In this document: piece after piece, positions 1-64,000 of the stretch | Layout: every line of letters starts with the position of its first letter | How positions within the stretch are numbered: position 1 is the stretch's first letter | NCBI GenBank assembly: GCA_039795775.1 | Contig: JBDKLC010000003.1 | Location: forward strand, 797 to 64,796 | Source of the DNA: Candidatus Parcubacteria bacterium | GTDB taxonomy: Bacteria > Patescibacteriota > Minisyncoccia > Phycocordibacterales > CAIZLB01 | Direction of reading: 5' to 3' | Length of the DNA: 64,000 nucleotides | Made by a program: the position numbers and the translations under genes | The notes under the pieces: model-generated | Told to the model about the DNA's origin: nothing | The model's database searches: none | What the model saw: the letters and a program-made list of their open reading frames with translations, nothing else

Positions 1-2
1 AC

Positions 3-1244
3 ACAGCGCCTCGATCTACAGGTTTCTTTGGTCTTTTCAATAAAAAACAAAACGAACCACAAGCCACATCTACAATACAAACAATTACTCAGACAACCCC
101 AAACACTACTGTTATAGAGAAAATTCCTCGACTTCGAAAAATAACATCAGAACCCGTTGCTGGAGCAGACTATGTTATCAAAGATGTCATTGCTACTTCT
201 ACAGAAGCGGCGAGCACAACAGCAAAAAAAACACCTAAAGTTATAACAAAAAGAGAGGTTATTCGATGGATGGAGAGAGGAACTGGAAATATCTTTGAAA
301 CAGCGACATCAAGTCTTTCTAATGCTCGAATCTCAAATACAACTATTTCTCAAATTCAGGAGGCATATTTTACAGACAAAGGTGACACTGTTATTTATAG
401 AAAATTAGTATCCAATACAGACACAATCGAGACTCGATTTGGAAAAATGCAGCTCATAACCCCAACATCGACAATCCAATCACTTACAACCAGTGGTTTA
501 CCTATTAATATTTCATATCTTTCTCTTTCACCTGATAAAACAAAGATATTTGCAATAAATAATGACGGGGCACGAGGTGTTATCTCACGAACAGATGGAT
601 CAAGTAAAACAACTGTCTACGACTCAGTATATAAAGAATGGCTAACGGAATGGCCTACTTCAAATGGCATTATAATGACGACTAAGCCATCTGGAACAAC
701 AGAGGGGTATTCTTATCTATTTAACCCAGAAACACGTTCTTTCGTTAAAATATTGGGAAATAAGCTAGGTCTTACAACACTCGCATCTCCTGATACAAAT
801 AAAATACTCTTCTCTGAACTTGTTCAAGGGGCATATCAACTCAACACATTTGATAGAAAGACAAATAAAACAGTAAGCCTCTTCCTTAAGACATTCCCTG
901 AAAAATGCGTATGGAGTAAGCTCGAAAAAGACATTGTATTCTGTGCTGTACCAGAGAACATGCCGTACTCAACATATCCAGATACTTGGTATCAAGGAAG
1001 AATCGCTTTTGCTGACAATATCTGGAGAATTAACGCTAGTACAGGTGAAACCCGACAGATTCTCAAGTCTTTTGATGAAGCAGATGATGCTCTCGATATG
1101 ACTTACCTTACTCTTAGTGCAAAAGAAGACTCACTTCTCTTCCGAAATAAGAATGACCTCTCTCTCTGGAGTTATCAGATCAAACTACCAGAACCAAAAG
1201 CGGCTACAAGCACTTCAGCAACGACAACTACTCCAAAAAGATAA
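3..1244 (+). CDS. hypothetical protein, 5'-truncated by window edge (frame open from position 3; first Met at 270); Ser/Thr-rich, possibly a secreted beta-propeller-like protein
   Basis: Frame 3 is open from the first base of the window through the stop at 1244. No recognisable catalytic motif. Confidence 0.4.
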   Translation, partial: TAPRSTGFFGLFNKKQNEPQATSTIQTITQTTPNTTVIEKIPRLRKITSEPVAGADYVIKDVIATSTEAASTTAKKTPKVITKREVIRWMERGTGNIFETATSSLSNARISNTTISQIQEAYFTDKGDTVIYRKLVSNTDTIETRFGKMQLITPTSTIQSLTTSGLPINISYLSLSPDKTKIFAINNDGARGVISRTDGSSKTTVYDSVYKEWLTEWPTSNGIIMTTKPSGTTEGYSYLFNPETRSFVKILGNKLGLTTLASPDTNKILFSELVQGAYQLNTFDRKTNKTVSLFLKTFPEKCVWSKLEKDIVFCAVPENMPYSTYPDTWYQGRIAFADNIWRINASTGETRQILKSFDEADDALDMTYLTLSAKEDSLLFRNKNDLSLWSYQIKLPEPKAATSTSATTTTPKR

Positions 1245-1260
1245 AGAAAAAGTGCTTATA

Positions 1261-1992
1261 TTAAGCCTTCTTTTCAGCTTTAACTGTCTTTCGGAAGTAA
1301 AGTTCCTGACCAATAGTAAAGATGTTACTTGTGATCCAGTAAAGTGACACCGCACCTGATACACCAAGAGAGATAAAGAATACAAACACAGGCATGATAT
1401 ATCGCATCTGCATGTTCATACTCTTTGCGAGATCATCCTTGAATGATGGCTTATCTGAAGTAGGTACATGTGGAGGAATAGAAAGTCGAACAGAGATAAA
1501 CTGTGAAATACCAGCAAGAACGCCAAGAATAATACTCTTTTTACTCACATCAATGAGTCCAAGGAAGATTGTGTTGATAACATCTGGCTTTGGTACGAAT
1601 GAATACAAGAGATCAAGCTGAATGGCCGGAAAACCTCCACCGTAAAATATAAAGGCAAGTGCTAAAATGATAGGGAGTTGAATCAACACGAGGAGAATTC
1701 CGGCAAATGGGTTGAGATTGTTTGACCGGTAGAACTGCAAGATCTGCCGAGCCTGCTCTTCTTTATTATCTTTGTACTGATTTTGAATTCTATTGAGTTC
1801 TGGCTGAAGTTCTCGCATCTTTATCTGAGTTCGTACAGACCCTTTTGAAAGAGGGAGGAGAATAAGCTTCACAATACATGTAAAAATGATTACAGCGAAG
1901 CCAATATCTCCACCAGGGAGCTTATCAATAAGCAAAACAAGACCGTTATATAGTGGATCGTATACTACTGAATGAAAAAGTGATGAAATCAT
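1261..1992 (-). CDS. yidC: membrane protein insertase YidC/Oxa1 family (short form)
   Basis: 243 aa multi-TM protein in the canonical position after rnpA. Hydrophobic helices and a KEEQARQ coiled region are typical of short YidC. Confidence 0.75.
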   Translation of the reverse strand: MISSLFHSVVYDPLYNGLVLLIDKLPGGDIGFAVIIFTCIVKLILLPLSKGSVRTQIKMRELQPELNRIQNQYKDNKEEQARQILQFYRSNNLNPFAGILLVLIQLPIILALAFIFYGGGFPAIQLDLLYSFVPKPDVINTIFLGLIDVSKKSIILGVLAGISQFISVRLSIPPHVPTSDKPSFKDDLAKSMNMQMRYIMPVFVFFISLGVSGAVSLYWITSNIFTIGQELYFRKTVKAEKKA

Positions 1993-2019
1993 ATGTTGAT
2001 GTTTGTAATTGAGGCTAAA

Positions 2020-2382
2020 TTATACAGTAATTATGCCGTTTTTTGTTAATACTTGTTCCATTTCTTCCAAAAGGTCTGCAAAATCTCTCTGAATAATCGG
2101 TGGTCTGAACAAAAAGGCTATACTAAGCCCTTTTTCGAAAGGTTTCTTTCTTTGGAGCGCTGTGACTAACGCTCTGCCTGTTCTTTTTGCTTTATTACGT
2201 ACGACAGCTGTTTTAAAGAGCTTTTTTGGAGCAACATAGGCCACTTTTGATGGCTCAGTTGAGCTGTTTTTTAATAATTTAAGCAAAAAAGAGCCGGATT
2301 GAATGGCTCTTCCTTGTGACATTACCCGAGCTACCCCTTGGGTATCGAGTCTCTGTGCTTTTGTAGCAATGTCGGCTGACAT
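2020..2382 (-). CDS. rnpA: ribonuclease P protein component
   Basis: VVRNKAKRTGRA basic RNR motif, ~120 aa, located between rpmH and yidC. Confidence 0.8.
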   Translation of the reverse strand: MSADIATKAQRLDTQGVARVMSQGRAIQSGSFLLKLLKNSSTEPSKVAYVAPKKLFKTAVVRNKAKRTGRALVTALQRKKPFEKGLSIAFLFRPPIIQRDFADLLEEMEQVLTKNGIITV

Positions 2383-2403
2383 GACGGCGTAAATAAGGCA
2401 GTG

Positions 2404-2541
2404 TTAAACTGTACTTAACTTCTTTCGTCCTTTTTGTCGTCGAGTTTTAAGAACTCGCTTTCCTCCGTGTGTTTTAGACCGAGAGAGGAATCCGTGCTTC
2501 TTTGCTCGCTTTCGCTTCTTAGGTTGATATGTAATTGACAT
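2404..2541 (-). CDS. rpmH: 50S ribosomal protein L34
   Basis: Manual translation of the minus strand gives [45 protein letters not shown] (45 aa), a classic L34. It is absent from the ORF track because it is under 60 aa. Confidence 0.85.
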
Positions 2542-2594
2542 AGTGAAACTATATTAGCGTAAATTACAATTTTTATCAATGTTTTAGTCGTTTC

Positions 2595-2635
2595 TTCTTT
2601 TTATCCACACTTTCCACATGTTATCAACATAGTTA
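2595..2635. promoter_or_regulatory. DnaA-box cluster upstream of dnaA (perfect TTATCCACA at 2601-2609, TTTCCACAT 2611-2619, TTATCAACA 2621-2629)
   Basis: Exact 9-mer consensus plus two 1-2 mismatch boxes in tandem in the rpmH-dnaA intergenic region. Confidence 0.7.
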
Positions 2636-2688
2636 TAGAAGGACCGCAAGTTCTCTTAAAAATTTATGCAGATTATAATGTTCTCAAC

Positions 2689-4023
2689 ATGGACAGCAAA
2701 AAATTGTGGGACACAGTATTGGTTCAGATGGAACTCGAAGTATCTCGAGCAAATTTCAATACCTGGTTTAAAGATACCTACATTCAAAAATTGGATGGGG
2801 GAGTAGTTTATCTCGCCGTACCGAGTACATTCGTCAAAGATTGGCTCTCAACAAAGTTCCACAAGTCTATTCTTCAAGCTCTTCGTAACGTAGCAGAAGG
2901 AGTTCGAGCTCTTGAGTATGTTATATCTCAACAAAATAAGAAAAAAGAAGATATCGTCGTAGATATTCCAACATCAAACAAAGAACTTCCCCTCACAGCA
3001 CTCTTCATCAACCCAGAAGACAACCTCAACCCACGATATACATTCGAAACTATCGTTGTAGGTCCTTTCAACGAGCTTGCATACGCAGCAGCACAAGCTA
3101 TCTTGAAGAAACCAGTAGCGTACAACCCTCTTTTCTTCTACGGCAATACAGGCCTTGGTAAAACTCACCTTATGCAGGCAGTAGGGAACTATCACAAGAA
3201 CCACAACAAGGAGAAAAAGATCCACTATGTGACATCTGAGAAGTTTACTATCGACTACATCAACGCAGTTCAGGCAAACAAAGTGAATCACTTCAAAGAA
3301 AAGTATCGAAAATACGATATTTTCATCATGGATGACATCCAGTTCCTTTCAAATAAGGAAAAAACTCAAGAAGAACTCTTCCATTTGTTCAACTATCTTT
3401 ACGATAACAACAAACAGATCATCTTTTCTTCAGATGTACACCCAAACTACCTCCAAAACCTCGAAGATCGTCTCAAATCTCGATTTATGCAGGGTATGAT
3501 TGTTGATATTTCACCTGTAGATGTAGAATCTCGAATCGCTATTCTCCAAGCCAAGTCAAAACTCAACAACTTCGACCTTTCTCAAGAGGTGGGGTACTTT
3601 CTTGCGTCTACAGTAGAAGGAAGTATTCGAGAACTTGAAGGAGTACTCAATACTATTGTCTGCCAGACACAACTTAAAGGAAAAGATCTCAGTGTTGCAG
3701 AAGTAAAACAACTCACAAAGAATTCAGCTAAACCTCACAAGAACGTTTCTGTGAAAGATGTAGTAAAAGCTGTGGCTTCTTTCTACAATATCGACGAAGC
3801 AAGTATTTACGACAAAACACGACGACAGGAAGTAGTAAAACCTCGACAACTTACTATGTATATCCTTCGAGAGGACTTCAATGTTTCTTTCCCTTCTATC
3901 GGACAAAAACTCGGTGGCCGAGATCATACGACTGTTATTCACTCTTGTGAAAAGATCAAAAATGAGATAAAGAACAACAGTGAGTTGATAGGAGAAATAA
4001 ACCAGATTAGAGCTTTGATATAA
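2689..4023 (+). CDS. dnaA: chromosomal replication initiator DnaA
   Basis: Walker A GNTGLGKTHL, AAA+ sensor motifs and the C-terminal DNA-binding domain (..HTTVIHSCEKI..). Confidence 0.95.
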   Translation: MDSKKLWDTVLVQMELEVSRANFNTWFKDTYIQKLDGGVVYLAVPSTFVKDWLSTKFHKSILQALRNVAEGVRALEYVISQQNKKKEDIVVDIPTSNKELPLTALFINPEDNLNPRYTFETIVVGPFNELAYAAAQAILKKPVAYNPLFFYGNTGLGKTHLMQAVGNYHKNHNKEKKIHYVTSEKFTIDYINAVQANKVNHFKEKYRKYDIFIMDDIQFLSNKEKTQEELFHLFNYLYDNNKQIIFSSDVHPNYLQNLEDRLKSRFMQGMIVDISPVDVESRIAILQAKSKLNNFDLSQEVGYFLASTVEGSIRELEGVLNTIVCQTQLKGKDLSVAEVKQLTKNSAKPHKNVSVKDVVKAVASFYNIDEASIYDKTRRQEVVKPRQLTMYILREDFNVSFPSIGQKLGGRDHTTVIHSCEKIKNEIKNNSELIGEINQIRALI

Positions 4024-4311
4024 AGGACTGTGGAAAACTCTGTGGATATGTGTGTAAAACCTTGGGATATCTATCTAACAAGATAGGGATATCCTAGGGA
4101 TAGTGTGGGTAAATAGTGTTGAAAAATAAGGGGTTATACACACCCCACCACTTATCCCCATATCTGACTCACTCTTCACCCACAGATTGTTTACGGATAA
4201 AATAGAGAAAACCCTTTATTCCATAAGGATATAAAAAGTATTCCACATATCCACAGGCCTAATAGTAGTAATGCGGCGGTTTTAAATAAAAAATTAATTA
4301 ATTATAAAGAT
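4024..4311. promoter_or_regulatory. oriC-like region between dnaA and dnaN with several DnaA-box variants and an AT-rich unwinding element
   Basis: Box variants: TGTGGAAAA (4029-4037, rc TTTTCCACA), TGTGGATAT (4041-4049, rc ATATCCACA), TTATCCCCA (4152-4160), TATCCACAG (4247-4255). The AT-rich stretch lies at 4271-4310. Confidence 0.65.
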
Positions 4312-5412
4312 ATGAAAGCTGAATGTGTTCGAGAAAAATTGGCAGAGGCTGTCCACAAAGCAGAAAAGATAACCAGTAAGAATGCAACGCTTCCTGTCTT
4401 AAAGTGTGTCCTTATAGAAGCTACATCAGAAGGTCTTATTGTCCGATCAACTAATCTTGACCTTGGTATTGAATTGTTTGTTCCTGCAAAGGTTCACGAA
4501 CAAGGTTCTGTCGCTATTCCTGGAAGTACTCTCAATAGCTTCCTTTCAAATCTTTCAAACGAAAAAGGCGTTACCCTCGAAATGAAAGAAGGTAATATGT
4601 ACGTTTCTACATCTCGAACAAGTACTACTATTAAGGCCTTCCCACTTGAAGACTATCCATCTATTCCTAAAGTTGATACTGAGTCTGGTTTTAAGATGCC
4701 CTCAGATGCCTTTATTCGAGGTTTAAAGAGCGTTTGGTATAGTTCTGCGACATCTAGTATAAAACCCGAACTTTCGAGTGTGAGAGTGTATCCTGATGAA
4801 GAACACCTCGTCTTTGTTGCAACAGATGGTTTCCGTCTCGCCGAAAAGAAAGTAAAGGTAAAACAACTCCCAGAATTCAACCATATTCTCATCCCCGTAA
4901 AGAATGCTGTAGAAATAATTCGAGTTTTTGAAGGTATAAATGCTGATATTGCTATTTCTATCGAACAAAATCAGCTTGCACTCTCTTGTGATGGTATTTA
5001 CCTTGTTTCTCGAACAGTAGAAGGTAACTTCCCAGACTATAAGGCAATTATTCCAAAAGAATTTACTACTGAAGTGATCCTTTTGAAGCAAGACCTCGTA
5101 AATACCCTTAAATTGAGCACTATTTTTAGTGATTCATTCAACCACATCAAGTTTTTGGTTCATCCAATCTCTAAAGAGATCGAATTAATCACAAAAAACA
5201 CAGAAGTTGGTGAAAACGCCTCAAAACTTACCGGTGCAATAACTGGTGACAGTCTTGATATCAACTTCAATTACAAATACATTACAGACTCATTCCAAGC
5301 CGTAGATGCAGATAGTCTTAGTTTCTCATTTAGTGGGGGTAACAAGCCTCTTATTGTGAAAGGTGTGAGTGACAAGAGTTTTCTCTATCTTGTGATGCCA
5401 ATGAATAGATAA
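4312..5412 (+). CDS. dnaN: DNA polymerase III beta sliding clamp
   Basis: 366 aa immediately downstream of dnaA, with a three-domain clamp pattern and a PLEDYP motif. Confidence 0.9.
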   Translation: MKAECVREKLAEAVHKAEKITSKNATLPVLKCVLIEATSEGLIVRSTNLDLGIELFVPAKVHEQGSVAIPGSTLNSFLSNLSNEKGVTLEMKEGNMYVSTSRTSTTIKAFPLEDYPSIPKVDTESGFKMPSDAFIRGLKSVWYSSATSSIKPELSSVRVYPDEEHLVFVATDGFRLAEKKVKVKQLPEFNHILIPVKNAVEIIRVFEGINADIAISIEQNQLALSCDGIYLVSRTVEGNFPDYKAIIPKEFTTEVILLKQDLVNTLKLSTIFSDSFNHIKFLVHPISKEIELITKNTEVGENASKLTGAITGDSLDINFNYKYITDSFQAVDADSLSFSFSGGNKPLIVKGVSDKSFLYLVMPMNR

Positions 5413-5429
5413 AGGTGTAGTATTAGGCC

Positions 5430-5690
5430 ATGCAGACGCTTGCCGATCTCCTCAAAAAGTTTAAAGAAATGCGCGATCCTGCGGAGGATAAGGGTATTAT
5501 TCAAAATTTGATTAAAGAAGTTTCAGGGGCAACAGTTCCCGTAGCAGACATTACCTTAAGAAATAATAAAATTATTCTAAACACACACCCAGCCCTTAGA
5601 AGCGTTGTTTATACTAGAAAAAAAGAAATTCTTGAAAAGATTCAATCTCATGAAGAATTGAAAAACCGCCAGTTCACAGATATTGTGTAG
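5430..5690 (+). CDS. small protein, DUF721 / DciA-like (putative replicative-helicase operator)
   Basis: 86 aa immediately after dnaN. C-terminal pattern V.V.DITLRNNKIILNT..ALRSVVYTRKKEIL resembles DUF721. Weak manual call. Confidence 0.35.
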   Translation: MQTLADLLKKFKEMRDPAEDKGIIQNLIKEVSGATVPVADITLRNNKIILNTHPALRSVVYTRKKEILEKIQSHEELKNRQFTDIV

Positions 5691-5702
5691 GCGGTTTTTC
5701 TT
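5661..5702 (+). terminator. rho-independent terminator (AAAACCGCC...GGCGGTTTTTC)
   Basis: GC stem followed by a T-run directly after the stop of the 5430 ORF. Confidence 0.6.
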
Positions 5703-5721
5703 TATCAGAATTTATAGGTAA

Positions 5722-8268
5722 CTATTGAGAATTTGTTTGGTTTGGATTTGTTGATGTTCCTGTTGGATTTCCCGTTGGAACTGTTGCTGTGAAGTTTATA
5801 CCTGATTCATATCTCAGTCCTTTTGTATCTATACCAATAGCTCTAAGAACGTTTTGTGTTGATACACCGGGAGTATCAGCAGGTATGAATGAGAAAGAGA
5901 AGGGAGCTTGTGATGATGTACCAATCATGTTTCCGTTGATATAGAACTCAACACGGCTCAACGTTGATGGAGCGTTTGCAATACTTATTGTTACTCGATC
6001 GCCACGTCGTATTGATGAACCTTTTGTAGGGTAGGCGATAGAGAAACCACTTGTCCCACCCGTACCAGGTATTTGAATTACTGTAGATGTACCAACTGCA
6101 TTCTGGATAAGTGCAGCCGCAGCAGGACTACCAGCCCAATTGAGTACACCATATTCCCAAAGTCTAAACTGTACATCTGCAGATGGATTAGTTGGAGGAT
6201 TTCCTTTTGTATTACTTTTATCAATCCAATAGAGTTCAGAGTGAACTTCGCCATTTGCACCATACCATTTTCCATTGAGATATGGATTTACATCTGTTGG
6301 ATTTTTATCTGGAGCTTCAAATTTTTCTTCAGGATATTTTTCAAGAATATAATCCATAAATTCTTTCCACATTGGTGCTACTATTCGAGCTGACGCAAGT
6401 TGGGCCATCGGTTTGTTGTTGTTGTTTCCCATCCATGCACCCACAGAAATGCTCGGTGTGTAACCAAGAATCCATGCATCGCGTGAGTTGTTTGTTGTAC
6501 CTGTTTTGATAGCAACTTCTCTGTCGCCAGTATATCGAAGTGTAAAGATTGTGTTTCGAGCGTAGATATCTGACAACACATCATTCATAAGTCTGGCAGA
6601 TTGAGTAGGGAGTACTTGTACAGAAGATGTGGCGAATTCTTCAAGTACTTCACCTTTACTTGTTTCTACTTTGAGGATCCCTGTATTTTTGTTTCTGTAC
6701 CCATCATTTGCGAATACACCATATGCTCCAGTCATATCAAGGAGTGAAACTTCACCACCTCCAAGAACAAGAGTGAGACCATACTGATTTGCGTTTGTAA
6801 GACTTTCAATTCCCATTGCTCGTGCTGTTCGAATAGCATTATCGATTCCTACGAGATAAAGCATTTTTACAGCAGGTACGTTTCGAGATTCTGCGAGAGC
6901 TTTTCGAATACTCATAGGTCCTTTGAAACCACCTTCGTAGTTCTGTGGACTATAACATCGTGCTCCTGTAGCTGGTTCTGCACCTGTAACACTACAAGAT
7001 GTGTTGAATTCAGTCGCAACATCGAAGAGAACTGTTTCTGGTGTGTATCCCAAATTGAAACCTGTAGCATATACGAATGGTTTGAAAGATGAACCCGGCT
7101 GTCTGTGTGCTGTTGTCACATTGAAGTTACCCTGAATTTCTGTGTCAAAATAATCTCGAGAACCTACCATTACAAGAATTTGTCCTGTCTTTGGATCAAC
7201 TGCTGAGAGAGCTCCGTTGTCTGCTTTGAATGTTTTTTCATTCTTTGTTACATAATTCTTTACAACTTCTTCAGCTTTCTTTTGAAGATCATAATCAAGA
7301 GATGTAATTACTTTAAAGCCACCAGTTTGAAGCATTCGTTCGCCATATTTTTCTTCAAGATAATCTTTGATGTACATCACAAAATGAGGTGCTTTGATAC
7401 TTCCAACAGATCGAGGTTGAAATGTAACTTCTTCTTTGAGAGCTGTATTGTATTGTTCTTCAGTAATATATTTGTACTCAAACATTTTTTTAAGTACAAG
7501 ATTCTTTCGGTCAACTAAATCTGAAACGTGTTTTCCGTAAGGGGAGTAATAAGAAGGGGCTTGAGGAATAGCGGCTAGATATGCAGATTCTGCGAGTGTG
7601 AGATCCGCAGATTTTTTTGCAAAGAAAAGAGAACTTGCTTCTTCGACACCATAAATATTTCCACCGTAAGGTGAGTCATTAAGATAGAGATTAAGAATTT
7701 CATCTTTTTCAACAACCTGCTCGAGTTTGATGGCAAGAATCCACTCTTTTAATTTTCGAGAAATTCTTTTGTCTGTTGTGAGAAGTGAGTTTTTTACAAC
7801 TTGCTGTGTGATTGTTGATCCACCTTGACTAAACTTGAGAGTAAAAAGGTTTGCAAGAATCGCTCGGGCAATTGATTTTGGTTTAATGCCTTTGTGCTGA
7901 TAGAAATCAGCATCTTCAATTGAAATAGTTGCTTGTTTGACGAAAGGAGAAATTTTGTCGAAAGATACAGTGGTTCGTCGTACCTTTTGACTCAAATCGT
8001 ACAAAAGAACAGTTCCTGTACGGTCATAAATTTTTGCAGATTGACCGAGAAGTCTGTCATCAAATGAGTTGAGGTCTGGTGTTTTTAATGTTACTGCCCA
8101 CAAAAGTAAAGCAGAGAAAAGAAATACACCACCAACAACACAAATAAGAACAGTATCCCTGATAATGAGTTTTCGTTCTTTGGGATTCCGCAAACCAGCC
8201 ATAATTCTCTTAAAAATTCGGAAAATCCAGTTCCCAATACCGTCCACTTTTTGAATGAACCACTTCAT
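5722..8268 (-). CDS. mrcA: class A penicillin-binding protein (transglycosylase + transpeptidase) with a ~200 aa Thr/Gly/Pro-rich C-terminal extension
   Basis: GT51 motifs EDADFYQHKG and GGSTITQQ, transpeptidase SxxK/SxN/KTG motifs, and an N-terminal TM anchor. Confidence 0.9.
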   Translation of the reverse strand: MKWFIQKVDGIGNWIFRIFKRIMAGLRNPKERKLIIRDTVLICVVGGVFLFSALLLWAVTLKTPDLNSFDDRLLGQSAKIYDRTGTVLLYDLSQKVRRTTVSFDKISPFVKQATISIEDADFYQHKGIKPKSIARAILANLFTLKFSQGGSTITQQVVKNSLLTTDKRISRKLKEWILAIKLEQVVEKDEILNLYLNDSPYGGNIYGVEEASSLFFAKKSADLTLAESAYLAAIPQAPSYYSPYGKHVSDLVDRKNLVLKKMFEYKYITEEQYNTALKEEVTFQPRSVGSIKAPHFVMYIKDYLEEKYGERMLQTGGFKVITSLDYDLQKKAEEVVKNYVTKNEKTFKADNGALSAVDPKTGQILVMVGSRDYFDTEIQGNFNVTTAHRQPGSSFKPFVYATGFNLGYTPETVLFDVATEFNTSCSVTGAEPATGARCYSPQNYEGGFKGPMSIRKALAESRNVPAVKMLYLVGIDNAIRTARAMGIESLTNANQYGLTLVLGGGEVSLLDMTGAYGVFANDGYRNKNTGILKVETSKGEVLEEFATSSVQVLPTQSARLMNDVLSDIYARNTIFTLRYTGDREVAIKTGTTNNSRDAWILGYTPSISVGAWMGNNNNKPMAQLASARIVAPMWKEFMDYILEKYPEEKFEAPDKNPTDVNPYLNGKWYGANGEVHSELYWIDKSNTKGNPPTNPSADVQFRLWEYGVLNWAGSPAAAALIQNAVGTSTVIQIPGTGGTSGFSIAYPTKGSSIRRGDRVTISIANAPSTLSRVEFYINGNMIGTSSQAPFSFSFIPADTPGVSTQNVLRAIGIDTKGLRYESGINFTATVPTGNPTGTSTNPNQTNSQ

Positions 8269-8392
8269 ACGTAGATTATTTAATTTAATTATCCTTACTT
8301 AGCCCAATCGTAGCACATAAATCATTCGCAAAGTAGCAAGCTGTTCAGTACATTTAAGGCTTATTTATAGGCACATAACATACCAAAAAAGG

Positions 8393-9610
8393 ATGAAATA
8401 TGGTAAATTGATAATTATGAATACAGAAATAGAGAAACTCCTCAAACGTGGTGTTGAAGAAATCTTCCCATCGTCTGATTTTCTTAAATCTCGGCTCGAA
8501 AAAGGCGAAAAACTTAAGATTTTTGCTGGAATCGACCCAACTGGCCCAACATTACACATTGGACATGCAATTGTCCTCCAAAAACTAAAGCAATTTCAAG
8601 ATCTTGGCCATGAGATTGTGCTTCTTATTGGTGATTTTACCGCTCAGATTGGTGACCCTACTGATAAAATGGCCACTCGAAAGGTTCTTACGGAGGCTGA
8701 TATTAAGAAGAATATGAAGCTTTATAAGGCTCAAGCTAGCCATTTTTTGCGATTTTCAGGTAAAAATAAGGCCGGTATCGTATATAACTCAGATTGGCTC
8801 AAAAAGCTCAAATTGAAGGATGTTATCGACCTCACATCTCTTATGACTGTAGAGCAGATGATGAAGCGAGATATGTTTGCTCGTCGAACAGAAGAGGGTA
8901 AGCCTGTATTTATCCATGAATTCTTGTACCCAATCATGCAGGGGTATGACAGTGTGGTTCTTAATGTTGATGTTGAAGTTGGTGGTAACGACCAAATGTT
9001 CAATATGCTTGTAGGCCGAGATTTCCAGAAAAAACTCCAAAACAAAGAAAAAGTAGCTATCACTATGAAGCTCCTTGCTGATGCTAACGGTAAAAAGATG
9101 GGCAAAACAGAAAACAACATGGTTTCACTCAATGATGAACCTGTAGATATGTTTGGAAAAATCATGAGTTGGACAGACGGCATGATCCTTCCTGGATATG
9201 AACTCTGCACAGATGTATCTGATGCAGACATTGAGTCTATCTCAAACGACCTTAAGGATTCATCAAAAAATCCTCGAGATATTAAGCTGCGACTAGCAAA
9301 GACTGTAGTAGCTCGCTACTTTGGAGAAAAGAAAGCTGAAGAATCTGAAACACAATTTATAAATACATTTAAGAAAGGAGAAATTCCTGAAGACATCCAA
9401 GAGGTAGTTGTTACAGCAGGGGAGCAACTCTCAAAAATACTTGTCGATCAAAAGATTGTTGGATCAGTAGGTGAATTCAAACGATTGGTAGGCGAAGGAG
9501 CGGTTGCGACATCAGGGGGTATTAAGGTAGAAGAATTTAATTTTCCAGTCACACAAAGCGTCACAATGAAAGTTGGAAAACGAAGATTCATTAAAATTAT
9601 CGTGAAATAA
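8393..9610 (+). CDS. tyrS: tyrosyl-tRNA synthetase (alternative start at 8417)
   Basis: HIGH motif (LHIGHAI), KMGKT (KMSKS-type) motif, and a C-terminal S4-like domain. Confidence 0.85.
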   Translation: MKYGKLIIMNTEIEKLLKRGVEEIFPSSDFLKSRLEKGEKLKIFAGIDPTGPTLHIGHAIVLQKLKQFQDLGHEIVLLIGDFTAQIGDPTDKMATRKVLTEADIKKNMKLYKAQASHFLRFSGKNKAGIVYNSDWLKKLKLKDVIDLTSLMTVEQMMKRDMFARRTEEGKPVFIHEFLYPIMQGYDSVVLNVDVEVGGNDQMFNMLVGRDFQKKLQNKEKVAITMKLLADANGKKMGKTENNMVSLNDEPVDMFGKIMSWTDGMILPGYELCTDVSDADIESISNDLKDSSKNPRDIKLRLAKTVVARYFGEKKAEESETQFINTFKKGEIPEDIQEVVVTAGEQLSKILVDQKIVGSVGEFKRLVGEGAVATSGGIKVEEFNFPVTQSVTMKVGKRRFIKIIVK

Positions 9611-9637
9611 TTCTGAAGAAAAGATAGATAATAAAGA

Positions 9638-9668
9638 AAAAAATCCCTCATGAGGGATTTTTTTCTTT
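9638..9668. terminator. bidirectional rho-independent terminator (AAATCCCTCATGAGGGATTTTTT)
   Basis: Perfect hairpin flanked by A-run and T-run between convergent tyrS and the 9695 ORF. Confidence 0.7.
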
Positions 9669-9694
9669 AAGAACTTTAATGATTAGGTAGGAGA

Positions 9695-10012
9695 CTAGTA
9701 GTCTGTTGGTTCTCCGTGTTCATCAAATTCACTATAGGGAGCTTCATCGTCGTACCCATTCAAGAAGTAATTTTTAACAATTTCTTCTTCTGCAGCATTC
9801 TCTTCTTCTTCTGTTGGTGCTGCAGTAAGTACTCCGTGTCCATGATGTCCATCAAGTTCATCTTCATGAATCTGTTCGTCATCAATTGGCTCATGGTCAT
9901 GAGCCGGAGACATTGTCCGTGGTCCTGCAGCTACAAAGTCCGGTTCTTTTTCTACTTCTTCATTTTCTTCTTCTAACGCAACTCCTGTTGGGAGGTCTAA
10001 ATCATCAGCCAT
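9695..10012 (-). CDS. hypothetical highly acidic protein (105 aa, Asp/Glu ~35%, His-rich patch HHGHG)
   Basis: ORF immediately upstream of ruvC on the same strand. No known motif. Confidence 0.4.
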   Translation of the reverse strand: MADDLDLPTGVALEEENEEVEKEPDFVAAGPRTMSPAHDHEPIDDEQIHEDELDGHHGHGVLTAAPTEEEENAAEEEIVKNYFLNGYDDEAPYSEFDEHGEPTDY

Positions 10013-10080
10013 ATGTTATATGAAATATATAAAACTTGTATTTAGCCTAATATGTAACACACTGAGAAAAATATGCAAGT

Positions 10081-10587
10081 TTACGAACGTGTGGACAATT
10101 GATTTGTGACTTTATCTTTACCAAAAGCAAAAAAAGCGAGGGCTACAGCGATAGCATCATATTCGTCATCGAGTGCTTTTTTGTTTGGCATTTTGATCAA
10201 AAGTGCAACCATTTTCATCATTTGATCTTTACTACTCTTACCATCACCAGTTACGGCCAGTTTAATTTGAAGTGGATTAATTTCTTCAACAGTAAGTCCG
10301 TTAGAAGCCGCAAGATAAATGAGCATACCTCGCACTTCTGCTACTCGCATAGCAGTCTTTTGGTTATTCGAAAGAAAGAGTGTTTCAATTGCCAACGCTT
10401 CTGGAGAAAATTCAGCAATAACTCGCTCGATTTCTTTTCCAAGAGAAAGTAGTCGTTGCTCAAAGCTATCTTTTGCTGATGTACGAAGACATGCAGAGTA
10501 GAGGAGTTGTTCTTTTGATCCCGCTGTTTTTTCCAGCACAGCAATACCAAGACGTTCGTATCCGGGGTCGATGCCTAGTACTTTCAT
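10081..10587 (-). CDS. ruvC: crossover junction endodeoxyribonuclease RuvC (start taken at MKVLGIDPG)
   Basis: MKVLGIDPG...LGIAV N-terminus and conserved acidic residues of the RNase H-like fold. Confidence 0.8.
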   Translation of the reverse strand: MKVLGIDPGYERLGIAVLEKTAGSKEQLLYSACLRTSAKDSFEQRLLSLGKEIERVIAEFSPEALAIETLFLSNNQKTAMRVAEVRGMLIYLAASNGLTVEEINPLQIKLAVTGDGKSSKDQMMKMVALLIKMPNKKALDDEYDAIAVALAFFAFGKDKVTNQLSTRS

Positions 10588-10690
10588 AGATAGTACTACT
10601 CTAACACATAGACATATCTCGGTGAAAATTTGCAAAAAGGAAAACCACCCCAGTTGATCGGACTGTCAGGTGGCTCTTATAAATATAAAA

Positions 10691-11710
10691 CTAGAACTTC
10701 AACGGTCGATCTACAGGATATTCGATTTTGAGATGAGCGTAGCCTGCTTCTGTAACAATACGCCCTCGAGGAGTTCGTTCAATAAAGCCAAGCTGAATAA
10801 GATATGGTTCGTTGAATTCTTCGATAGTTGCCTGATCTTCAGAAAGAGAAGCAGCGATAGTGTTAAGACCAACAGGCCCTCCGTTATATTTTTCAACAAT
10901 AGTTTTCAAAATCTTTATATCAGACTGTGTGAGACCTCGATGATCAATACCCAAAAGTTCCAATGCTTCATCAACAATCTTTTTAGACAACGATGCTTTT
11001 TGAATTTGAGCAAAGTCTCGACATCGTTTGAGAAGGTAGTTGGCAGTTCGCGGTGTCGATCGACTTCGAATTGCAATTTCGTGGAGCGCCGCTGGTTCAG
11101 CTTCAATATTTAAAATCTTTGCAGACCGAGTAACGATCTCTTCAATTTCTTTTTCTGTATAAAACTCAAGTCGAAACACACCTCCAGAAAATCGTGATCG
11201 AAGAGGTGATGAAATCATTGCAATACGTGTAGTCGCTGCAATGAGTGTAAATGGTGGAAGGTCGAGCTGAACAGTTCGCGCCGATGGACCTTTTCCAATA
11301 ATAATATCGATCTGGCCTGACTCCATGGCAGGGTAGAGGACTTCTTCTACGGTCTTGTTGAGTCGGTGAATTTCATCAACAAACAAAACATCTCCAGGAG
11401 AAAGGTTTGTAAGAACAGATGCAAGGTCGCCAACACGTTCAATAGCAGGACCTGATGTCACTTTCATTTGTGCGCCAATCTCTTTTGAAATCAAATAGGC
11501 GAGTGTTGTCTTTCCAAGGCCTGGTGGACCATAAAAAAGAAGGTGTTCTGGCGGATGATTTCGTTCCTTTGCTGCAGTGAGAAGAATTTGAAGATTCTTT
11601 TTGATGTTTTCTTGACCAATATATTCCTCAAACTTGTGTGGACGAAGGGTCTGATCGAGAACTCGGTCTTCGATAGGTCGTTCTATGAGGTTTTGGTCGG
11701 TGCTTGACAT
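10691..11710 (-). CDS. ruvB: Holliday junction branch-migration helicase RuvB
   Basis: LLFYGPPGLGKTTLA Walker A, AAA+ fold, C-terminal winged helix. Confidence 0.92.
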   Translation of the reverse strand: MSSTDQNLIERPIEDRVLDQTLRPHKFEEYIGQENIKKNLQILLTAAKERNHPPEHLLFYGPPGLGKTTLAYLISKEIGAQMKVTSGPAIERVGDLASVLTNLSPGDVLFVDEIHRLNKTVEEVLYPAMESGQIDIIIGKGPSARTVQLDLPPFTLIAATTRIAMISSPLRSRFSGGVFRLEFYTEKEIEEIVTRSAKILNIEAEPAALHEIAIRSRSTPRTANYLLKRCRDFAQIQKASLSKKIVDEALELLGIDHRGLTQSDIKILKTIVEKYNGGPVGLNTIAASLSEDQATIEEFNEPYLIQLGFIERTPRGRIVTEAGYAHLKIEYPVDRPLKF

Positions 11711-11829
11711 AAAAATAGTTGTGTGCTAAGATGTTATCAGTGTCGCACTCGTATAGAAATGTACCGAATGCGATTATTATTTTGCTCAAAAAGTTCTAAA
11801 GACGATTTGTTGCAAAATAAACATAACGG

Positions 11830-11975
11830 CTCCTTGAATTTCTAAGCAATACAACCTCCACGGGTCTATCGGTGTTTGTTAAAGGACGATCTGGTGCAAG
11901 ACTTTATGTCTCGTTCCTGGAGCTATCCTTAAATGCTCACCGGGCTTTTGAATCTAGGTTCGAAAGCATTGCTTA
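11830..11975. ncRNA. candidate structured RNA: ~19 bp long-range inverted repeat (CTTGAATTTCTAAGCAATAC / GCATTGCTTAGAAATTCAAAG) enclosing ~110 nt, in a 500 bp non-coding gap
   Basis: Seen directly in the sequence. There is no convincing ORF (the 86 aa ORF at 11996-12256 looks spurious). Family and strand unknown. Confidence 0.25.
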
Positions 11976-12139
11976 GAAATTCAAAGGGCTGTTTTTTATT
12001 TCTTATCGATGTAAAAAACGTACCTAAAGCTTACGCGTCTTAGGGGGGTCAAGTCAATTGACCCGTGTGTATAGCTTGTGTTGTGCTCAAACATAACTTT
12101 CTGTGATGTAATTTTTCTCAATTTTAAATAAAAAATAAA

Positions 12140-12178
12140 TAAAAAACACCGACCGCTTTGGTTGGTGTTTTTTATTTT
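12140..12178. terminator. bidirectional terminator hairpin (AACACCGACCgctttGGTTGGTGTT flanked by A- and T-runs)
   Basis: Hairpin and T-run downstream of pilB (minus strand) and downstream of the non-coding region (plus strand). Confidence 0.6.
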
Positions 12179-12209
12179 TCTGAAGAGTGTGAAATAGGCT
12201 GTGTGATGT

Positions 12210-13934
12210 TTAATCGTGTGAGCCTGCGTCTTTTTCTGTTTGAATTTCTGCAGCAAGGTCTACAACTCGTTCAAGTTCTTGGAAGGTTGTAATACCTCGA
12301 AGCACTTTAAGAATACCGTCTTGTCGCATATCAATAATTTTCTGGGGGAGAGAAGCATTTTTAATTTCTCGTTCACTTGGAATTTCTCGAATAACTTCTT
12401 CGATGGCTCGGTCAGCAAGAATACCTTCGAATACGCCAAGTCGGCCTTTGTATCCTGTTTTGTTGCAAGCCTCGCAACCAACAGCATCCCAAACCTCCGA
12501 AGGCACTGATGTAAATTCTGCCGCTTCTTCGTAGCCAGCCATAGAAGCAAGAATTTTTTCTACGAGGGGAGCTCGATCAGCTGGCATTGGAATCTTTTTT
12601 GTACAATTTTTGCAAAGTACTCGTACGAGTCGTTGAGCAAGAGCGAGGTGAATGGCAGATGTAAGAACTTTTGAGTCAGCCCCAAGGTCGATGAGTCGTG
12701 TAAATGTTCCCGCTGCGTTGTTGGTGTGAAGAGTTGAGAATACAAGGTGACCAGTGAGTGACGCTTGAATAGCGGTCATCGCAGTTTCACCATCTCGGAT
12801 TTCTCCCACCATGATGATGTCTGGGTCTTGTCGCATCGCAGATCGAAGTCCAGATTCGAATGTGTATCCTTTCTTTTCTTCTACCTGTGTCTGCACAATA
12901 CCAGGGAGGTGGTATTCGATAGGGTCTTCAATAGTAATGATTTTGAATTCAGGACTCTGAATGTGTCGAAGACAAGCGTACAGAGTTGTTGTCTTTCCAG
13001 AACCTGTAGGACCTGTCGTAAGAATCATTCCGTTTGGTCGTGCAATTTCTGCTTGAAGAATATCGTACAACCGTTTTGGCATACCCAAAGATTCGAGAGG
13101 AACAGAAATAGACTTTGGGTTGAGGATTCGCATCACCACAGATTCGCCGTACGCACCTGGAATTGTAGAACATCGAATTTCTACATCGCTCATATATACC
13201 TTCACAGTGAATCGTCCGTCTTGAGCCGCTTCTTTAATGTTGAGTTTTAAACCAGAGAGGAGCTTGATTCGAGAAAGAAGAAGAGAGTAAGTTTCAGAAT
13301 CGAATTGGAGTACTTCGATAAGTACACCGTCCAGTCGATATCGAATACGAGCATAGTCTGCTTCTGGTTCGATGTGGATGTCGGATCCTTTTGTAGAAAA
13401 AGCTCCGGCCATAATGATGGCGAGCACTTTAGAAATTCGGTGGCTCTTTTTTTCTGCGAGTGCTTCTTTAATAAGAACTGTGATGTCTTCAAGTTTTTTT
13501 GTTTTCTCGATGAGTTGTTCTACTTCATCATTTGAAATATCAAGAGATCCAGCTTCTGTTTCAAAAGCAAAAGAAAGATCTTTGTATCGATCCCATGCTT
13601 TAGTAAGACTCTGGATTGAAGCCATGTACTTTGTTATCAGATATCCCTTTGCTTCGAGGTGTTCTTTAATAATATTTTGAGCATCTTCATTAGAAGGAGA
13701 GTGAATGGCAACTGAAAGTTTTTTTCCAACAATATCAAATACTGCAACACCATTTGCGCGAGCTTCTTCTTCGGGAATAAGTCTAAGTGCGTCTGTGTTG
13801 ATAGGAATACGTGTAAGGTCTACGTATGTAATTTGGTATTTTTCGGCAAGCATTTCCATTGCCTGTTCTTCTTCATCAACTCGGAGCTGTCGGAGTCGTT
13901 GATTCTGTTTGTCTTCGTCAAAAACTATAGTCAT
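12210..13934 (-). CDS. pilB: type IV pilus assembly / type II secretion ATPase PilB/GspE family
   Basis: Walker A GPTGSGKTT, Asp box, His box and a C-terminal CxxC zinc motif. Confidence 0.85.
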   Translation of the reverse strand: MTIVFDEDKQNQRLRQLRVDEEEQAMEMLAEKYQITYVDLTRIPINTDALRLIPEEEARANGVAVFDIVGKKLSVAIHSPSNEDAQNIIKEHLEAKGYLITKYMASIQSLTKAWDRYKDLSFAFETEAGSLDISNDEVEQLIEKTKKLEDITVLIKEALAEKKSHRISKVLAIIMAGAFSTKGSDIHIEPEADYARIRYRLDGVLIEVLQFDSETYSLLLSRIKLLSGLKLNIKEAAQDGRFTVKVYMSDVEIRCSTIPGAYGESVVMRILNPKSISVPLESLGMPKRLYDILQAEIARPNGMILTTGPTGSGKTTTLYACLRHIQSPEFKIITIEDPIEYHLPGIVQTQVEEKKGYTFESGLRSAMRQDPDIIMVGEIRDGETAMTAIQASLTGHLVFSTLHTNNAAGTFTRLIDLGADSKVLTSAIHLALAQRLVRVLCKNCTKKIPMPADRAPLVEKILASMAGYEEAAEFTSVPSEVWDAVGCEACNKTGYKGRLGVFEGILADRAIEEVIREIPSEREIKNASLPQKIIDMRQDGILKVLRGITTFQELERVVDLAAEIQTEKDAGSHD

Positions 13935-14138
13935 ATAGCCATTATTTTACAGTCTTTAGGGGAATAGGGCACTACTTGATTTTATCTATTAAATATGATA
14001 TAATATACACCGAGTTACGTTCTTTCACAGCTTCTTTAAAACGGTCATAAGATAGTGTCGGTAGGGTCGTTTGCTTCATGCAATCTGCAGCTTTTTTGAA
14101 TAACTTTTGATGAAAAAGTTGAAAAGGCCATAGATTGC

Positions 14139-15233
14139 ATGAATGCAAAACACCAAACCATCGGGATGGCTTCGCGTGCAAACGCGTGGTCCATCGTCAC
14201 CATCAACAACAACCTCAACATCGTCATCGCGTTTATCTTCGCGCTCTTTGGCTCGTTCGCTCACGCGGGCGACGCCGTCGTGAAAATCAACACCGGGCGT
14301 GATTCGAAGGAAGTGCGTCGCTTCGAGCGGCCAGCACCTCCGGTAGTGGTCGAAAGGCCAGTATATCGCGAGACCTGCGCTCCTGCGCCTCGGCGCTACG
14401 TGCAGAACAGCGATTGCAACACCGGCTCACGTCGGAGTGGCAACTTCGAGCTCGGATTCGGGCTCGGCTTCAACATCAAGCTCTGGGGCTCCGGTGCGCG
14501 TAATCGCTCCGGTTGCACTGACTGCGGTCAGGCAGGCTTGTGTGGCACGCATCACCAGCGCTTTATCAGCGACGGTGTTTGTGGGCAAGGCCAACAGGTC
14601 CTCGTCCAATCTGGATGTGGCTCTGGCGGTCGCTCACAAGCGACGGCTGTCCGCTACCAAGATGGCGTAGATCGCACCACGGTCCGAGAGGACTGGGATG
14701 ACCACGTTCATATCGAGGTCAATCAGAGTGGTATTGATTGCGACGGCATCGCTGCCGCTGCACTCGCTGCTACACGCGATCTGCCTTCTGGGCAACGTCG
14801 CGCTGCAATTGAGCGCTATGTCCGCGGACAACTGCCTGGCCTGTCGCCTCGCATCACCTACAATCGCGAGGTGACAAGTGTCACTCGCACGGTGAAGCAT
14901 GTCAGCTACACAAAAGGTGCTGACGGCTTCACCAACATCAACGTTCCAGACGGTCTGGATGGAGGTGGACAGGTGGATGGCGACGGATTCGTTGACCTCG
15001 GTGTCGAAGACGACCAATGCTCCAACGGAGCAAACGCATCGTTCCGACGGTTCCACGGAAATACTCGTGGAGGAAACGCCGCAATCGTGACCTCCTACAG
15101 TGGCAACCGTGCCATTCTGGTGGGCGATACCACCTATCAACGCGGACTCGCGAATCAAGGTGGGGTGTATATCCAAGACCCTTCCGTGGTTCGGCGCAGT
15201 CTGGACCGTGACCAATACCAATACCGGCGCTAA
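14139..15233 (+). CDS. hypothetical secreted Cys/Gly-rich protein encoded in a GC-rich (~60%) foreign cassette (likely signal peptide IVIAFIFALFGSFAHA)
   Basis: High GC3 in this frame only supports coding. Composition is totally unlike the flanking genes. Confidence 0.5.
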   Translation: MNAKHQTIGMASRANAWSIVTINNNLNIVIAFIFALFGSFAHAGDAVVKINTGRDSKEVRRFERPAPPVVVERPVYRETCAPAPRRYVQNSDCNTGSRRSGNFELGFGLGFNIKLWGSGARNRSGCTDCGQAGLCGTHHQRFISDGVCGQGQQVLVQSGCGSGGRSQATAVRYQDGVDRTTVREDWDDHVHIEVNQSGIDCDGIAAAALAATRDLPSGQRRAAIERYVRGQLPGLSPRITYNREVTSVTRTVKHVSYTKGADGFTNINVPDGLDGGGQVDGDGFVDLGVEDDQCSNGANASFRRFHGNTRGGNAAIVTSYSGNRAILVGDTTYQRGLANQGGVYIQDPSVVRRSLDRDQYQYRR

Positions 15234-15414
15234 TACGCTGCCGGGCAAAGAAGCTCCAAGGTTCTCGTCGAGTGTACCAACACTCGGCGAGGCCTTTTCT
15301 TTTTATTTGGTTGGATAACTGTTTTTAAAAAACCGGGGTTAAATAATCAAAAAGTGCTTATTTTTAGCCATTTATATGCAAATACAGCACAGTATTTTAC
15401 TTAAAGATAGTACT

Positions 15415-15443
15415 TGACAATGCGTACAAAAGTAGTATAATTA
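15415..15443 (+). promoter_or_regulatory. sigma-70 consensus promoter TTGACA-N16-TATAAT
   Basis: Exact -35 and -10 hexamers with a 16 nt spacer, ~150 nt upstream of the 15592 ORF. Confidence 0.6.
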
Positions 15444-15591
15444 TATTCGAACAGTTGACCAATGTGGTTGACTGAAAACTAAACCCGCCAGGGAGCTGAC
15501 TTCGACCGTAAGGTCACAGCCCCTACGGGCGAAGTCAGATCTTTGGCAAATTCAACACAAAACCCGGGGACAGAAAGGCCCCAACAATACC

Positions 15592-16779
15592 ATGACTCCT
15601 AAAGAGTTCGCAGATAACGCAGCAATTGCTGCAAGTGCAACAAAAGCTACCATTGCGGCCATTGAGGCTCACCTCAATGACCCAACCAACGGTATCAAGA
15701 CGATCAGCGCTGCCCTTACAGGCCTCGCTGCGTCTCAGCCCAAACGCCGTGCGAAATATACGCAGGCACTCAGCGTTGTAACCGTTCTCGAAAAGACGGT
15801 TCTCCGCGCTCTCGCCACCGCAACCAAGGAGACGAAAGAGGCGGAAGACTCCGCTCAACGTGTCCATGTGGAGTCGGCGAAAACCTCGCCGAAGCCAAAT
15901 CCGAAGACCATGCAGAAGGATCTCGACGCGACAACGGCATCTCTCAAGGTTGCCGAGGCTGCGCTGAAGGACGCCTGTGATGCTCGCACTGCAGCTATTG
16001 CAGTGTTCGACGGGGTTAAACCCGCCGAATGGCGTGACGGTCAACGCACGCAGTGGCTTGTGGATCGCCCGTGGATCCCTATTGCCGCGATCGTGCTGCT
16101 CCTCATCTTCGTTGGCTGGCTATCGTATCGGGTCAGCCCGGACGGCCAGCACAACTCGGAGATCGGCTCGCTCAAGGAGCAAGTCGTGCTCCTCACCAAC
16201 GAAAAGAAAGACCTCGCCGAAAAAATGGCGGGTATGGTGGGCAAGGACCAACACGCGCTCGTCGAGAAGCAGATGACAGACGCCACAAAGGCGCAAGTCG
16301 CTGCGGAGGCCGAGCTCAACAAGCTCAAGGCAGCAACGGCCGGCGGAATGATCAGCAAGGTAGAAGCCGACGAGGCTCTCGCCAAACTGGTCGCTGATAA
16401 TGAACAGCTCCAATTGAGGTTGTTTAATCTGGAAAAAGCTGCCGCTTCGGCGCCAGCACCTGCCTCGACAAAGCCACCACAAATGGCCGCAAGTGGCAGC
16501 CAGCCGCAACCCGCAACACCTCCATCAACTGGAGCTGGTGTGCCTCAGTCGGACATGCCGTCCATCGTTCCTACCAACCAGATTCTGGCAGGTATCGGGG
16601 CTGGAACCATTGGTTACAGCCCGAGCTTGCGGAACTTCAAGGACATGCGTTCAGGGGTTAAATACTGGCCGGCTCAAGTAGCTGCCCTCGCAAAGCGTGA
16701 GGGTCTCACGTTGCCACAAACAACGCGGTCGGGAATCCCGATCGATTGGACCTCAGGTCCAGCGGCGGGCAAGCGCTAG
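15592..16779 (+). CDS. hypothetical membrane-anchored coiled-coil protein with Pro-rich linker and conserved C-terminal domain, in the GC-rich foreign cassette
   Basis: High GC3 coding frame, one predicted TM helix (IPIAAIVLLLIFVGWL), Ala/Lys/Glu-rich coiled-coil segments. Confidence 0.5.
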   Translation: MTPKEFADNAAIAASATKATIAAIEAHLNDPTNGIKTISAALTGLAASQPKRRAKYTQALSVVTVLEKTVLRALATATKETKEAEDSAQRVHVESAKTSPKPNPKTMQKDLDATTASLKVAEAALKDACDARTAAIAVFDGVKPAEWRDGQRTQWLVDRPWIPIAAIVLLLIFVGWLSYRVSPDGQHNSEIGSLKEQVVLLTNEKKDLAEKMAGMVGKDQHALVEKQMTDATKAQVAAEAELNKLKAATAGGMISKVEADEALAKLVADNEQLQLRLFNLEKAAASAPAPASTKPPQMAASGSQPQPATPPSTGAGVPQSDMPSIVPTNQILAGIGAGTIGYSPSLRNFKDMRSGVKYWPAQVAALAKREGLTLPQTTRSGIPIDWTSGPAAGKR

Positions 16780-16915
16780 TGTTGAACTGCAACAGGGTCT
16801 CCGGATCCTCGAACACCGAAAGGTGAACGGAAATCACAGGTCGTCGATTGCACCACGTGCGTCGACGGCCTTTTCCTTTTCTCGGGTTTTTTGCTATTTG
16901 TGCTACCATATTCCT

Positions 16916-17362
16916 ATGAAACTTCTCTCGCATAGTCTTCCCGAAACTCAGGCAGCAGCCATTCAGATCCTTGGCGTATTAAAGGGCGCACGACAATCTG
17001 GTTGGGCAACGGTGGTTGGACTTCGGGGGGACCTTGGTTCAGGTAAGACAACATTTTCACAATCTATTGCACATGAGCTCGGTGTGGTTGATCGAGTGAC
17101 AAGTCCTACATTTATTATTGAAAAAATATACGATACGACTGACGATACGTTTAAAAAGTTTATTCATATTGATGCATATCGGTTAGAGCATGGAGATGAA
17201 TTGAGTAAGTTAGATTTTGATACTGTTCTTGCTGATTCAAACAATCTGATATTTATTGAATGGCCAGAAAAGGTTGAAAGTATTTTGAGTACCATTCCAG
17301 TTTTCACAATTTCTTTTGAATCAATTGATGAAAATACCAGATCGATTTCATATGAAGAATAA
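16916..17362 (+). CDS. tsaE: tRNA threonylcarbamoyladenosine biosynthesis ATPase TsaE
   Basis: GDLGSGKTTF P-loop and HIDAYRL motif. The longer track ORF starting at 16697 is a read-through artefact of the GC-rich upstream region. Confidence 0.75.
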   Translation: MKLLSHSLPETQAAAIQILGVLKGARQSGWATVVGLRGDLGSGKTTFSQSIAHELGVVDRVTSPTFIIEKIYDTTDDTFKKFIHIDAYRLEHGDELSKLDFDTVLADSNNLIFIEWPEKVESILSTIPVFTISFESIDENTRSISYEE

Positions 17363-17383
17363 ATAAATTTTATATAAAGACCT

Positions 17384-19879
17384 ATGGCAACAAAAGAAAC
17401 ATCTGACAAGAAAACAAAAAAAGAAGCAGGGAAGCGAGAAACAAAAACACTCGTTCTTTTGGATTCTCACGCAATTATTCATCGTGCATATCATGCACTT
17501 CCAGATTTTGCATCGAGTAAAGGAGTACCAACAGGTGCGATCTACGGTCTCGTAGCTATGCTTATTGGTATCATCGAACGATTCAAACCAGATTATATTG
17601 TTGCTTGCTATGACTTGCCGGCACCTACATACAGACACGAAGCATACGAAGCGTACAAAGCTGGGCGAAAGAAAAGCGACCCCGCTCTTGTAGAACAGCT
17701 CAAGAGTTCTCGTCGAGTGTTCGAAGCCTTCAACATTCCAATGTATGACAAAGAAGGTTTTGAAGCGGACGACATGCTTGGAACAATTGTCGAAGATGTA
17801 CTCAAAGGAAACGTAAAAGCAGATGATGCAGATTTGAAAGTGATCATTGCATCGGGAGATATGGACACATTGCAACTTGTCTCAGGTGACGACGTGATGG
17901 TGTACACCCTCAAGAAAGGTATCAAGGATATTGTTGTGTACGACGAAAAAGGTGTTATGGAACGATTTGGATTTGGTCCGAAATTGTTGCCCGACTATAA
18001 AGGTCTTCGAGGAGATCCGTCTGATAACATCATAGGTATTCAAGGTATCGGAGAAAAAACAGCTACTACACTTATTACATCGTTTGGCACTGTAGAAAAT
18101 ATATATAAAGCACTCAAGAAAAATTCTGACGATGTAAAAAAGGTTGGAGTGACGGATCGAATTATTGAGCTTTTGAAAAATGGGGAAGAGGAAGCTCTCT
18201 TTAGTAAAATGCTCGCCACTATTCGACGTGATGCTCCTATCAATTTTAAACTCCCAGAAAAAACATGGAAAGAAAGTTTTGATGTGGCACCTGTCGAGGC
18301 GTTGTTCAAAGAATTTGAATTTAGAACACTCGGAGTTCGTCTCAAAACTATCATGGCTGCAAGTGGTTCGTTGTCGGATGCAGATGGAAAAGCTGTGAGT
18401 GTAGAAGATATTGCGTTTGAATCTAAAAAAGAAGCTGAGCAAAAAGCTGCAGAGTATACAGAGTTTGCTGCACATCTTTCTAAAGAGAAAATAAGAGAGC
18501 TGACTATTGCATTGTGGGTGCTTGATTCGTCTCTCACTAACCCGACAATCGAAGACGTGGTGACACACACCAAAGCAAAGACAGCTGCTGAGGCTGAACA
18601 AAAGCTATTGAATGAAATGAAAAAACAGGGAGTAGACAGTGTGTTTTTTGATATTGAAAAACCACTTATTCCAATCGTAAACGCTATGGAAAAAGTGGGA
18701 GTAAAGATAGATGTAGAATTCCTCAAGGAATTATCAAAAGAATATCACAAAGAACTTGCTTCACTTGAAAAGAAAATTTGGAAAGAAGCTGGAATGGAAT
18801 TTAATGTGAGTTCACCAAAGCAGCTCGGTGAAGTGTTGTTCGACAAGCTCATGCTTGGTGGAAAAAAGATAAAGAAAACATCAACAGGTGCACGATCGAC
18901 AAAAGAATCAGAACTGGAAAAAATGAAGGGAACACATCCTATCATCGATCATATTTTGGAATATAGAGAGCTCGCAAAACTCCTCGGTACATATATTGAC
19001 CCGCTCCCAACAATGGTAGACGAAAACGATCGAGTTCATACGACGTTCTTGCAGGCTGGCGCAGCTACAGGACGAATGGCTTCACAAAACCCTGGCCTTC
19101 AAAACATTCCTATCAAAACAGAACTTGGCCGAAAAGTTCGACAAGCTTTTATTGCAGAAAAGGGATACAAACTTGTCTCATTTGATTATTCTCAAATTGA
19201 ACTTCGAATTGCCGCTTGGCTTTCTGATGATGAAAAACTCATTACTATTTTCAAAGAGGGAACAGACGTACACACTGGAGTTGCATCGCAGGTATTCAAA
19301 GTAGATTCAAAAGATGTGACAAAGGAAATGCGACGACAAGCGAAGGTCATCAACTTCGGTATTTTGTATGGCATGGGTGTGAATGCGCTCAAGACAAACC
19401 TCGGTAGTACAAGAGAAGAAGCGCAGACGTTCTATAACGAGTATTTCAAAAACTTTAGCACTCTTGCAGATTATCTTAATCACGTAAAAGCTGAAGCAAA
19501 ACGAACTGGATACACTCAAACATATTTTGGACGACGACGATATTTTGAAGGATTTAAATCAGCGCTTCCGTTTATTCGAGCATCAGCTGAACGAATGGCC
19601 ATCAACGCGCCTATTCAGGGAACAGAAGCCGACCTCGTGAAAATCGCTATGGTTAAAGTTCAGGAATTGTTCGATAAAGAAGGCATCGAAGAAAAAGACG
19701 CGCGAGTGCTCATGCAAGTACATGATGAACTCGTATATGAGATTAAAAGTGATCTTGTTGAAAGTCTCTCGGAAAAAATTAAGGAGGCGATGGAAAGTAT
19801 CCTTACACTCGAAGACACAAAGGGCGTACCAATCACAGCTGAGGCTCATGTCGGAAAAAACTGGAATGATATGAAGTAG
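17384..19879 (+). CDS. polA: DNA polymerase I
   Basis: 5'-3' exonuclease N-terminus, family A polymerase motifs (RRQAKVINFGILYGMG, VHDELVYE). Confidence 0.92.
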   Translation: MATKETSDKKTKKEAGKRETKTLVLLDSHAIIHRAYHALPDFASSKGVPTGAIYGLVAMLIGIIERFKPDYIVACYDLPAPTYRHEAYEAYKAGRKKSDPALVEQLKSSRRVFEAFNIPMYDKEGFEADDMLGTIVEDVLKGNVKADDADLKVIIASGDMDTLQLVSGDDVMVYTLKKGIKDIVVYDEKGVMERFGFGPKLLPDYKGLRGDPSDNIIGIQGIGEKTATTLITSFGTVENIYKALKKNSDDVKKVGVTDRIIELLKNGEEEALFSKMLATIRRDAPINFKLPEKTWKESFDVAPVEALFKEFEFRTLGVRLKTIMAASGSLSDADGKAVSVEDIAFESKKEAEQKAAEYTEFAAHLSKEKIRELTIALWVLDSSLTNPTIEDVVTHTKAKTAAEAEQKLLNEMKKQGVDSVFFDIEKPLIPIVNAMEKVGVKIDVEFLKELSKEYHKELASLEKKIWKEAGMEFNVSSPKQLGEVLFDKLMLGGKKIKKTSTGARSTKESELEKMKGTHPIIDHILEYRELAKLLGTYIDPLPTMVDENDRVHTTFLQAGAATGRMASQNPGLQNIPIKTELGRKVRQAFIAEKGYKLVSFDYSQIELRIAAWLSDDEKLITIFKEGTDVHTGVASQVFKVDSKDVTKEMRRQAKVINFGILYGMGVNALKTNLGSTREEAQTFYNEYFKNFSTLADYLNHVKAEAKRTGYTQTYFGRRRYFEGFKSALPFIRASAERMAINAPIQGTEADLVKIAMVKVQELFDKEGIEEKDARVLMQVHDELVYEIKSDLVESLSEKIKEAMESILTLEDTKGVPITAEAHVGKNWNDMK

Positions 19880-19924
19880 GGTATACTACGAATTATATTG
19901 TTTACGAATTAGACTGTTATCAAC

Positions 19925-20647
19925 ATGTTGTACGTCATCTACGGAAAAGAAACTCAAAAATCTCGAAAGAAGCTCACAGAGCTTGTTGATAGTTTGCAAA
20001 AAAAACGACCAGACGCGTCGCTCTTTCGGCTTAACTCTGAGAACTGGAACGAAGGTGCACTCGATGAATTAATTCAGAGTCAGGGACTATTTCTCCCGAA
20101 ATATATTATTGTTCTCGATCAGTTGCTCGCTAAGGCCGACACTGGGGAAGTGGTGCTTGATCGAATCAAAGAACTCGCTGAATCAGAACATATCTGTATT
20201 TTATTTGAAGAAAAGCTAAAGGCTGCCGACAAAAAAGTGTTGGAAAAATATGCAGACAAAGTTCAGGAGTATGGTTCAGAAGATGCTCCGAAGAAAGAAT
20301 CACCAAAAACATTCGCGTTATCTGATGCACTTGCAATGAAAGATACAAAGAAGGCGTGGGTGGTGTTTCAAGAACTCATGCGTGATGGAGCGGTAGCGGA
20401 AGAAGTACACGGAGTCATTTGGTGGCAATTTAAATCTATTGTGATCGCATCACAAACAAAAAGTGTGAAAGATTCGGGTCTTTCGCCGTACGTATATCAG
20501 AAAGCATCTCGGGCTGCTGATGTGTGGAAAGGAACTGAGCTCCTCCAAGTTATGGATCGTCTTATGCTTATGTATCACCAGGCTCACCGAGGAGAGATTG
20601 ATTTTGCTACTGAACTAGAAAAGTTTGTGCTGTTCCCGATGAAGTAA
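19925..20647 (+). CDS. hypothetical protein, possibly a short DNA polymerase III delta (HolA)-like clamp-loader subunit
   Basis: 240 aa alpha-helical protein directly after polA, with a weak resemblance to HolA. Confidence 0.25.
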   Translation: MLYVIYGKETQKSRKKLTELVDSLQKKRPDASLFRLNSENWNEGALDELIQSQGLFLPKYIIVLDQLLAKADTGEVVLDRIKELAESEHICILFEEKLKAADKKVLEKYADKVQEYGSEDAPKKESPKTFALSDALAMKDTKKAWVVFQELMRDGAVAEEVHGVIWWQFKSIVIASQTKSVKDSGLSPYVYQKASRAADVWKGTELLQVMDRLMLMYHQAHRGEIDFATELEKFVLFPMK

Positions 20648-20666
20648 GATAAAGAAGATAAATACA

Positions 20667-21155
20667 CTAGATTTTTTTGAGCAGTGTGACTTCTCGATCA
20701 ACGTATCCTTTTGCTTGGTAAAACAAGTGTGAATCAGTATTCGGAGCAAAAACTCCTACAAGAACAACATCGCATCCTTTTGATTTAAAATAGTCTTCGA
20801 GCGTTTTTATTAACAGACTTCCCACACCTTTTCCACGAGCTTCGTCTTGAACATATAATTCTCTAATCCATGCAGGGTGAGAGGGAATCACTTCGAGAGT
20901 GCCACCTTTTGCTTCTGGTTGTATTGTTCCTGCAATAAATCCGATAGCAACATTATTGTCTACTGCAAAATAAATTTTCCCATCTTTTTCAGCAATAGCT
21001 TTGAGTAATGCGTCTGTATAACTTTCACCATATCCTGGCGAGATAATTTGTCTCAGAAGTGGGTCTATATCTACAATGTGTTTTTGTAGACTCTCAATAC
21101 ATGTAATAAGTAGCTGTTTGTCTTGATCTGTATATTCTCGAGTAGTAATAGTCAT
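20667..21155 (-). CDS. GNAT family N-acetyltransferase
   Basis: Acetyl-CoA binding motif RGKGVGSLL. Confidence 0.7.
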   Translation of the reverse strand: MTITTREYTDQDKQLLITCIESLQKHIVDIDPLLRQIISPGYGESYTDALLKAIAEKDGKIYFAVDNNVAIGFIAGTIQPEAKGGTLEVIPSHPAWIRELYVQDEARGKGVGSLLIKTLEDYFKSKGCDVVLVGVFAPNTDSHLFYQAKGYVDREVTLLKKI

Positions 21156-21176
21156 ATGTATAGTATATATAATTTT

Positions 21177-21629
21177 TTATTCAAACGTGTATGTGAGAAC
21201 AAACTGATTTCCTTCTTGTTTAACAAACTTAAATCCTAATTTAGTATAGAAGCTATTTGCAGCTTTGTTGACTTCGTGGACTTCAAGAGTAATTGGAGTC
21301 TTTGTTTTTTTAGCTTCATTGATGATGTCTCTCATAATAGAACTTCCAATACCTTTACCCTGAAATTCGGGGAGGAGTTGAATACCCCCAATATAGATTT
21401 CTTCTTTTGAGCGTACAACGCGAAGCCGGCCAACATCTTTTCCATCGTACTGAATAACTTGAACTTTCTCTGCAGGATATTTTTCTTTGTACTCAGCTAA
21501 GCCTTTCTCCATATCTACTATTTTGTCTGGGTCATTAGCCAATCGAACAGGCGACATGGCGGTATGAACAACTGTAAAGAGAAACGGTTGATCAGCTTCT
21601 GTTGCTTGGCGAAGAGAATAATTTACCAT
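21177..21629 (-). CDS. GNAT family N-acetyltransferase
   Basis: QGKGIGSSIM motif A. Tandem to the previous GNAT gene. Confidence 0.7.
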   Translation of the reverse strand: MVNYSLRQATEADQPFLFTVVHTAMSPVRLANDPDKIVDMEKGLAEYKEKYPAEKVQVIQYDGKDVGRLRVVRSKEEIYIGGIQLLPEFQGKGIGSSIMRDIINEAKKTKTPITLEVHEVNKAANSFYTKLGFKFVKQEGNQFVLTYTFE

Positions 21630-21647
21630 TGAGGTATTTTGTTTTTG

Positions 21648-21720
21648 TGCGCCCGGTAGGAATCGAACCTACGACCCTCTGCTTAAAAGGCAGGTGCTCT
21701 ACCAACTGAGCTACGAGCGC
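21648..21720 (-). tRNA. tRNA-Lys (anticodon TTT)
   Basis: Hand-folded cloverleaf: acceptor GCGCTCG/CGGGCGC, anticodon loop CTTTTAA, T-loop GGTTCGATTCC. Confidence 0.85.
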
Positions 21721-21826
21721 ATGTATAAAGTCGTACGCTAACACGACAGTGCTAAAAAATATATCAAAAAATCCTAAAAAGTCCAACTTTTAGGCCAAAC
21801 TCACTTAGGAGCTCGATTTGAATACA

Positions 21827-22231
21827 TTAGAACGGAAGATCAACTGCAGGAATTCCGGCGCCTGTAAGAATGAGAGAAAGGGAGATAAAGAAGAGGAGAA
21901 TGTAGATACTTGAAGGGCTGAACATGAGTGTGGGTTCTCGTTTTTTGATGATATATGAAACGAGCATGATAATTGCTGTAATGATTGCCGCGATCTGTGT
22001 AGCGAGACCAAGAATAAGACAAATACCAACTACGATCTGAAGAATACCGAGGAGGGTGAGGTAGACACTTGCTGGTTTGAGGCCAATTGAGGCAAAGAAA
22101 TTCATTTTGTGTTCTCGTTCTTTTGTAAGCTTGTTCCAACCAAAATTAATGATAAAAAGACCGAGAACTACTCGAAGCAAAAGAGGCGCAAACAACACAT
22201 AGTCGAGAAGCATTGGAAATGGATTTAACAT
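21827..22231 (-). CDS. DoxX family membrane protein
   Basis: 134 aa with four TM helices and a DoxX-like pattern. Confidence 0.45.
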   Translation of the reverse strand: MLNPFPMLLDYVLFAPLLLRVVLGLFIINFGWNKLTKEREHKMNFFASIGLKPASVYLTLLGILQIVVGICLILGLATQIAAIITAIIMLVSYIIKKREPTLMFSPSSIYILLFFISLSLILTGAGIPAVDLPF

Positions 22232-22253
22232 AAGAATATGCTAGCATGGCCCT

Positions 22254-22754
22254 ATGAAAATGAAAACAAAAGTTTCACTTATCCTCCCAGACATTCGAAG
22301 CGCCCATAATGTTGGGTCTATTTTTCGTACAGCTGATGCTGCTGGTGTAGAAAAGGTATACATCGCCGGATACACTCCTTGCCCCGTCGATAAGTATGGA
22401 CGTGTTCAAAATGAAATTGCAAAGACAGCCCTCGGAGGAGAAAAAAGTGTTACATGGGAGTATTGCTCATCTGTTGGGCCACTTCTTACTCGTTTGAAAA
22501 AGAGAGGAGATGTGTTGCTGATTGCCTTAGAACAAGATGCTACATCCGTCGATTACAAAAAGTTGAAAGGTCTTGTGAAAAAGTCCGGAGCGTCAGAAAA
22601 ACAAATTTGTATAGTTTTAGGAAATGAAGTGAAAGGACTTCCTAAAAATATTTTAAAGAAAATGGACATAATCGCTGAAATTTCTATGAAAGGGGAGAAG
22701 GAGTCTTTGAATGTGTCAGTTGCTACTGGGATTTTGTTGTTTAGCTTGATGTAG
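22254..22754 (+). CDS. SpoU/TrmH family RNA 2'-O-methyltransferase
   Basis: SPOUT motifs NVGSIFRTADAAG, GNEVKGL, SLNVSVATGILL. Confidence 0.65.
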   Translation: MKMKTKVSLILPDIRSAHNVGSIFRTADAAGVEKVYIAGYTPCPVDKYGRVQNEIAKTALGGEKSVTWEYCSSVGPLLTRLKKRGDVLLIALEQDATSVDYKKLKGLVKKSGASEKQICIVLGNEVKGLPKNILKKMDIIAEISMKGEKESLNVSVATGILLFSLM

Positions 22755-22909
22755 TGATAGGTATAAGCGATGTGAAGGTTGTGAAGGCGACGTCGGTTGG
22801 GAGAGGAAATAGTCATCGTAGAATGTTGTTAAAAGTAGGAATTTTTCCTACTTTTACTAAGTACAGACTAAACATAGTATGTATTGATTCAGATGTACTG
22901 ATTCAGCTA

Positions 22910-23830
22910 CTATTTTTCTTGATGCGTGTCACAAAAATGAGCGCTTCTGCCACCAACTACTTTTCGTACAATTTTGCCTCCACAGCCACGCTTTCGACAC
23001 TCTTTCCCAGTTCGTCGATATGCTTCGTGATGATCCTGAAATTTTCCACGTTCTCCGTCTATGTTTCTATAGTCTGACATTGAGTCACCACCGAAATCTA
23101 TTCCTCGCTCAAGAGTTTCTTTCACCGCTTTAAGCATAGCTTTAACTTTATCTTCAGGAATTTTTGATACGGTAGTTTCTGGGTGGACACCAGCTCGCCA
23201 AAGCACTTCATCAGAATAAATATTGCCGATACCCGATATCAAAGTTTGATCCATCAAAACAGATTTTATTTTTCCGTTTGGCTTTTTATTTATTCTTTCT
23301 TTAAAAACATTTAATGTAAATTGTGCATCGAGTGGCTCAGGACCTATATGCTGTAAGTCTGGGGAAGTGGAAAGACTTTCTGTATCGAGGAGTGTCACTT
23401 TTGCAAACTTTCTCATATCAGAAAGAACAAGCTGTGTATTGTTTGAGAATGTAATTACAAAATGAATGAATCTATTGAATGGGTCGGCAAGCGGTCCATC
23501 TGCCTCAACAGGTGACCAGGGATCTTTTGCTTTCGATGTATCAATTCGATATTTTCCAAACATCATGTGACCCGTCATTTTCATATGTACAAGAATAGTC
23601 TTACCATTTGAGAGATGGATCAAAATGTTTTTTGCACGACGAGATGCTCCGACAATATTTGCTCCGATGACAGCTTTGGAAAATTCAGTAAAAAATGATG
23701 GATTCTTAATATTGTCCTTTTGTGAGTGGAAAGGACTATTGTAGTCGGTCCACACATCTTTGATGGTGAGACCTTTTGCAACTCTATGAATACCGTTGAC
23801 GGTAGTTTGAACTTCGGGGAGTTCTGGCAT
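22910..23830 (-). CDS. mutM: formamidopyrimidine-DNA glycosylase (Fpg/Nei family)
   Basis: N-terminal MPELPEV, H2TH region, C-terminal zinc finger C..C..C..C. Confidence 0.85.
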   Translation of the reverse strand: MPELPEVQTTVNGIHRVAKGLTIKDVWTDYNSPFHSQKDNIKNPSFFTEFSKAVIGANIVGASRRAKNILIHLSNGKTILVHMKMTGHMMFGKYRIDTSKAKDPWSPVEADGPLADPFNRFIHFVITFSNNTQLVLSDMRKFAKVTLLDTESLSTSPDLQHIGPEPLDAQFTLNVFKERINKKPNGKIKSVLMDQTLISGIGNIYSDEVLWRAGVHPETTVSKIPEDKVKAMLKAVKETLERGIDFGGDSMSDYRNIDGERGKFQDHHEAYRRTGKECRKRGCGGKIVRKVVGGRSAHFCDTHQEK

Positions 23831-23837
23831 AGGACAG

Positions 23838-24425
23838 CTATTTAGATGTACCGAGGACTCGGAGGGCTGCCTTTACCTTTTCGCCGGGGTCTTTAATATC
23901 TCGAGAAATACCTTCTAGAGCGTCACGTGCTTCTTTGTGGCTATATCCAAGGGCTTTGAGGGCTTCTACTGCATCAACATCGCTCTGACCGGCAAGACCA
24001 GCTCCAGCCGCCGATTCTTCGGTTGTGTAGACCACCTTATCTTTCAACTCCAAGACAATCTTGTCAGCAATCTTTTTTCCAATACCTGAAATCTTTGTGA
24101 GATAGGCTGTTTCGCCAGTAATAATAGCTTCTTTGAGAGATTTGATAGATGTCGCACTCAAAATACCGAGAGCTGATTTTGGTCCTATACCAGAGATAGT
24201 GATCAAAAGTTCAAAAAATTCTAAATTTTCTTTATCCAAAAAGCCATACAAGTCGAGAGCGTCTTCTCGTACTACTGTATGAATCCAAAGCCCAACTTGC
24301 TCACCCACAGCGAGGGTATTGAGAACTTCGGTAGGGGAAGCCACTTTATAGCCAACATTTCCCGTGTCGATAATAAGATATTTGAGGTCTTTATGGAGTA
24401 CTGTGCCTCGTAGGTATGCGATCAT
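23838..24425 (-). CDS. ruvA: Holliday junction DNA helicase RuvA
   Basis: MIAYLRGTV N-terminus, HhH motifs GIGPKSA / GIGKKIA. Confidence 0.85.
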   Translation of the reverse strand: MIAYLRGTVLHKDLKYLIIDTGNVGYKVASPTEVLNTLAVGEQVGLWIHTVVREDALDLYGFLDKENLEFFELLITISGIGPKSALGILSATSIKSLKEAIITGETAYLTKISGIGKKIADKIVLELKDKVVYTTEESAAGAGLAGQSDVDAVEALKALGYSHKEARDALEGISRDIKDPGEKVKAALRVLGTSK

Positions 24426-24505
24426 GGGTTCATTGTAGCAAATTTGATATCAGTAATGCAGTAAGTATTGCAAATACTGCCATTTTCTGTTATTCTCACA
24501 GCAAT

Positions 24506-24772
24506 ATGCCAATTACACGATCAGCGAAAAAAGCGCTTCGAGGCTCAGAAAAAAAGCGAGTATTCAATCTTCGACGAAAGAAGAAGCTTGATACTGCGGT
24601 AAAAGAAGTGAAGAAATTTGTAACAGCGGCTGAAAAAGTTGCTGCACAGAAAGCTCTCTCTCTTGCATACCAGGCTATCGACAAAGCAGCAAAAAACGGT
24701 CTCATCAAAAAGGGAGCGGCTGCACGAAAGAAGTCTCGAATCAGTGCTTCAGTACGAAAACTCGTAAAATAA
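24506..24772 (+). CDS. rpsT: 30S ribosomal protein S20
   Basis: MPITRSAKKALR... basic alpha-helical 88 aa. Start chosen inside the track ORF. Confidence 0.7.
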   Translation: MPITRSAKKALRGSEKKRVFNLRRKKKLDTAVKEVKKFVTAAEKVAAQKALSLAYQAIDKAAKNGLIKKGAAARKKSRISASVRKLVK

Positions 24773-24792
24773 TACGAACTTCGAACTCAAAT

Positions 24793-24828
24793 AAAAAACT
24801 CCAGACATGTGCTGGAGTTTTTTATTAT
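24793..24828. terminator. bidirectional terminator (AAAAAACTCCAGACATGTGCTGGAGTTTTTT)
   Basis: Perfect hairpin with flanking A/T runs. Confidence 0.7.
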
Positions 24829-24843
24829 TTCTTTATGAAATCT

Positions 24844-25410
24844 TTACATTCCAACTGAAGGGTTTTCCCGCTGTTTTGATTTGAATTCACCGGCGAGATG
24901 CATGATCTTATCTTTCACAAACTGAGGATTTGGAATCTGCATGAAGAGAAAGTGTTTTTCATTTGCCGCAGTTTGAATCTGTACGTCACCATAGTTCATC
25001 ATTGTTGGTACAGCTCCTTCAATGGTGAATGACACATCCTGAATATTTCCAAGGCTGAGTTCGGCCACGGTTCGGTTGAAAAATCCATGCTGACGACTAT
25101 CAATCACTCGAAGGTTGGTTACAATCCACGCATCGAGGGAATACATAGTGAGAACATAGAACAACATGTACCACAGGAAGAGATAATATGCCGCCCAGAG
25201 GAACGCAAAGAGTCCCATCATGTTGTATTTGATAATGAGCGAACCCGCGGCGATAACAACGATGAATGGAATAAAACCCGCCATGACGATGTAAGCAATC
25301 TTGCTAACGAGCGTGTACCAGTGTCGATGGAGGAAGATGTGTACTTCTTCACCTTCTTTTTTCCCATCAAAAGAATAGTGAGTATTTTTAAAAAATGAAA
25401 AGGTAATCAT
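24844..25410 (-). CDS. membrane protein with bacterial PH (YdbT/DUF304-like) domain
   Basis: Two N-terminal TM helices followed by a ~90 aa PH-like domain. Confidence 0.4.
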   Translation of the reverse strand: MITFSFFKNTHYSFDGKKEGEEVHIFLHRHWYTLVSKIAYIVMAGFIPFIVVIAAGSLIIKYNMMGLFAFLWAAYYLFLWYMLFYVLTMYSLDAWIVTNLRVIDSRQHGFFNRTVAELSLGNIQDVSFTIEGAVPTMMNYGDVQIQTAANEKHFLFMQIPNPQFVKDKIMHLAGEFKSKQRENPSVGM

Positions 25411-25411
25411 A

Positions 25412-25675
25412 TTAGTAGGTGTTTAACAATTTTTGGGGATTAACGTCACAGCAGATCTCTTTGTTTTTAAGGGAGCCAAAGTTAATTTGTGTAAAGAGAA
25501 TCGTTGCGAGAAGAGAGAGAACAAGAGCCCCACCCAAAAACACTACAGCGAGCTTTCTTGGGGTAGTGCTGACACCGAATCGAATAAGATGATACAAAAT
25601 AAAAAATACACCAAGCCAATAAATAGCCATAGCTACAGCATATGCAAGTCCGAAGTATACGTAGAGGTTAGACAT
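25412..25675 (-). CDS. small hypothetical membrane protein
   Basis: 87 aa with two TM helices, stop/start-coupled to the previous gene. Confidence 0.35.
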   Translation of the reverse strand: MSNLYVYFGLAYAVAMAIYWLGVFFILYHLIRFGVSTTPRKLAVVFLGGALVLSLLATILFTQINFGSLKNKEICCDVNPQKLLNTY

Positions 25676-25761
25676 GCTTTTAGTATATCAAATTCATTTT
25701 GTTTGAGCCTCTTCTCCATGAATTTGGTACAATAGATGAGTTATACATTTATTTTAGAACT

Positions 25762-26298
25762 ATGAGCGAAGCCGCCCCAAACACCCTTGAAGGAATTTCA
25801 GCTGAACAAAGAGAGCTTATTATGAACTACTTGAGACAGAGCTCACTCTCTGAAATAACAGCCGAATCTCGAGCTGTAACACCTGAAGAAGAAGTTCTTG
25901 CAGAACGGCTTTTGTCTTTAGGCTTAGAGCCAAGAGATGGTGCTCTCGATAGACATTACAAGCACGGTGATTCAAACTTCACCCCGGATGTTGCTTTAAA
26001 AGATGCTGCTTTTGCATCAGCAGGGTTTGATGCAGGTTCTGTACGAGTTGTACGACACAATGTTGTTTTAAATACAGGCCTTGCACAGCAGTTGGCACTC
26101 AAAATTATAAATCTTGTTCGGGCTGAGAAAAGTGGTGAAGAAGACGACGCTCAAATTCAAGAAAAAGATATTCCTGGTGGAGTGATTTTTCTTGGAAAGG
26201 TTGTATTTGGTGCCAATCCAGGAGAAGACAGATATGAAAATTTAACAGAAGCCGATACACTGCAGATTGAACAGTTTTTTCAAGGTAAGAAGGCTTAG
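25762..26298 (+). CDS. hypothetical protein
   Basis: ORF with RBS-like spacing. No motif recognised. Confidence 0.35.
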   Translation: MSEAAPNTLEGISAEQRELIMNYLRQSSLSEITAESRAVTPEEEVLAERLLSLGLEPRDGALDRHYKHGDSNFTPDVALKDAAFASAGFDAGSVRVVRHNVVLNTGLAQQLALKIINLVRAEKSGEEDDAQIQEKDIPGGVIFLGKVVFGANPGEDRYENLTEADTLQIEQFFQGKKA

Positions 26299-26321
26299 TT
26301 TCGAATAGAATTCGATAAATA

Positions 26322-26352
26322 AAAAAGACCAACTCGAGTTGGTCTTTTTTAT
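26322..26352. terminator. bidirectional terminator (AAAAAAGACCAACTCGAGTTGGTCTTTTTT)
   Basis: Perfect hairpin. Confidence 0.7.
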
Positions 26353-26357
26353 TAAGG

Positions 26358-26429
26358 TGCCCTCGTTAGGAATCGAACCTAAATTTAGAGTTCCGCAAAC
26401 TCTTGTCCTATCCGTTGAACGACGAGAGC
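26358..26429 (-). tRNA. tRNA-Arg (anticodon GCG; unusual unmodified-A34 alternative to ACG)
   Basis: Hand-folded: acceptor GCTCTCG/CGAGGGC (one G-U), D-stem GTTC/GGAC, anticodon loop TTGCGGA, T-loop TTCGATT. Confidence 0.6.
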
Positions 26430-26473
26430 GTAGTGGCAGTAAGCCCTACAGCGAAAAAAATAACATATGTAGA

Positions 26474-26971
26474 TTAAAAACCCAAGTACTCGAGAACTTT
26501 TTGTGCAAGAGGCTCTGAGTGTTCGTCTTCAGGAAGGTGATCAAAGAGAAAATCTCGGAGTTCTTTTGGATCGATAGTTGAAGCGAGGGGAATAACAAGA
26601 AGATGCACAGCCATCTTTTTTGATTTTAAAATAAGTTTTGATTGGAGGTTGATGTGAGAATCATCTTCGACACAAAAAGAATGTAAAGAAGAGTAGGGGT
26701 AGAGAGTCTTTCCGATAATGACACCCGTAAGATTTACTTCAAATCGAACGAGATCTGGTTTTCGAGAAGCATATAAAGCAAGGGAGAATGCACTTAGGAG
26801 GAGAAGAAGTGCAAAAAGCATATTACCAAAAATGATTGCGAGCACTGTAGCAGACACTGCAATGATACCAACAGACCAATACCAATCACTTGTTTTTTCT
26901 TGGTGGAGATATTCGTGTTCTTCCCAGATATAAGGTCCTTTGAGTCGTGCCATATATGAGAATTGTATCAC
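26474..26971 (-). CDS. hypothetical membrane protein
   Basis: 165 aa with two TM helices. Confidence 0.35.
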   Translation of the reverse strand: MIQFSYMARLKGPYIWEEHEYLHQEKTSDWYWSVGIIAVSATVLAIIFGNMLFALLLLLSAFSLALYASRKPDLVRFEVNLTGVIIGKTLYPYSSLHSFCVEDDSHINLQSKLILKSKKMAVHLLVIPLASTIDPKELRDFLFDHLPEDEHSEPLAQKVLEYLGF

Positions 26972-27162
26972 GTATCAACCTGTTGAAAAGATGTGAATGA
27001 GATTTATATAAATAAAATTGGTGAGATTCGGTCACACATAAAATTGCTGTGCAATTTTTGCGCGACCCCGCCTCGCTTGCAGCAATTCACTTCGCTCATA
27101 TAGCTGCTGTGCTCCGGCTTTCGAATCTTTCTACCTAAAGCAGCGTAAAAGAAAACACCCAC

Positions 27163-27200
27163 CCTCGAAAGGGTAGGTGTTTTCTTTTGTGTGCGGGCCA
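27163..27200. terminator. bidirectional terminator (CACCCACCCtcgaaaGGGTAGGTG + T-run)
   Basis: Hairpin with flanking A/T runs, downstream of the 27318 gene and of a 150 nt structured non-coding segment. Confidence 0.5.
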
Positions 27201-27317
27201 TGTGAGTTAAGTACCCACGCTCTAAGGCCTTGTAAGGGTATTCTAGCACTTCTGGATGGGTCTTGTTGAGGCAAGTGAGTCGCTATCCCATTTTCACAAA
27301 ATGAGACACCTGAAGCC

Positions 27318-28325
27318 CTATTCTTTTTTTGGCTCACTTTTGGCCTCCTCTTCTACAGGCTTCTCGGGCTTTTCATCAATAGAATCAACCTTTAATATGG
27401 ACTTCGACCCCTCGTGCATTTGAAAGCTTAAATCAGGGTATGACTGCTCGATCTCGTTTTCTTTCAAAGTCGACATGTACTCCAGAATCTTGTAACCCCC
27501 TAGGACTTCTTTGGGATCTTTGTGCATAAACCAAGGTTCTGAATGATACCAATCCTTACCGTCTTTTTGGAATTTAACTAACGGCCATTTCGTCACCTCT
27601 TTAGGAGGTAGGATGCCTTCATGGTCTTCTATGAGGAATAACTGATAGTGAATACGGTCTGAAGGACCTTTGATGATTCGTGGCTTTAAGAGACCTTCTT
27701 TTACAAATCTCCTGACCGCATTCGGCTTCATAAAGAAACTACTTTCAAAATCATGCACGGAGTACCAGCTCTCATGGTCACTTGCCACTGACGGTGGAAT
27801 TACTTTTTTATCCAACGCATCCTGACAAATTAAACATTTGATACCGTTCTCGTCATACCATGTCTGTTCATCGGAGACAGAGTTGTGACAGACACAGCAA
27901 GTATATCCTTTGCCTTCTAGATGAAAGCCTTTCGGATTTTCTTCTAATTTTTTCTTCCGCCCTAAATCTGTTATAGCAAAATCATACATAAGCTTGGCAT
28001 AGTTCGTAAGCCAAAGATCTGCCTCAAAGAGTTCATGATCAGTGATTTCTCGTCCTCGTTCTTTTTCTAATAACTTTCTTAACTCTTCTTTGCGGTCTTC
28101 TTTTTTCTTTTCAGCCTTTGCCTGACTTTGGATGTTACGACGAGGTTGTTGAATAGGAGGTGGTACGTATTCTGGTTCTTTGTAGATTGGTTGCGTCGGT
28201 CTCGGTTCTACTCTGGGAGATGGTCTTTCTATTTCCGAAACACTAGCACGCTTAATTGCCTTACCGCAATTTCCGCAGAAGTTATCTTCTGAATTAGTTT
28301 TGTTTCCGCAATTCGTGCAAAACAT
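27318..28325 (-). CDS. hypothetical zinc-ribbon protein (N-terminal CxxC-x-CxxC, internal CCVCH...CLICQ cluster, Lys/Glu-rich tail)
   Basis: Cys motifs only; no family assignment. Confidence 0.4.
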   Translation of the reverse strand: MFCTNCGNKTNSEDNFCGNCGKAIKRASVSEIERPSPRVEPRPTQPIYKEPEYVPPPIQQPRRNIQSQAKAEKKKEDRKEELRKLLEKERGREITDHELFEADLWLTNYAKLMYDFAITDLGRKKKLEENPKGFHLEGKGYTCCVCHNSVSDEQTWYDENGIKCLICQDALDKKVIPPSVASDHESWYSVHDFESSFFMKPNAVRRFVKEGLLKPRIIKGPSDRIHYQLFLIEDHEGILPPKEVTKWPLVKFQKDGKDWYHSEPWFMHKDPKEVLGGYKILEYMSTLKENEIEQSYPDLSFQMHEGSKSILKVDSIDEKPEKPVEEEAKSEPKKE

Positions 28326-28697
28326 ATTACATATTTTACCAATTATTTTTTCTTAAAACACTACAAATCGGACAAAAATTCATAGTACTCAAAATCCAGT
28401 TGCGCCGGGGAAACATTTAGTTATCCACATAAAAATCGATTATATACTCTGTTGCGAAAAACTGAGGTTGCTACAATGTATTCATAACTAGCGGTTTGAG
28501 GTGATTACGAAAATCCTCATTCTAAACAGTGACAGTTTCCTTGTTGCACACGGCAGACAAGAACATAATCACTGACCCATTCGCTCGAGGGTTCTAAATT
28601 TTAAAACGAATAAGCGATCTCTACTCTGGGGATTGCGAACATAAATTATTTGAATCCGTGAACAGAGAAATTATTAAAGTAATTTCTAATTTTTGCT

Positions 28698-30074
28698 ATG
28701 CAAACAAATACAGGTGGCTCAACGCGTTCACATGAACGTGACCTTAAAATTGAGTATGTCCCTTTATCAACCCTATCTTCTCCCGACTATAACCCTCGGA
28801 CATGGAGCAAGGAAACGACTGAGCAACTCAAAGAAAGTATCAACAGATACGGAGTCGTTGATCCTCTGCTTGTTAACTCCGCAGAGAATCGTAAAGGCAT
28901 TGTTATCGGAGGAAACTTCAGACTTTCAGTTCTCAAGGAATTGAATTTTGAAACCGTGCCAGTTGTCTACATAAATATTCCTGATCTCAAGAAAGAAAAG
29001 GAATTGTGTATTCGACTCAACAAGAACCAAGGCGAATGGGATCTTGAACTTCTTTCAAAGTTTGATGAGGCAATACTGAAAGATATAGGTTTCAATTCAG
29101 AATCGCTTGATGATATTTTCGAGGAAGATGACAAAGAAGAACAATTCGACTTACAGAAAGAACTCGACAAATTAAATATCGAAAGTATCAGTGTTCAGAA
29201 GGGTGATGTCTACGACCTCGACGGTTCTCGCCTCATGTGCGGAGACTCAACTATAGAATCCGACATGATGAAGCTATGCGGAGAAGAAAAGGTAGATATG
29301 GTAATGACTGATCCTCCGTATATACTCGACTATCTTCATGGAAAGACTAAACACGGTGAAGCCACTACTGGTTTCGGTGCAAAGAAGAATCGAAGGTACT
29401 TGGAGACTGAAAGTTTGCCTGACAATTTCACTGAGTTATGGATGAACAACGTGAAGAAAGTACAGGCAGAAAACTTCTCAATCATCTGTTATGAGAACTG
29501 GAAGAACATTCGTACCATTTGGGGCGAAATGGAAAAGCATTGGAAAGTTCGCAATATGATCGTCTGGCATCTTCCAAACAGAAACCAAGGGTATGCAGGA
29601 AAGCACAAGTTCTTCTCAAAACATGACATTGCAATGGTTGGCACAAGTGAAAATCATGAAGGAGTCGATCCTGAAGCGGAGGCTGATCCATTGCTTGAGA
29701 ACGAATACCAGACTGCGCTATTCGCTATCAACAAGAGTCCTCATTGGGAATCATATGGTAAAGGTAAGAAATATTGCCCGACCGACTTCATTGACTACAA
29801 TGCAGCCGACGAGAAGTCTTCTGGCCAAGGAATCATATTCGGAACTAAGCCAACAGAAATATTAGTTCCGTACATAAAGGTATTAACTAGACGAGATCAA
29901 ACAGTACTTGAACCATTCTGCGGAAGCGGGAGTACATTGATTGCAAGTACAAAATTGAAAAGACGATGCTTCATCATGGAAAAATCACCAGTCTATGCGG
30001 AGGTCGCGCTTAATCGCTGGGAAAAGTTTACCGGCAAGAAAAGAGTAAAAATCAATGTACAGCCGACATGTTAA
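28698..30074 (+). CDS. ParB-like nuclease domain fused to a beta-class DNA (N6-adenine/N4-cytosine) methyltransferase; orphan MTase typical of phages and plasmids
   Basis: N-terminal ParB/Srx-like region, motif IV TDPPY preceding motif I EPFCGSGST (beta-class order). Confidence 0.7.
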   Translation: MQTNTGGSTRSHERDLKIEYVPLSTLSSPDYNPRTWSKETTEQLKESINRYGVVDPLLVNSAENRKGIVIGGNFRLSVLKELNFETVPVVYINIPDLKKEKELCIRLNKNQGEWDLELLSKFDEAILKDIGFNSESLDDIFEEDDKEEQFDLQKELDKLNIESISVQKGDVYDLDGSRLMCGDSTIESDMMKLCGEEKVDMVMTDPPYILDYLHGKTKHGEATTGFGAKKNRRYLETESLPDNFTELWMNNVKKVQAENFSIICYENWKNIRTIWGEMEKHWKVRNMIVWHLPNRNQGYAGKHKFFSKHDIAMVGTSENHEGVDPEAEADPLLENEYQTALFAINKSPHWESYGKGKKYCPTDFIDYNAADEKSSGQGIIFGTKPTEILVPYIKVLTRRDQTVLEPFCGSGSTLIASTKLKRRCFIMEKSPVYAEVALNRWEKFTGKKRVKINVQPTC

Positions 30075-30663
30075 AAAAGAAATTGTTGCAGCACTTACCG
30101 AGACTCCCTTCATCTATAGAGTATGTAAAAAATTCGGAGTAGCCAGATCAACATTTTACAAATGGCTCAAGGATGACAAGAATTTTTCGAGTGATGTAGT
30201 GATAGCACTTCGAGAAGGAAAAAGAAGTATGAATGAGCTTGCACTATCAAGTCTTGTTAAGCGAGTGAGCGATGGTCACTTTCCAGCAATACGATATTTC
30301 CTTCAGCATAACCATGGTGACTATAGACCACCTGAAAAGGTAAACTCAGTAGCTATGTGGAATGCTCGTATGAGCGCTCTGAGGAAAAAGAAAGAAGAAG
30401 CTCCGTATGAGACATGGAATCCTGAATCTAAATTCCACGATAGTCTTAGTACTAAGCAAGAGATTATGCTCGAGTTACTATTGGAATACAATAGTGTTGA
30501 AGAAGTCAGTATCGATATACGTTCTGAATATTTCGCCAAAGTACTTGAAGATGAGTTCAAAAGTATTACTGAGGCTGAACAATATCTAAAACAAGCGATA
30601 CAACTTGAGAAGGAGTCAGCGAAGCCTTCAGAATCGGCTGATGCAAACCAAACTTCTGGCTAG
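30055..30663 (+). CDS. HTH-domain protein (phage small-terminase-like / transposase-like HTH)
   Basis: GVARSTFYKWL helix-turn-helix. Overlaps the upstream MTase by 20 nt, suggesting coupled translation. Confidence 0.35.
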   Translation: MYSRHVKKEIVAALTETPFIYRVCKKFGVARSTFYKWLKDDKNFSSDVVIALREGKRSMNELALSSLVKRVSDGHFPAIRYFLQHNHGDYRPPEKVNSVAMWNARMSALRKKKEEAPYETWNPESKFHDSLSTKQEIMLELLLEYNSVEEVSIDIRSEYFAKVLEDEFKSITEAEQYLKQAIQLEKESAKPSESADANQTSG

Positions 30664-30940
30664 CGTCTTTTACTTCTGCATCTATTGAATTAGAAAGAAA
30701 AACAAATGGAATATTCTTCGTGCGGTTATCCACCTTGATGGCCTTGAGTAGATCAAGGCCATTTGGCGTTGGTCGAATGACGTCAGAGATTATGAGGTCA
30801 GGTTTTATGATGTCGATTTGAGAAACAAAATCTTTCTCAAGTACATCAAGTGACACAACCTCGAATCCTGATTCCTTGAATACTTTTCCGTAGAGATCGA
30901 GTAGAAACTTGTCGTCATCTATATGAAGTATTTTCTTCAT
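30566..30940 (-). CDS. stand-alone response-regulator receiver (CheY-like) domain protein
   Basis: DDD acidic pocket (HIDDDKF), conserved T/S and K positions. Confidence 0.5.
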   Translation of the reverse strand: MKKILHIDDDKFLLDLYGKVFKESGFEVVSLDVLEKDFVSQIDIIKPDLIISDVIRPTPNGLDLLKAIKVDNRTKNIPFVFLSNSIDAEVKDASQKFGLHQPILKASLTPSQVVSLVLDIVQPQ

Positions 30941-30941
30941 A

Positions 30942-31322
30942 TTATTTAAACAAGATTAATAAGAGAATAATCGCGATGATTGTAAGTAATCCCGCAACTG
31001 CTCCAAGCTGTGCGAATGCAAAATATATTGCACCAACTCCAATGAGGAAGAGGAGTAGTCCAACGATCTTACTTCTTCGAGCTTCGAGGAGGGCTTTTAG
31101 TGTTCCTAAAATGAGCGCGCCTACAATTACAATTCCTGCGAGTAGTATTATTGCTCCAATTCCAGAAAACATTCCTGAAAGGATATTTTCTGGAATATTA
31201 ATAAATCCATAGTAACCAATTGTGCCAATAAGTATTCCGATTATTGGTATGGTTATTAAAAGTACAATAGAACCATAAGCTCCACTTAGAGCTTTGGTCA
31301 GCACTGTTTTTATTTTATTCAT
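30942..31322 (-). CDS. hypothetical integral membrane protein (start taken at MNKIK)
   Basis: Four TM helices, adjacent to the receiver gene. Confidence 0.35.
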   Translation of the reverse strand: MNKIKTVLTKALSGAYGSIVLLITIPIIGILIGTIGYYGFINIPENILSGMFSGIGAIILLAGIVIVGALILGTLKALLEARRSKIVGLLLFLIGVGAIYFAFAQLGAVAGLLTIIAIILLLILFK

Positions 31323-31615
31323 GTTTTTGCGGTTTTTTAACCCGACATAGGATTTTTTTCCATACAAAAATCCCTTAGCCAGGACGATGGTATTACCCAC
31401 CCACACCAGTTTCCCGATGTGACCGCAAAAGTGACCCTAGACTAAGGGGTTTTTATACTTTTGCGGTGTTTATGACCATATCCTAGAAAACCAAGGGTCT
31501 TTTAGGGGTTAGGTCGCTTATTAAGTTGTAAATGAATTGTAGCAGATTTTCCGCTACTTTTGTACCTTAGCTTAGATATGGAGGCTTGCGAAGGGGTGGT
31601 TACCAACAACTCAAT

Positions 31616-32344
31616 TTAGCAGACTGTTGATCCAATTGTCTCAAGCTTCTCCTTAACTTTCTCCCATTTAGGAAACTTCTTGTCGAGAAAATCATAGAAC
31701 CGTTTATCATGGTTCTTATACTTCATGTGACAGAGTTCGTGTACGATAACATAATCAATACAGTCCTTTGAGGTATGAATAAGCCTAGGATTGAGGAATA
31801 TCTTATCCTGATTTAAGAAACTGCCCCAACGTTTCTTCATTTCTCTAACGGAAAGTTTCGGTGTGTTCTTGAAGTCAAAGAGTGAAAGCATTTCAGTGAA
31901 TCTGTCTTGGAGAATTAGGTTTGTCTTTTCTGCAAACCAGCTATCAACGAGTTTTTTGTTGTACTTGCTGTCTGTCACGGACTTAGTTGTAGATACAATC
32001 AACTGACCTCTAGTGAGAGAAACAGAATCTTCTTTACCTTTACGAACAATTAGTTTGTACTGTCTTCCGAGGTACAAATATCCCTCTCCCGAGATGTATT
32101 CTTTCTCATAAGTCTTTCGTTGATATTTTTTGAAGAATGAAAGTTGCTTCTCTAGCCAGAACCATTTCTTCTGGAGAAAGGTTTCGATTCTTTCGCCCTC
32201 TGCCTTGAATGGACACTTAACAATAATACGAAGATCTGGGGTGACAGTGAGGCTCAGGGTTTTACGATCTTGTTTTATAAGTTGGTATTCATATATGAAT
32301 GTTCCAAAAATGAATTCCTTCATATAATTATAAGAATAGATCAA
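31616..32344 (-). CDS. DUF45/YgjP-like (M48-related) metal-dependent hydrolase, a family frequently linked to hsdR
   Basis: HELCH zinc-binding HExxH motif, overlaps the hsdR stop. Confidence 0.6.
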   Translation of the reverse strand: MIYSYNYMKEFIFGTFIYEYQLIKQDRKTLSLTVTPDLRIIVKCPFKAEGERIETFLQKKWFWLEKQLSFFKKYQRKTYEKEYISGEGYLYLGRQYKLIVRKGKEDSVSLTRGQLIVSTTKSVTDSKYNKKLVDSWFAEKTNLILQDRFTEMLSLFDFKNTPKLSVREMKKRWGSFLNQDKIFLNPRLIHTSKDCIDYVIVHELCHMKYKNHDKRFYDFLDKKFPKWEKVKEKLETIGSTVC

Positions 32345-35300
32345 AGTTATTTTCTGCTAATTGCATTGCAGTATCAATAACGACCTTGATGTGATCATTA
32401 TCAATATTGATGCCTTTCTCGCCCTTAAACACATCGTAGAGGTAATCATCAATACTATTTCGCATCTTACGCTTCACATCCATGTTCTTGTACCAGTCTA
32501 CAATTGCCTCATTCTTAATGATCGTGAAGATATCAAGAATGGTGGCAATATAAACATCTTCACTGAGATTCAAATTTGCAAGCTCAGATCGCAAGTTACG
32601 ATAGAACACGTCTGATCCTTTCTGCGATTCAATTTTTTCTGGAAGACTCTCGTCTTTCTTGTTTACCACATCATCACTAATAAGCTTCATTTGTTTCAGA
32701 GCTTCAACATCAGCAAGTTTTCCTTGTCTCATTTTCTCAAGAATGTTAGAAATCTTCTTAGAGAATTTCTCATAGAATTCAGGGTCAGTATCCATTTTTT
32801 CTGTGATAGTCCTTTCAGTCTGTGCAGCGATTGCCTCAGCCTTTGATTTGTCAGAACCGAGTTCTGCTACAGCTTCTTCAAACTGCTTTCGATCAGTAAT
32901 GTTTACTTGCTTTGTGAGCAACTCAACACCACGAGCATCCACATACTTATCAAGGATATTGATAAGTGATTGTTTGTATTCAAGAAGATCAACACGGTCG
33001 GCATACTTCAAGCTCGCAGACTTACGAAGTTCCATAAACTTTTTAAGTTCACGTTTATAGAGATCAAGGTGCTTGAATTCATGAACGAAGTCCTGCAACA
33101 CAAAGCATTCGTTCAGGTTCTTGATGAACTCATTAAGTGTCTTGTAGAAAGTCTCACGCTTTGGCTGATCAGAAAGGAATTGGAGGTACACCTCATCATC
33201 GTTCGATCCTTTGATCTCATTAAACAAATCGTGGACAGTTCCATAGCTTTGTTCGAGATCTTGTATCTTTTCTGACACATCAATAAGAGTTCCTTTAATA
33301 TCGTTCTCATCATAGTTACCGAAAAGCTTCATAGCTGTATCAATGTTTTTAGCGTTCTCTGAGTAGTCCATGATATAGCCCGCAGTCTTTGGTTTTTCCT
33401 TTTTGTTTTCGTAAAGACGGTTTACACGAGCGATAGCCTGAAGTAGGTTATGATCTCTCAAGTCTTTAGCGAGATAGAGTACTGTGTTACGAGGTGCATC
33501 AAAGCCAGTGAGTAGCTTGTCTACCACGATGATCATCTCGATACCGTCATCGTTGTGCTTAAAGCTATCAACAACATCTTTTTCATATTTCTCAACACTA
33601 CTGTGATTTTTTCGAACACCCTCTAGGTATCCGACCACTTCTTTTTTGTGAAGATTTTCTTCATCACCGTCTTCATGCTCGTCGGAAATAATTACAGCAG
33701 TACGAACGTTTCCACGAGTCTCAAAGAACTTCTGGAAAAGAATTGCTGAATATTTAGATGGAGCAACAATTTGCGCCTTAAGCCCTGTGTATTGGAAGTT
33801 GTCGATAAAGTGCTTCTCTATATCATAAGCAATCTCAACAATACGCTGAGGATTGTCTTTAATTATCTTACTTCCAACGTATCGCTGTAGTTCCTTCTTC
33901 TGCTTATCATTGAGTCCTTCAGTGATTCGTTCAACATGGCGGTCAATCTGTTCCGCATTCTGAATAAGATCAACATAACGACCTTCGTAGATAAGGGGAA
34001 GAATAATCTTATCAGCTAAAGCATCATCAATCGTATACTTGTCGATATAGTCACCGAACTTCTTCCAACTCTCTCGGTCTTTCTTCATGAGAGGGGTACC
34101 AGTAAATCCGATGTAGCATGCATTTGGGATGATTCGATTCATCTCAAAGTTAGCCATACCGTTTTGACTTCGGTGCGCCTCGTCGATAAGGACAAAGATG
34201 TTTTTATCATCATCAATAAATCCTGTACTCTTTTTTGCAGCTGATTCAAACTTCTGAACAAGTGTAGTGATAACAGACAAATCTTTCTCCTTAATAAGAT
34301 CAATCAGGTGCTGACCACTTGTAGCCTGAATGACTTCCTTTTTGAGGTTACAGTTTTTGAATGTATCTTTAATTTGCTTGTCCAAATCCTTACGATCAGT
34401 AACGATGATCACACGAGGGTTGAGAATATGAGGATCTTCAATAAGGGTCTTCACAAACATCACCATGGTAAGCGATTTACCAGATCCTTGAGTGTGCCAA
34501 ACAAGCCCACCTTTTCGTCGAGTAATACCGTGATCAGTTACTTCTTCCTCTTCTACGCGCTTGAGCATCTTATGTATAGCAAAATACTGTTGGTATCGTG
34601 AAAGCTTCTTTACTCCTGCATCAAAGAGAATGTAATTCTTTGTTAGGTCTAAAAGTCTTTTTGGTTCGAATAAGAACATAACCCCACAATCCTGTTCGGT
34701 AGGAAGTCTGTCTGTTCTTTGTTTATGACCGTCAGTATATCCGTTCAAATCTTCAAGTACTTGAGTATATATTTCAGTATCAATTTTTTTATGAATAAGA
34801 CCTAATAGCTTTTCGCTAAGTATTTCCTGATCTGATCCTTTTTCTTTCCATACTGCATAGAACTTGTTAGGTGTACCAGTAGTTCCATACTGCAATTCTT
34901 TTCCATTAGTACCAACAAGAAGTTGAGTGTAAGTAAAAAGTTTAGGACAGAATTCAGGGCCCTGATTACGATTCATTTGATTGATAGCTTCCTTTACATC
35001 TACACTAGACTTTTTGTTCTCAATCACCGCAAAAGGGATACCGTTTACGAAGACTACGATATCGGGACGGACATTTTGTTTACCACTTGCTACAAATTCT
35101 ACAGAGACATGGAATGAGTTATTTTCTGGGTTCTCGAAGTCTATGAACTTAAAGTTCTTTGATACTTTCTTGCCCCCGTGATTTACTTTGATTGTCTTAC
35201 CTCCACTCGTTGGCATGATAGTGTTGTAGATCTTTTGTGCAGTATCTATAAGCCCTTCATACTGAATATGCTCAAGTTCATCGATGGCGTCTCGCACATC

Positions 35301-35522
35301 TTTCTCGCTGAATTTATATTCAACACCATCAACTTCGTATCCGTTGATTTCCATGAGCTTCTCCGCAGCAATGTCAGCGAGGATGAAGTTTGAAGTGTCA
35401 CCACGTTGTCGCAGTGCTTCAGCAACAGAAACATACTTGTAACCCATGTTCAACAGAAGCTCTACAAATGGGAGCTGTGACTGTCTGGCTTCATCGAAAT
35501 TTACGTTTATGAGTGATGACAT
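32328..35522 (-). CDS. hsdR: Type I restriction enzyme R subunit
   Basis: SF2 helicase motifs TQGSGKSLT (Walker A), DEAH (FVLIDEAHRSQ), 1064 aa. Confidence 0.92.
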   Translation of the reverse strand: MSSLINVNFDEARQSQLPFVELLLNMGYKYVSVAEALRQRGDTSNFILADIAAEKLMEINGYEVDGVEYKFSEKDVRDAIDELEHIQYEGLIDTAQKIYNTIMPTSGGKTIKVNHGGKKVSKNFKFIDFENPENNSFHVSVEFVASGKQNVRPDIVVFVNGIPFAVIENKKSSVDVKEAINQMNRNQGPEFCPKLFTYTQLLVGTNGKELQYGTTGTPNKFYAVWKEKGSDQEILSEKLLGLIHKKIDTEIYTQVLEDLNGYTDGHKQRTDRLPTEQDCGVMFLFEPKRLLDLTKNYILFDAGVKKLSRYQQYFAIHKMLKRVEEEEVTDHGITRRKGGLVWHTQGSGKSLTMVMFVKTLIEDPHILNPRVIIVTDRKDLDKQIKDTFKNCNLKKEVIQATSGQHLIDLIKEKDLSVITTLVQKFESAAKKSTGFIDDDKNIFVLIDEAHRSQNGMANFEMNRIIPNACYIGFTGTPLMKKDRESWKKFGDYIDKYTIDDALADKIILPLIYEGRYVDLIQNAEQIDRHVERITEGLNDKQKKELQRYVGSKIIKDNPQRIVEIAYDIEKHFIDNFQYTGLKAQIVAPSKYSAILFQKFFETRGNVRTAVIISDEHEDGDEENLHKKEVVGYLEGVRKNHSSVEKYEKDVVDSFKHNDDGIEMIIVVDKLLTGFDAPRNTVLYLAKDLRDHNLLQAIARVNRLYENKKEKPKTAGYIMDYSENAKNIDTAMKLFGNYDENDIKGTLIDVSEKIQDLEQSYGTVHDLFNEIKGSNDDEVYLQFLSDQPKRETFYKTLNEFIKNLNECFVLQDFVHEFKHLDLYKRELKKFMELRKSASLKYADRVDLLEYKQSLINILDKYVDARGVELLTKQVNITDRKQFEEAVAELGSDKSKAEAIAAQTERTITEKMDTDPEFYEKFSKKISNILEKMRQGKLADVEALKQMKLISDDVVNKKDESLPEKIESQKGSDVFYRNLRSELANLNLSEDVYIATILDIFTIIKNEAIVDWYKNMDVKRKMRNSIDDYLYDVFKGEKGINIDNDHIKVVIDTAMQLAENNFDLFL

Positions 35523-35526
35523 ATGT

Positions 35527-36774
35527 TTATTTGGTTAGTTTGGTTGATAATGTTTCTGGTGTGCGTATTTTGCCTGTAATGAGATTGTTGAGAAGGTAGC
35601 GTTTCTGTTCTTTGAAGATGGAAAGTTTCTTTTCAAGTGAATCAATCTCGTTATCTGTTGCTGTGAGAATGTTTGCAATAGCCGTTTGTTCCTTAATTTT
35701 CGGTATATGTATAACAACTTCGGAGACCGTCTCTTTTTTTAAGTTCTGCACTCCTGAACCTGCAGAGATAGAGCGAAATACGCTTTGAATTCTCGATGAG
35801 GAAAGGAGATAGTAAAGAAAGTCCTTATTGACTGATGATGAGATATCCATTAGCGCCAACCAACCGTCGTGTATACAAGCATTAATTTTCATTATGTAAG
35901 GACGACCAAAACTCATTGAATTTGAAAGAATAAAATCTCCTTCTTTTACTAATGTAGTTTTATTAAGTCCCTCCTTTTTAATCTTTTCAGTTGTCTTATA
36001 AATAAATCTGTCTCCAATTGGCACATCTCCAATTCTTAACCAATTCAGTCCGTCTTTATTTTCTGTAATATAATCCTGAATTGGTCGTGGTGATCCACCT
36101 CTTTTTATCTCGCAAATCTCACCAAGTACTTTGAATTCCCATTTATCTTCGAAACCTTTCAATCTCTTATTACCAGTGAGTAAATCTTGCATTAGGCCTT
36201 TTTTTACATTCTTCTTTACTTTTATTTTTTCAGTAATTTTTTCAATCAATTTGTCCCAAGTTTCAAGGACTGAAACAATACGATTTTGTTCAGATAGTGG
36301 AGGAAAGTTTAATTTAATCTTTTCGAAATCACCTTTTGAAACTTCAAGAAATGTACTGCCAGACCCCAATTTCATTAGAGTAGGCTTGATTGATTTAATG
36401 AAATAAAACAAATAATCCACCGTTGTATCTTTTTTTGGAATCAGATTTTTAAAACCTTGATTTGTAGAAATTGGATACGTAGAGATAGAACATTCTCCAA
36501 CCGTCGCACGAGTACAAACAATGAGACTCCCTTTTGGAAGCAATCTTGCGGAGCTATTTTTAAGACCAAGCTCTGTAATCTTCTTCTCTGTCTTTAATGT
36601 TATATATTTACCTGTTTTTGTGATTTCAGTTGGGGTTATCCAGTTTATTTCACCGTCCCAAAAATCTTTATTATTTGTATCAGGTGTGCCTCCAGACGAT
36701 ATATGTGAAACATCTGCAAGTGTAACTTGTGTCCAGCCAGATGGGATATCTTTTTGTAATTGATTATTTTTCAT
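35527..36774 (-). CDS. hsdS: Type I restriction-modification specificity subunit (two target-recognition domains)
   Basis: Two TRDs separated by a conserved helical spacer (LSEQNRIV...), with a C-terminal conserved region. Confidence 0.85.
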   Translation of the reverse strand: MKNNQLQKDIPSGWTQVTLADVSHISSGGTPDTNNKDFWDGEINWITPTEITKTGKYITLKTEKKITELGLKNSSARLLPKGSLIVCTRATVGECSISTYPISTNQGFKNLIPKKDTTVDYLFYFIKSIKPTLMKLGSGSTFLEVSKGDFEKIKLNFPPLSEQNRIVSVLETWDKLIEKITEKIKVKKNVKKGLMQDLLTGNKRLKGFEDKWEFKVLGEICEIKRGGSPRPIQDYITENKDGLNWLRIGDVPIGDRFIYKTTEKIKKEGLNKTTLVKEGDFILSNSMSFGRPYIMKINACIHDGWLALMDISSSVNKDFLYYLLSSSRIQSVFRSISAGSGVQNLKKETVSEVVIHIPKIKEQTAIANILTATDNEIDSLEKKLSIFKEQKRYLLNNLITGKIRTPETLSTKLTK

Positions 36775-36775
36775 A

Positions 36776-38023
36776 TTATTTGATTCTTGGTTTTTTCTTA
36801 AATAGATTTAATGTGTACTCAATTTTATTTAACAATTCATCAAAAGTAATAATCATTACCTCATTATTTGAAGACCTGAATAGTTCAAAACTATCTTTTT
36901 GTTTCGGGCTTAGATTTTTTAAATCACCAGCAATAACCACACATTGTGAATTTGAAATTTGTAAGCCAGATCCACCAAGTTTGGAATAGAAGTTTTTTAG
37001 CAATTCATGCTTCTGATCCTGAACTTGAATAAGTGAGCCAGACAAGTCCTTGCTTATAGGAAAAATACCTTTTCGATATTCTGTCTTCATTATTATGGGT
37101 GTTTTATGAGTTTTTATTTCTATAAAAGCAACGTTGTTGGTTAGATTGTTTTTATATAGAAAATCAACAATTTTATCACTATTGGTTTCTGTAATATTAT
37201 TGCCCCCGACATTAAATTTGTCTTTTGTAAGTGATACTGGAAAATAGAATACATTGCTAAAAATCCAGTTATTTTCATTGAAAAACTTTTGCCAATCCTC
37301 TTCTTTTGTATTTACTTTTAATAATCTTTTATATCTAGAAAGAATGTCCTCAACATATAAAGTGTCGATCTGCCCCTTTGAGGAAAGTAGTATTTCTTTA
37401 CTTAGAATCTTTTTATCAATAAAACCCTTAATGACAATTGAATCAGCATCAGATAGCTTCATCTGATCTATTTCGTATTTATTGAAGAAATTAGACAAGT
37501 CGTTTTCAGTATATTGAATTTTTTGAGCTACACTAAACTTAGATGGCAAAACTGAGTTAAAGATATTTTGATGCGTCTGTCTCAATTCCTTACTCTGCTT
37601 CTCTTTATTTTTTTGTGTACTATATTCAATTTTCCTGAAATCAGTTAAAAGGATTTGAAGTTTACCATTCTTGATTTCTGTTTTACCTTTTTCTAAAAAG
37701 ACAACTTCTTCAATATTTGGATATTTATCTTGAAAAAAATAAAACAAATCCTGAACTCCTTTAGGTTTTGTGAATCCGAAACCGCTCGAAACATTCACAG
37801 ATATACCTGAAGAAGGTCTTTTGCCTCCTGTGGTTGTAATCTTTTTTATAGAGCTATACTTATGTTTAATGGTCCCAAATGAGTTGTAAAATGGGTATCT
37901 TGTTATATTACCATTCGTAAATCTCTCTAAAGCCAAGAAGCCAGTGTCCTTATCCTTTAAATAAAGATTGAATGATTCTTTTAACTTAGTTTTATTTGCC
38001 GACACAAGAGAAACATCTTTCAT
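36776..38023 (-). CDS. PD-(D/E)xK nuclease-fold protein, Shedu (SduA/DUF4263)-like, embedded between hsdM and hsdS
   Basis: C-terminal block EEDWQKFF..NNWIF...DKIVDFLY-x10-VAFIEIK...QVQDQ...CVVIAGDL...FELFR...MIITFDELL matches my recollection of the DUF4263 profile. D-x15-ExK spacing is as in characterised Shedu. Confidence 0.5.
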   Translation of the reverse strand: MKDVSLVSANKTKLKESFNLYLKDKDTGFLALERFTNGNITRYPFYNSFGTIKHKYSSIKKITTTGGKRPSSGISVNVSSGFGFTKPKGVQDLFYFFQDKYPNIEEVVFLEKGKTEIKNGKLQILLTDFRKIEYSTQKNKEKQSKELRQTHQNIFNSVLPSKFSVAQKIQYTENDLSNFFNKYEIDQMKLSDADSIVIKGFIDKKILSKEILLSSKGQIDTLYVEDILSRYKRLLKVNTKEEDWQKFFNENNWIFSNVFYFPVSLTKDKFNVGGNNITETNSDKIVDFLYKNNLTNNVAFIEIKTHKTPIIMKTEYRKGIFPISKDLSGSLIQVQDQKHELLKNFYSKLGGSGLQISNSQCVVIAGDLKNLSPKQKDSFELFRSSNNEVMIITFDELLNKIEYTLNLFKKKPRIK

Positions 38024-38027
38024 ATAT

Positions 38028-39539
38028 TTATTTGATTCCTAGTTCCTTTAGGTATACGACCATTTGTTTCTCAAGCTTCTCAAGCTGTGGCTCAAGCTCA
38101 GCAAGCTCTTTCAGGTTTGCTTTGATATCTACAGGAGCTTCTTCGGTAAACGTATCCACATAGCGAGTGATATTAAGGTTGAAATCATTCTCCTCAATTT
38201 CTTTAAGACTTACTTTACGAGCAAACTTCGCTACATCTTTGCGAGCCTTGTAGGTAGAGTAAATCTTTTCGATGTTTTCATCGGTGAGAATATTTTGAGC
38301 TTTGTTAGATTTGAATTCCTTTGATGCTTCGATAAAGAACACATCTTTTTTACTTTCATTTTCTCCACCTTTTTCTCGTGAGCGATCGATAACAAGAATT
38401 GCGACAGGGATACCCGTTGTTTGGAATAGTCCTGCAGGAAGTCCGATTACAGCCTCAATGATATTTTCCCTGAGAAGTTGTTCACGAATTTTACCTTCTG
38501 CACCACCTCGAAAGAGAACGCCGTGAGGAACAATAACAGCAATACGTCCTGTCTTTGGCTTTGCTGTCTCAATCATGTGAGTAATAAAGGCAAAGTCACC
38601 CTTGTCCTTTGGTGGAGTGCCACGCCAGAATCGTTTGTATTTGTCGGCATCTGCATGTTCAGCGCCCCATTTCTTGAGAGAGAACGGTGGGTTACTTACG
38701 ATTGTATCGAATTTCATTAAGTGATCATTTTCTACAAGGAGTGGATTATTTAAAGTATCGCCCCATTCAAGTCGCGCTGAATCTTTTCCATGGAGAAACA
38801 TGTTCATTCGAGCGAGTTGATATGTTGAACCTGTTGATTCTTGGCCATAGAGAGCGTAGTTCTTTGAACCTTGTTTTTCTACTTCTTCACCTGCAAGTAA
38901 AAGGAGACCTCCTGATCCAGAACATGGGTCACAAATACGAGCACCTGCTTTTGGTTCTGCAAGTTTTGCTACGAGATGAGCAACATTCCTTACTGTAAAA
39001 AATTCTCCAGCTTTTTTTCCTGCATCTGCTCCAAACTTCTCAATAAGATACATATATGAGTTACCAATGACATCATCATTCACGCCAGTGAGGTCAATTT
39101 TTGCAAAGTCCTGTACAAGATTACGAAGCATCTTGTTTCGCTCTGCAAGTTTTCCAAGATTTGATTCTGAGTTGAAGTCTACAGAAAATACACCATCAAG
39201 TTTTTCCTTGTTGTGATCTTCAATACGATGAAGTGCTTTGTTTATTTCTTCTCCAAGATTATCTTGCTCGATAATTGAATAGATATAGTCAAACGATGAC
39301 TTCGGAGGGAGATAGAAGCGGTCAAGCTTCATTTTCTCTTCAATACGTTTCTCATCACCTGCGAATCTTTTTTTGTATTCGTCATGTGTGTTTTTTGATT
39401 TATCGCTAAGATATTTCAAGAAAAGCATTGGGAGTACATAGTTCATGTAATCCGCCGCATTGAGTTGGCTTCGAGAGGAGTTTGCTGAGTCCCATAGGAT
39501 TTTATTTAGGTCTTCTTGTGTGTATTTTTTGTTGGTCAT
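38028..39539 (-). CDS. hsdM: Type I restriction-modification N6-adenine DNA methyltransferase subunit
   Basis: Motif I CDPCSGSGG and motif IV NPPF. Confidence 0.92.
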   Translation of the reverse strand: MTNKKYTQEDLNKILWDSANSSRSQLNAADYMNYVLPMLFLKYLSDKSKNTHDEYKKRFAGDEKRIEEKMKLDRFYLPPKSSFDYIYSIIEQDNLGEEINKALHRIEDHNKEKLDGVFSVDFNSESNLGKLAERNKMLRNLVQDFAKIDLTGVNDDVIGNSYMYLIEKFGADAGKKAGEFFTVRNVAHLVAKLAEPKAGARICDPCSGSGGLLLLAGEEVEKQGSKNYALYGQESTGSTYQLARMNMFLHGKDSARLEWGDTLNNPLLVENDHLMKFDTIVSNPPFSLKKWGAEHADADKYKRFWRGTPPKDKGDFAFITHMIETAKPKTGRIAVIVPHGVLFRGGAEGKIREQLLRENIIEAVIGLPAGLFQTTGIPVAILVIDRSREKGGENESKKDVFFIEASKEFKSNKAQNILTDENIEKIYSTYKARKDVAKFARKVSLKEIEENDFNLNITRYVDTFTEEAPVDIKANLKELAELEPQLEKLEKQMVVYLKELGIK

Positions 39540-39540
39540 G

Positions 39541-40185
39541 TTAGTTCTTAGTTAAGTTAGTAAAGCTTGCGTTGATAATGGTTTTTTGAATTTCTTGTTT
39601 TCTTTTAAATATCCGTTCTTGTTCAATAATATTTTCGTGGAGCGCGATGATCGACTTCTGCGTATGGATAGGAGGTATTGGTATTGGGAAGTCCGTGAGG
39701 TTTTTCACAAGGATGCTTTGTATATATGAAGCACCTGTGACTATTTGAGCGAGAGCTTTTTGCCCATCCTGTGAATTGAGATATAGGGATACATACTTCG
39801 GGAGAACGGTAACATCTTTGATTCGGATGACATGAACCGATGATGAGGGCATCACGTTTGTGTTGTCTGAAGCAAAAACAGCAGAACGGAATGACCCAGC
39901 ACCTGAGCCTCTGGAAACGAGTAAAATGTCGTTATGTTCAAGAAAGTAAGGGTTTCTAATGGATTTGTCTGAAACGATAACTAGGTCATTAGTATTCAAA
40001 ATATCTTGATTTATAGCTATATTCTTGGCTTGTAGCACAAAAATAGCGCCTTTTGGGTCGTTTTCGATGGATCCACGGAATGTGTACCCAGAGGCCATGT
40101 CTGCTATTTCGCTCAATTTCTTGTGCATGTAAGGACTATACTGCACTTTACAATAAAATGCAAATTTAGGTCTTTTAGTTACCAA
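39541..40185 (-). CDS. hsdS: half-size Type I specificity subunit (single TRD plus conserved helical region), first gene of the R-M operon
   Basis: Single TRD-like region followed by ...IIALHENIIEQERIFKRKQEIQ conserved HsdS helix. 214 aa, about half the size of a normal HsdS. Confidence 0.6.
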   Translation of the reverse strand: MVTKRPKFAFYCKVQYSPYMHKKLSEIADMASGYTFRGSIENDPKGAIFVLQAKNIAINQDILNTNDLVIVSDKSIRNPYFLEHNDILLVSRGSGAGSFRSAVFASDNTNVMPSSSVHVIRIKDVTVLPKYVSLYLNSQDGQKALAQIVTGASYIQSILVKNLTDFPIPIPPIHTQKSIIALHENIIEQERIFKRKQEIQKTIINASFTNLTKN

Positions 40186-40232
40186 CTGGGTCGTCCTAGG
40201 CTCTTAGAGGAGTATGTGTCATTGATTGATGT

Positions 40233-41558
40233 ATGAAGACAATAGATCAAATGCCAGGGGCTATGACTGCCCGAGGAATCATAAGCGAGGTAAAGGTGAA
40301 ATACTGCCTTTATGCGAGAAAATCAACAGAATCAGAGGAACGACAAGTCCTTTCAATAGATAGTCAGATCAAAGAAATGCTCCAGTTAGCAGACCGTGAA
40401 GGGCTTGAGGTGGTCACCATGAAGCGTGAGAGTCATTCAGCAAAGGAAACGGGGCAACGACCAGTCTTCAACGAGATCATCGAGGAACTGCGTGATGGCA
40501 AGTTCAATGGAATTTTGACATGGGCACCTGACCGTATTTCAAGAAACGCAGGAGACCTTGGAAGGATAGTGGATCTAATGGATGCGGGTAAGCTTCAAGA
40601 AATCAGGACTTTCGGGCAGAAGTTCGGGAACAACCCAAACGAGAAATTCTTGCTGATGATTCTCGGATCACAAGCAAAGCTCGAGAATGATAATAGAGGT
40701 ATCAACGTGAAGCGAGGATTGCGAACAAGGGTGGAGATGGGGCTGTGGCCAGGAGTGGCACCTCTTGGGTATCTCAACCAAAGAAATATCGACAAGAAGT
40801 GTCAACTTGTAGTTGATGAGCTACGTGCACCGCTGGTAAAAAAAATATTTGAAAGGGTCGCATATGAGAAATTAAGTGGAAGAAAGATATACAATTGGCT
40901 TCGATTCGAAGCCAATTTCTATACACGAGGAAACAAACCACTTACACTCGGGGGTGTATACAGGATATTGGAAAATCCCTTCTATTATGGAATGTTCGAA
41001 TATCCAAAAGATAGTGGTAATTGGTATCAAGGAAAACATGAATCAATAATCACAAAGGAATTATTCGATGAAGCACAGTCACAGCTGAAGCGAGATAATA
41101 TACAAAGAGAAAATAAAGAATTCGCATTTACCAAACTCTTCACATGTGGATACTGTGCGAGTGGAATTTCCGCAGAAGAAAAATGGAAACAATTAAAAGA
41201 TGGTACGCATGCGAAATACATTTACTACTCATGTGCAAGATCGAGGGATAGGAATTGTAAGAATCAATATATCCGAGAGGAAGATCTGATCGTCGAGATG
41301 CTGAAGATACTCGATAAAGTAAATATTAATGAGCTTGGCATGAGACAGAAATTAGAGGACGAAATCGCTCGATTCAATATCTTCCAAAGATCAGTACTTG
41401 GGAGCACAGACAAGATTGGTAATAGAAAAGATACCGACATACGAAATTATGCAAAGTACATACTAAAAGAGGGTGCGGTGACAGAGAAGCGAGAGTTACT
41501 TGCGAATTTGCGGAGCAAGATTATATATAAGGATAAGGTTCTAACTTTGATAGATTAG
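40233..41558 (+). CDS. large serine recombinase (resolvase/integrase family)
   Basis: N-terminal resolvase catalytic domain (YARKSTE..Q.. with Ser nucleophile), recombinase domain, C-terminal zinc ribbon CGYC...C..C. Confidence 0.8.
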   Translation: MKTIDQMPGAMTARGIISEVKVKYCLYARKSTESEERQVLSIDSQIKEMLQLADREGLEVVTMKRESHSAKETGQRPVFNEIIEELRDGKFNGILTWAPDRISRNAGDLGRIVDLMDAGKLQEIRTFGQKFGNNPNEKFLLMILGSQAKLENDNRGINVKRGLRTRVEMGLWPGVAPLGYLNQRNIDKKCQLVVDELRAPLVKKIFERVAYEKLSGRKIYNWLRFEANFYTRGNKPLTLGGVYRILENPFYYGMFEYPKDSGNWYQGKHESIITKELFDEAQSQLKRDNIQRENKEFAFTKLFTCGYCASGISAEEKWKQLKDGTHAKYIYYSCARSRDRNCKNQYIREEDLIVEMLKILDKVNINELGMRQKLEDEIARFNIFQRSVLGSTDKIGNRKDTDIRNYAKYILKEGAVTEKRELLANLRSKIIYKDKVLTLID

Positions 41559-42793
41559 CGTTTATTTCTATCCTTATATTTTTTCTTTCGTAGGCCTAAG
41601 TGATACTTATGAAATTCATCATCATCTCGTTCCTTTTCAATTTCAATATGTTGCATACAACGACCTCGGCGATATGGACCAAATAATTCTGCAAACTCTC
41701 CTTGAAACCAAGGGAGGGTTTGATGCTCGGTACCTTTATTTGTTTCTGATTCAAAATCTGGATCTCCAGGCAATCTTCCATATTCATCCATTGCTCCAGA
41801 ACCACCTGGGCCACCACCCCACATTATTGTCCCGCCCCAATGAATAGCTCTCGGATCAGGCATCAATAAATAACCATGACCATAGGTGTTCCAATTTGAT
41901 TTTGATACAAATTTCTCTGGATAGAGCCATTCCTTTTTTGCTGCGGCAATATAGCGATTCGCTCTGCTCTTAATAATGAAATTAATTTCGCGTACTTCCT
42001 GTTCACTTAAATATCGACGCACTTGAATATCTGTAAATTTAAATATTGCACCTCGAAAAGGATTCGGGTTGGGTCTTACGTTAGTTGCAGGCTGATATGG
42101 ATTTCTAACCCAAGAAAGATTTGTAAGTATTAAGATCTTATCTAAAGATAGAGGAAAGATTGTGTGAGTTCCTTGTAACCAGATGGCAGGATCATTTGAT
42201 TCTCTACACTGTTGTGATCGAGGACCGCATTCTCGATTGTAAACAGTGACAGGGTGATCTGAAATAATAAATTTAGTATCTGATTTTGATGCATCCGCTA
42301 TTAACCAAACGCATTCAGTCCACAAAGCACAGTGTATTCTTCCTAGTTTAAGCATACTTCGTAAAATATCGTCTTTATTTGTACTTTCTATTTCTTTACT
42401 CAGCCATGTCAAACCTTTTGGTGTTCGAAGTTTTTGAGTACTCATGTAGTTCATGATGTCTTCAAATGAATTACGCCAATCTGTTAGTGGGTAATCAAAT
42501 TTTTCAAAATACTCAACAGCAGGCTTTCCTTTAGTATCAATTTGCCCAAAGAAATGTTTTTCAATATCTTTTGGTTGTATCCCTGTAATCTTCGTTGTAT
42601 ACAAATCTTCTTCAACAAAACACTTTTTACTACCTTGTCTCCATAGGGATTGCTTATCGTGCTTAATACCTCTCGGGTCTATAAAATAACCTGGTTTCAT
42701 GTCTAGGTAGAAAAGTTCCGACTCCTCGGGGAGCATAAACTTTTTTTGGTACCATTGAGGTACATAATGATGGTTTTTATAGTCGTCACTCAT
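41555..42793 (-). CDS. DUF4238-like protein (defense-island associated family of unknown function)
   Basis: N-terminal HHYVPQWYQKKF matches the DUF4238 signature H-Y-[IV]-P-Q-F-Y-L. 412 aa. Confidence 0.5.
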   Translation of the reverse strand: MSDDYKNHHYVPQWYQKKFMLPEESELFYLDMKPGYFIDPRGIKHDKQSLWRQGSKKCFVEEDLYTTKITGIQPKDIEKHFFGQIDTKGKPAVEYFEKFDYPLTDWRNSFEDIMNYMSTQKLRTPKGLTWLSKEIESTNKDDILRSMLKLGRIHCALWTECVWLIADASKSDTKFIISDHPVTVYNRECGPRSQQCRESNDPAIWLQGTHTIFPLSLDKILILTNLSWVRNPYQPATNVRPNPNPFRGAIFKFTDIQVRRYLSEQEVREINFIIKSRANRYIAAAKKEWLYPEKFVSKSNWNTYGHGYLLMPDPRAIHWGGTIMWGGGPGGSGAMDEYGRLPGDPDFESETNKGTEHQTLPWFQGEFAELFGPYRRGRCMQHIEIEKERDDDEFHKYHLGLRKKKYKDRNKR

Positions 42794-42921
42794 GGTTTGA
42801 TTTTAGCAGTTTTACACAAACAAAAACACACGATTTAATTCGTGTGTTTTTGAATCATTCTATGTATGTAGGTCGCATCACTTACTCATGCAAGTGAGTT
42901 GACGCCGATACTAAAATGTCT

Positions 42922-43011
42922 TGGCGGAGGAGGTGAGATTCGAACTCACGGGACCCTTGCGAGCCCTCCTGTTTTCAAGACAGGTGCAATCGACCACTCT
43001 GCCACTCCTCC
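42922..43011 (-). tRNA. tRNA-Ser (anticodon TGA), long variable arm
   Basis: Hand-folded: acceptor GGAGGAG/CTCCTCC + G + CCA, anticodon loop CTTGAAA, long extra arm, T-loop GTTCGAATC. Confidence 0.85.
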
Positions 43012-43143
43012 GTCGGCTATCCTACCAAAAAGCTGGAAGAAAAACAAATATTTGGCCTCTGACATACTTTAGACTTGGACAAGATGCCTCCTGTGTTGCA
43101 TAAATCCCTCTCAGCGGTCCATCATGCTACAATGGTAAGTCAA

Positions 43144-43653
43144 ATGAAATACCTCGGTATTGATTACGGAAAAAAGAAAATTGGCATTGCGTTTTCAGAC
43201 GAAACTGGTAAATATGCCTTTCCGGAGACAGTTCTCTTGAACGAAAAGACAACAGCCGGCACTCCTGCCGACAAAATTATGAAGATTTGTGCAGATAATG
43301 GCATTACGACTGTTATTGTTGGCGAATCAAAGGATTTTAAGGGGAAAGACAACCGTATTATGGGAATGGTTCGTGAGTTTGTAGAACTCCTCCGGGCGAA
43401 GCAATTAGAAGTTATATATGAGCCAGAAGTTATGAGTACTATCCAGGCTGAGCGTATTCAAGGAATCAAAGACGATATTGATGCTTCAGCTGCGGCAGTT
43501 ATCCTCCAAAGCTATCTCGACAGGCAGAAGTTTAAGAATGAAGTGCAAAAGCCGGTAGTAGACAAATACACAATGATTGACGATAGTATAGAGAGTGAAC
43601 GAACTATGGATGATTCAGATATTGATGACCCATTGGATACAAAAGACGAATAG
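43144..43653 (+). CDS. ruvX: Holliday-junction-resolvase-like putative pre-16S rRNA nuclease YqgF/RuvX with acidic C-terminal tail
   Basis: MKYLGIDYGKKKIGIA N-terminus characteristic of YqgF. Confidence 0.75.
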   Translation: MKYLGIDYGKKKIGIAFSDETGKYAFPETVLLNEKTTAGTPADKIMKICADNGITTVIVGESKDFKGKDNRIMGMVREFVELLRAKQLEVIYEPEVMSTIQAERIQGIKDDIDASAAAVILQSYLDRQKFKNEVQKPVVDKYTMIDDSIESERTMDDSDIDDPLDTKDE

Positions 43654-43695
43654 AAGTTTTAATAAAAATTGAGATATATTTAATCACACATACAT

Positions 43696-44022
43696 ATGAT
43701 TACTATTGATGACGTAAAGAAGGTAGAAATAAAAATAGGGAAGATCCTTTCTGCAGAAAAAGTAGAAGGTTCTGATAAGTTACTTAAACTTTCTGTTGAT
43801 TTCGGAGAAGAAACTCCACGACAGGTGCTTTCAGGAATTGGAAAAACATTTACAGAACCGACTGAACTCGTTGGTTCATCATTTCCGTTTGTTACAAACC
43901 TTGAACCACGAGCTATTATGGGTATGGAAAGTCAGGCGATGATCTTCGCAGCTTCACACGAAGGAACACTCGCACTTCTTAGACCAACAACAGAAGTACC
44001 ACCTGGGACAAAACTCTCGTAG
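43696..44022 (+). CDS. tRNA-binding domain protein (CsaA/EMAP-II, MetRS C-terminal-like)
   Basis: IGKILSAEKVEGSDKLLKLSVDFGEE OB-fold tRNA-binding signature. Confidence 0.7.
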   Translation: MITIDDVKKVEIKIGKILSAEKVEGSDKLLKLSVDFGEETPRQVLSGIGKTFTEPTELVGSSFPFVTNLEPRAIMGMESQAMIFAASHEGTLALLRPTTEVPPGTKLS

Positions 44023-44047
44023 ACGACTGCGCAGTGTGATAAGATAA

Positions 44048-45154
44048 TTGTATCTTCACATGAGTTTTCTTGAAAACATTTTTAAGCATTTTCCTACTCC
44101 AGAATTTTTGAGTATGTCTCATGTTGGTGTTGATATTTCACCAACAGCTATTCGATTCATTGGACTCAAGCGAACTACTCACGGACTTGCTCTTGCTGGA
44201 TTTGGTGAACAGCTTCTCCTAACTGTCACAAAAGACTTTGACAACATTCATGCAAATGCCGATGTTGTTGCTGCACTCAAGAAATTACAACGAACACACA
44301 AACTTTCTTTTGTAGAAGTTTCTATTCCTGAAGAAAAAGCATATCTCTTCACTACAGATGTACCAGTGGGGGATGATGCATCAATCCGAAATAACATTGA
44401 GTTTCACCTCGAAGAAAACGTTCCGATCTCACTTTCGGATGCGTTGTTTGAGTATTACATCATCAACAAAAACGAAAAGACAAATATGCTGCATGTTGCG
44501 GTATCGGTACTGCCTGTGGCAGTAGCCGAAGACTATATTGAGCTTTTTACATCATGCGGAATGACTCCTGTATCTTTCCTTATTGAAAACCAAGCATTAT
44601 CAAAAGCTATTATTAAGAAAGGCGATCCAAACTCATACCTCGTCGTGAACCTTGGTTTTGAAAAAACTGTACTTTCTGTTGTGAGTGATGATGCTGTGCA
44701 GTTTACTTCTACTGTACATATTGGAAGTGAAGATTTTACACAAGCCATCATGAAAGAATTCAATGTGTCTGAACAAGAAGCTGAGAAAATTAAATTTGAA
44801 AAAGGATTTTCTCGAAGTAAAGATAACGAGTCGTTGTTCCTTTCACTTATCAATACCGTCTCTGCTCTCAAAGACGAGATCAATCGTATTTACGTATACT
44901 GGCAGGCATATCAAGAAAAAGTAAAAGCTCAACGAACAATTAATTCAATCAACCACGTTATTCTTGCGGGGAAGGACTCAACACTTATTGGCTTCCGCGA
45001 TTACATTGCTATGTCACTCAAGGTCGATGTGGAATTGGCGAATGTGTGGTTGAACGTAATGTCATTTGATAATGAGATTCCACCAATTGAATATCTTGAA
45101 TCTCTCAACTACGGAACTGCTATTGGTCTTGCTCTTCCAAAAAAATTAAAATAA
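44048..45154 (+). CDS. pilM: type IV pilus assembly protein PilM (actin-like ATPase)
   Basis: N-terminal VGVDIS...IRF motif, 368 aa, followed by PilN/PilO-like genes. Confidence 0.6.
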   Translation: MYLHMSFLENIFKHFPTPEFLSMSHVGVDISPTAIRFIGLKRTTHGLALAGFGEQLLLTVTKDFDNIHANADVVAALKKLQRTHKLSFVEVSIPEEKAYLFTTDVPVGDDASIRNNIEFHLEENVPISLSDALFEYYIINKNEKTNMLHVAVSVLPVAVAEDYIELFTSCGMTPVSFLIENQALSKAIIKKGDPNSYLVVNLGFEKTVLSVVSDDAVQFTSTVHIGSEDFTQAIMKEFNVSEQEAEKIKFEKGFSRSKDNESLFLSLINTVSALKDEINRIYVYWQAYQEKVKAQRTINSINHVILAGKDSTLIGFRDYIAMSLKVDVELANVWLNVMSFDNEIPPIEYLESLNYGTAIGLALPKKLK

Positions 45155-45158
45155 TACA

Positions 45159-45722
45159 ATGCTGCACTTACTCCCAGAACAACAAAAGAAAACTGTACTT
45201 TCCGAATATCGAAAGCGTCTTTCTATTGTTACAGCTATTTCTTTGAGCTGTATTGGTGTTGTGGGTATCATGCTTCTCATTCCTTCATATATTTATTCTC
45301 AAGAGCACTTCAATGAAGTAAAAAAAGTAAAAACAGCTTTGGTAGATGCCCTCGAAAAACAAACAGGGGATAAGACAGCAGAAACAGTAAAGAACATCAC
45401 AGAAAATATCGCAGCTCTTCAGCCGCTTGGTTCAACTGAGTTACCAAGTTATGTAATCGACAGAGTAATAAGCCGTGCATCAAGTGGAATCAAGATTATG
45501 CAGTATGCATATAAGCTTGAAGTAAATAATACATTGAGTTTTTTAGTCGTTGGTCGAGCTGACACTCGAAATGATTTAACACAGTTTATTAAAGTCTTGC
45601 AGGGAGATCCGTACTTTGAAGGAGCCAAATTACCACTTTCAAGTTTTACAAGAGAAAGAAATATTGATTTTCAATTTTTAATGAATGTAAAAGGTGTAGC
45701 GTCTAGCTCAACCTCACAATAA
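45159..45722 (+). CDS. pilN: PilN-like pilus assembly protein (N-terminal TM, coiled coil)
   Basis: Topology and operon position. Confidence 0.45.
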   Translation: MLHLLPEQQKKTVLSEYRKRLSIVTAISLSCIGVVGIMLLIPSYIYSQEHFNEVKKVKTALVDALEKQTGDKTAETVKNITENIAALQPLGSTELPSYVIDRVISRASSGIKIMQYAYKLEVNNTLSFLVVGRADTRNDLTQFIKVLQGDPYFEGAKLPLSSFTRERNIDFQFLMNVKGVASSSTSQ

Positions 45723-45723
45723 T

Positions 45724-46272
45724 ATGCGAAGCAGCAGCACAAAAATTCTCATACTCGTTGTCCTTATAACACTCGCTGTGTTTGGCGGTTTCTATTTTGT
45801 CATTCATCGCATCAAAGCAATGAATGCAGCGGCAGATGTATTAAAGTCTGAAGTGGTAGATGCTCAAGTTCGTACCCTAAAGAATGAGTCACTTCGACAA
45901 GTAGCAATCTCTGGAGCTGATGAACTTGGTAAAATTGAAAAATATATTATTGAAGATGGAAAAGAAGTAGATGTCGTACAGCAGATTGAAGGTATAGCCG
46001 CAGCATCTGGACTCACATACAACACGGATCTTATTGCTGCAAAAGAATCTGCAACACTTACACCACAAAAGAAAGAACTCCTTACTATTTCAATTTCAAC
46101 AGTAGGTACTTGGAAAAATACAAGAAAGTTTTTAACCCTCATTGAAAATCTTCCATACAATGTAAAAATTGATTTTGCTGATTTGTCATTAAGATCAGGT
46201 GACGGAACACAAGAAGCGGGGGAATGGGCAGCAAAGTTTGAATTTTCGCTCGTAAAGAAAAAAGCACAATAA
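45724..46272 (+). CDS. pilO: PilO-like pilus assembly protein
   Basis: Topology and operon position. Confidence 0.4.
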   Translation: MRSSSTKILILVVLITLAVFGGFYFVIHRIKAMNAAADVLKSEVVDAQVRTLKNESLRQVAISGADELGKIEKYIIEDGKEVDVVQQIEGIAAASGLTYNTDLIAAKESATLTPQKKELLTISISTVGTWKNTRKFLTLIENLPYNVKIDFADLSLRSGDGTQEAGEWAAKFEFSLVKKKAQ

Positions 46273-46276
46273 ATAT

Positions 46277-46651
46277 ATGACTGACTTAAAAGATAAATTG
46301 AAACACATATATGTATTTGGAAAGTTCGCTGAAAAAGATTGGCGAAGAGTTCTTATACTCTGTTTCTGCCTTTCAATTATTCTTATTGTATGGAGTACTC
46401 TATTTTTCCTTCATGTTCAATCTGCTACTGATTCAGTAAACCTCGTCATTGGCTCTACAAAAACACTTTCGGGAAGAACAAAAGGTGATGAACTCAAAGA
46501 ACTTGTTTCTCGATATGAACAAAAAGCAGATACATTCAAACGGATTTATGGTTCATCATTGATTCCAAAATCTTCATCTACGCTCACGGCTAGTTCGAGT
46601 GCGAATTCAAACGCAACGACAAGTTCAAGTTCTGTTGACCGTGCTCGTTAG
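46277..46651 (+). CDS. hypothetical membrane-anchored Ser-rich protein (possible PilP-like)
   Basis: One TM helix, operon position after pilO. Confidence 0.3.
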   Translation: MTDLKDKLKHIYVFGKFAEKDWRRVLILCFCLSIILIVWSTLFFLHVQSATDSVNLVIGSTKTLSGRTKGDELKELVSRYEQKADTFKRIYGSSLIPKSSSTLTASSSANSNATTSSSSVDRAR

Positions 46652-46686
46652 TTTCTGTTATGCTCGGTGAGCGATGGCGCTCAATT

Positions 46687-46758
46687 GCCCCTGTAGTTCA
46701 ATGGATAGAACTGCGGACTTCTAAGCCGTCAATGTTGGTTCGATTCCAACCGGGGGCA
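46687..46758 (+). tRNA. tRNA-Arg (anticodon TCT)
   Basis: Hand-folded: acceptor GCCCCTG/CGGGGGC, D-stem GTTC/GAAC, anticodon loop CTTCTAA, T-loop TTCGATT. Confidence 0.7.
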
Positions 46759-46936
46759 CAAAATATAAAAAGGTATGAACTGCTGCATACTTTTTTTATT
46801 TTGTGCCAGCCGGAGCTATGTTTTCTTAGCAAAGAAAACGAGCGAGGCGGGCCCGAGGAAGTTTTTGAGCGACGGCGAAAAAACTATCCGTGGGCACATA
46901 AAAAAAAGACTGCAGCAATGCAGTCTTTTTTCTTTT

Positions 46937-47012
46937 TGGTGGGAGATACAGGACTCGAACCTGTGACCTTCCCGGTGTAAACGGGTTGCTCTACCAACTG
47001 AGCTAATCTCCC
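46937..47012 (-). tRNA. tRNA-Val (anticodon TAC), CCA encoded
   Basis: Hand-folded: GGGAGAT acceptor, anticodon loop TTTACAC, T-loop GGTTCGAGTCC, terminal CCA. Confidence 0.85.
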
Positions 47013-47140
47013 AAACGATGTTTTGTCTCTTTTTGACTATCATTCAGCCCTCCGTGGCAACAAACTGAATACGGGCATCATAAACTATTTTTGAAATACT
47101 TTCAACGTCTAAGCCAGAATAATCAAGAAAATGCCAAAAC

Positions 47141-47902
47141 GTGTGCTATAGTACCGCCATGACACCTGAAATACTCTTTGAGAACGACGACTTCCTCGCA
47201 ATCAACAAACCTGCTGGTTTGGTTGTTCACCCTGACGGTAGAAGTACAGAACCCACACTTTCTGACTGGGTTTTGGCCAATTATCCGCAGACAAAGTTCG
47301 TTGGTGATCCTATCAAAATGCCTAACGGCACACTTCTCTATAGACCAGGCATTGTGCACCGACTCGACAAAGAGACATCAGGAGTAATGATTATTGCAAA
47401 AACTCAAAAATCATTCGATTTCTTCAAACAGCAGTTCATGGAACGAGAAGTACGAAAGATGTATAACGCCTTCGTGTGGGGGATTATAAAAGAGGATAAG
47501 GGCAAAATTGAACGACCAATTGGCCGAAGTAAGACAGATTTCCGAAAATGGTCGGCTGAACGGCACGCCCGAGGAGAACTCAGAGAGGCTATTACTGAAT
47601 ACATTGTAGTGTCACGAAAGCAGGCAGATCATATTTCAGGAAAAATCCCTAAAAACTTCACATACCTTGAGGTATATCCTAAAACTGGCCGTACACACCA
47701 GATTCGAGTGCATTTTAAGGCTGTAAACCACCCTGTAGTGGCCGATTCGCTCTACGCAGAGAACCACCCAAAGGAGCTCGGATTCAACCGTGTAGCCCTC
47801 CATGCACGTACTATAGAGATAGAGGCACCAGACGGTCAGATGCACATGTTTGAGGCCCCATTACCAGAGGATTTCAAAAAAGCCTTAGCTAGCTTCTCAT
47901 AA
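47141..47902 (+). CDS. RluA family pseudouridine synthase
   Basis: HRLDKETSGVMIIAKT catalytic Asp motif. Confidence 0.8.
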   Translation: MCYSTAMTPEILFENDDFLAINKPAGLVVHPDGRSTEPTLSDWVLANYPQTKFVGDPIKMPNGTLLYRPGIVHRLDKETSGVMIIAKTQKSFDFFKQQFMEREVRKMYNAFVWGIIKEDKGKIERPIGRSKTDFRKWSAERHARGELREAITEYIVVSRKQADHISGKIPKNFTYLEVYPKTGRTHQIRVHFKAVNHPVVADSLYAENHPKELGFNRVALHARTIEIEAPDGQMHMFEAPLPEDFKKALASFS

Positions 47903-47942
47903 TCTTTGACTTATAAGATAAGTTTTGTTATATTGCAGGGCC

Positions 47943-48425
47943 ATGGCAGCAATCAAAGGAACAACTCAAAATAAAGGTGGTACAGCTCCACGATCTACAA
48001 AAGTAACTATTGCTAAGATCGACAAAAACTCTCGAGCAAATTTCGATATGAAATCGGGAGACACTGTGCGAGTACACCTCAAAATTCAGGAAAAAGGTAA
48101 GACACGACTTCAGGTTTTTGAAGGTCTTGTACTTGCTCGAAAGCACGGTAACGAAGCCGGAGCTACATTTACAGTACGAAAAGTATCTAACGGATACGGA
48201 GTAGAACGAATCTTCCCATTGTACTCACCATCAATCGACAAGATTGAAATTACAAAGCGAGCACAGGTTCGACGAGCTAAGCTTTACTACATCCGAGACA
48301 AAGCAGCTAAGGAAATCAGTAAGCGAATGAAAATGGAGATGATGAAATCTGATACTAATGACTTCAAAGAAGCCGTAGTAGAAGAAGCTCCAGCAGAAGC
48401 CGCTCCTGCAGAAGTTACAGCCTAA
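47943..48425 (+). CDS. rplS: 50S ribosomal protein L19 with Ala/Glu-rich C-terminal extension
   Basis: GDTVRVH...QVFEG...FTVRK..NG.GVER L19 signature. Confidence 0.85.
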
Positions 48426-48528
48426 CCTCTAGAAAAGTCCCCGAAAGGGGATTTTTTCTTTTATATTTCCCTCGGATGTGTGTGTTGCTATTGAAAAAAG
48501 TCTAATAACTGCTATAGTATCCCCACAT

Positions 48529-48612
48529 GCGCAGGTGGCGAAACTGGTAGACGCACTACCTTGAGGTGGTAGCGCCCGCAAGGGTATGGAAGTTCAAGTC
48601 TTCTCCTGCGCA
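48529..48612 (+). tRNA. tRNA-Leu (anticodon GAG), long variable arm
   Basis: Hand-folded: acceptor GCGCAGG/CCTGCGC, anticodon loop TTGAGGT, long extra arm, followed by terminator hairpin 48625-48650. Confidence 0.75.
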
Positions 48613-48953
48613 CAAAAAAGTTAAAAATCCCCATTGTTGGGGATTTTTACTTTTTGTGAACCGGAGCGATCTACTTGTGTGAATGTAGATGTGAATGTAG
48701 AAAAGCAAACGGTCTTTTTAAATATTTGATATGTGATATCTGGCTTATTGAGCATCGTGTCACAAAATGTCATACAACCGACATTCGGATGGCAGGGCAA
48801 TGTCACTAAAATGTCAGTATGTGACATCATACAAAAAGTCACAAAAGAGGAACTGAAAGATCTGGCACAAAAGAGCAATCATAAGACTTAAGTCATGAAA
48901 CAACATTGTGGATTGCCCCTGTATCCCGGCACGGCTGGTGATACAATAACCCT

Positions 48954-49757
48954 ATGAAAAAGAACCTCGGTCTTATTGTTATATTAATCATCGTATTTAG
49001 TGGAGCGTCATTTCTGTATTTGAAGGCTTTTAAAAAGGGGGAAGAAGCTCATCAGTTTTCGCACGCAAGTTCGACTGAGCCAGTTATTGTTCAGTATATA
49101 GAGCTCATCCCACGAAGTTTCAATGAATCAAGTAAGACATCAGGATATGAAGTGAAAGCTACATATCCAGAAGTTGCAGGTCTACGAAATACATACGCCC
49201 AAAAGACTATCAACGAAATAATCGTCAAAAAAGTTCAGTCTGTGATTTCTGATTTTAAGAAATCTTTATCACAAGCTGAACATGAAAAAGATGAAATAAG
49301 CACACTGGATATTAACTTCACCCAAGAACGCATTACTGCAATAGCAAATATCGTCTCATTCAGACTTACAGAAGCATACTACGCAGCAGGTGCAGCACAT
49401 CCAGTACAAACAACAGAGACATACAGTTTTGATACACGCACAGGAAGAGTTATCAGCCTCAGTTTACTCTTTATCCCAGGTTCAGATTATCTTCAGAGAA
49501 TTTCTACATATAGTATTTCTGAATTAAAAAAGAAATTAGGAACAGCAGCAGATGAAGACCAAATAACACGAGGCGCGGGGCCTGATGCAGAAAACTTTCC
49601 AGCATTTGTCCTTGGTGACACAGGTATCAAAATAATTTTCAGCCAATACCAAGTAGCAGCATATGCAGCTGGAGAGCAAGAAATAGTCGTGCCATATGGA
49701 GAACTCAAAGAATTTATTTCAAAAGATGGTCCGATAGGAACAATTATTCAGCAATAG
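48954..49757 (+). CDS. secreted/membrane-anchored protein with DUF3298/DUF4163-like (RsiV-type) domain
   Basis: N-terminal TM/signal, weak recognition of the DUF3298 pattern. Confidence 0.35.
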   Translation: MKKNLGLIVILIIVFSGASFLYLKAFKKGEEAHQFSHASSTEPVIVQYIELIPRSFNESSKTSGYEVKATYPEVAGLRNTYAQKTINEIIVKKVQSVISDFKKSLSQAEHEKDEISTLDINFTQERITAIANIVSFRLTEAYYAAGAAHPVQTTETYSFDTRTGRVISLSLLFIPGSDYLQRISTYSISELKKKLGTAADEDQITRGAGPDAENFPAFVLGDTGIKIIFSQYQVAAYAAGEQEIVVPYGELKEFISKDGPIGTIIQQ

Positions 49758-49773
49758 TAAAAATAAATCAGAT

Positions 49774-50361
49774 ATGTTGTATACACGAAAAGGGGATGGA
49801 GGCACAACCAAAACATTTGGTTGCACACAACGAATGTCAAAAGGTTCACCTGTAGCAGAAGCACTGGGGTCACTTGATGAAGTGAATTCTTTTCTTGGTG
49901 TTGTAAAAGTGGCGAGTGCAAAAAGTGGATTCAAAGTAGACCTTGCTGGGGGACAGCGAGCGTTCGAAGCGGTGGTTCACAATATTCAAGAAACACTCTT
50001 TATTATTCAGGCAGAAGTGGCGGGCTTTCCAAAACCACTCCCAGATGGAAAAGTTGCTCAGACAGAAGAGATCATTGATACGATAGAAAAAATGCTTCCG
50101 CCAATCAAAACATTCTTTATTTCAGGTGGAAGTGAGCTCGCCGCACTCTTTGATGTGTCCCGCACAATGGCGCGGCGAGCAGAACGTCGAGTAGTTGGCC
50201 TCAATGACGATATCAAGGCGGGCGTAGCGGGCCCACAAGCCACTCCAATATCAGAACCCGCTCTGGCTTACCTCAACCGGCTTTCAAGCCTTCTATACGC
50301 CATGGCACGGCTTAGCAACCACCTTGCTGGGGTTGTTGAAACACCACCGAGCTACCAATAG
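49774..50361 (+). CDS. PduO-type ATP:cob(I)alamin adenosyltransferase
   Basis: MLYTRKGDGGTT...EALGSLDEVNSFLG N-terminal signature of the PduO/MMAB family. Confidence 0.7.
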   Translation: MLYTRKGDGGTTKTFGCTQRMSKGSPVAEALGSLDEVNSFLGVVKVASAKSGFKVDLAGGQRAFEAVVHNIQETLFIIQAEVAGFPKPLPDGKVAQTEEIIDTIEKMLPPIKTFFISGGSELAALFDVSRTMARRAERRVVGLNDDIKAGVAGPQATPISEPALAYLNRLSSLLYAMARLSNHLAGVVETPPSYQ

Positions 50362-50452
50362 CCCCTGAACCTGTACAAAAGGCCAAAAATCGTGTTATAT
50401 TCTGATGCGTTCGCAGAAATAAGGTTTCTTACCGTATTTCAAAGAACCACAT

Positions 50453-50525
50453 GGTGTCTATGGTGTAAAGGTTAACACTGGAGTTTGTGGAACTCTCAAT
50501 TCGGGTTCAATTCCCGATAGACACC
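50453..50525 (+). tRNA. tRNA-His (anticodon GTG) with genomically encoded G-1 and C73 discriminator
   Basis: Hand-folded: 8 bp acceptor including G-1:C73, anticodon loop TTGTGGA. Followed by terminator AAAAGCCCGCGAAAGCGGGTTTTT (50534-50560). Confidence 0.8.
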
Positions 50526-50594
50526 CTCGTATGAAAAGCCCGCGAAAGCGGGTTTTTCTATTGAACAAAAGAATCTGACTTGTATAATTACACT

Positions 50595-50810
50595 ATGAAA
50601 AAACTTATTATCTCAATTGTCATTATTGTAGTAGCTGTGTTTGTATATCCTAAGTCATACATTTCTTCACCAGGATTTGTAACACCAGAAGCGTATGCAG
50701 AATTCAACAAGACAAGTAAGAAATGCGTAGGGTACAGTTATCTTACAAACGCTGAAGCTATGGCAGCTGACGCACCAGGAAAGAGTGTTTGCTTTGGTTG
50801 GCTCAAATAA
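50595..50810 (+). CDS. small secreted hypothetical protein
   Basis: Signal-peptide-like N-terminus. Confidence 0.3.
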   Translation: MKKLIISIVIIVVAVFVYPKSYISSPGFVTPEAYAEFNKTSKKCVGYSYLTNAEAMAADAPGKSVCFGWLK

Positions 50811-50870
50811 GAGTAACGCAAAGATGTACGAGAAGGTCCTGTGGCAACTTAATCTAGTAACTACCATATA

Positions 50871-51404
50871 ATGAAAAAAGAAATTGAAGTAAAGGTGAAA
50901 GTTGATAGGTTTGATATATGTATGTCTTTACTTGAAAAAGAAGGTTGTACATTTTCTGATCCTATTGAACAGGACGATATGGTGTTCGTTAACTATGACG
51001 GCGATTATCTTCAGTTTCCACACGGAGCAAATTATCTCCGAATACGAAAAACAAAAGATGGTGCGTTCTTCACTCTAAAACGGGGAAGTGAGATGGATAG
51101 TATTGAAAGAGAGACATCAATCTCGAATCCTGAAGAAATGAGAGACGCTTTACTATTTATGGGGTATCACGAAGTTGTACAAGTGCGAAAGATTCGTACT
51201 AAAACAAAGTATAAACAATATGAAGTGTGTCTTGATGACGTTGAAGGGTTGGGAAAGTTTATTGAGTTAGAAAAAATAAGTGATGAAGACTCAGCTTTGG
51301 TGCAGCAAGAGCTTCTCGATCTCTTGAAAAGCTGGGGAGTAGAAATCAAAGAGCGAGTCCTAAACGGATATGATACTCTTATGTATATACAACATCACAA
51401 ATAA
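50871..51404 (+). CDS. CYTH domain protein (class IV adenylate cyclase / triphosphatase-like, CyaB family)
   Basis: N-terminal EIEVKVKV (ExExK) CYTH signature, ~177 aa. Confidence 0.65.
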   Translation: MKKEIEVKVKVDRFDICMSLLEKEGCTFSDPIEQDDMVFVNYDGDYLQFPHGANYLRIRKTKDGAFFTLKRGSEMDSIERETSISNPEEMRDALLFMGYHEVVQVRKIRTKTKYKQYEVCLDDVEGLGKFIELEKISDEDSALVQQELLDLLKSWGVEIKERVLNGYDTLMYIQHHK

Positions 51405-51409
51405 GATAT

Positions 51410-51592
51410 ATGACTATTAAATGGAATGAAGTTACATGGTATTCACGAATCGCCGCCCTTATATTTTTCCTCCTCATTTTACCAATCTGGGCATTTATTT
51501 TAGGAAATAAATACCAGCTAGCGAAATCATCTTTACAACAACCAGTTATGGTACAAACAAATGATACTTGTCCGGAGTGCACACTTGAATAG
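51410..51592 (+). CDS. small membrane protein; N-terminus paralogous to the 53225 gene
   Basis: MTIKWNEVTWYSRIAALIFFLLILPIWAFILG versus MVEWNTVTWYSKIATLVVLLGVVPTIAFLVG. Confidence 0.4.
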   Translation: MTIKWNEVTWYSRIAALIFFLLILPIWAFILGNKYQLAKSSLQQPVMVQTNDTCPECTLE

Positions 51593-51611
51593 TGCAAAAA
51601 TAAATCTATCA

Positions 51612-51914
51612 ATGAACTTTACTGAAAAAGTATATAAAGTGGTACACAGAATTCCAAAAGGAAATGTTGCCACATACGGACAGGTGGCAAAGATGGCTGG
51701 TAATGTGCGAGCAGCCAGAGCTGTTGGTATGGCTATGAGCCAAAATAAAGATACAAAAAAGATTCCATGTCATCGAGTTGTCTCTTCAACTGGTGCGCTC
51801 ACTGGATATGCGTTTGGGGGTATTACTTCAAAAAAGAAATTACTTCAGTCTGAAGGTGTGGTGTTTAAAAAAGAAAAAGTAGATTTGAACGTGTCACTGT
51901 GGTCAGGGAAGTAG
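51612..51914 (+). CDS. MGMT-family DNA-binding domain protein (methylated-DNA-protein-cysteine methyltransferase C-terminal domain, PCHRV active site)
   Basis: PCHRVV motif with flanking HTH. Only ~100 aa, so a stand-alone C-terminal domain. Confidence 0.7.
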   Translation: MNFTEKVYKVVHRIPKGNVATYGQVAKMAGNVRAARAVGMAMSQNKDTKKIPCHRVVSSTGALTGYAFGGITSKKKLLQSEGVVFKKEKVDLNVSLWSGK

Positions 51915-51917
51915 TGG

Positions 51918-52376
51918 ATGTTTGATATACTTATCAACATGAACCTTTTTGTAACATTTTTCACTTGTGTAGTATTGGCCGTATTTGGCTGGTACTACAT
52001 TGGTGGTTTTAATGTTCAATATCACTCACTTTATAATTTTAAGTGGCAAGGCTGTTCAGCCGAAGAAGTCACTCACAATGCTCCTAGAGAAGCACGAGGA
52101 TCTTTTGTTAATGGCGTATTTGTTATCAAGGCTCAAAAAGAAGCAATGTGCTCAGCCATGGGAATGTCTGGCAAATTGAATGTGGATAGTGAAAAAAATA
52201 TCATCACTCTTGATGAAGTAAAAAGCTATGGGTCATTTATACCTGTAAAATGTACATGTAATTACGACATTACATACGAAGTAAAAAACCTTCCTAATCA
52301 AAATGAAGATTTCTATATTATTTCAAATATTACTCGGCCTTCTATCATACCGATAGAAAACCATTACGGACTATAG
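51918..52376 (+). CDS. hypothetical membrane-anchored Cys-containing protein
   Basis: ORF with N-terminal TM helix. Confidence 0.3.
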   Translation: MFDILINMNLFVTFFTCVVLAVFGWYYIGGFNVQYHSLYNFKWQGCSAEEVTHNAPREARGSFVNGVFVIKAQKEAMCSAMGMSGKLNVDSEKNIITLDEVKSYGSFIPVKCTCNYDITYEVKNLPNQNEDFYIISNITRPSIIPIENHYGL

Positions 52377-53171
52377 AAGATTTCGTTTCCAGTTGTCTAA
52401 GATAACAGCTGTTGCTACAGACGCGTTGAGTGATTCTGCTTTTCCAAAAGCAGGGATGGTGATTTTTTCTTTAATAATTGCTGAAATTTCAGAAGAGATT
52501 CCGTTTGATTCATTACCCATAACGAGAATGCCTTCTTTTGGAAATTTGTATGTGTGTACGGATGTTCCGTTGAGGAAAGCTCCGAGAATAGGAAGTGAAG
52601 TTTCCTTCAAGAATTCTTCAAGGTTTGTATACATCATTTGAACTCGAGTGAATGATCCCATTGTGGCAGAAATTGTTTTACTGTTATAGAAGTCAGTTGT
52701 TGTTGCTGAAGCAATGATTTTCTTTATACCGTACCAGTCAGCGATTCTGATGATAGTGCCGAGGTTCCCAGGGTCTCTGATCGTATCGAGAGCAAGAACA
52801 AGTTCACCTGATCCTACAGAAAGGGAAGTTGCTGGTTTTTGTTTAGCGATAGCCAGCGCTGCATTGTTTGTCTCGAGGGTACCCATATTTTCAATTTCTT
52901 TTTGTTCAACGAGTTCCCATGCAACCTGAGATGTATTGAGGAGTTGAAGATATTTTTGTTTGAAGTACGCAGTGATGAAAAGAGCATCAAGTTTGAAGTC
53001 TGACTGTAAAAGCTCAACAACACTTTTTTCTCCTTCGACAACAAAAAGACCCTTCTCGTTTCGGTATTTTTTCTCCTGTAATTGCTGAATTGATTTTGCT
53101 CGTCCTTTTGTAAGCATATAGCGTGTATTGGTTAGTGACTCGATTCTAGCGCATACATCGAAGAATAACAA
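52371..53171 (-). CDS. TrmH/SpoU family rRNA 2'-O-methyltransferase (RlmB-like, group 3)
   Basis: N-terminal substrate-binding domain plus SPOUT motifs (GNLGTIIR, NESNGIS, SLNASVATAVIL). Confidence 0.75.
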   Translation of the reverse strand: MLFFDVCARIESLTNTRYMLTKGRAKSIQQLQEKKYRNEKGLFVVEGEKSVVELLQSDFKLDALFITAYFKQKYLQLLNTSQVAWELVEQKEIENMGTLETNNAALAIAKQKPATSLSVGSGELVLALDTIRDPGNLGTIIRIADWYGIKKIIASATTTDFYNSKTISATMGSFTRVQMMYTNLEEFLKETSLPILGAFLNGTSVHTYKFPKEGILVMGNESNGISSEISAIIKEKITIPAFGKAESLNASVATAVILDNWKRNLL

Positions 53172-53224
53172 TTTTTTGATATACTATTTAAGGTTTTTTA
53201 ACTTATCATTAATTACTACTTATA

Positions 53225-53770
53225 ATGGTTGAATGGAATACAGTTACTTGGTACTCAAAGATTGCCACACTAGTTGTTTTGCTCGGAGTAGTTCCTACAA
53301 TCGCATTTCTTGTTGGATCTCAGTATGGACTGACAATTCTTACAATTGAAGAGTCTCAACTTTCGAATCAAACTCTCGTTGTACCAGCGTCTCAGCGTGA
53401 AAAACAGCTTGCATCATCCACCAAGGGAATCCTCGCACAAGTTCAAAAAAGTCTTGTTGGAACATGGCAGAGTCTTATAGATAAAAAGTACGTTGTAATT
53501 TTTTCGAAATCTGGAGAACTTCGTGAAGAGTACCGAGACCCAGAAATTGTTGGTGACCCAACCGTAGATAGGGGAACGTGGAAAGTGTTGGGTGAATTTC
53601 AGATGTCTGACTTGCAACTTACAACAGATTTTAGTGACGGAGCTTTTTTGAAAAAAGTATTTGTTGATGGTCATGCGTATAACTACAAAGTTGTACGAAT
53701 TGGTACAAGTACTCTCGAGCTTATGTATCTTGATACGGGTAAATTAAATAAATTTACGAAAGTTAAATAA
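53225..53770 (+). CDS. hypothetical membrane-anchored protein, paralogous N-terminus to 51410
   Basis: Shared N-terminal module followed by a ~140 aa extracytoplasmic domain. Confidence 0.4.
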   Translation: MVEWNTVTWYSKIATLVVLLGVVPTIAFLVGSQYGLTILTIEESQLSNQTLVVPASQREKQLASSTKGILAQVQKSLVGTWQSLIDKKYVVIFSKSGELREEYRDPEIVGDPTVDRGTWKVLGEFQMSDLQLTTDFSDGAFLKKVFVDGHAYNYKVVRIGTSTLELMYLDTGKLNKFTKVK

Positions 53771-53787
53771 TATATAAAGAAAAGATA

Positions 53788-53822
53788 AAAAACATCCCTC
53801 ACAGAGGGATGTTTTTTTATGC
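53788..53822. terminator. bidirectional terminator (AAAAACATCCCTCACAGAGGGATGTTTTTTT)
   Basis: Perfect hairpin. Confidence 0.7.
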
Positions 53823-54155
53823 TGCCATTCTTGTGTCGTGTTCTGCCGAGTCACCAGCTTCAGTGAGGTTGAGAGCTATGTGTGAGTTTTCTTGGTGTTT
53901 TGGTCCAGGAAGAGTGTTGAGAGCATCTTCTGTCATTAAAATGTCTGCTTTGATGTTTTCAATTTCTTTAAAGAGTTCCTCTTTTGTAGGGCTAGAGGCA
54001 TCTTTTGCTTCTGTTTCGAGTTGGAGAACAAGGGCGTAGAACGCAGCGAGTCGATCTTCGAGTTCTGGACGAGTCCAGTTTTCAAAAGGGCCTGATTCTA
54101 CAGCTGGAGTTAGTGATTCAGGGGAGTGTATTGTTGGTTCGAATTTTTCTTTCAT
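53817..54155 (-). CDS. hypothetical acidic protein
   Basis: ORF only. Confidence 0.3.
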   Translation of the reverse strand: MKEKFEPTIHSPESLTPAVESGPFENWTRPELEDRLAAFYALVLQLETEAKDASSPTKEELFKEIENIKADILMTEDALNTLPGPKHQENSHIALNLTEAGDSAEHDTRMAA

Positions 54156-54384
54156 GTACTGATTATATACCGGATATAGAAAAAATATTCATGTAAAAAG
54201 AGAAGGATTTCCACAGGTGGATAAGAGCACTAGTTTAATAGGGAATGGGGGGATAAGAGTACACAATTCACCAGATATTTGACACTTTGACAAGTGAGGA
54301 GTAGCATCAATTTTGGACTTCTGAATCACAACCCGGTTCGTTACTGTCCACAACTGAAACTCAACCCAATAGATCGTTTAATTA

Positions 54385-55287
54385 ATGAATAGAAAAAGAC
54401 TCAAAATTCTCCCAGTCCCTGGAGCTCTCGAAGCACAGTGGTCGAGGTGTCTTGTATTTTGCCCAATGCGGCGATATAGCCCTCGGGAGTTCTTGCAACT
54501 CTTTGGTCCTCACGACGTGATGACCTATGCCAAACCTGGCCGGTTGCTCATTGAAGGAGACCCTACAGGGGGTCACATCAATGTCATTCATCGCAAGATG
54601 GAAGTCACAACTCGTCTTCATGAGTGGGAAACTCTGGTGGTCGTCACTGACCAGCGGACTGCAGACCCAAACATGTTGGTGGAAAGGCTTACTCTGGAAG
54701 CGCTTCGTGCTAGACGGGATACCGTTATGCTCGGGCGCCTCAGAGTGCTACACATCCACATTGGCGAAAACAGCACGTGGGATGACCACGGAATGAAGCT
54801 GACCTTTCCTCTGCAGTGTCTCAAGTGCATCGAAGTGGGCTGTCTGGATCCGCGTTTGGTCAACGGACGAGCTAATCGTCCGCCCAAAAAACGAAAACCC
54901 ATATTTTCTTATCCAGCAGTGTTACTCGATTTAGTCCAAGGCAATGAAGAGGAATCCCGGTGGCTTGTGGAAAATCTCTCGCATGCCGTAGCACATTACG
55001 GAACACGTAAGATCGTCATTCAAGCACATGAAGATTGCAAAGCTCATCCGGTCCCCGGCGAGCAGGAAAACTTGCATGTTGGAATGAAGGCCCGTCAGGA
55101 AGTGTCCGAAAAGGCAATCCAAATCCTGAGCAAAGTGCCTTCTTTGCGCAACGTTCGTTTTTCTCTCGGCTACGAAACACTCGACGGAGTGCGTCTGGCT
55201 GTCCGTCGTCAACGACTGGGTCTTCAGGACGAACAACTCATCGTCTCTGGACTTCCTATGTCTGGAATGGAATCAGCACCTCACTAA
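54385..55287 (+). CDS. hypothetical protein in a GC-elevated (~51%) cassette (true start may be internal)
   Basis: Composition shift. Followed by a very GC-rich hairpin terminator. Confidence 0.4.
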   Translation: MNRKRLKILPVPGALEAQWSRCLVFCPMRRYSPREFLQLFGPHDVMTYAKPGRLLIEGDPTGGHINVIHRKMEVTTRLHEWETLVVVTDQRTADPNMLVERLTLEALRARRDTVMLGRLRVLHIHIGENSTWDDHGMKLTFPLQCLKCIEVGCLDPRLVNGRANRPPKKRKPIFSYPAVLLDLVQGNEEESRWLVENLSHAVAHYGTRKIVIQAHEDCKAHPVPGEQENLHVGMKARQEVSEKAIQILSKVPSLRNVRFSLGYETLDGVRLAVRRQRLGLQDEQLIVSGLPMSGMESAPH

Positions 55288-55295
55288 AATCAAAC

Positions 55296-55336
55296 AATGG
55301 CCGGCGCCCCTCTTCGAGAGGGCGCCGGCCATAACC
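55296..55336 (+). terminator. GC-rich terminator hairpin GGCCGGCGCCCTCttcgaGAGGGCGCCGGCC
   Basis: 13 bp perfect GC stem; atypical for this AT-rich genome. Confidence 0.6.
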
Positions 55337-55358
55337 ATTTTTATACTTATTTTCCTCA

Positions 55359-55901
55359 ATGAATCAATTTGATATACTAGTGCAAATGACAAATTTCATG
55401 GTAGCCATCACCCACATCGGCAGCCCTCAGATGATGCTCCTCCTCACGTTTTTTCTCGTCGTATTTATGTGGCATCACAAAAAACCACACCATCTTTTTC
55501 AATTTGCTCTCTTTATGATCCTTGGTGCAGTTTCTGTTTACCTTTTGAAAATAGCTTTTAAAATTCCTCGACCTGCAGGCGGTCTTATTACAGAATATGG
55601 ATACGGCTTTCCAAGTGGACACGCTGCTATGGCTACTCTTTTCTTTTTGCTAGTCATCTACACATATAGAACACATTTCGAACAAGCTATCGCACGATTT
55701 TTATTTGTAACAGGTAGTCTCGCACTCATTGGCATTATTAGTTACAGTCGAATATATCTAGGCGTACATACACCTACAGATGTTATTGGTGGTATGTGCA
55801 TTGGCACACTCTGGTTTGTTTTCTCAATTTGGTTTTATAAATGGCTTTTGAAAGCATATCCAAATCTTGGATCTTCGCTTGGTGAAGAAACCATAAAATA
55901 A
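55359..55901 (+). CDS. PAP2 family phosphatase (undecaprenyl-diphosphate / phosphatidic acid phosphatase type 2)
   Basis: KxxxxxxRP, PSGH, SRxxxxxHxxxD motifs. Confidence 0.8.
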   Translation: MNQFDILVQMTNFMVAITHIGSPQMMLLLTFFLVVFMWHHKKPHHLFQFALFMILGAVSVYLLKIAFKIPRPAGGLITEYGYGFPSGHAAMATLFFLLVIYTYRTHFEQAIARFLFVTGSLALIGIISYSRIYLGVHTPTDVIGGMCIGTLWFVFSIWFYKWLLKAYPNLGSSLGEETIK

Positions 55902-55913
55902 TTTTCAAATCAT

Positions 55914-56471
55914 ATGATAATCATCGGACTTACAGGAACAATAGGTGCAGGCAAAGGAACAGTCGTTGATTATCTCACCAAAGAAAAAGGATTTGTTCAC
56001 TACTCAGCCAGGGAAGTACTTACAAGAGAAGTAGAAAAAAGAGGTATGCCTCTCAACAGAGACAGTTATGCGCATGTTGCAAACGGACTCCGAAACGTTC
56101 ACGGTCCGTTTTATATTGCCGAACAGCTTTTTATTGAAGCAAAAAAACACGGGCGAAATGCAATCATCGAATCTCTTCGAACTCCTGGGGAAGTTAACTT
56201 TCTTCGAGAAAATCCAGGGTTTGTACTTCTTGCTGTAGATGCAGATATCGAAACACGGTATGAACGTATCAAAAGGCGAAAGTCAGAAACAGACCATATT
56301 TCGTTTGAAAAATTCAAATCAGATAATGAGAGAGAAATGACATCGGTAGACCCATATTCTCAAAACATCAATGCCTGTATAGCAATGGCAGATGCTGTGG
56401 TTCACAATCAAGGCTCACTAGAAGCTCTGTATGTAGAAGTTGATGAGGCACTCGCAAAGTTCTTCAAGTAA
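55914..56471 (+). CDS. P-loop nucleotide kinase (dephospho-CoA kinase / dNMP kinase-like)
   Basis: IIGLTGTIGAGKGT Walker A at the N-terminus, ~185 aa. Confidence 0.45.
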   Translation: MIIIGLTGTIGAGKGTVVDYLTKEKGFVHYSAREVLTREVEKRGMPLNRDSYAHVANGLRNVHGPFYIAEQLFIEAKKHGRNAIIESLRTPGEVNFLRENPGFVLLAVDADIETRYERIKRRKSETDHISFEKFKSDNEREMTSVDPYSQNINACIAMADAVVHNQGSLEALYVEVDEALAKFFK

Positions 56472-56479
56472 GTATAAAA

Positions 56480-57103
56480 TTGACCTATATGACATTCTTA
56501 TCAAACCTCGGATGGCGATTTGCCACTCAACATTTTAATGGTGCTAGTGTAGATGGGGAATTAAGCTCACAAGTGCTCGATGCTATTCGGATGGCTCCAT
56601 CATCATTTGGTCTTCAGCCATATCACATTACAGTTGTTCGAAATTCAGAATTGCAAAAAGCATTACGAACACACGCATTTGATCAGGCTCAGATTACAGA
56701 CAGTTCACATGTGTTAGTTTTCTCAATTCGCACAGACATCAACGAACGAATTTCAAAGTACTTTGATGTAGAAGCAGCAGGGGAGGAAAGTCTTCGTCAG
56801 TCATACAAGTCATACGAAGAATCAATTCAAAAAACATTTGCTTCTATGGATGAATCAAAATTGAAACACTGGGCAACACATCAGACATATATTGCTCTCG
56901 GTTTCGCTTTGGCTGCTTGTGCAGAACTTCAACTTGATTCGTGTCCTATCGAAGGGTTTGATGTAAAAGCTGTACGTGAGACACTTCATCTTCCAATGAC
57001 ACATGAAGCTGTAGTTATGCTTTGCGTTGGATATCGAGATCCTTCGGCCAAGATTCGACCTAAAGTTCGGTTTGCCACAGAAGACTTATTTACTTTGCTC
57101 TAA
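56480..57103 (+). CDS. nitroreductase family protein
   Basis: Nitroreductase fold pattern (..APSSFGLQPY..). Confidence 0.7.
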   Translation: MTYMTFLSNLGWRFATQHFNGASVDGELSSQVLDAIRMAPSSFGLQPYHITVVRNSELQKALRTHAFDQAQITDSSHVLVFSIRTDINERISKYFDVEAAGEESLRQSYKSYEESIQKTFASMDESKLKHWATHQTYIALGFALAACAELQLDSCPIEGFDVKAVRETLHLPMTHEAVVMLCVGYRDPSAKIRPKVRFATEDLFTLL

Positions 57104-57124
57104 TACCCATATAAAATTGTATAT

Positions 57125-57313
57125 ATGAGCGCGAAACTAAAAAAAGAAAATATGATCACTGACAATGGTACCTCTGCTATTATTGATTCTCAAAAAGAAA
57201 TTTTCCAGGAATTGAAACTCACTCTCGAAGAACAAAAAGAAATTACTCAGCTTGTAAACTTTTTTGTTCTTGCGTTGTTCATGATTATAACTATGTACTT
57301 TTTTATCATTTAG
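57125..57313 (+). CDS. small hypothetical membrane protein
   Basis: 62 aa, C-terminal TM helix. Confidence 0.25.
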   Translation: MSAKLKKENMITDNGTSAIIDSQKEIFQELKLTLEEQKEITQLVNFFVLALFMIITMYFFII

Positions 57314-57323
57314 GTATATCTAA

Positions 57324-58085
57324 ATGACACTACTTCACGCACTTATTCTCGGTATTGTTGAGGGTATAACAGAATTCCTACCCATCTCATCAACAGGGCA
57401 TCTCATTCTCGTTTCCAAGCTTCTTGGTATCGAGGAAACTTCATTTACTACTAGTTTCAACGTTATTATTCAGCTAGGTGCGATACTCGCAGTCCTTGTT
57501 TTGTATTGGCGAGTTGTTTTTTCAAACAAAGAGTTATTTAAAAAAGCAGTCATTGGCTTTGTTCCAACAATGGTTCTTGGTTTAGTTTTTTATAAAGTTG
57601 TTAAAACATTCCTCGGAAGTCCAAGTGTTGTGGCATGGTCACTTATCATTGGAGGTATTCTTCTTATTGTATTTGAAAAGAGACAGAAACCCGGCCAAGT
57701 TGTGTCAGACAACCTCACATACAAACAGTCGGCTCTCGTCGGTGTGTTTCAATCAATCGCATTTATTCCAGGAGTTTCTCGATCGGCTGCGACTATTGTT
57801 GGGGGACAGCTTATGGGTATTAGCCGAAAAGCTATTGTGGAATTTTCATTCATCCTTGCGGTGCCAACTATGCTTGCCGCTTCAACCCTCGACATTCTCA
57901 AACACGCAGATACATTTACAACTCAAAACATTGAACTCCTCGTTGTAGGATTTATAACTGCTTTTGTTGTGGCATTCTTAGCTATCAAGAGCTTCTTGTC
58001 ATATATTCAAAAGCATTCATTCGTAGCTTTTGGTGTGTACCGAATTATTGTTGGAATTATTTTCCTGTTGTTTGTCCTTCGATAG
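57324..58085 (+). CDS. uppP: undecaprenyl-diphosphatase UppP/BacA
   Basis: EGITEFLPISSTGHL signature, 8 TM helices. Confidence 0.9.
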   Translation: MTLLHALILGIVEGITEFLPISSTGHLILVSKLLGIEETSFTTSFNVIIQLGAILAVLVLYWRVVFSNKELFKKAVIGFVPTMVLGLVFYKVVKTFLGSPSVVAWSLIIGGILLIVFEKRQKPGQVVSDNLTYKQSALVGVFQSIAFIPGVSRSAATIVGGQLMGISRKAIVEFSFILAVPTMLAASTLDILKHADTFTTQNIELLVVGFITAFVVAFLAIKSFLSYIQKHSFVAFGVYRIIVGIIFLLFVLR

Positions 58086-58593
58086 GTTTACCGACAGAGA
58101 GGAGATACATGTCTCGATAAAATTCATCTGGATCAAGACCCATCTTTTGCATTCGCTTTTTTCGAATAAGATATTCAACGATAGAGAAGGGACGTACAAA
58201 GTGAAGTCGTTGCCACGCCATTGAGACAACATCAAAAATCATGTGATAAGCCATACCTCCGAGAATAGTAAGGAAAAAGTCGTAGTGGACGTATACCGCC
58301 AAAAGGTAAATAACTACATAAAGCTCTACTGTGTGGAGAATACTAAATCCGAGCTTTCGCTTATCAAATCGATTGTCTATTACTTTGTCGTAATATCGAA
58401 ACATTTGTTTTGGACTCCAATCTGCAAACTTTGTCTTCCATAGATAATCGAGGTAGTGATCTGCGTCGATAAGAACTGAAGCGGTAAAGAATACAGAACT
58501 CTTCCAAGGACCGAGAAGTGGATAAAAGAGAGCTGTACCAACAACTCCCGCAACAATGTGGCTTTTGAGCATCATAGGCCACCATTCTAGCAA
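58057..58593 (-). CDS. hypothetical integral membrane protein
   Basis: 178 aa with 4-5 TM helices. Overlaps the uppP 3' end by 29 nt (convergent). Confidence 0.35.
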   Translation of the reverse strand: MLEWWPMMLKSHIVAGVVGTALFYPLLGPWKSSVFFTASVLIDADHYLDYLWKTKFADWSPKQMFRYYDKVIDNRFDKRKLGFSILHTVELYVVIYLLAVYVHYDFFLTILGGMAYHMIFDVVSMAWQRLHFVRPFSIVEYLIRKKRMQKMGLDPDEFYRDMYLLSVGKPIEGQTTGK

Positions 58594-58623
58594 ATATTCA
58601 TAGGCTTTGTTAGACTCATTCTA

Positions 58624-59523
58624 ATGTCTATTTCTACCGACCAATCAAATGCACATCACGCAACCATTCTCGATGGCAAAGTCGTGCGGGATCATATTGC
58701 TCAGACGTTGATAGAAAAAGTGAAGACACTTTCGTTTGTTCCTGCGCTTGCCATTGTTCAAGTTGGCGATATCCCAGAATCAGATGCATTTATTCGACAA
58801 AAGAATCTATTTGCGGCGAAGATAGGAGTTACATCTCTTCACAAAAAATTTCCAAACTCAATTTCAGAACAAGAACTGATTAAGGAAATTGAAATTTTAA
58901 ATAAAGATACACAGATACAAGGAATCATCGTTCAGCTGCCACTTCCTGCTCACATAGATAAGAACATGATTATTGAATCAATTCTTCCTGAAAAAGACGC
59001 CGACGGACTTCATTCAGTAAATGTACAGAAACTCATCGCAAACGATCCTACAGGTATTGTTCCTGCAACGGCTCGTGGCATTCGAACACTCTGTCACTAT
59101 TACCATATTGATTTGAAAGGGAAGCATATTGCGGTGATTGGTACATCAGCTCTTGTTGGTCAGCCAGTAGCTCACGTATGTACAAATGAAGGTGGCATTG
59201 TTACAAGTTGCAATCGAGATACAAAACATATTCCTGAAGTTACAAAAAAATCTGACATTATTATTGTTGCTGCGGGTTCACCAAAACTTATCACCGCACA
59301 ATATGTGGAAAAAGGTCAGACTGTCATTGATGTTGGAATTACATCAGTGCACGCGCACAACGAAAAAAGTGAAATGATAAAAAAGCTTGTAGGTGATGTA
59401 GATTTTGATGAAGTTTCAAAAATTGTGAGCGCAATTACACCAGTTCCTGGAGGTGTTGGTCCTCTCACTGTTGCATCATTGTTTGAAAATGTTGTGGATG
59501 CGGCAATTAAAATGATAAAATAG
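58624..59523 (+). CDS. folD: bifunctional methylenetetrahydrofolate dehydrogenase/cyclohydrolase FolD
   Basis: Conserved FolD substrate and NADP-binding pattern (GVTSLHKKF..., GxSxxVGxP). Confidence 0.85.
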   Translation: MSISTDQSNAHHATILDGKVVRDHIAQTLIEKVKTLSFVPALAIVQVGDIPESDAFIRQKNLFAAKIGVTSLHKKFPNSISEQELIKEIEILNKDTQIQGIIVQLPLPAHIDKNMIIESILPEKDADGLHSVNVQKLIANDPTGIVPATARGIRTLCHYYHIDLKGKHIAVIGTSALVGQPVAHVCTNEGGIVTSCNRDTKHIPEVTKKSDIIIVAAGSPKLITAQYVEKGQTVIDVGITSVHAHNEKSEMIKKLVGDVDFDEVSKIVSAITPVPGGVGPLTVASLFENVVDAAIKMIK

Positions 59524-59549
59524 AGTTCTTACCAACTTAGTTATTTATA

Positions 59550-60383
59550 ATGGATAAAAATAAACACGAGATCCACGATCTCAACATGTATCTTAAAGTC
59601 GCTGGCGTTGCTGCGTTAGGTGTTCTTACACTTTTCCTCGTTGCAAAAACAGTGAACGAAGCAAAGACATACATTACTATCGGTGAAAACCCGTCAGAAA
59701 TTTCAAAGACTATCAACGTGAACGGTCATGCTGAAATTACTGCGCTTCCTGACGTTGCAACATTTAGTTGGACAACAACAGAAGAAGGGAAGACAGTTCA
59801 GGATGCTCAAGACAAGTCAGCCGAAAAGAGTAATAAAGCAATTGCTTACCTCGAAAGTCAGGGTGTACCACGAGCAGATATTTCAACAGGAGGATTCAGT
59901 ACTTCAGAAAAGTACAGTTCAAGTATTTGTAACTATGAATCCGCTCGACCGACACCATGTCCTGTGACAAGTGAAGTCGTTGGATATACAACATATCAGA
60001 CTGTTTCAGTAAAAGTGCGAAATGCTCAGCAGAATTCAAAGAAAGTTTCTCAGTACATTGCTGAAATCGGCAAAATGGGTGTAAAGACAACAGATGTAAG
60101 TTATACATTTGATAACCCAACAAACCTTAAAGTAAGTGCTCAGGAAGCTGCTATCTACAATGCGCACCAGAATGCTGAACGACTTGCAAAGAGTCTCGGC
60201 GTAAAACTCGGTGAAGTTATTGGATACTACGACAATAACAGTTCAGCGTACGAAGGATACGGAGGAATGGCTATGAGTGCTAAATCATCAATGATGGATG
60301 CACGAGCACCTATTGCACCAGATCTACCTTCAGGTGATCGAACAATCTCTTCAGATGTAGTTGTTACGTACTCTATTCGATAG
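59550..60383 (+). CDS. SIMPL domain protein (DUF541, BP26/Omp28-like)
   Basis: N-terminal TM, SIMPL-like beta/alpha pattern. Confidence 0.55.
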   Translation: MDKNKHEIHDLNMYLKVAGVAALGVLTLFLVAKTVNEAKTYITIGENPSEISKTINVNGHAEITALPDVATFSWTTTEEGKTVQDAQDKSAEKSNKAIAYLESQGVPRADISTGGFSTSEKYSSSICNYESARPTPCPVTSEVVGYTTYQTVSVKVRNAQQNSKKVSQYIAEIGKMGVKTTDVSYTFDNPTNLKVSAQEAAIYNAHQNAERLAKSLGVKLGEVIGYYDNNSSAYEGYGGMAMSAKSSMMDARAPIAPDLPSGDRTISSDVVVTYSIR

Positions 60384-60417
60384 AGAGATCGACAAATACA
60401 ATCCATTATAGATCGAG

Positions 60418-60452
60418 AAAAAGCCCTCGTTTGTCGGGGGCTTTTTCTTTTA
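60418..60452 (+). terminator. terminator (AAAAAGCCCTCGTTTGTCGGGGGCTTTTT)
   Basis: Hairpin followed by T-run. Confidence 0.65.
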
Positions 60453-60564
60453 TGTTTTATTTAAGAGTGTTTGAATGTTGAGATTGACAAAAGCCCATAT
60501 CGGGAGTATTATTATGTACATAGATATCAACCACACCCGGGAGGGTGTTTTTAAATACAAAATT

Positions 60565-60744
60565 ATGTCATTAACTGATTACATCAAAGAAACACGAGCC
60601 GAAATGAAGCACGTGAGTTGGCCAACAAAGCGACAGACAATCGTATTCACAATCGTTGTGATCGCAATTTCAGTATTTGTTGCAATATATCTTGGTCTCT
60701 TTGACTACCTCTTCACTACACTTCTCAAAGATTTCATTATCTAG
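60565..60744 (+). CDS. secE: preprotein translocase subunit SecE
   Basis: 59 aa with a single TM helix, immediately upstream of nusG, with the KETRAEMKHVSWPT SecE signature. Confidence 0.8.
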   Translation: MSLTDYIKETRAEMKHVSWPTKRQTIVFTIVVIAISVFVAIYLGLFDYLFTTLLKDFII

Positions 60745-60778
60745 TTATTTAGCACCTTTGTTTAATTAAACACATATT

Positions 60779-61321
60779 ATGTCAAAACAAGCTCAAGGCG
60801 AACGAAATTGGTACGCAATCCACACATACGCTGGATATGAAAACGCAGTAATGCGAAACCTCAAGCAGCGAATCGAGTCTCTCGGTATGGAAGACCGAAT
60901 TTTCAACGTGGTTGTTCCAACGGAAAAAAGCATCAAGATCAAAGCAGGGAAGCGAGTAGAAGAAGAAGAAAAGATTTACCCAGGATATGTACTCGTAGAT
61001 ATGATCGTAACTGACGATTCATGGTACGTAGTTCGAAACACTCCTCGAGTAACAGGATTCGTAGGTTCAGGTGTATTCCCAGTACCTGTAAATAAGGCAG
61101 AAGTAGAAGGTCTCTTCAAACGAATGAATACAGAGACTGTAAAACACACTATCGACCTCACATCTGGCGACCTCATTACTATTACAGACGGTCCATTCAA
61201 GGATCTCGAAGGTAAGGTTTCAGAAGTAGACAATGACCGAGGAAAGGTTCGAGTACTCGTATCTATGTTCGGCCGAGAAACTCCAGTAGAGCTCGATTTC
61301 TTGCAAGTTAAGCGAATGTAA
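60779..61321 (+). CDS. nusG: transcription termination/antitermination factor NusG
   Basis: NGN domain WYAIHTYAGYE, KOW motif GD.I.I.DGPFKDLEGKV. Confidence 0.92.
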   Translation: MSKQAQGERNWYAIHTYAGYENAVMRNLKQRIESLGMEDRIFNVVVPTEKSIKIKAGKRVEEEEKIYPGYVLVDMIVTDDSWYVVRNTPRVTGFVGSGVFPVPVNKAEVEGLFKRMNTETVKHTIDLTSGDLITITDGPFKDLEGKVSEVDNDRGKVRVLVSMFGRETPVELDFLQVKRM

Positions 61322-61416
61322 GGTAATTTATAAGAACTTCAGCCACACAACCGCCACGCTTCTAGGCGGCCTCAGGATTGAAGAAGCAAAGAATATATTC
61401 AAAAATTTATACAAAT

Positions 61417-61839
61417 ATGGCTAAAAAGATAATCAAACAGCTTAAATTGCAGATTCCTGCAGCTAAAGCAAACCCAGCACCTCCAGTAGGTCCAGCTCTC
61501 GGTCAGGCGGGCGTAAACATCGGAGAATTCGTAAAGCGATTCAACGATGCTACAGCCAAAATGGCCGGTAGTATTGTCCCAGTAGTGATCTCAGTATTCG
61601 ACGATCGAACATTCGATTTCGTAATGAAGACACCTCCTGCGGCATCTCTCATTCTCAAAGCCGCTGGCCTCGAGAAGGGATCAGGAACTCCAAACTCTAA
61701 GAAAGTAGGTTCAATCACAAAGGCACAACTCAAAGCAATCGCTGAACAGAAAATGCCAGACCTCAATGCAAAAGACATTGAAGGCGCAATGAAAATGATT
61801 GAAGGTAGTGCAAAAGCACTTGGTATCGAAGTTAAATAA
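61417..61839 (+). CDS. rplK: 50S ribosomal protein L11
   Basis: [22 protein letters not shown] signature. Confidence 0.92.
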
Positions 61840-61852
61840 ATAGACTCGAAAC

Positions 61853-61886
61853 AAAAACACCCCGTACGTGGGGTGTTTTTGTTTGT
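61853..61886 (+). terminator. terminator (AAAAACACCCCGTACGTGGGGTGTTTTTGTTTG)
   Basis: Perfect hairpin followed by T-run. Confidence 0.7.
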
Positions 61887-61947
61887 CTGCGTTTTAGACA
61901 AATGTGGTTGACCTCATGGTTAAACTCGCGTACAGTTTTATCCTAGG

Positions 61948-62433
61948 ATGAACATATCCGCTGAGAAAAACGTGCTCCTGTTTGCTGGATTAGGCAGGGC
62001 CCCGGAGCAATACAGTCAATCCATTCAAGGAGATCGTGGAATCGTCGATCTCCTTCGTCGGTCCGAGATCGGAGTGATGAACTTCGAATCGGAACTTAAA
62101 CCACCACAGCACACAAGTTCAGTTAGCATGCCAGAGACGCTTCTCGTGTTCAATGAAATGCAACTGACACCTGAAAAACAGCCAGACTTTTGGCTGCGAG
62201 CAAATCTTCTCGTATTCATCATCGACTTCGAGTCGATGGAGATGGGAGCAAGACTCGCAGAAGCGCAAGAGTATGGCTACCGCATATTATTCCTTCGCCA
62301 CTCGGTGAACGCTGCACGGCCCTTGCCGTCTATGCTTACACCGAAGGAATGCGAAGCAGTCCGCACATATTCGACTGTCCAAGATGTGGTTCGCCACGTG
62401 AACGACACCATCGAGTCTCATGCGAAAAAGTAA
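61948..62433 (+). CDS. hypothetical protein in a GC-elevated (~50%) cassette, possibly nucleoside 2-deoxyribosyltransferase-like fold
   Basis: ANLLVFIIDFESMEMGARLAEAQEYGYRILFL loosely resembles the NDT-like active-site region. Weak call. Confidence 0.3.
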   Translation: MNISAEKNVLLFAGLGRAPEQYSQSIQGDRGIVDLLRRSEIGVMNFESELKPPQHTSSVSMPETLLVFNEMQLTPEKQPDFWLRANLLVFIIDFESMEMGARLAEAQEYGYRILFLRHSVNAARPLPSMLTPKECEAVRTYSTVQDVVRHVNDTIESHAKK

Positions 62434-62507
62434 TTGCAGGTGCAATACAACTATGTGTAAACGTGGTGACACCACAACCGTCGGTCGTTTCAATAACGAC
62501 TGGCACA

Positions 62508-62560
62508 ACCAAAAGGGCCCCGCGCGCAGGACGCGCACGGGGCCTTTTATCTTTTTACAA
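62508..62560 (+). terminator. GC-rich terminator hairpin GGGCCCCGCGCGCAGGACGCGCACGGGGCC followed by a T-run
   Basis: Long GC stem followed by TTTTATCTTTTT. Confidence 0.6.
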
Positions 62561-62581
62561 TTCGTTAAGAATAGGTTGAAC

Positions 62582-63265
62582 CTATTTTTGTTTTTTCTTA
62601 ATGTCTCGATCGAGGTAGAGCTTTGGAAGCATGTCAGACGGTTTCCATCTTTTCTGAAGAACCTTGATGTCGTTTGATGTGTTGTATTTTCCTGATGCAC
62701 TGTAGTCACTTCCGAGGATAGGGCCTGTTTCAAAGAAGATAATCTGAGCAATTCGACGACCTACAACGAGGGGAATGATGTAGTTCTTTGAGTTGTTTGT
62801 GATTTCCATTGTCCATCGGTTGATGTACCCAACGTCACCCCAGCCGGCACATTTACATACTTCGATAAAACTTCGTCCGAGAGATGAGCGAGCTTTCATC
62901 ATAGTTGTGATGTGATCTCGTCCACCAATGAATTCGTTTGTGTGAGCAAGGATAGTTTCACCTGGTCGAAGGAGTATCACTTTGTCTGATGGACTGATTC
63001 CGTCCCAAGAGAAATTATATTTTTCGAATGCCTCTTTTGCTGTGATAGCTTTTTCTACATTGTCTGCACCCCATACGTGTTCCATATGTGACTGACTCCA
63101 AATGTTGTAGATACTATGGTTGTATTTTGGCTGTTGTTCTCGAAAGAAAAATTCGCCCAATGTTACGTCGTAACTTGATGTTGCGAGGTTCTCTCGTTTG
63201 AAGGGAGTGATGATAATGTCTCCAGCTTTTACTGCCTCTAGAATTCGTGTGTCTGATAGTGCCAT
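62582..63265 (-). CDS. dcd: dCTP deaminase
   Basis: MALSDTRILEAV N-terminus and dUTPase-like fold motifs. Confidence 0.8.
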   Translation of the reverse strand: MALSDTRILEAVKAGDIIITPFKRENLATSSYDVTLGEFFFREQQPKYNHSIYNIWSQSHMEHVWGADNVEKAITAKEAFEKYNFSWDGISPSDKVILLRPGETILAHTNEFIGGRDHITTMMKARSSLGRSFIEVCKCAGWGDVGYINRWTMEITNNSKNYIIPLVVGRRIAQIIFFETGPILGSDYSASGKYNTSNDIKVLQKRWKPSDMLPKLYLDRDIKKKQK

Positions 63266-63311
63266 ATATGTATAAATTATTTTTTAATTGTAGTTTGATA
63301 TATGACTTTGT

Positions 63312-63839
63312 CTACTGTACGGAAGAGAGATTGTATTCTGCAAAAAGGGTACCGGTCTCTGTTTTTTCGAGCGAAACCAATTCGAGGGCTTGGTGTAGGG
63401 GTTTATTGAAGAGAGTAATTCCTGAACCAAAAAGGATTGGCTCATAGGTAATATACAGTTTTGTAACTAGACCAGATTCTATAAATTTTGTATAGATTTC
63501 TGAGCCACCACAGATGGCTACCGAAGTGTACCCTCGCTGCTCGAGAGACTGTATAAGTTCTGCCGGTTCTACATTTGTAAATTCAAGGTTGTCAAAAGTT
63601 TCAGTCTGAGATGCGTGAGCTTTTTCTGGGTCTCTTGTATACACAATATTGAGACGCTCTTTGAGTGGTTTTGGCATGGTTGCAAATGTTTTTGAACCCA
63701 TAACAATCACTCGAGCTTCTTTACTCAGTCGAACAAAACGCTGCTTATCTTCTTTGCTTGTCCAACTTACTGAAATTTGGTTTGAATCTTTTGCTATGAA
63801 ACCATCTGAGGTGAGGGAAGCGATAATGAATACATTCAT
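63312..63839 (-). CDS. dihydrofolate reductase family protein
   Basis: ARVIVMGSKTFATMPKPLKERLNIV resembles DHFR R.VIMGRKT..S...PLP.R.NIV. Adjacent to thyA. Confidence 0.6.
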   Translation of the reverse strand: MNVFIIASLTSDGFIAKDSNQISVSWTSKEDKQRFVRLSKEARVIVMGSKTFATMPKPLKERLNIVYTRDPEKAHASQTETFDNLEFTNVEPAELIQSLEQRGYTSVAICGGSEIYTKFIESGLVTKLYITYEPILFGSGITLFNKPLHQALELVSLEKTETGTLFAEYNLSSVQ

Positions 63840-63857
63840 AATAGTGTGAGTTACAGG

Positions 63858-64000
63858 TTAAACCGCCATTTTTGCTTTGATCGCTTCTTCTGGATTGTAG
63901 TCAACAAGTTTTACAAGTTCTTCAAGTCCTTTTTGATCAGGGATCTTTTTTGTATCGAGGTCTTCGAGTGATTTGATATTTGGATTGAGCCAAAGTTTAG
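63858..64000 (-). CDS. thyA: thymidylate synthase ThyA, 3' end only (runs off the window)
   Basis: Manual translation of the minus strand ends ...LVDYNPEEAIKAKMAV*, resembling the ThyA C-terminus. Partial. Confidence 0.4.
   Translation of the reverse strand, partial: KLWLNPNIKSLEDLDTKKIPDQKGLEELVKLVDYNPEEAIKAKMAV

What the first reader, a model, noticed from the sequence alone, without database searches (positions are those of the whole stretch)
28400..43011. tRNA-Ser-anchored mobile/defense island with a large serine recombinase; proposed left edge at ~28.5 kb
The tRNA-Ser 3' end (42922) points into a block whose gene content is entirely accessory: DUF4238-like protein, large serine recombinase, Type I R-M operon, DUF45 hydrolase, receiver-domain protein, HTH protein, and a ParB-nuclease::MTase fusion. 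A degenerate copy of the tRNA 3' arm occurs at 28497-28510 (GAGGTGATTACGAA, versus GAGGTGAGATTCGAA in the tRNA), in the same orientation. This could be a decayed att remnant, making a ~14.5 kb integrative element. Housekeeping genes resume immediately on the other side (ruvX at 43144).
Basis: partly seen in the sequence, partly recalled or inferred. Interest (0 to 1): 0.7.

Follow-up and report, generated by a model that had tools for sequence, protein, structure and literature searches.

The report
Serine-recombinase defence island at tRNA-Ser

Summary
The tRNA-Ser(TGA) gene (42922-43011, minus strand) does anchor an integrated element with a large serine recombinase (LSR) and defence cargo. 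The 14-mer at 28498-28511 is a chance match: its alignment score equals the window-wide mean, and 12 related loci lack it.

About 30 related loci place the ends at 27193 and 42923 (15.7 kb).
- **Right end:** a conserved arm, CCGATA-N13, abuts the tRNA's terminal GCGG. It is present in every close-LSR locus with enough flank and absent from LSR-free relatives.
- **Left end:** a conserved ~90-nt block starts with GCGG and mimics the tRNA 3' end (17/26 in register). A displaced terminator lies just outside it.
- **Tandem joints:** in three contigs the right arm joins the left block directly, in the same 13-nt register.

The 335-aa zinc-ribbon gene is therefore inside the element.

Cargo is a Type I R-M operon with a nested Shedu gene, DUF4238 in a variable slot between the LSR and the tRNA, a ParB-MTase, a TerS-like HTH and a LOOT RNA.

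The LSR is 81-95% identical in more than 120 protein clusters named from several Patescibacteria groups, while the host RuvX has no relative above 64%. More distant LSR relatives abut tRNA-Asp, Glu, Gln, Asn and Trp. Recombination itself is inferred.

The parts
27147..27188 (-). Host flank just outside the element: hairpin with 19-nt arms followed by a T-run on the minus strand. Interpreted as the original tRNA-Ser terminator, displaced by the insertion.
   Evidence: Inverted repeat I9, 95% complementary. Equivalent terminators directly follow the left block in L010, L005 and L006, and follow tRNA-Ser itself in the LSR-free loci L085 and L008.
27193..27282 (.). Left-end block (proposed P' arm, attL side). 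It starts with the core GCGG (27193-27196), then a mimic of the tRNA-Ser T-arm and acceptor end, then an extended -10-like box and the motif GGCAAGTGAGTC (27270-27281).
   Evidence: Homology among related loci begins exactly at GCGGG. An nhmmer profile hits the window, L009, L010, L012, L015 (twice), L016, L005, L006, L079, L086 and L094. It matches the tRNA 3' end at 17/26 positions in register; only 3 of 127,950 window positions reach that. No conserved RNA fold.
27318..28325 (-). 335-aa protein with an N-terminal zinc ribbon, function unknown. Left-end cargo of the element.
   Evidence: Pfam finds only a sub-threshold zinc ribbon. It is 77-94% identical in L008-L016 and L019, although host genes there are far more diverged. 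It lies between the block and the ParB-MTase gene in 7 loci.
28698..30074 (+). ParB_N nuclease-like domain fused to an N6/N4 DNA methyltransferase; element backbone.
   Evidence: Pfam; PHROG 498 at 5.7e-75. Found with the LSR in L009, L082, L083 and L086.
30055..30663 (+). HTH protein resembling a phage terminase small subunit; backbone, possible regulator or directionality factor (inferred).
   Evidence: Pfam HTH_Tnp_1_2; PHROG 24579 TerS at 4.3e-8. A homolog sits next to the ParB-MTase in L082, L083 and L086.
30566..30940 (-). Stand-alone response-regulator receiver domain.
   Evidence: Pfam Response_reg at 6.2e-11.
30942..31406 (-). Small membrane protein with no family match.
   Evidence: ORF; no Pfam or PHROG hit.
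31386..31515 (-). LOOT RNA motif (RF03000).
   Evidence: Rfam, 71.4 bits against a gathering score of 46.4. The region is conserved in L009 and L019.
31616..32344 (-). YgjP-like (DUF45) metallopeptidase, last gene of the R-M operon.
   Evidence: Pfam at 2.6e-52.
32328..35522 (-). Type I restriction subunit HsdR.
   Evidence: Pfam; PADLOC REase_I at 2.9e-146.
35527..36774 (-). Type I specificity subunit HsdS with two target-recognition domains.
   Evidence: Pfam Methylase_S at 1.5e-50, two stretches.
36776..38023 (-). Shedu SduA defence nuclease nested inside the R-M operon; GC only 0.30-0.32.
   Evidence: Pfam SduA_C at 1.9e-25; PADLOC SduA at 2.6e-61; GC profile. The related operon in L081 has three other small ORFs at this position.
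38028..39539 (-). Type I methylase subunit HsdM.
   Evidence: Pfam N6_Mtase at 1.5e-99 plus HsdM_N.
39541..40185 (-). Half-size HsdS with one target-recognition domain.
   Evidence: Pfam; PADLOC Specificity_I.
40233..41558 (+). Large serine recombinase, 441 aa; proposed integrase of the element.
   Evidence: Pfam Resolvase, Recombinase and Zn_ribbon_recom; PHROG 95 integrase at 4.5e-61; SPbeta SprA structure 9dxh at 1.8e-11; more than 8000 homologs, the top 120 clusters 81-95% identical.
41555..42793 (-). DUF4238 protein occupying the variable cargo slot between the LSR stop codon and the terminator and right arm.
   Evidence: Pfam at 4.4e-19. Other loci fill the same slot with Shedu (L080, L094), PDC-S53 (L081), MmeI R-M plus a helicase (L088), or nothing (L084).
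42821..42852 (-). Element-borne intrinsic terminator that now ends the tRNA-Ser transcript.
   Evidence: Terminator scan: 13-pair stem plus T-run. Conserved with compensatory changes in L080, L081 and L084.
42871..42923 (.). Right-end arm (proposed P arm, attR side): ...GCAAGTGAGTTGACGCCGATACTAAAATGTCTTG, ending directly against the GCGG of the tRNA.
   Evidence: nhmmer E-values 1e-11 to 1e-15 in L080, L081, L082 and L089, weaker in L084, L086 and L088; absent from LSR-free L005, L006, L008 and L085. CCGAT[AG]-N13-GCGG keeps an exact register at 10 tRNA-Ser junctions and 3 tandem junctions.
42922..43011 (-). tRNA-Ser(TGA), the integration target. The gene body is intact with an encoded CCA; the core GCGG is at 42924-42927 on the plus strand.
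   Evidence: ARAGORN; Rfam tRNA, 60 bits; alignment with 12 other tRNA-Ser genes.

Best explanation
Window 27193-42923 is one 15.7-kb integrative element of a family spread through Patescibacteria.

Proposed mechanism (inferred): the element's large serine recombinase recombined an element site (attP = right arm + GCGG + left block) with the extreme 3' end of the host tRNA-Ser gene. That target, attB, is the T-arm and acceptor end plus the following terminator. The exchange occurred in or next to the 4-nt core GCGG, which covers the discriminator and the last acceptor bases.

The tRNA body stays host-derived and intact. The element supplies a new trailer and terminator, and the original terminator is pushed 15.7 kb away. 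The left block mimics the tRNA 3' end because the same enzyme must bind both half-sites.

The backbone is the block, the ParB-MTase, the TerS-like HTH, the LSR and the right arm. The rest is swappable cargo, mostly anti-phage defence: a Type I R-M operon with a nested Shedu gene, and DUF4238 in a variable slot between the LSR and the right arm.

Shown here: gene content, the conserved ends, their exact register, their co-occurrence with the LSR, tandem joints, and the synteny of the flanks. Inferred: that the LSR catalyses the reaction, the exact crossover bases, and whether this copy can still move.
For: 1. **LSR identity.** The protein is intact and canonical.
2. **tRNA linkage.** Downstream of close LSR homologs there is always a tRNA-Ser on the opposite strand with its 3' end facing the LSR: window, L079, L080, L081, L082, L084, L086, L088, L089, L096 and L101. 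The anticodons are TGA, GCT and ACT, and all share the T-arm and acceptor sequence.
3. **Right arm.** It co-occurs with the LSR and is absent from four LSR-free relatives, including L008 (PilM 57% identical) and the syntenic L085.
4. **Left block.** It marks where inter-genome homology stops. It occurs at the distal end of three elements that have the block, the LSR and the tRNA on one contig: the window, L086 (11.9 kb) and L079 (17.8 kb).
5. **Direct joints.** The right arm is joined straight to the left block, with no tRNA between, in L094, L086 and L015. The CCGATA-N13-GCGG register matches that of the tRNA junctions.
6. **tRNA mimicry.** The block's end matches the tRNA 3' end at 17/26 positions in register, the best non-self match in the window, tied with one match inside a coding ORF at 1470.
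7. **Flank synteny.** L085 keeps both flanks (tRNA-Arg(GCG) and the TM-protein gene on the left, tRNA-Ser and ruvX on the right) but has none of the element.
8. **Conservation contrast.** The LSR is 81-95% identical in more than 120 clusters named from Nomura-, Colwell- and Magasanikbacteria and Parcubacteria, while the best non-self RuvX hit is 64%.
9. **Stable junction.** The same left junction appears in a second sample (L004, 99.98% identical).
Against: - No empty attB from a near-identical strain and no circular attP read were found, so mobility of this copy is unproven.
- L008 places the 335-aa gene 143 bp from tRNA-Ser with no ParB-to-LSR segment.
- The syntenic relative L085 is not a clean empty site: it has 4.9 kb of other genes between the flanks.
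- The P and P' arms show little dyad symmetry (by eye).
- The host-side (B) arm varies between hosts, which is unusual for a strictly site-specific LSR.
- No recombination directionality factor was identified.
- IMG/VR contig ends may have been trimmed at tRNAs by the pipeline that made them, which could bias some examples (my assumption).
Confidence: 0.78

Rival explanations
1. The mobile unit is only ~28.4-42.9 kb (ParB-MTase to DUF4238). The 335-aa gene and the block are resident DNA, or an older mini-element, next to tRNA-Ser, and the LSR element inserted between them.
For: L008 has tRNA-Ser, 143 bp, then the 335-aa gene (92% nt identity) in the same relative orientation as the window, without the 14.5 kb between. 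LSR-less mini-islands bounded by a block exist (L005, L006, L015), so a two-step history is possible.
Against: - There is no block or right-arm sequence in 28326-28697, whereas real tandem joints show arm|block.
- The 335-aa gene and the ParB-MTase gene are neighbours in 7 loci.
- In L079 and L086 the block bounds LSR elements that have no 335-aa gene.
- The 335-aa gene is far more conserved than the host genes around it (92% against 68% nt in L008), so it is not resident DNA.
- The L008 contig ends inside the gene, so a block beyond it cannot be excluded.
Confidence: 0.12
2. Defective prophage or phage satellite. The ParB-MTase and TerS-like module and the LSR are remains of a temperate phage, or of a satellite that hijacks a helper phage's packaging, rather than an autonomous integrative island.
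For: The HTH protein matches four terminase-small-subunit PHROGs (best 4.3e-8), and the ParB-MTase is typical of phage genomes. Related contigs are listed in IMG/VR.
Against: No capsid, portal, large terminase, tail or lysis gene was found in the window, or among the proteins tested from L079, L086 and L089. Nearly all the remaining content is defence or R-M cargo. This rival concerns the transfer vehicle and is compatible with the integration mechanism proposed above.
Confidence: 0.25
3. The LSR is a DNA invertase that phase-varies the adjacent Type I R-M system by shuffling the two hsdS genes. It is not an integrase.
For: The LSR is divergent from, and only 48 bp away from, a half-size hsdS. 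Recombinase-driven hsdS shufflons are known in other bacteria (my knowledge).
Against: - The two hsdS genes are in the same orientation and share no inverted or direct repeat longer than chance.
- The same LSR sits next to unrelated cargo elsewhere: AlwI and Dam, an Eco57I-like enzyme, a CBASS CD-NTase, methyltransferases.
- It has the full large-serine-recombinase architecture and conserved ends at a tRNA.
Confidence: 0.02
4. A fixed, no longer mobile relic. The island arrived by LSR integration long ago and is now inherited vertically.
For: The nearest relative, L084, keeps only the last ~75 codons of the LSR next to the arm and the tRNA, so decay does happen. The LSRs of the window, L079 and L080 are 91-92% identical in protein but only 77-79% in DNA, which indicates old divergence under constraint rather than very recent spread.
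Against: The window's LSR is full-length compared with its family. Both ends match the family consensus. The cargo differs between otherwise similar elements (L019 and L081 against the window), which implies ongoing turnover.
Confidence: 0.3

Closest known systems
Serine integrases of temperate phages, e.g. SPbeta SprA (PDB 9dxh), A118/LI, TP901-1, Bxb1
   Same: Same three-domain architecture: resolvase, recombinase domain, zinc ribbon with coiled coil. SprA is the best solved match (E 1.8e-11). Short att sites without a long duplicated segment, and only a few shared core bases.
   Different: Those enzymes target protein-coding or intergenic sites and belong to complete phages (my knowledge). 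Here the target is the 3' end of a tRNA gene, the element has no virion genes, and the P' arm imitates the tRNA end.
SCC elements (SCCmec) with CcrAB/CcrC serine recombinases in staphylococci
   Same: From my knowledge: insertion at the 3' end of a conserved housekeeping gene without inactivating it; highly variable cargo; tandem or composite arrays; recombinase-less pseudo-elements bounded by the same end sequences. All of these have counterparts here (tandem joints in L015, L086 and L094; LSR-less units in L005, L006 and L015).
   Different: The SCC target is rlmH (orfX), a protein gene. Ccr enzymes are a different LSR clade and often come as a pair. SCC cargo is resistance genes rather than phage defence. 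The host phylum is different.
Tyrosine-integrase genomic islands and prophages in tRNA genes (Islander-type; e.g. phage mv4 at tRNA-Ser)
   Same: The 3' end of a tRNA gene is used as a conserved landing pad. tRNA function is preserved, the integrase gene lies near the tRNA-proximal end, and islands occur in tandem.
   Different: The recombinase family differs: no tyrosine integrase is present. There is no 15-60-bp identity block, only GCGG plus a 65% mimic.
The 14 S-Int elements in t(m)RNA genes predicted by TIGER (Mageeney et al. 2020, PMC7192596)
   Same: Computationally predicted serine-integrase elements at tRNA or tmRNA genes.
   Different: That paper reports 14 of 297 cases, says such use 'has not been reported previously' and that it needs experimental proof. 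It gives no family-level description. Whether any of the 14 belongs to this clade was not checked.

Membership tests
Large serine recombinase (serine integrase) | N-terminal resolvase catalytic domain with the conserved serine motif | tested here: met
   PF00239 at 3.6e-19, residues 26-170. The motif YARKSTESEERQ is read from the translation.
Large serine recombinase (serine integrase) | Recombinase domain plus zinc-ribbon/coiled-coil C-terminal region | tested here: met
   PF07508 at 8e-15 and PF13408 at 2.3e-6. The protein aligns to SprA over residues 17-381.
Large serine recombinase (serine integrase) | Short att sites; hybrid attL and attR share only a small core, with no long target duplication | tested here: met
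   Only GCGG is common to both junctions. CCGATA-N13-GCGG keeps a fixed register in 13 junctions. No long direct repeat exists.
Large serine recombinase (serine integrase) | Demonstrated attP x attB recombination, and excision with a directionality factor | not testable with these tools
   No reads or biochemistry are available, and no directionality factor was identified.
Tyrosine-integrase tRNA island (Islander type) | Phage_integrase-family tyrosine recombinase in the island | tested here: not met
   All 13 ORFs of at least 120 aa between 27318 and 42793 were scanned against Pfam, and none is a tyrosine recombinase.
Tyrosine-integrase tRNA island (Islander type) | Direct repeat of the tRNA 3' segment (roughly 15 bp or more) at the distal end | tested here: not met
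No copy within 3 mismatches. The true distal end is only a 17/26 mimic.
Intact prophage | Capsid, portal, large terminase, tail and lysis genes | tested here: not met
   A PHROG scan of 10 element proteins finds only integrase, ParB/MTase and TerS-like hits.
Phase-variable Type I R-M shufflon | Inverted repeats within oppositely oriented hsdS copies next to a recombinase | tested here: not met
   Both hsdS genes are on the minus strand, and no repeats link them.
Type I restriction-modification system | hsdR, hsdM and hsdS intact in one operon | tested here: met
Shedu defence system | SduA protein with the DUF4263 nuclease domain | tested here: met
   PF14082 at 1.9e-25; PADLOC SduA at 2.6e-61. 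Activity was not tested.
Defence island | Two or more distinct defence systems clustered on accessory DNA | tested here: met
   Type I R-M, Shedu and an orphan-type MTase lie within 12 kb. The DUF4238 slot holds recognised defence genes in sister elements.

The most novel reading that the evidence does not exclude
This element represents a large, previously undescribed clade of large serine recombinases, common in Patescibacteria, that has specialised in the 3' ends of tRNA genes. Close members use tRNA-Ser isoacceptors. More distant members use tRNA-Asp, Glu, Gln, Asn and Trp. Their attP carries an arm that imitates the tRNA T-arm and acceptor end. The elements pile up in tandem, include recombinase-less mini-elements that could be mobilised in trans, and act as exchangeable carriers of anti-phage systems. 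Because the target is universal and the enzyme extremely conserved, the pair could also serve as an integration tool for CPR bacteria, for which genetic tools are scarce.
Probability: 0.5. Interest if true: 0.75.

Novelty: new variant of a known kind. Interest (0 to 1): 0.62.

Why it matters
- **Target choice.** Serine integrases are generally regarded as not using tRNA genes. The one large survey I read found 14 candidates among 297 and asked for proof (PMC7192596). Here a whole, abundant LSR family (more than 8000 database hits) shows the association repeatedly, with defined ends, an exact junction register and tandem joints. This makes the question directly testable with synthetic att sites.
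- **Defence biology.** The result shows how defence systems (Type I R-M, Shedu, PDC-S53, MmeI, CBASS) are carried and swapped in reduced-genome Patescibacteria. It also nominates DUF4238 as a defence candidate by its position.
- **Practical use.** A conserved LSR with a tRNA-Ser landing pad could become a genetic tool for CPR bacteria.

Tried and rejected
chance level.
- **Any long direct repeat of the tRNA 3' end:** none in the window. An 11-mer GGTGAGATTCG at 27020 is within chance for a 17-kb scan, although it lies only 170 nt outside the left end.
- **hsdS shufflon or invertase role for the LSR:** no repeats and same-strand hsdS genes.
- **Left block as a structured RNA:** RNAalifold predicts no pairs in 10 sequences.
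- **Composition as evidence:** the island's GC is like the genome's except for the Shedu gene.
- **True empty site:** the closest RuvX relative is only 64% identical. L084 carries an LSR remnant and L085 has other genes in the gap.
- **Free circular attP in IMG/VR:** the pattern found one contig, which turned out to be a tandem array rather than a free circle.
- **Function of the 335-aa protein:** no Pfam, PHROG or PADLOC hit, even at E up to 10 for its C-terminal part.
- **Phage structural genes in sister elements:** none among the 10 proteins tested from L079, L086 and L089.
- **Literature on CPR serine-recombinase tRNA elements:** none in the held library.
- **GC-rich 14-17 kb as rRNA:** rejected.

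Full report
**What is in the window.** ARAGORN places tRNA-Ser(TGA) at 42922-43011 on the minus strand, so its 3' end faces lower coordinates. Pfam, PHROG and PADLOC scans give this map, from left to right:
- 335-aa zinc-ribbon protein, 27318-28325 (-)
- ParB_N::N6_N4 methyltransferase, 28698-30074 (+)
- HTH protein resembling a terminase small subunit, 30055-30663 (+)
- receiver domain, 30566-30940 (-)
- membrane protein, 30942-31406 (-)
- LOOT RNA, 31386-31515 (-) (Rfam, 71 bits)
- YgjP, 31616-32344 (-)
- HsdR, 32328-35522 (-)
- HsdS, 35527-36774 (-)
- Shedu SduA, 36776-38023 (-); GC 0.30-0.32; PADLOC 2.6e-61
- HsdM, 38028-39539 (-)
- half-size HsdS, 39541-40185 (-)
- large serine recombinase (LSR), 40233-41558 (+)
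- DUF4238, 41555-42793 (-)
- the tRNA, followed by ruvX, a tRNA-binding protein and pilM/N/O

The window comes from JGI contig Ga0451679_0000006, 85 kb. The nearest named genomes are Candidatus Taylorbacteria and other Patescibacteria.

GAGGTGATTACGAA is at 28498-28511. It does not match the tRNA arm within three mismatches. Its gapped score against the tRNA 3' 45-mer is 16, which equals the mean of 168 same-size windows of this sequence; 97 of those windows reach it. The corresponding spacers of 12 related loci contain nothing better. No long copy of the tRNA end exists anywhere in the window.

**The LSR and tRNA-Ser go together.** Relatives found through PilM keep the order tRNA-Ser(-), ruvX, tRNA_bind, pilM, but differ completely on the tRNA's 3' side. 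In L007 a 39%-identical LSR ORF runs into the tRNA gene itself.

The window's LSR has more than 8000 homologs. The top 120 clusters are 81-95% identical and are named from Nomura-, Colwell- and Magasanikbacteria and Parcubacteria. The host RuvX has no non-self relative above 64%.

In every close-LSR locus with enough downstream flank, a tRNA-Ser lies 0.1-7 kb beyond the LSR stop codon, on the opposite strand, with its 3' end facing the LSR. These loci are the window, L079, L080, L081, L082, L084, L086, L088, L089, L096 and L101. The anticodons are TGA, GCT and ACT, and all share the T-arm and acceptor end.

**Right end.** LSR-bearing loci share a ~52-nt sequence that ends directly against the tRNA (window 42871-42923), preceded by a terminator (42852-42821). 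The profile scores E 1e-11 to 1e-15 in L080, L081, L082 and L089, although host PilM in L080 is only 37% identical. It is absent from the LSR-free loci L005, L006, L008 and L085. The sub-motif CCGAT[AG]-N13-GCGG keeps an exact register at 10 tRNA-Ser junctions.

**Left end.** The 335-aa gene's homologs (L008-L020) show that DNA homology always stops at about 27190, at GCGGGCC. A profile of the ~90-nt block also hits L086, L079, L005, L006 and L094, and hits L015 twice. In the PilM- and LSR-anchored loci (L005, L006, L079, L086) the block lies on the 3' side of tRNA-Ser in the window's orientation.

Three elements have the block, the LSR, the right arm and the tRNA on a single contig: the window (15.7 kb), L086 (11.9 kb) and L079 (17.8 kb).

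The first 26 nt of the block match the tRNA 3' end at 17 positions in register. Only three of 127,950 window positions reach that: the tRNA itself, this block, and a site inside a coding ORF at 1470. The block has no conserved RNA fold, which suits a protein-binding DNA site.

Immediately outside the block lie intrinsic terminators in the window (27147-27188), L010, L005 and L006. The same kind of terminator directly follows tRNA-Ser in the LSR-free L085 and L008.

**Joints without a tRNA.** A scan for right arm followed by block found IMGVR_UViG_3300000970_000154. That contig carries two LSR elements in tandem, and the arm of the first is fused to the block of the second. The same arm|block joint occurs at the left of the L086 element and between the two units of L015, all with the 13-nt register. 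These joints show that the arm and the block are the two termini of the recombining unit and that GCGG is the shared core.

**Flank synteny.** L085 (core proteins 55-80% identical) keeps tRNA-Lys, DoxX, SpoU, Fpg, RuvA, S20, tRNA-Arg(GCG) and the TM-protein gene on one side. On the other it keeps tRNA-Ser, ruvX, pilM and the genes beyond. It has no LSR, block or arm, and 4.9 kb of unrelated genes fill the gap. The 335-aa gene therefore lies in the variable segment.

In L084, the closest relative (PilM 78%), only the last ~75 codons of the LSR remain, followed directly by the terminator, the arm and the tRNA. DUF4238 is therefore an insertion into a slot. Other loci fill that slot with Shedu (L080, L094), PDC-S53 (L081), MmeI R-M plus a helicase (L088) or metabolic genes (L079).

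**Interpretation.** The simplest reading is LSR-mediated integration at the discriminator/CCA end of tRNA-Ser. The tRNA is preserved, and a P' arm mimics the tRNA end. The edge and the att argument do not.

L008 remains only partly explained. Its 335-aa gene lies 143 bp from tRNA-Ser and is 92% identical in DNA to the window's, while neighbouring host genes are about 68% identical. This fits a mini-element or a deletion derivative better than an empty site. However, the contig ends inside the gene.

**Wider pattern and literature.** LSR relatives at 44-62% identity in IMG/VR contigs abut the 3' ends of tRNA-Asp, Glu, Gln, Asn and Trp in the same geometry. Mageeney et al. 2020 state that S-Ints were not known to target tRNA genes, and they found 14 unproven cases among 297. 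I found no description of this family in the held library.

The closest analogy in behaviour is SCCmec/Ccr (my knowledge). The closest solved structure is SPbeta SprA.

**Limits.** No excision or empty-site reads were available, and no biochemistry. The crossover bases, the directionality factor and the transfer vehicle are unknown. The ends of IMG/VR contigs may be pipeline-trimmed at tRNAs (my assumption).

Noticed in passing
window 14100-16800: A 2.7-kb stretch has GC 0.51-0.57 in a ~0.39 genome. It is not rRNA (no Rfam match). It holds two ORFs (14139-15233 and 15592-16779) with no Pfam family, between a PilB-like ATPase and TsaE. It looks like foreign DNA of unknown nature.
   Followed up: partly
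window 31386-31515 (-): A LOOT RNA (RF03000, 71 bits) lies inside the element, just upstream of a small membrane-protein gene. The region is conserved in the sister elements L009 and L019. Its role is unknown.
   Followed up: partly
window 36776-38023: A Shedu gene (GC 0.30) is nested between hsdM and hsdS of the Type I operon. The related operon in L081 has three small unrelated ORFs at the same position, so this is a second cargo slot inside the R-M operon.
   Followed up: partly
L079 18430-18517; L086 12443-12532; L088 9514-9602; L096 15914-16001: These tRNA-Ser genes have anticodon ACT (loop TTACTAA). In L086, L088 and L096 they sit beside a tRNA-Ser(GCT). An A34 serine tRNA is unusual in bacteria.
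   Followed up: no
L016 3307-3356: The contig ends with an Illumina adapter sequence joined exactly at the outer end of the left block (...CCCGCC/A). This is either a coincidence of assembly or a real molecular end at the recombination core.
   Followed up: no
window 27240-27269 (-): The conserved middle of the left block matches an extended -10 promoter (TGcTAGAAT) pointing outward across the junction. The TAnAAT box is kept in most of the aligned block copies.
   Followed up: no
window 27270-27281 and 42889-42900; L086 584-595 and 12410-12421: A 10-12-nt motif, GCAAGTGAGT, is repeated in direct orientation near both ends of the element, about 78 nt from the left junction and about 25 nt from the right. 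It could be a site for an accessory protein.
   Followed up: partly
window 27020-27037: GGTGAGATTCGGTCACAC resembles the tRNA-Ser T-arm (11-nt exact match). It lies 170 nt outside the left end in tRNA orientation. It may be a relic of an older event, but chance is not excluded.
   Followed up: partly
L089 13156-14508 versus window 26356-27188: In L089 the tRNA-Ser and its element are inverted relative to the TM-protein/tRNA-Arg(GCG)/S20/RuvA flank when compared with the window. In L015 the block end faces ruvX. The whole tRNA-plus-element segment seems to flip between lineages.
   Followed up: no
L005 6543-8965; L006 6571-8970; L015 1631-3153: These are mini-islands of 1.4-2.3 kb, each with a left block at one end but no recombinase. 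Those in L005 and L006 end at tRNA-Ser, and the L015 unit ends in a right arm. L005 carries a Shedu gene. They are candidates for mobilisation in trans.
   Followed up: partly
L104, L111, L115, L116, L120, L121, L124: LSR relatives at 44-62% identity lie just upstream of the 3' ends of tRNA-Asp, Glu, Trp, Gln and Asn genes on the opposite strand. In three of these loci the gap is only 125-152 nt.
   Followed up: partly
L007 2001-3531: A 503-codon LSR ORF (39% identical to the window's) reads 69 nt into the tRNA-Ser gene on the opposite strand.
   Followed up: no

What the first reader, a model, noticed from the sequence alone, without database searches (positions are those of the whole stretch)
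31616..40185. Six-gene Type I R-M operon carrying an extra half-HsdS and an embedded non-R-M nuclease gene
All six genes are on the minus strand with 1-5 nt gaps or overlaps, so they are almost certainly co-transcribed. Order is half-hsdS (39541-40185), hsdM, a 415 aa non-R-M protein, full two-TRD hsdS, hsdR, and a DUF45/YgjP-like HExxH hydrolase overlapping the hsdR stop. Cargo genes wedged between hsdM and hsdS are a known hallmark of composite defense loci (for example the anticodon nuclease PrrC in prr loci). Here the cargo looks like a different nuclease family (see separate finding), giving a possible R-M + abortive-infection hybrid.
Basis: partly seen in the sequence, partly recalled or inferred. 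Interest (0 to 1): 0.8.

Follow-up and report, generated by a model that had tools for sequence, protein, structure and literature searches.

The report
Restriction operon carrying a Shedu nuclease
A bacterial DNA-restriction gene cluster (Type I R-M) in a Parcubacteria genome has a second, independent anti-virus nuclease gene (Shedu) nested inside it; this pairing is real and recurs in relatives, but this kind of nesting has already been described in the literature.

Summary
The six minus-strand genes exist as described and all are intact. They are a half-size HsdS, HsdM, a 415-aa embedded protein, a two-TRD HsdS, HsdR and a YgjP/DUF45 metalloprotease-like protein. Gaps are 1-4 nt once two start codons are corrected.

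The embedded protein is a Shedu nuclease (SduA). It matches Pfam PF14082 and a PADLOC SduA model at 2.6e-61, has all PD-(D/E)xK catalytic residues, and its model matches solved Shedu structures. Its N-terminal domain has no assignable fold.

The same six-gene order occurs in at least five other contigs. Across this SduA clade, about 25-32% of loci sit inside Type I R-M operons, in at least four separate branches and at two positions (hsdM-X-hsdS or hsdS-X-hsdR). Other members stand alone.

The best reading is a working Type I R-M operon with a nested, co-transcribed but autonomous Shedu gene, on a roughly 16.5-kb serine-recombinase island between two tRNA genes.

Shedu genes inside R-M systems (602 cases) and defence genes embedded in Type I R-M operons are already published, so this is a new member of a known kind. 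"Abortive infection" is not supported, because characterised Shedu acts directly on DNA without killing the host. Interest is modest.

The parts
40135..40164 (-). Promoter-like -35/-10 pair (TTTGCA, 18 nt, TATAGT) ending 7 nt before the ATG at 40128. This is the candidate operon promoter and possibly gives a leaderless transcript.
   Evidence: Consensus scan only; the scan is not enriched over shuffles, so this is weak.
39541..40128 (-). Half-size hsdS: one target-recognition domain plus one C-terminal dimerisation helix, 195 aa from ATG 40128 (the mechanical TTG start is 40185).
   Evidence: Methylase_S 6e-9 and PADLOC Specificity_I 1.5e-19. Intact 192-199-aa orthologues sit in the same position in L001, L068, L158 and L159, at 36-64% identity. 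The closest solved structure is the homodimeric half-S protein Esub1, 8VSR.
38028..39539 (-). hsdM, the N6-adenine methyltransferase subunit (503 aa).
   Evidence: TIGR00497 is above its cutoff, with HsdM_N plus N6_Mtase at 1.5e-99. Motif I DPCSGSG and motif IV NPPF are present.
36776..38023 (-). sduA, the embedded Shedu nuclease (415 aa). Residues 1-~160 are an N-terminal domain of unassigned fold, residues ~175-236 a helical linker, and residues ~239-411 the DUF4263 PD-(D/E)xK nuclease. GC is 0.296, against 0.39 for the flanking hsd genes.
   Evidence: PF14082 1.9e-25 and PADLOC SduA 2.6e-61. E241, D287, E302-x-K304 and Q333 are invariant in 39 homologues. The clade profile matches B. cereus Shedu 8TI8 at 3e-61. 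Foldseek matches 8TI8/8TI9 at 1e-12 and 8PS4.
35527..36774 (-). Full-length hsdS with two target-recognition domains and two conserved helical regions (415 aa).
   Evidence: Two Methylase_S stretches, 1.5e-50. The conserved regions are nearly identical and the TRDs differ between the window, L001, L068 and L159.
32328..35522 (-). hsdR, the restriction/translocase subunit (1064 aa).
   Evidence: TIGR00348 486 bits, with HSDR_N, SWI2_SNF2 and T1R_D3-like domains. The PD...ExK nuclease motif, Walker A GSGKS and DEAH are present.
31616..32323 (-). YgjP-like/DUF45 (SprT/WLM-related) zinc metalloprotease-like gene, 235 aa from ATG 32323.
   Evidence: PF01863 2.6e-52 and HELCH at residue 195. The same gene follows hsdR in L001, L015, L068, L159, L132, L141 and L147 and in annotated plasmids such as Zymomonas pZZ6.03.
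31539..31557 (-). Terminator-like hairpin about 60 nt after the YgjP stop; the candidate end of the operon.
   Evidence: Consensus scan; the T-run is weak (sequence).
40233..41558 (+). Context: a large serine recombinase transcribed divergently from the operon. It is the probable mobility gene of the island that carries the operon.
   Evidence: Resolvase, Recombinase and Zn_ribbon_recom domains. Orthologues sit next to the same operon in L068, L159 and L015.
31386..31515 (-). Context: LOOT RNA (RF03000) immediately downstream of the operon, on the same strand.
   Evidence: Rfam match of 71 bits over the full-length model. It recurs in the related islands L015, L159 and L011.

Best explanation
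This is a functional Type I restriction-modification operon with an autonomous Shedu defence nuclease gene nested between hsdM and hsdS. The operon lies in a Candidatus Parcubacteria genome, on a roughly 16.5-kb serine-recombinase island between tRNA-Arg and tRNA-Ser.

Inferred: the six genes are transcribed as one unit from upstream of the half-hsdS, so both defences are expressed and transferred together.

From family knowledge: HsdM2-HsdS methylates the host's bipartite target, and HsdR2M2S translocates and cuts unmethylated incoming DNA.

Inferred: the half-HsdS most likely homodimerises and gives the same HsdM/HsdR a second, palindromic specificity.

Inferred by homology to solved Shedu enzymes: SduA works on its own as a Type 1 Shedu. 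A homo-oligomeric PD-(D/E)xK nuclease is kept off by its N-terminal sensor domain and is switched on by an infection-associated nucleic-acid cue. In E. coli SduA that cue is free DNA ends. SduA then damages phage DNA without host suicide, so it covers phages that escape restriction.

The YgjP-like protein is a routine hsdR-linked accessory whose role is unknown.
For: All six ORFs are intact and carry their catalytic motifs, with gaps of 1-4 nt.

SduA identity rests on several results: PF14082 and PADLOC SduA, invariant motif I-IV residues, a profile hit to B. cereus Shedu at 3e-61, and a structural match to 8TI8/8TI9/8PS4.

SduA autonomy: homologues at 44-47% identity with the same N-terminal domain stand alone in integrase and SIR2-HerA islands, and most clade members have no adjacent hsd genes.

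SduA is cargo: its GC is lower than the flanking hsd genes in every embedded locus. It sits at two different positions and in at least four separate clades. Other cargo ORFs (DUF4145, a 108-aa ORF and others) share the same operons.

The R-M system is under diversifying selection: the TRDs differ while the conserved regions are retained.

The half-HsdS is conserved and intact in five relatives. Truncated half-S subunits work as homodimers with palindromic sites (Loenen 2013 Table 2), and Esub1 is a half-S homodimer.

Literature: 602 Shedu genes lie inside R-M systems; embedded defence genes share the host operon's orientation in 96.7% of cases; EcSduA is non-abortive and senses DNA ends.
Against: There are no expression, methylome or phage data for this organism, so co-transcription and activity are inferred. 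The promoter and terminator matches are weak consensus hits.

The clade is embedded in Type I R-M operons far more often (10/31 and about 20/80 loci) than the distant Shedu loci from the same scan (0/35) or the 11% reported for all Shedu. This hints at more than neutral co-location.

For Esub1, binding to HsdM could not be shown, so the role proposed for the half-HsdS is not secure.
Confidence: 0.78

Rival explanations
1. Functional coupling. This SduA clade is mechanistically tied to the Type I enzyme. It might use the double-strand ends made by HsdR as its activating ligand and so finish off restricted DNA. Alternatively it might act as a guardian that fires when the R-M complex is inhibited, as PrrC does.
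For: Embedding is repeated and independent, in at least four SduA clades, always in the operon's orientation and with tight junctions. It is enriched relative to other Shedu (10/31 against 0/35; 11% overall in Gu et al.). E. coli SduA senses free dsDNA ends, which Type I cleavage produces. There are precedents for cooperation: PrrC-EcoprrI, and TgvAB protecting 10-100-fold better with its host R-M cluster.
Against: The same clade, with the same N-terminal domain, occurs stand-alone in most loci. The position within the operon varies. The N-terminal domain shows no HsdS/HsdM/HsdR-like fold. The enrichment counts are not phylogenetically independent.
Confidence: 0.15
2. The half-HsdS is not a second specificity subunit. 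Instead it is a DNA-binding regulator of the operon (an Esub1-like homodimer acting as a controller), or a silent spare TRD kept for recombination.
For: Its closest solved relative, Esub1, is a homodimer proposed to be a transcription-factor-like protein, and its binding to HsdM was not shown. It is the first gene, next to the promoter-like site. It is more conserved among relatives (36-64%) than the TRDs of the full HsdS.
Against: It sits 1 nt upstream of hsdM on the same strand. It keeps the Methylase_S TRD plus the C-terminal helix. L015 has only a half-S, fused to HsdM, as its specificity module. Truncated half-S subunits are functional. It shares no repeats with the full hsdS that would allow recombination.
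Confidence: 0.25
3. This is a phase-variable Type I system, in which the neighbouring serine recombinase shuffles TRDs between the half-hsdS and the full hsdS.
For: There are two hsdS-type genes and an adjacent recombinase. Multi-hsdS switching systems are well known (titles and abstracts).
Against: There are no significant inverted or direct repeats between the two hsdS genes; the longest shared matches are chance-level 14-20-mers. Both genes are on the same strand and show no sequence similarity. The recombinase is a large serine recombinase of the integrase type lying next to a tRNA, as in the related islands.
Confidence: 0.02
4. The embedded gene is a decayed or non-defensive passenger, such as an inactive nuclease remnant.
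For: Its AT-rich composition differs from its neighbours.
Against: The ORF is full length. All catalytic residues are invariant across 39 homologues down to 30% identity. The model is confident, with pLDDT 83 overall and 95.5 for the N-terminal domain. The gene is conserved in the same place in at least five relatives at 75-87% identity.
Confidence: 0.03

Closest known systems
Shedu (SduA) anti-phage nucleases: B. cereus Shedu (PDB 8TI8/8TI9) and E. coli SduA (8PS4/8PS5/8PS6)
   Same: It has the C-terminal DUF4263 PD-(D/E)xK nuclease with all motif residues. The clade profile matches B. cereus Shedu at E 3e-61, and Foldseek gives E 1e-12. The overall Type 1 layout of N-terminal domain, helical linker and nuclease, at about 410 aa, matches EcSduA.
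Shedu genes encoded inside R-M systems (Gu et al. 2023/2025) and 'guilt-by-embedding' in Type I R-M operons (Payne et al. 2024)
   Same: A known defence gene lies between genes of a Type I R-M operon, in the same orientation.
   Different: Those surveys are mostly of RefSeq phyla; this case is in CPR/Patescibacteria. This particular SduA clade shows a higher embedded fraction (about 25-32%) and two insertion positions. These details were not seen in the passages of the two preprints that were read; their supplementary tables and figures were not examined.
PrrC anticodon nuclease in the EcoprrI Type IC locus
   Same: It is a non-R-M nuclease gene embedded in a Type I operon and co-expressed with it.
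   Different: PrrC is an RNA (tRNA-Lys) nuclease held latent within the R-M complex. It causes abortive infection and is almost exclusively found embedded. SduA is a DNA nuclease of another fold. It gave no PrrC model hit, is mostly stand-alone, and its characterised relatives are non-abortive.
TgvAB, a Type IV GmrSD-like pair embedded in the Vibrio cholerae VPI-2 Type I R-M cluster
   Same: It is an independent DNA-targeting defence nested in a Type I operon and complements it.
   Different: TgvAB is a two-gene, modification-dependent system of different families, and it has been tested experimentally. This locus has not.
Half-size S subunits: truncated EcoDXXI HsdS, and S. pyogenes Esub1 (8VSR)
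   Same: Each has a single TRD plus one dimerisation helix, about 195 aa. Esub1 is the best PDB sequence hit, at 8e-7.
   Different: Here the half-S is a natural, conserved first gene of the operon alongside a full two-TRD hsdS. Esub1 is encoded far from any hsd genes and was not shown to bind HsdM.
hsdR followed by a YgjP/SprT-family metalloprotease gene (for example Zymomonas mobilis plasmid pZZ6.03)
   Same: The order hsdM-hsdS-hsdR-SprT/YgjP is the same, with tight spacing. Homologues occur on 537 plasmids.
   Different: Nothing notable differs. The function of this accessory is uncharacterised in either case.

Membership tests
Type I restriction-modification system | HsdM gamma-class N6-adenine methyltransferase with motif I and NPPF. 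| tested here: met
   TIGR00497 261 bits (cutoff 243). DPCSGSG at residue 204 and NPPF at residue 283.
Type I restriction-modification system | HsdS with two TRDs separated by conserved helical regions. | tested here: met
   Two Methylase_S stretches. The central and C-terminal conserved regions are invariant and the TRDs vary among four orthologues.
Type I restriction-modification system | HsdR with an N-terminal PD-(D/E)xK nuclease and an SF2 motor. | tested here: met
   TIGR00348 486 bits (cutoff 285). PD...ENK, GSGKS and DEAH motifs are present.
Type I restriction-modification system | Sequence-specific methylation and ATP-dependent restriction activity. | not testable with these tools
   This needs a methylome or biochemistry.
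Shedu (SduA) | DUF4263 / SduA_C domain above the family threshold. | tested here: met
   PF14082 90.3 bits (cutoff 27). PADLOC SduA PDLC00384 at 2.6e-61.
Shedu (SduA) | PD-(D/E)xK motifs I-IV, as defined for B. cereus Shedu (E204, D249, E264/K266, Q295). | tested here: met
   E241, D287, E302/K304 and Q333 are invariant in 39 sequences and align to the B. cereus residues.
Shedu (SduA) | Nuclease-domain fold like solved Shedu structures. | tested here: met
   Foldseek: 8TI8_C E 1.2e-12, 8TI9 TM(target) 0.76, 8PS4 E 7e-11. The full model has mean pLDDT 83, but the loop at residues 262-286, next to catalytic D287, is below pLDDT 50.
Shedu (SduA) | Works as a single-gene system, with no obligatory partner genes. 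| tested here: met
   Same-clade homologues stand alone with unrelated neighbours. Most of about 110 clade loci lack adjacent hsd genes. This is genomic evidence only.
Shedu (SduA) | Homotetramer formation and anti-phage activity. | not testable with these tools
   No multimer prediction or experiment was available.
PrrC-type R-M guardian (anticodon nuclease) | PrrC family sequence (NTPase domain plus anticodon nuclease domain). | tested here: not met
   The only Pfam and PADLOC hits are SduA models, with no PrrC hit.
PrrC-type R-M guardian (anticodon nuclease) | Near-exclusive occurrence inside Type I R-M operons. | tested here: not met
   Only about 25-32% of clade loci are embedded. PrrC is almost exclusively embedded.
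Phase-variable (shufflon-type) Type I R-M | Repeats shared by multiple hsdS copies that allow recombination or inversion. | tested here: not met
   No repeats above chance link 39541-40185 and 35527-36774. BLASTP between the two proteins gives E 0.6.
YgjP-like / DUF45 metallopeptidase family | PF01863 domain with an HExxH zinc site. | tested here: met
   178 bits (cutoff 26). HELCH at residue 195 of the 235-aa protein.
Defence gene embedded in a defence operon (Payne et al. definition) | Lies between genes of the host system, on the same strand, with no pseudogenes. | tested here: met
   sduA lies between hsdM and hsdS. All genes are on the minus strand and intact.

The most novel reading that the evidence does not exclude
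This SduA clade, with its own N-terminal domain of unassigned fold, may be specialised for life inside Type I R-M operons and functionally coupled to them. It could be activated by the DNA ends or stalled complexes that HsdR produces, or by inhibition of the R-M complex. The six genes, with the half-HsdS giving a second specificity, would then form one integrated two-layer machine rather than two independent systems. The at least four independent embeddings, and the 25-32% embedded fraction against 0/35 for other Shedu in the same scan, would be the genomic trace of that coupling.
Probability: 0.15. Interest if true: 0.6.

Novelty: new member of a known kind. Interest (0 to 1): 0.3.

Why it matters
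The locus is a clean, conserved natural example of layered defence in an ultra-small CPR bacterium. Two DNA-targeting systems with different self/non-self logic are packed into one transcription unit on a mobile island. It gives a defined construct for two tests: whether Shedu and Type I restriction cooperate, and whether a natural half-HsdS adds a second specificity. It does not change current understanding, because the nesting of Shedu in R-M systems and of defence genes in Type I operons is already published.

Tried and rejected

(2) hsdS shuffling or phase variation through the neighbouring recombinase. Rejected: no shared repeats were found.

(3) A 17-nt similarity between the 3' ends of hsdM and sduA (AAC[T/C]A[G/A]GAATCAAATAA) as an insertion footprint. 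Not convincing, because it is not conserved in L001 or L068 and largely reflects similar ...IK-stop C-termini in AT-rich codons.

(4) rRNA as the cause of the GC-rich stretch at 14-17 kb. Rejected: no Rfam hit was found.

(5) A literature check of the YgjP/COG1451 link to Type I R-M. Searches found nothing usable and Makarova 2011 is not held. The link was instead shown empirically from loci and annotated plasmids.

(6) A fold search of AFDB with the N-terminal domain. The library was unavailable.

(7) A sequence search for the N-terminal domain outside Shedu. Only 19 representative clusters were found. They are essentially SduA-length proteins, short ORFs of 114-202 aa that are probably fragments, and a few long proteins hit through many short stretches that look repetitive and were not examined further.

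(8) A viral-contig scan. Five loci were found, and only one is in a Type I R-M operon.


Full report
OBSERVATION. Region 31616-40185 holds six uninterrupted minus-strand ORFs. Family scans identify them as follows.
- A single-TRD HsdS (39541-40185).
- HsdM (38028-39539; TIGR00497 above cutoff).
- A 415-aa non-R-M protein (36776-38023).
- A two-TRD HsdS (35527-36774).
- HsdR (32328-35522; TIGR00348 above cutoff).
- A YgjP-like/DUF45 HExxH protein (31616-32344; PF01863 2.6e-52).

All catalytic signatures are present. HsdM has DPCSGSG and NPPF. HsdR has PD...ENK, GSGKS and DEAH. YgjP has HELCH.

Two mechanical TTG starts are probably wrong. The half-hsdS most likely begins at ATG 40128 (195 aa), because orthologues are 192-199 aa. 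YgjP most likely begins at ATG 32323, 4 nt after the hsdR stop. The gaps are then 1, 4, 1, 4 and 4 nt, and there is no overlap.

A -35/-10-like pair at 40164-40135 and a hairpin at 31557-31539 bracket the cluster. These are weak consensus hits, so co-transcription remains an inference from spacing.

THE EMBEDDED GENE. It is a Shedu nuclease (SduA). It matches Pfam SduA_C/DUF4263 at 1.9e-25 over residues 239-398, and PADLOC SduA at 2.6e-61 over residues 73-411.

In an alignment of 39 homologues reaching down to 30% identity, E241, D287, E302-I-K304 and Q333/Q337 are invariant. A profile of that alignment hits B. cereus Shedu (8TI8) at 3e-61 over residues 204-412. The invariant residues align with the published catalytic motifs I-IV (E204, D249, E264/K266, Q295).

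The AlphaFold model (pLDDT 83) matches 8TI8/8TI9 at E 1e-12 and E. coli SduA 8PS4.

The layout is an N-terminal domain (about residues 1-125 plus a long helix to 158), a helical linker, then the nuclease. This parallels E. coli SduA, which has an NTD at 1-145, a linker, and DUF4263 at 195-408.

COMPARATIVE CONTEXT. The window protein is identical to a 'hypothetical protein' of a Candidatus Parcubacteria MAG.

The core order half-hsdS, hsdM, sduA, hsdS, hsdR, ygjP recurs in full in L001 (Nomurabacteria, SduA 78%), L068 (82%) and L159 (75%). It is seen in part on the contig-limited L078 (77%) and L158 (83%). Some relatives carry further cargo. L159 has DUF4145 and a 108-aa ORF. L001 has 108-aa and 278-aa ORFs.

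HsdS conserved regions are nearly identical among these relatives, while the TRDs differ. This is the usual sign of an R-M system under diversifying selection.

Across the wider SduA clade, 10 of 31 species-representative genome loci lie inside Type I operons, as do about 20 of 80 metagenome loci. The position is either hsdM-X-hsdS or hsdS-X-hsdR. On a neighbour-joining tree, the embedded members fall into four separate branches, interleaved with stand-alone members.

Stand-alone members occur, for example, in Flavobacterium and in an unclassified MAG, next to integrases and SIR2-HerA. None of 35 more distant Shedu loci from the same scan has hsdM or hsdR nearby (Fisher p = 2e-4, not corrected for phylogeny).

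In every embedded locus, sduA is more AT-rich than the flanking hsd genes.

Taken together, SduA is an autonomous cassette that has repeatedly lodged in Type I operons, and those operons are cargo hotspots.

ISLAND. Housekeeping genes (RuvA, Fpg, S20) run up to tRNA-Arg at 26356-26429. RuvX follows tRNA-Ser at 42922-43011. Between them lies about 16.5 kb that contains:
- a ParB_N-N6_N4 methyltransferase;
- an HTH protein;
- a receiver-domain protein;
- a membrane protein;
- a LOOT RNA;
- the operon;
- a divergent large serine recombinase;
- a DUF4238 gene.

L068, L159 and L015 share this recombinase and ParB-MTase backbone. In L015 the backbone is conserved: the recombinase is 58% identical at the protein level, the ParB-MTase 69% at the nucleotide level, and the LOOT RNA is present. 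Its slot, however, holds a very different Type I system (HsdR 28% identical, and an HsdM-half-HsdS fusion) with a 34%-identical SduA in the hsdS-X-hsdR position.

MECHANISM. Shown: gene content, intact motifs, fold, tight spacing and conservation. Everything else below is inferred.
- There is one transcript.
- Canonical Type I methylation and restriction operate.
- The half-HsdS homodimerises to add a palindromic specificity. The precedents are truncated EcoDXXI S subunits, the Esub1 half-S homodimer and the half-S-only system in L015.
- SduA acts independently as a sensor-gated nuclease on phage DNA and is non-abortive, by analogy with EcSduA.
- The YgjP-like protein is a common hsdR-linked accessory of unknown role.

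The main rival is functional coupling between SduA and the R-M enzyme. The enrichment and repeated embedding keep this alive. The many stand-alone relatives and the lack of any Hsd-like fold in the N-terminal domain weaken it.

COMPARISON AND NOVELTY. Gu et al. report 602 of 5,499 Shedu genes inside R-M systems, including Type I. Payne et al. show that Type I operons frequently hold embedded defence genes, 96.7% of them co-oriented with the host system. TgvAB and PrrC are worked examples.

This locus is therefore a new member of a known kind. The modestly new points are:
- the CPR host;
- a clade-specific N-terminal domain of unassigned fold;
- the high embedded fraction of the clade, at two insertion positions;
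- the conserved leading half-hsdS.

Interest is 0.3.

Noticed in passing
window 31386-31515 (-); L015 14741-14865; L159 15530-15649; L011 9356-9476: LOOT RNA (Rfam RF03000, 71-87 bits, full-length matches) recurs inside or at the edge of the serine-recombinase/ParB-methyltransferase islands that carry this SduA clade in CPR genomes. In the window and in L015 it lies about 100 nt downstream of the YgjP stop on the same strand. It may be an RNA of the mobile element. It was not found in L001 or L068.
   Followed up: partly
L015 6192-17222 compared with window 28698-41558: Related islands share a backbone: the serine recombinase is 58% identical at the protein level, the LOOT RNA is present, and the ParB-MTase is 69% identical at the nucleotide level. 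Between these they carry very different Type I systems and SduA clades (HsdR 28%, SduA 34%, and a different intra-operon position). This suggests that whole R-M-plus-Shedu modules are swapped in a cargo slot.
   Followed up: partly
L015 7600-9870: A single 756-aa ORF appears to fuse HsdM with a half-size HsdS, and no separate full hsdS is present in that operon.
   Followed up: no
window 14139-16779: A stretch of 51-57% GC sits in a roughly 39% GC genome, between a T2SSE ATPase gene and polA. It holds two ORFs (364 and 395 aa) with no Pfam hit. They are rich in Ala, Gly and Arg, and at least one has a membrane segment. There is no rRNA here. It is probably foreign DNA.
   Followed up: partly
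window 41555-42793 (-): A DUF4238 gene (412 aa) converges on the serine recombinase gene, with a 4-nt overlap of their 3' ends, and lies directly beside tRNA-Ser. It has no PADLOC hit, and it is absent next to the recombinase in L068, L159 and L015.
   Followed up: no
L159 4218-4544 and 6059-6745; L001 8158-8484 and 12634-13470: Close relatives of the operon carry extra embedded ORFs: a 108-aa ORF between the half-hsdS and hsdM, DUF4145 between hsdM and sduA, and a 278-aa ORF between hsdS and hsdR. The operon is therefore a hotspot for cargo.
   Followed up: no
L158 (ENA contig; protein P0014 labelled 'Bacteroidetes bacterium GWE2_40_15'): An 83%-identical SduA with the same half-hsdS/hsdM/sduA order is attributed to a Bacteroidetes MAG. 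This reflects either recent cross-phylum transfer or mis-binning of a CPR contig.
   Followed up: no
L068 21053-21248: A CBASS-type SMODS cyclase gene begins just beyond the ParB-MTase and S24 peptidase genes of the related island, so these islands can carry further defence systems.
   Followed up: no
window 40128-40164 (-): The -10-like hexamer ends 7 nt before the ATG of the half-hsdS, and there is no Shine-Dalgarno-like sequence. This would imply a leaderless first gene if the promoter is real. None of the five internal junctions shows a clear SD either.
   Followed up: no

Follow-up and report, generated by a model that had tools for sequence, protein, structure and literature searches.

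Does the ribosomal protein cluster of this Parcubacteria genome break off after rplK, and has the gene that follows it come from elsewhere? The stretch of DNA analysed here, 64,000 nucleotides long and referred to as the window, retains the order and orientation of secE, nusG and rplK known from the canonical secE-nusG-rplKA-rplJL-rpoBC arrangement. The unit differs from that arrangement in that it stops at rplK with a terminator and has a convergent dTMP-synthesis cluster as its neighbour. Between the two lies a gene of raised GC content, ORF161. The original prediction offered three readings of this locus: a rearrangement breakpoint, a foreign cassette inserted at a hotspot, or a sign that rplA sits elsewhere in the genome. 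None of the three turns out to fit well.

Organization of the locus

The window is part of an 85-kb contig (JGI Ga0451679_0000006) that NCBI annotates as belonging to a Candidatus Parcubacteria MAG, and the best matches of its L11 protein (66-85% identical) come from Parcubacteria, Paceibacterota or Patescibacteria MAGs. On the + strand, secE (60514-60744; PF00584, E = 3e-18; TIGR00964, 56.9 bits) and nusG (60779-61321; TIGR00922, 199.9 bits; PF02357 plus KOW) precede rplK (61417-61839; TIGR01632, 191.9 bits; both L11 Pfam domains). The latter is the final gene of the operon, and its product is present in NCBI as a 140-aa form, MEN9649147.1. The secE-nusG-rplK unit is closed by an intrinsic terminator (61849-61890, + strand), in which a T-run comes after a perfect 15-bp inverted repeat. 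The hairpin, at 61849-61884, has a folding energy of -26.3 kcal/mol, corresponding to z = -6.1 against shuffled sequences.

The next gene on the + strand is ORF161 (61948-62433), encoding an acidic protein of 161 amino acids that is described below, on the basis of a homologue (P0002) at the same locus and of profile comparisons, as a divergent NDT/DNPH1-like protein. It is preceded by a predicted sigma-70-like promoter (61908-61936, + strand; TTGACC, 17 nt, TACAGT), which scores 9/12 in a consensus scan and ends 11 nt 5' of the ATG. Downstream lies a GC-rich bidirectional terminator with A/T runs at both sides (62512-62556, both strands), placed between ORF161 on the + strand and dcd on the - strand. 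The hairpin at 62512-62548 is strong on both strands (-30.7 kcal/mol, z = -5.6 on the + strand; -31.4 kcal/mol, z = -4.2 on the - strand) and would therefore be able to terminate both genes. The dCTP deaminase-like gene dcd (62582-63265, - strand; PF22769, E = 1.8e-31) is convergent with rplK. A folA-like dihydrofolate reductase gene (63312-63839, - strand; PF00186, PF01872) lies upstream of dcd in a thyA-folA-dcd unit, and thyA itself is the next gene after folA, just past the window edge on the same contig. The end of the cluster with its terminator, the 161-aa frame, the GC-rich terminator and the convergent dcd had all been placed at these positions by the original prediction. An Rfam scan of the region gave terminator-like sub-threshold matches only, and a structured RNA or leader was rejected on these grounds.

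The unusual composition claimed for ORF161 is borne out. Its GC content is 0.500 and its GC3 is 0.543, compared with means of 0.406 (sd 0.046) and 0.347 (sd 0.080) for the 65 genes of the window, the GC content of which averages 40%. This corresponds to z = 2.1 for GC and z = 2.5 for GC3, the third highest GC3 in the set. ORF161 is among the four highest-GC genes of the 65, and the other three have no Pfam match or a weak one.

Over 61525-64000 the window is matched with 100% identity by a Logan assembly made independently from run SRR35181295 (L002), which shows that the junctions did not arise through misassembly; the identical part includes the whole of the 61.85-62.6 kb interval, where read support had been a concern.

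The end of the cluster at rplK

Two sets of loci were compared. The first comprised 80 loci from GTDB genomes, gathered with the L11 protein, all ORFs of which were scanned with HMMs for L1, L10, L12, L11 and NusG built from loci in the set. The second comprised 80 metagenomic loci, gathered with the dcd protein. In the 46 Parcubacteria/Paceibacterota loci of the GTDB set, which include all of the closest relatives, the L1, L10 and L12 HMMs found no match within 10 kb of rplK, although the L10 and L12 models were built from non-CPR sequences and divergent CPR versions may escape them. L1 is likewise absent from 53 metagenomic loci in which dcd is convergent with rplK. Taken over about 100 related Parcubacteria loci, no rplA, rplJ or rplL was found within 6-10 kb of rplK, which sets this clade apart from the canonical arrangement. 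L1, L10 and L12 were not found in the 64-kb window either, and the 10 kb beyond the window start contain T4SS-like genes and no rplA, rplJ or rplL, about 76 kb of the 85-kb contig having been covered in this way.

Among the non-CPR loci whose sequence continues beyond rplK, nearly all have L1 directly 3' of it according to the same L1 HMM, as do three other CPR loci (L040, L041 and L062). The ORFs of about 200 amino acids that follow rplK in some relatives were considered as candidates for a divergent L1 and rejected; they encode cytidylyltransferase-like, NDK or unknown proteins. The idea that ORF161 is a decayed L1, or some other ribosomal protein, was rejected as well. Its hhalign probability against L1, L10, L12 and L11 is at most 0.3%, and the protein is acidic, with a pI of 5.6. 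Upstream, the order folD-SIMPL-secE-nusG-rplK is widely common among relatives.

Loss of L1 has been published for the OD1-L1 group of Parcubacteria (Brown et al. 2015, as cited in PMC5220378), and the absence of L1 has been confirmed on complete CPR genomes (bioRxiv 10.1101/2022.01.07.475337). The present locus resembles that group in belonging to a Parcubacteria genome and in having no rplA after rplK, a feature that it shares with the related loci. Absence of rplA from the whole genome of this MAG is to be expected from the literature on the OD1-L1 group. Because it is common to about 100 related loci, and because L1 loss is a published trait, the apparent truncation at rplK is an old, clade-wide organization that fits the known biology of L1-less Parcubacteria. 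This end of the cluster should accordingly not be treated as a breakpoint or an island.

A rearrangement breakpoint, one of the readings proposed earlier, is contradicted by the recurrence of the same arrangement in about 100 related loci and by the identical Logan assembly. It had also been foreseen that related genomes might share exactly this arrangement with uniform composition, which would speak for an ancient, lineage-specific organization. That relatives share the arrangement holds to a large extent, since every related Parcubacteria locus examined (46 + 53) ends the cluster at rplK.

The convergent junction and its variable gap

The dcd gene is convergent with rplK-nusG in 53 of the 80 metagenomic loci. 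In these 53 loci the distance from rplK to dcd ranges from 42 to 2,619 bp, with a median of 1,066 bp. The genes found in the gap differ from one relative to another. They encode ThyA, ThyX, Tmk (thymidylate kinase) and NDK, as well as F420-ligase-like, DHFR-like and cytidylyltransferase-like proteins, and several gap proteins are without any family match. The suspicion that ORF161 lies at a variable spot was thus correct as far as the gap between rplK and dcd is concerned, both in length and in gene content. The surroundings of the gap are conserved, in that across the clade rplK stands opposite a dcd/folA/thyA cluster convergent with it. In a limited literature search, no mention of a convergent junction of rplK with dcd-folA-thyA, or of a variable gap at this place, was found in the papers on the OD1-L1 group. 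The conserved convergent junction with its variable gap is put forward as a modest new point.

A homologue of ORF161 in the same slot

A word-indexed protein search with ORF161 returned ORF161 itself and nothing else. Searching 1.84 billion representatives exhaustively with phmmer gave a sole extra match, the 171-aa protein P0002 (E = 1.7e-7), which is collinear with ORF161 over nearly its full length and 32-33% identical to it. When the two-sequence alignment of ORF161 and P0002 was searched against a word-indexed database of 5.8e9 proteins, the same two proteins were recovered and no others. P0002 is the only detectable homologue of ORF161 among about 15 billion proteins.

P0002 is carried by a 4.2-kb Logan contig (L083) from a sister genome, on which rplK is followed by ORF171, the gene for P0002, and then, on the opposite strand, by His_Phos_1, dcd, folA and thyA. 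It occupies the same slot after rplK as ORF161 does in the window. The His_Phos_1 gene, which is low in GC, is present in the L083 gap and absent from the window gap. The rplK terminator is kept in the sister contig, and the equivalent of the ORF161 promoter reads TTGACC-17-TAGAGT, both hexamers being retained despite the divergence of the surrounding DNA. The predicted promoters end 11 nt (window) and 9 nt (L083) before the ATG, which suggests that the mRNAs are nearly leaderless.

The window and L083 are 91% identical in L11, 89% in dcd and 82% in folA at the protein level, as against 33% in ORF161. The flanking DNA is 79-88% identical, and similarity detectable by blastn ends just past the rplK terminator (61885) and comes back at the end of dcd (62565). 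ORF161 and the gene for P0002 share 0.50, 0.59 and 0.32 of their nucleotides at the first, second and third codon positions, respectively, and the pair has a dN of 0.76, a dS of about 1.9 and a dN/dS of about 0.4. The corresponding values for the flanking genes are 0.06-0.13 for dN and 0.05-0.09 for dN/dS; non-synonymous change in ORF161 is 6-12 times faster than in its neighbours. The codon-position identities together with the dN/dS ratio indicate that the frame is coding and under weak purifying selection. Judged by this substitution pattern and by its syntenic homologue, ORF161 is a real gene.

Relationship to NDT and DNPH1 proteins

Standard libraries do not place the protein. ORF161 has no sequence match in Pfam, NCBIfam, PHROGs or the PDB. 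With thresholds relaxed to E = 10 for Pfam (PF05014 included) and to 0.1-1 for NCBIfam, neither ORF161 nor P0002 is matched, and PADLOC has no match to ORF161 below E = 0.03. A PDB profile search with the two-sequence alignment gave nothing useful. AlphaFold2 models of ORF161 were of unusable quality, with a pLDDT of 42.7 from the single sequence and 46.7 from two sequences, and a Foldseek search of the PDB with them returned no match at E < 1; these structural results were set aside as uninformative about the fold.

Profile comparisons are more informative. The profile of ORF161 and P0002 weakly matches two ORFs in the fetched loci, both of which are clearly of the PF05014 NDT/DNPH1 type, and its hhalign comparison with 41 DNPH1-like proteins gave a probability of 83.6% (E = 8e-6, 84 columns). 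As a control, the first co-oriented ORF after rplK was taken from 105 loci and compared with the same DNPH1-like profile. Four of these ORFs stood out, namely those of L048 (96%), of the window (ORF161, 79%), of L086 (59%) and of L075 (57%); all others reached at most 17%. The genes in L048, L086 and L075 begin 49-136 nt after rplK, and ORF161 begins 109 nt after it. An HMM of this post-rplK subfamily matches canonical PF05014 NDT proteins at 4.7e-13 and adds a further member, in L053, that starts 33 nt after rplK. The matches of the syntenic subfamily members to PF05014 itself are sub-threshold, with E values from 0.001 to 0.17.

The relationship also holds when the two proteins in question are left out of the model. 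An HMM from which both had been excluded retrieved ORF161 at E = 0.0014 among 11,360 ORFs, noise setting in from E of about 1, and the corresponding leave-out hhalign comparison gave 66% over 122 columns, the N-terminal APEQY/APEEF motif included. A six-sequence profile matched the solved DNPH1/Rcl structures with E = 6e-7 to 2.5e-5, versus 0.05-0.08 for NDTs. This profile-profile evidence supports the assignment of ORF161 as a very divergent member of the NDT/DNPH1 superfamily. The NDT-like fold that had been guessed for it is backed, at the level of sequence profiles, by the hhalign, leave-out and DNPH1/Rcl profile tests. By the same kind of evidence, the putative subfamily recurs right after rplK in at least four other Parcubacteria (L048, L086, L075 and L053).

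ORF161 is similar to the DNPH1/Rcl and NDT enzymes (PF05014; PDB 2KHZ, 4P5E, 4FYH and 1F8X) in size, about 140-160 amino acids, and in its profile homology over the core strand, the PSxGxGxE loop/helix and the C-terminal part; it is itself located among genes of deoxynucleotide metabolism. It differs from them in that it matches no Pfam model, does not conserve the SIRGGR phosphate loop, has about 25 inserted residues that separate the N-terminal strand from the core, and evolves very fast. An unannotated, very divergent NDT/DNPH1-like subfamily positioned right after rplK would be new, and its recognition should aid the annotation of 'hypothetical' genes in CPR genomes.

The active site

Three conserved residues of human DNPH1 are important for catalysis, namely Tyr24, Asp80 and the nucleophile Glu104, and the phosphate is bound by Ser98, Gly100, the backbone of Ile29-Gly31 and Ser128' (PMC10483697). 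The equivalent residues were mapped from two alignments (A6 and A7), in which the column of the N-terminal Tyr is weakly aligned. According to this mapping, the subfamily members of L048, L086 and L075 keep the Tyr, the Asp and the Glu. In ORF161 all three are replaced, the Tyr by Leu11, the Asp by Gln78 and the Glu by Arg102. P0002 has Leu or Ile in place of the Tyr and Ser in place of the Glu and keeps the Asp, and the L053 protein has lost the Tyr and the Glu. From the phosphate-binding loop region, ORF161 retains Ser96 and Gly100. Loss of the catalytic Glu is a derived feature that ORF161 shares with P0002, as are an ESM and a PLPS motif, and the two proteins are each other's closest relatives.

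We infer from these replacements that the canonical glycosyl-transfer or hydrolysis chemistry has been lost from ORF161, which may have been kept for a binding role or may be in decay. That one branch within the subfamily lacks the active site and evolves unusually fast is likewise a modest new point, and the branch provides a small test case for the evolution of pseudoenzymes.

Origin and role of ORF161

The observations are best accounted for, with a probability of roughly 0.6, by an L1-less OD1-L1 Parcubacteria locus that carries an inherited, degenerate gene of the NDT fold after rplK. The secE-nusG-rplK unit ends at rplK by its intrinsic terminator, with rplJ and rplL unlinked to rplK, and stands opposite the convergent pyrimidine-deoxynucleotide cluster thyA-folA-dcd across a gap of variable content. 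ORF161, as the occupant of this gap, would form a small transcription unit of its own, with the predicted promoter at one end and the terminator shared with dcd at the other. Use of this promoter would give a nearly leaderless mRNA. In the lineage of the window and L083 the canonical active site would have been lost from an NDT/DNPH1-like protein, and the gene would have been inherited vertically and not recently imported. On sequence grounds, ORF161 is most likely an inherited, catalytically degenerate NDT-fold protein, perhaps a pseudoenzyme that binds nucleotides or nucleosides, perhaps a gene on its way to being lost.

Composition and distribution add a complication. The GC content is raised in both orthologues (0.50 in ORF161 and 0.53 in the gene for P0002), as is GC3 (0.54-0.55). 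Simple vertical inheritance under an AT-biased composition does not explain a raised GC content at synonymous sites that are saturated; a recombination-associated GC bias is a possible alternative source. The distribution of genes of the ORF161 type is patchy, because the nearest GTDB relatives (L003-L008, with L11 80-85% identical) have no NDT-like gene after rplK. ORF161 can serve as a small model for the study of orphan genes with raised GC content in reduced, AT-rich genomes.

A possible, though not the probable, source of this pattern is exchange within the clade. The ORF161 unit would have been transferred from a GC-richer Parcubacterium into the common ancestor with L083 by homologous recombination through rplK and dcd, its composition having been partly adjusted since, and the gap would be a hotspot of recombination or cassette exchange. 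Apart from the raised GC and GC3 in both orthologues and the absence from the nearest relatives, such an exchange is consistent with the existence of same-slot members in GC-rich Parcubacteria. The NDT-like genes of the distant carriers have a GC content near that of their loci: 0.51 in a locus of 0.53 (L048), 0.54 in 0.51 (L075), 0.65 in 0.58 (L086) and, in the less GC-rich L053, 0.42 in 0.42. The high variability of the gap content, exemplified by His_Phos_1 in L083 only, points in the same direction, as does the lack of any but weak Pfam matches for the other three top-GC genes of the window. However, no donor-like sequence above 33% identity was found among the roughly 15 billion proteins searched, and the derived features that ORF161 and P0002 share go with their being each other's closest relatives. 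The borders carry neither repeats nor mobility genes, and the sister contig has kept both the promoter and the terminator that precedes it.

A more elaborate proposal, speculative and rather doubtful, treats the slot between rplK and the dTMP cluster of L1-less Parcubacteria as a recombination hotspot at which highly divergent NDT-fold genes are exchanged and diversify. ORF161 and ORF171 would then represent a branch without the active site that has acquired a new function, maybe as a nucleotide-binding regulator or as a protein of the inhibitor or immunity type, under diversifying selection, with GC-biased gene conversion through frequent recombination, in place of a foreign origin, as the source of the persistently raised GC3.

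It is unlikely that ORF161 has remained enzymatically active in deoxynucleotide salvage, working with dcd-folA-thyA through a non-canonical active site. The nucleotide-metabolism neighbourhood found throughout the clade, the conserved Ser96 and Gly100 and a dN/dS below 1 would agree with such a role. Yet the counterparts of all three catalytic residues (Tyr24, Asp80 and Glu104 in human DNPH1 numbering) are replaced, ORF161 (L, Q, R) and P0002 (L/I, D, S) do not have the same residues in their place, and a housekeeping enzyme would not usually show a dN 6-12-fold above that of the genes beside it.

The inherited, degenerate gene is also to be set against the foreign cassette of the original prediction, that is, a recent arrival from outside the clade (a phage, a plasmid or another phylum) at a post-rplK hotspot. 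The raised GC, the promoter-like site and terminator of its own, and the orphan status in the standard family libraries would be expected of such a cassette, but the comparative evidence makes it very improbable. A homologue only 33% identical holds the same slot in L083 between flanks that are 82-91% identical, and any insertion must therefore predate the split between the window and L083; members of the subfamily stand at the same position in distant Parcubacteria. ORF161 has no match among viral contigs, phage genomes, plasmids, PHROGs or PADLOC. At its borders there are no target-site duplications, terminal repeats or mobility genes, the repeats present being short and of the kind expected by chance.

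A misassembly, a rearrangement breakpoint or a spurious ORF in a GC-rich spacer might be suspected from the shift in composition at 61.9-62.6 kb and from the position of the site about 3 kb from the contig end, but can practically be dismissed in view of the independent Logan assembly, identical across the junction, the synteny common to about 100 loci and the in-frame homologue with its coding-type pattern of substitution.

Genes downstream of rplK

A very divergent, unannotated subfamily of NDT/DNPH1-like proteins is encoded 33-136 nt 3' of rplK in several Parcubacteria that are devoid of ribosomal protein L1. Its members following rplK are found at L048:10472-10945, L086:5850-6272 (reverse strand), L075:6550-7140 and L053:452-1057, each locus being from another genome. 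The catalytic Tyr/Asp/Glu residues are retained in three of the subfamily members (L048, L086 and L075), and the matches of the post-rplK members to Pfam PF05014 are either below threshold or absent. In two L1-bearing CPR loci, a gene for a DUF5671 protein is situated between rplK and rplA (L040:10431-11432 and L062:10429-10908).

The sister contig L083 has a His_Phos_1 phosphatase gene (1403-2020, reverse strand) of very low GC content (GC 0.35, GC3 0.19), which is placed between the terminator of ORF171, the homologue of ORF161, and dcd. This gene is missing from the window. Its presence in one contig and absence from the other is an indel within the same gap between rplK and dcd.

Translation signals of rplK and ORF161

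No Shine-Dalgarno sequence is recognisable at normal spacing for either rplK (61406-61419) or ORF161 (61937-61950). The -10-like hexamer of ORF161 ends 11 nt upstream of its ATG, which suggests, as judged from the sequence, that the mRNA is nearly leaderless. The anti-Shine-Dalgarno motif is reported to be missing in many Parcubacteria lacking L1 (bioRxiv 10.1101/2022.01.07.475337).

Other features of the window

The four genes of highest GC content among the 65 in the window, ORF161 being one of them, all have a weak Pfam match or none. The top two GC outliers are the forward-strand ORFs at 14139-15233 (364 aa) and 15592-16779 (395 aa), with a GC of 0.58, a GC3 of 0.62 and z of about 3.4-3.9. 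Neither has a match in Pfam, and the pair is flanked by a PilB-like T2SSE ATPase gene (12210-13934) and tsaE. The remaining gene (54385-55287, GC 0.51) has a weak match to Pro_CA_2 and to nothing else in Pfam.

The reverse-strand region 31386-40185 is a defence island, in which the GC content decreases to 0.30-0.32 at 36-38 kb. It contains a type I R-M system comprised of hsdR (32328-35522), hsdS (35527-36774), hsdM (38028-39539) and a half-hsdS (39541-40185), with a Shedu SduA_C-like gene (36776-38023) inside the operon. A YgjP-like peptidase and a LOOT RNA (31386-31515; Rfam RF03000, 71 bits) are also encoded there, all on the reverse strand.

The start of the window carries the replication-origin gene set (1261-5412), which consists of yidC, rnpA, rpmH on the contig, dnaA (2689-4023) and dnaN (4312-5412). 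Immediately outside the window start, the contig (sequence L164) has T4SS-like genes encoding a TraG P-loop protein, a TraC-like protein and PrgI.
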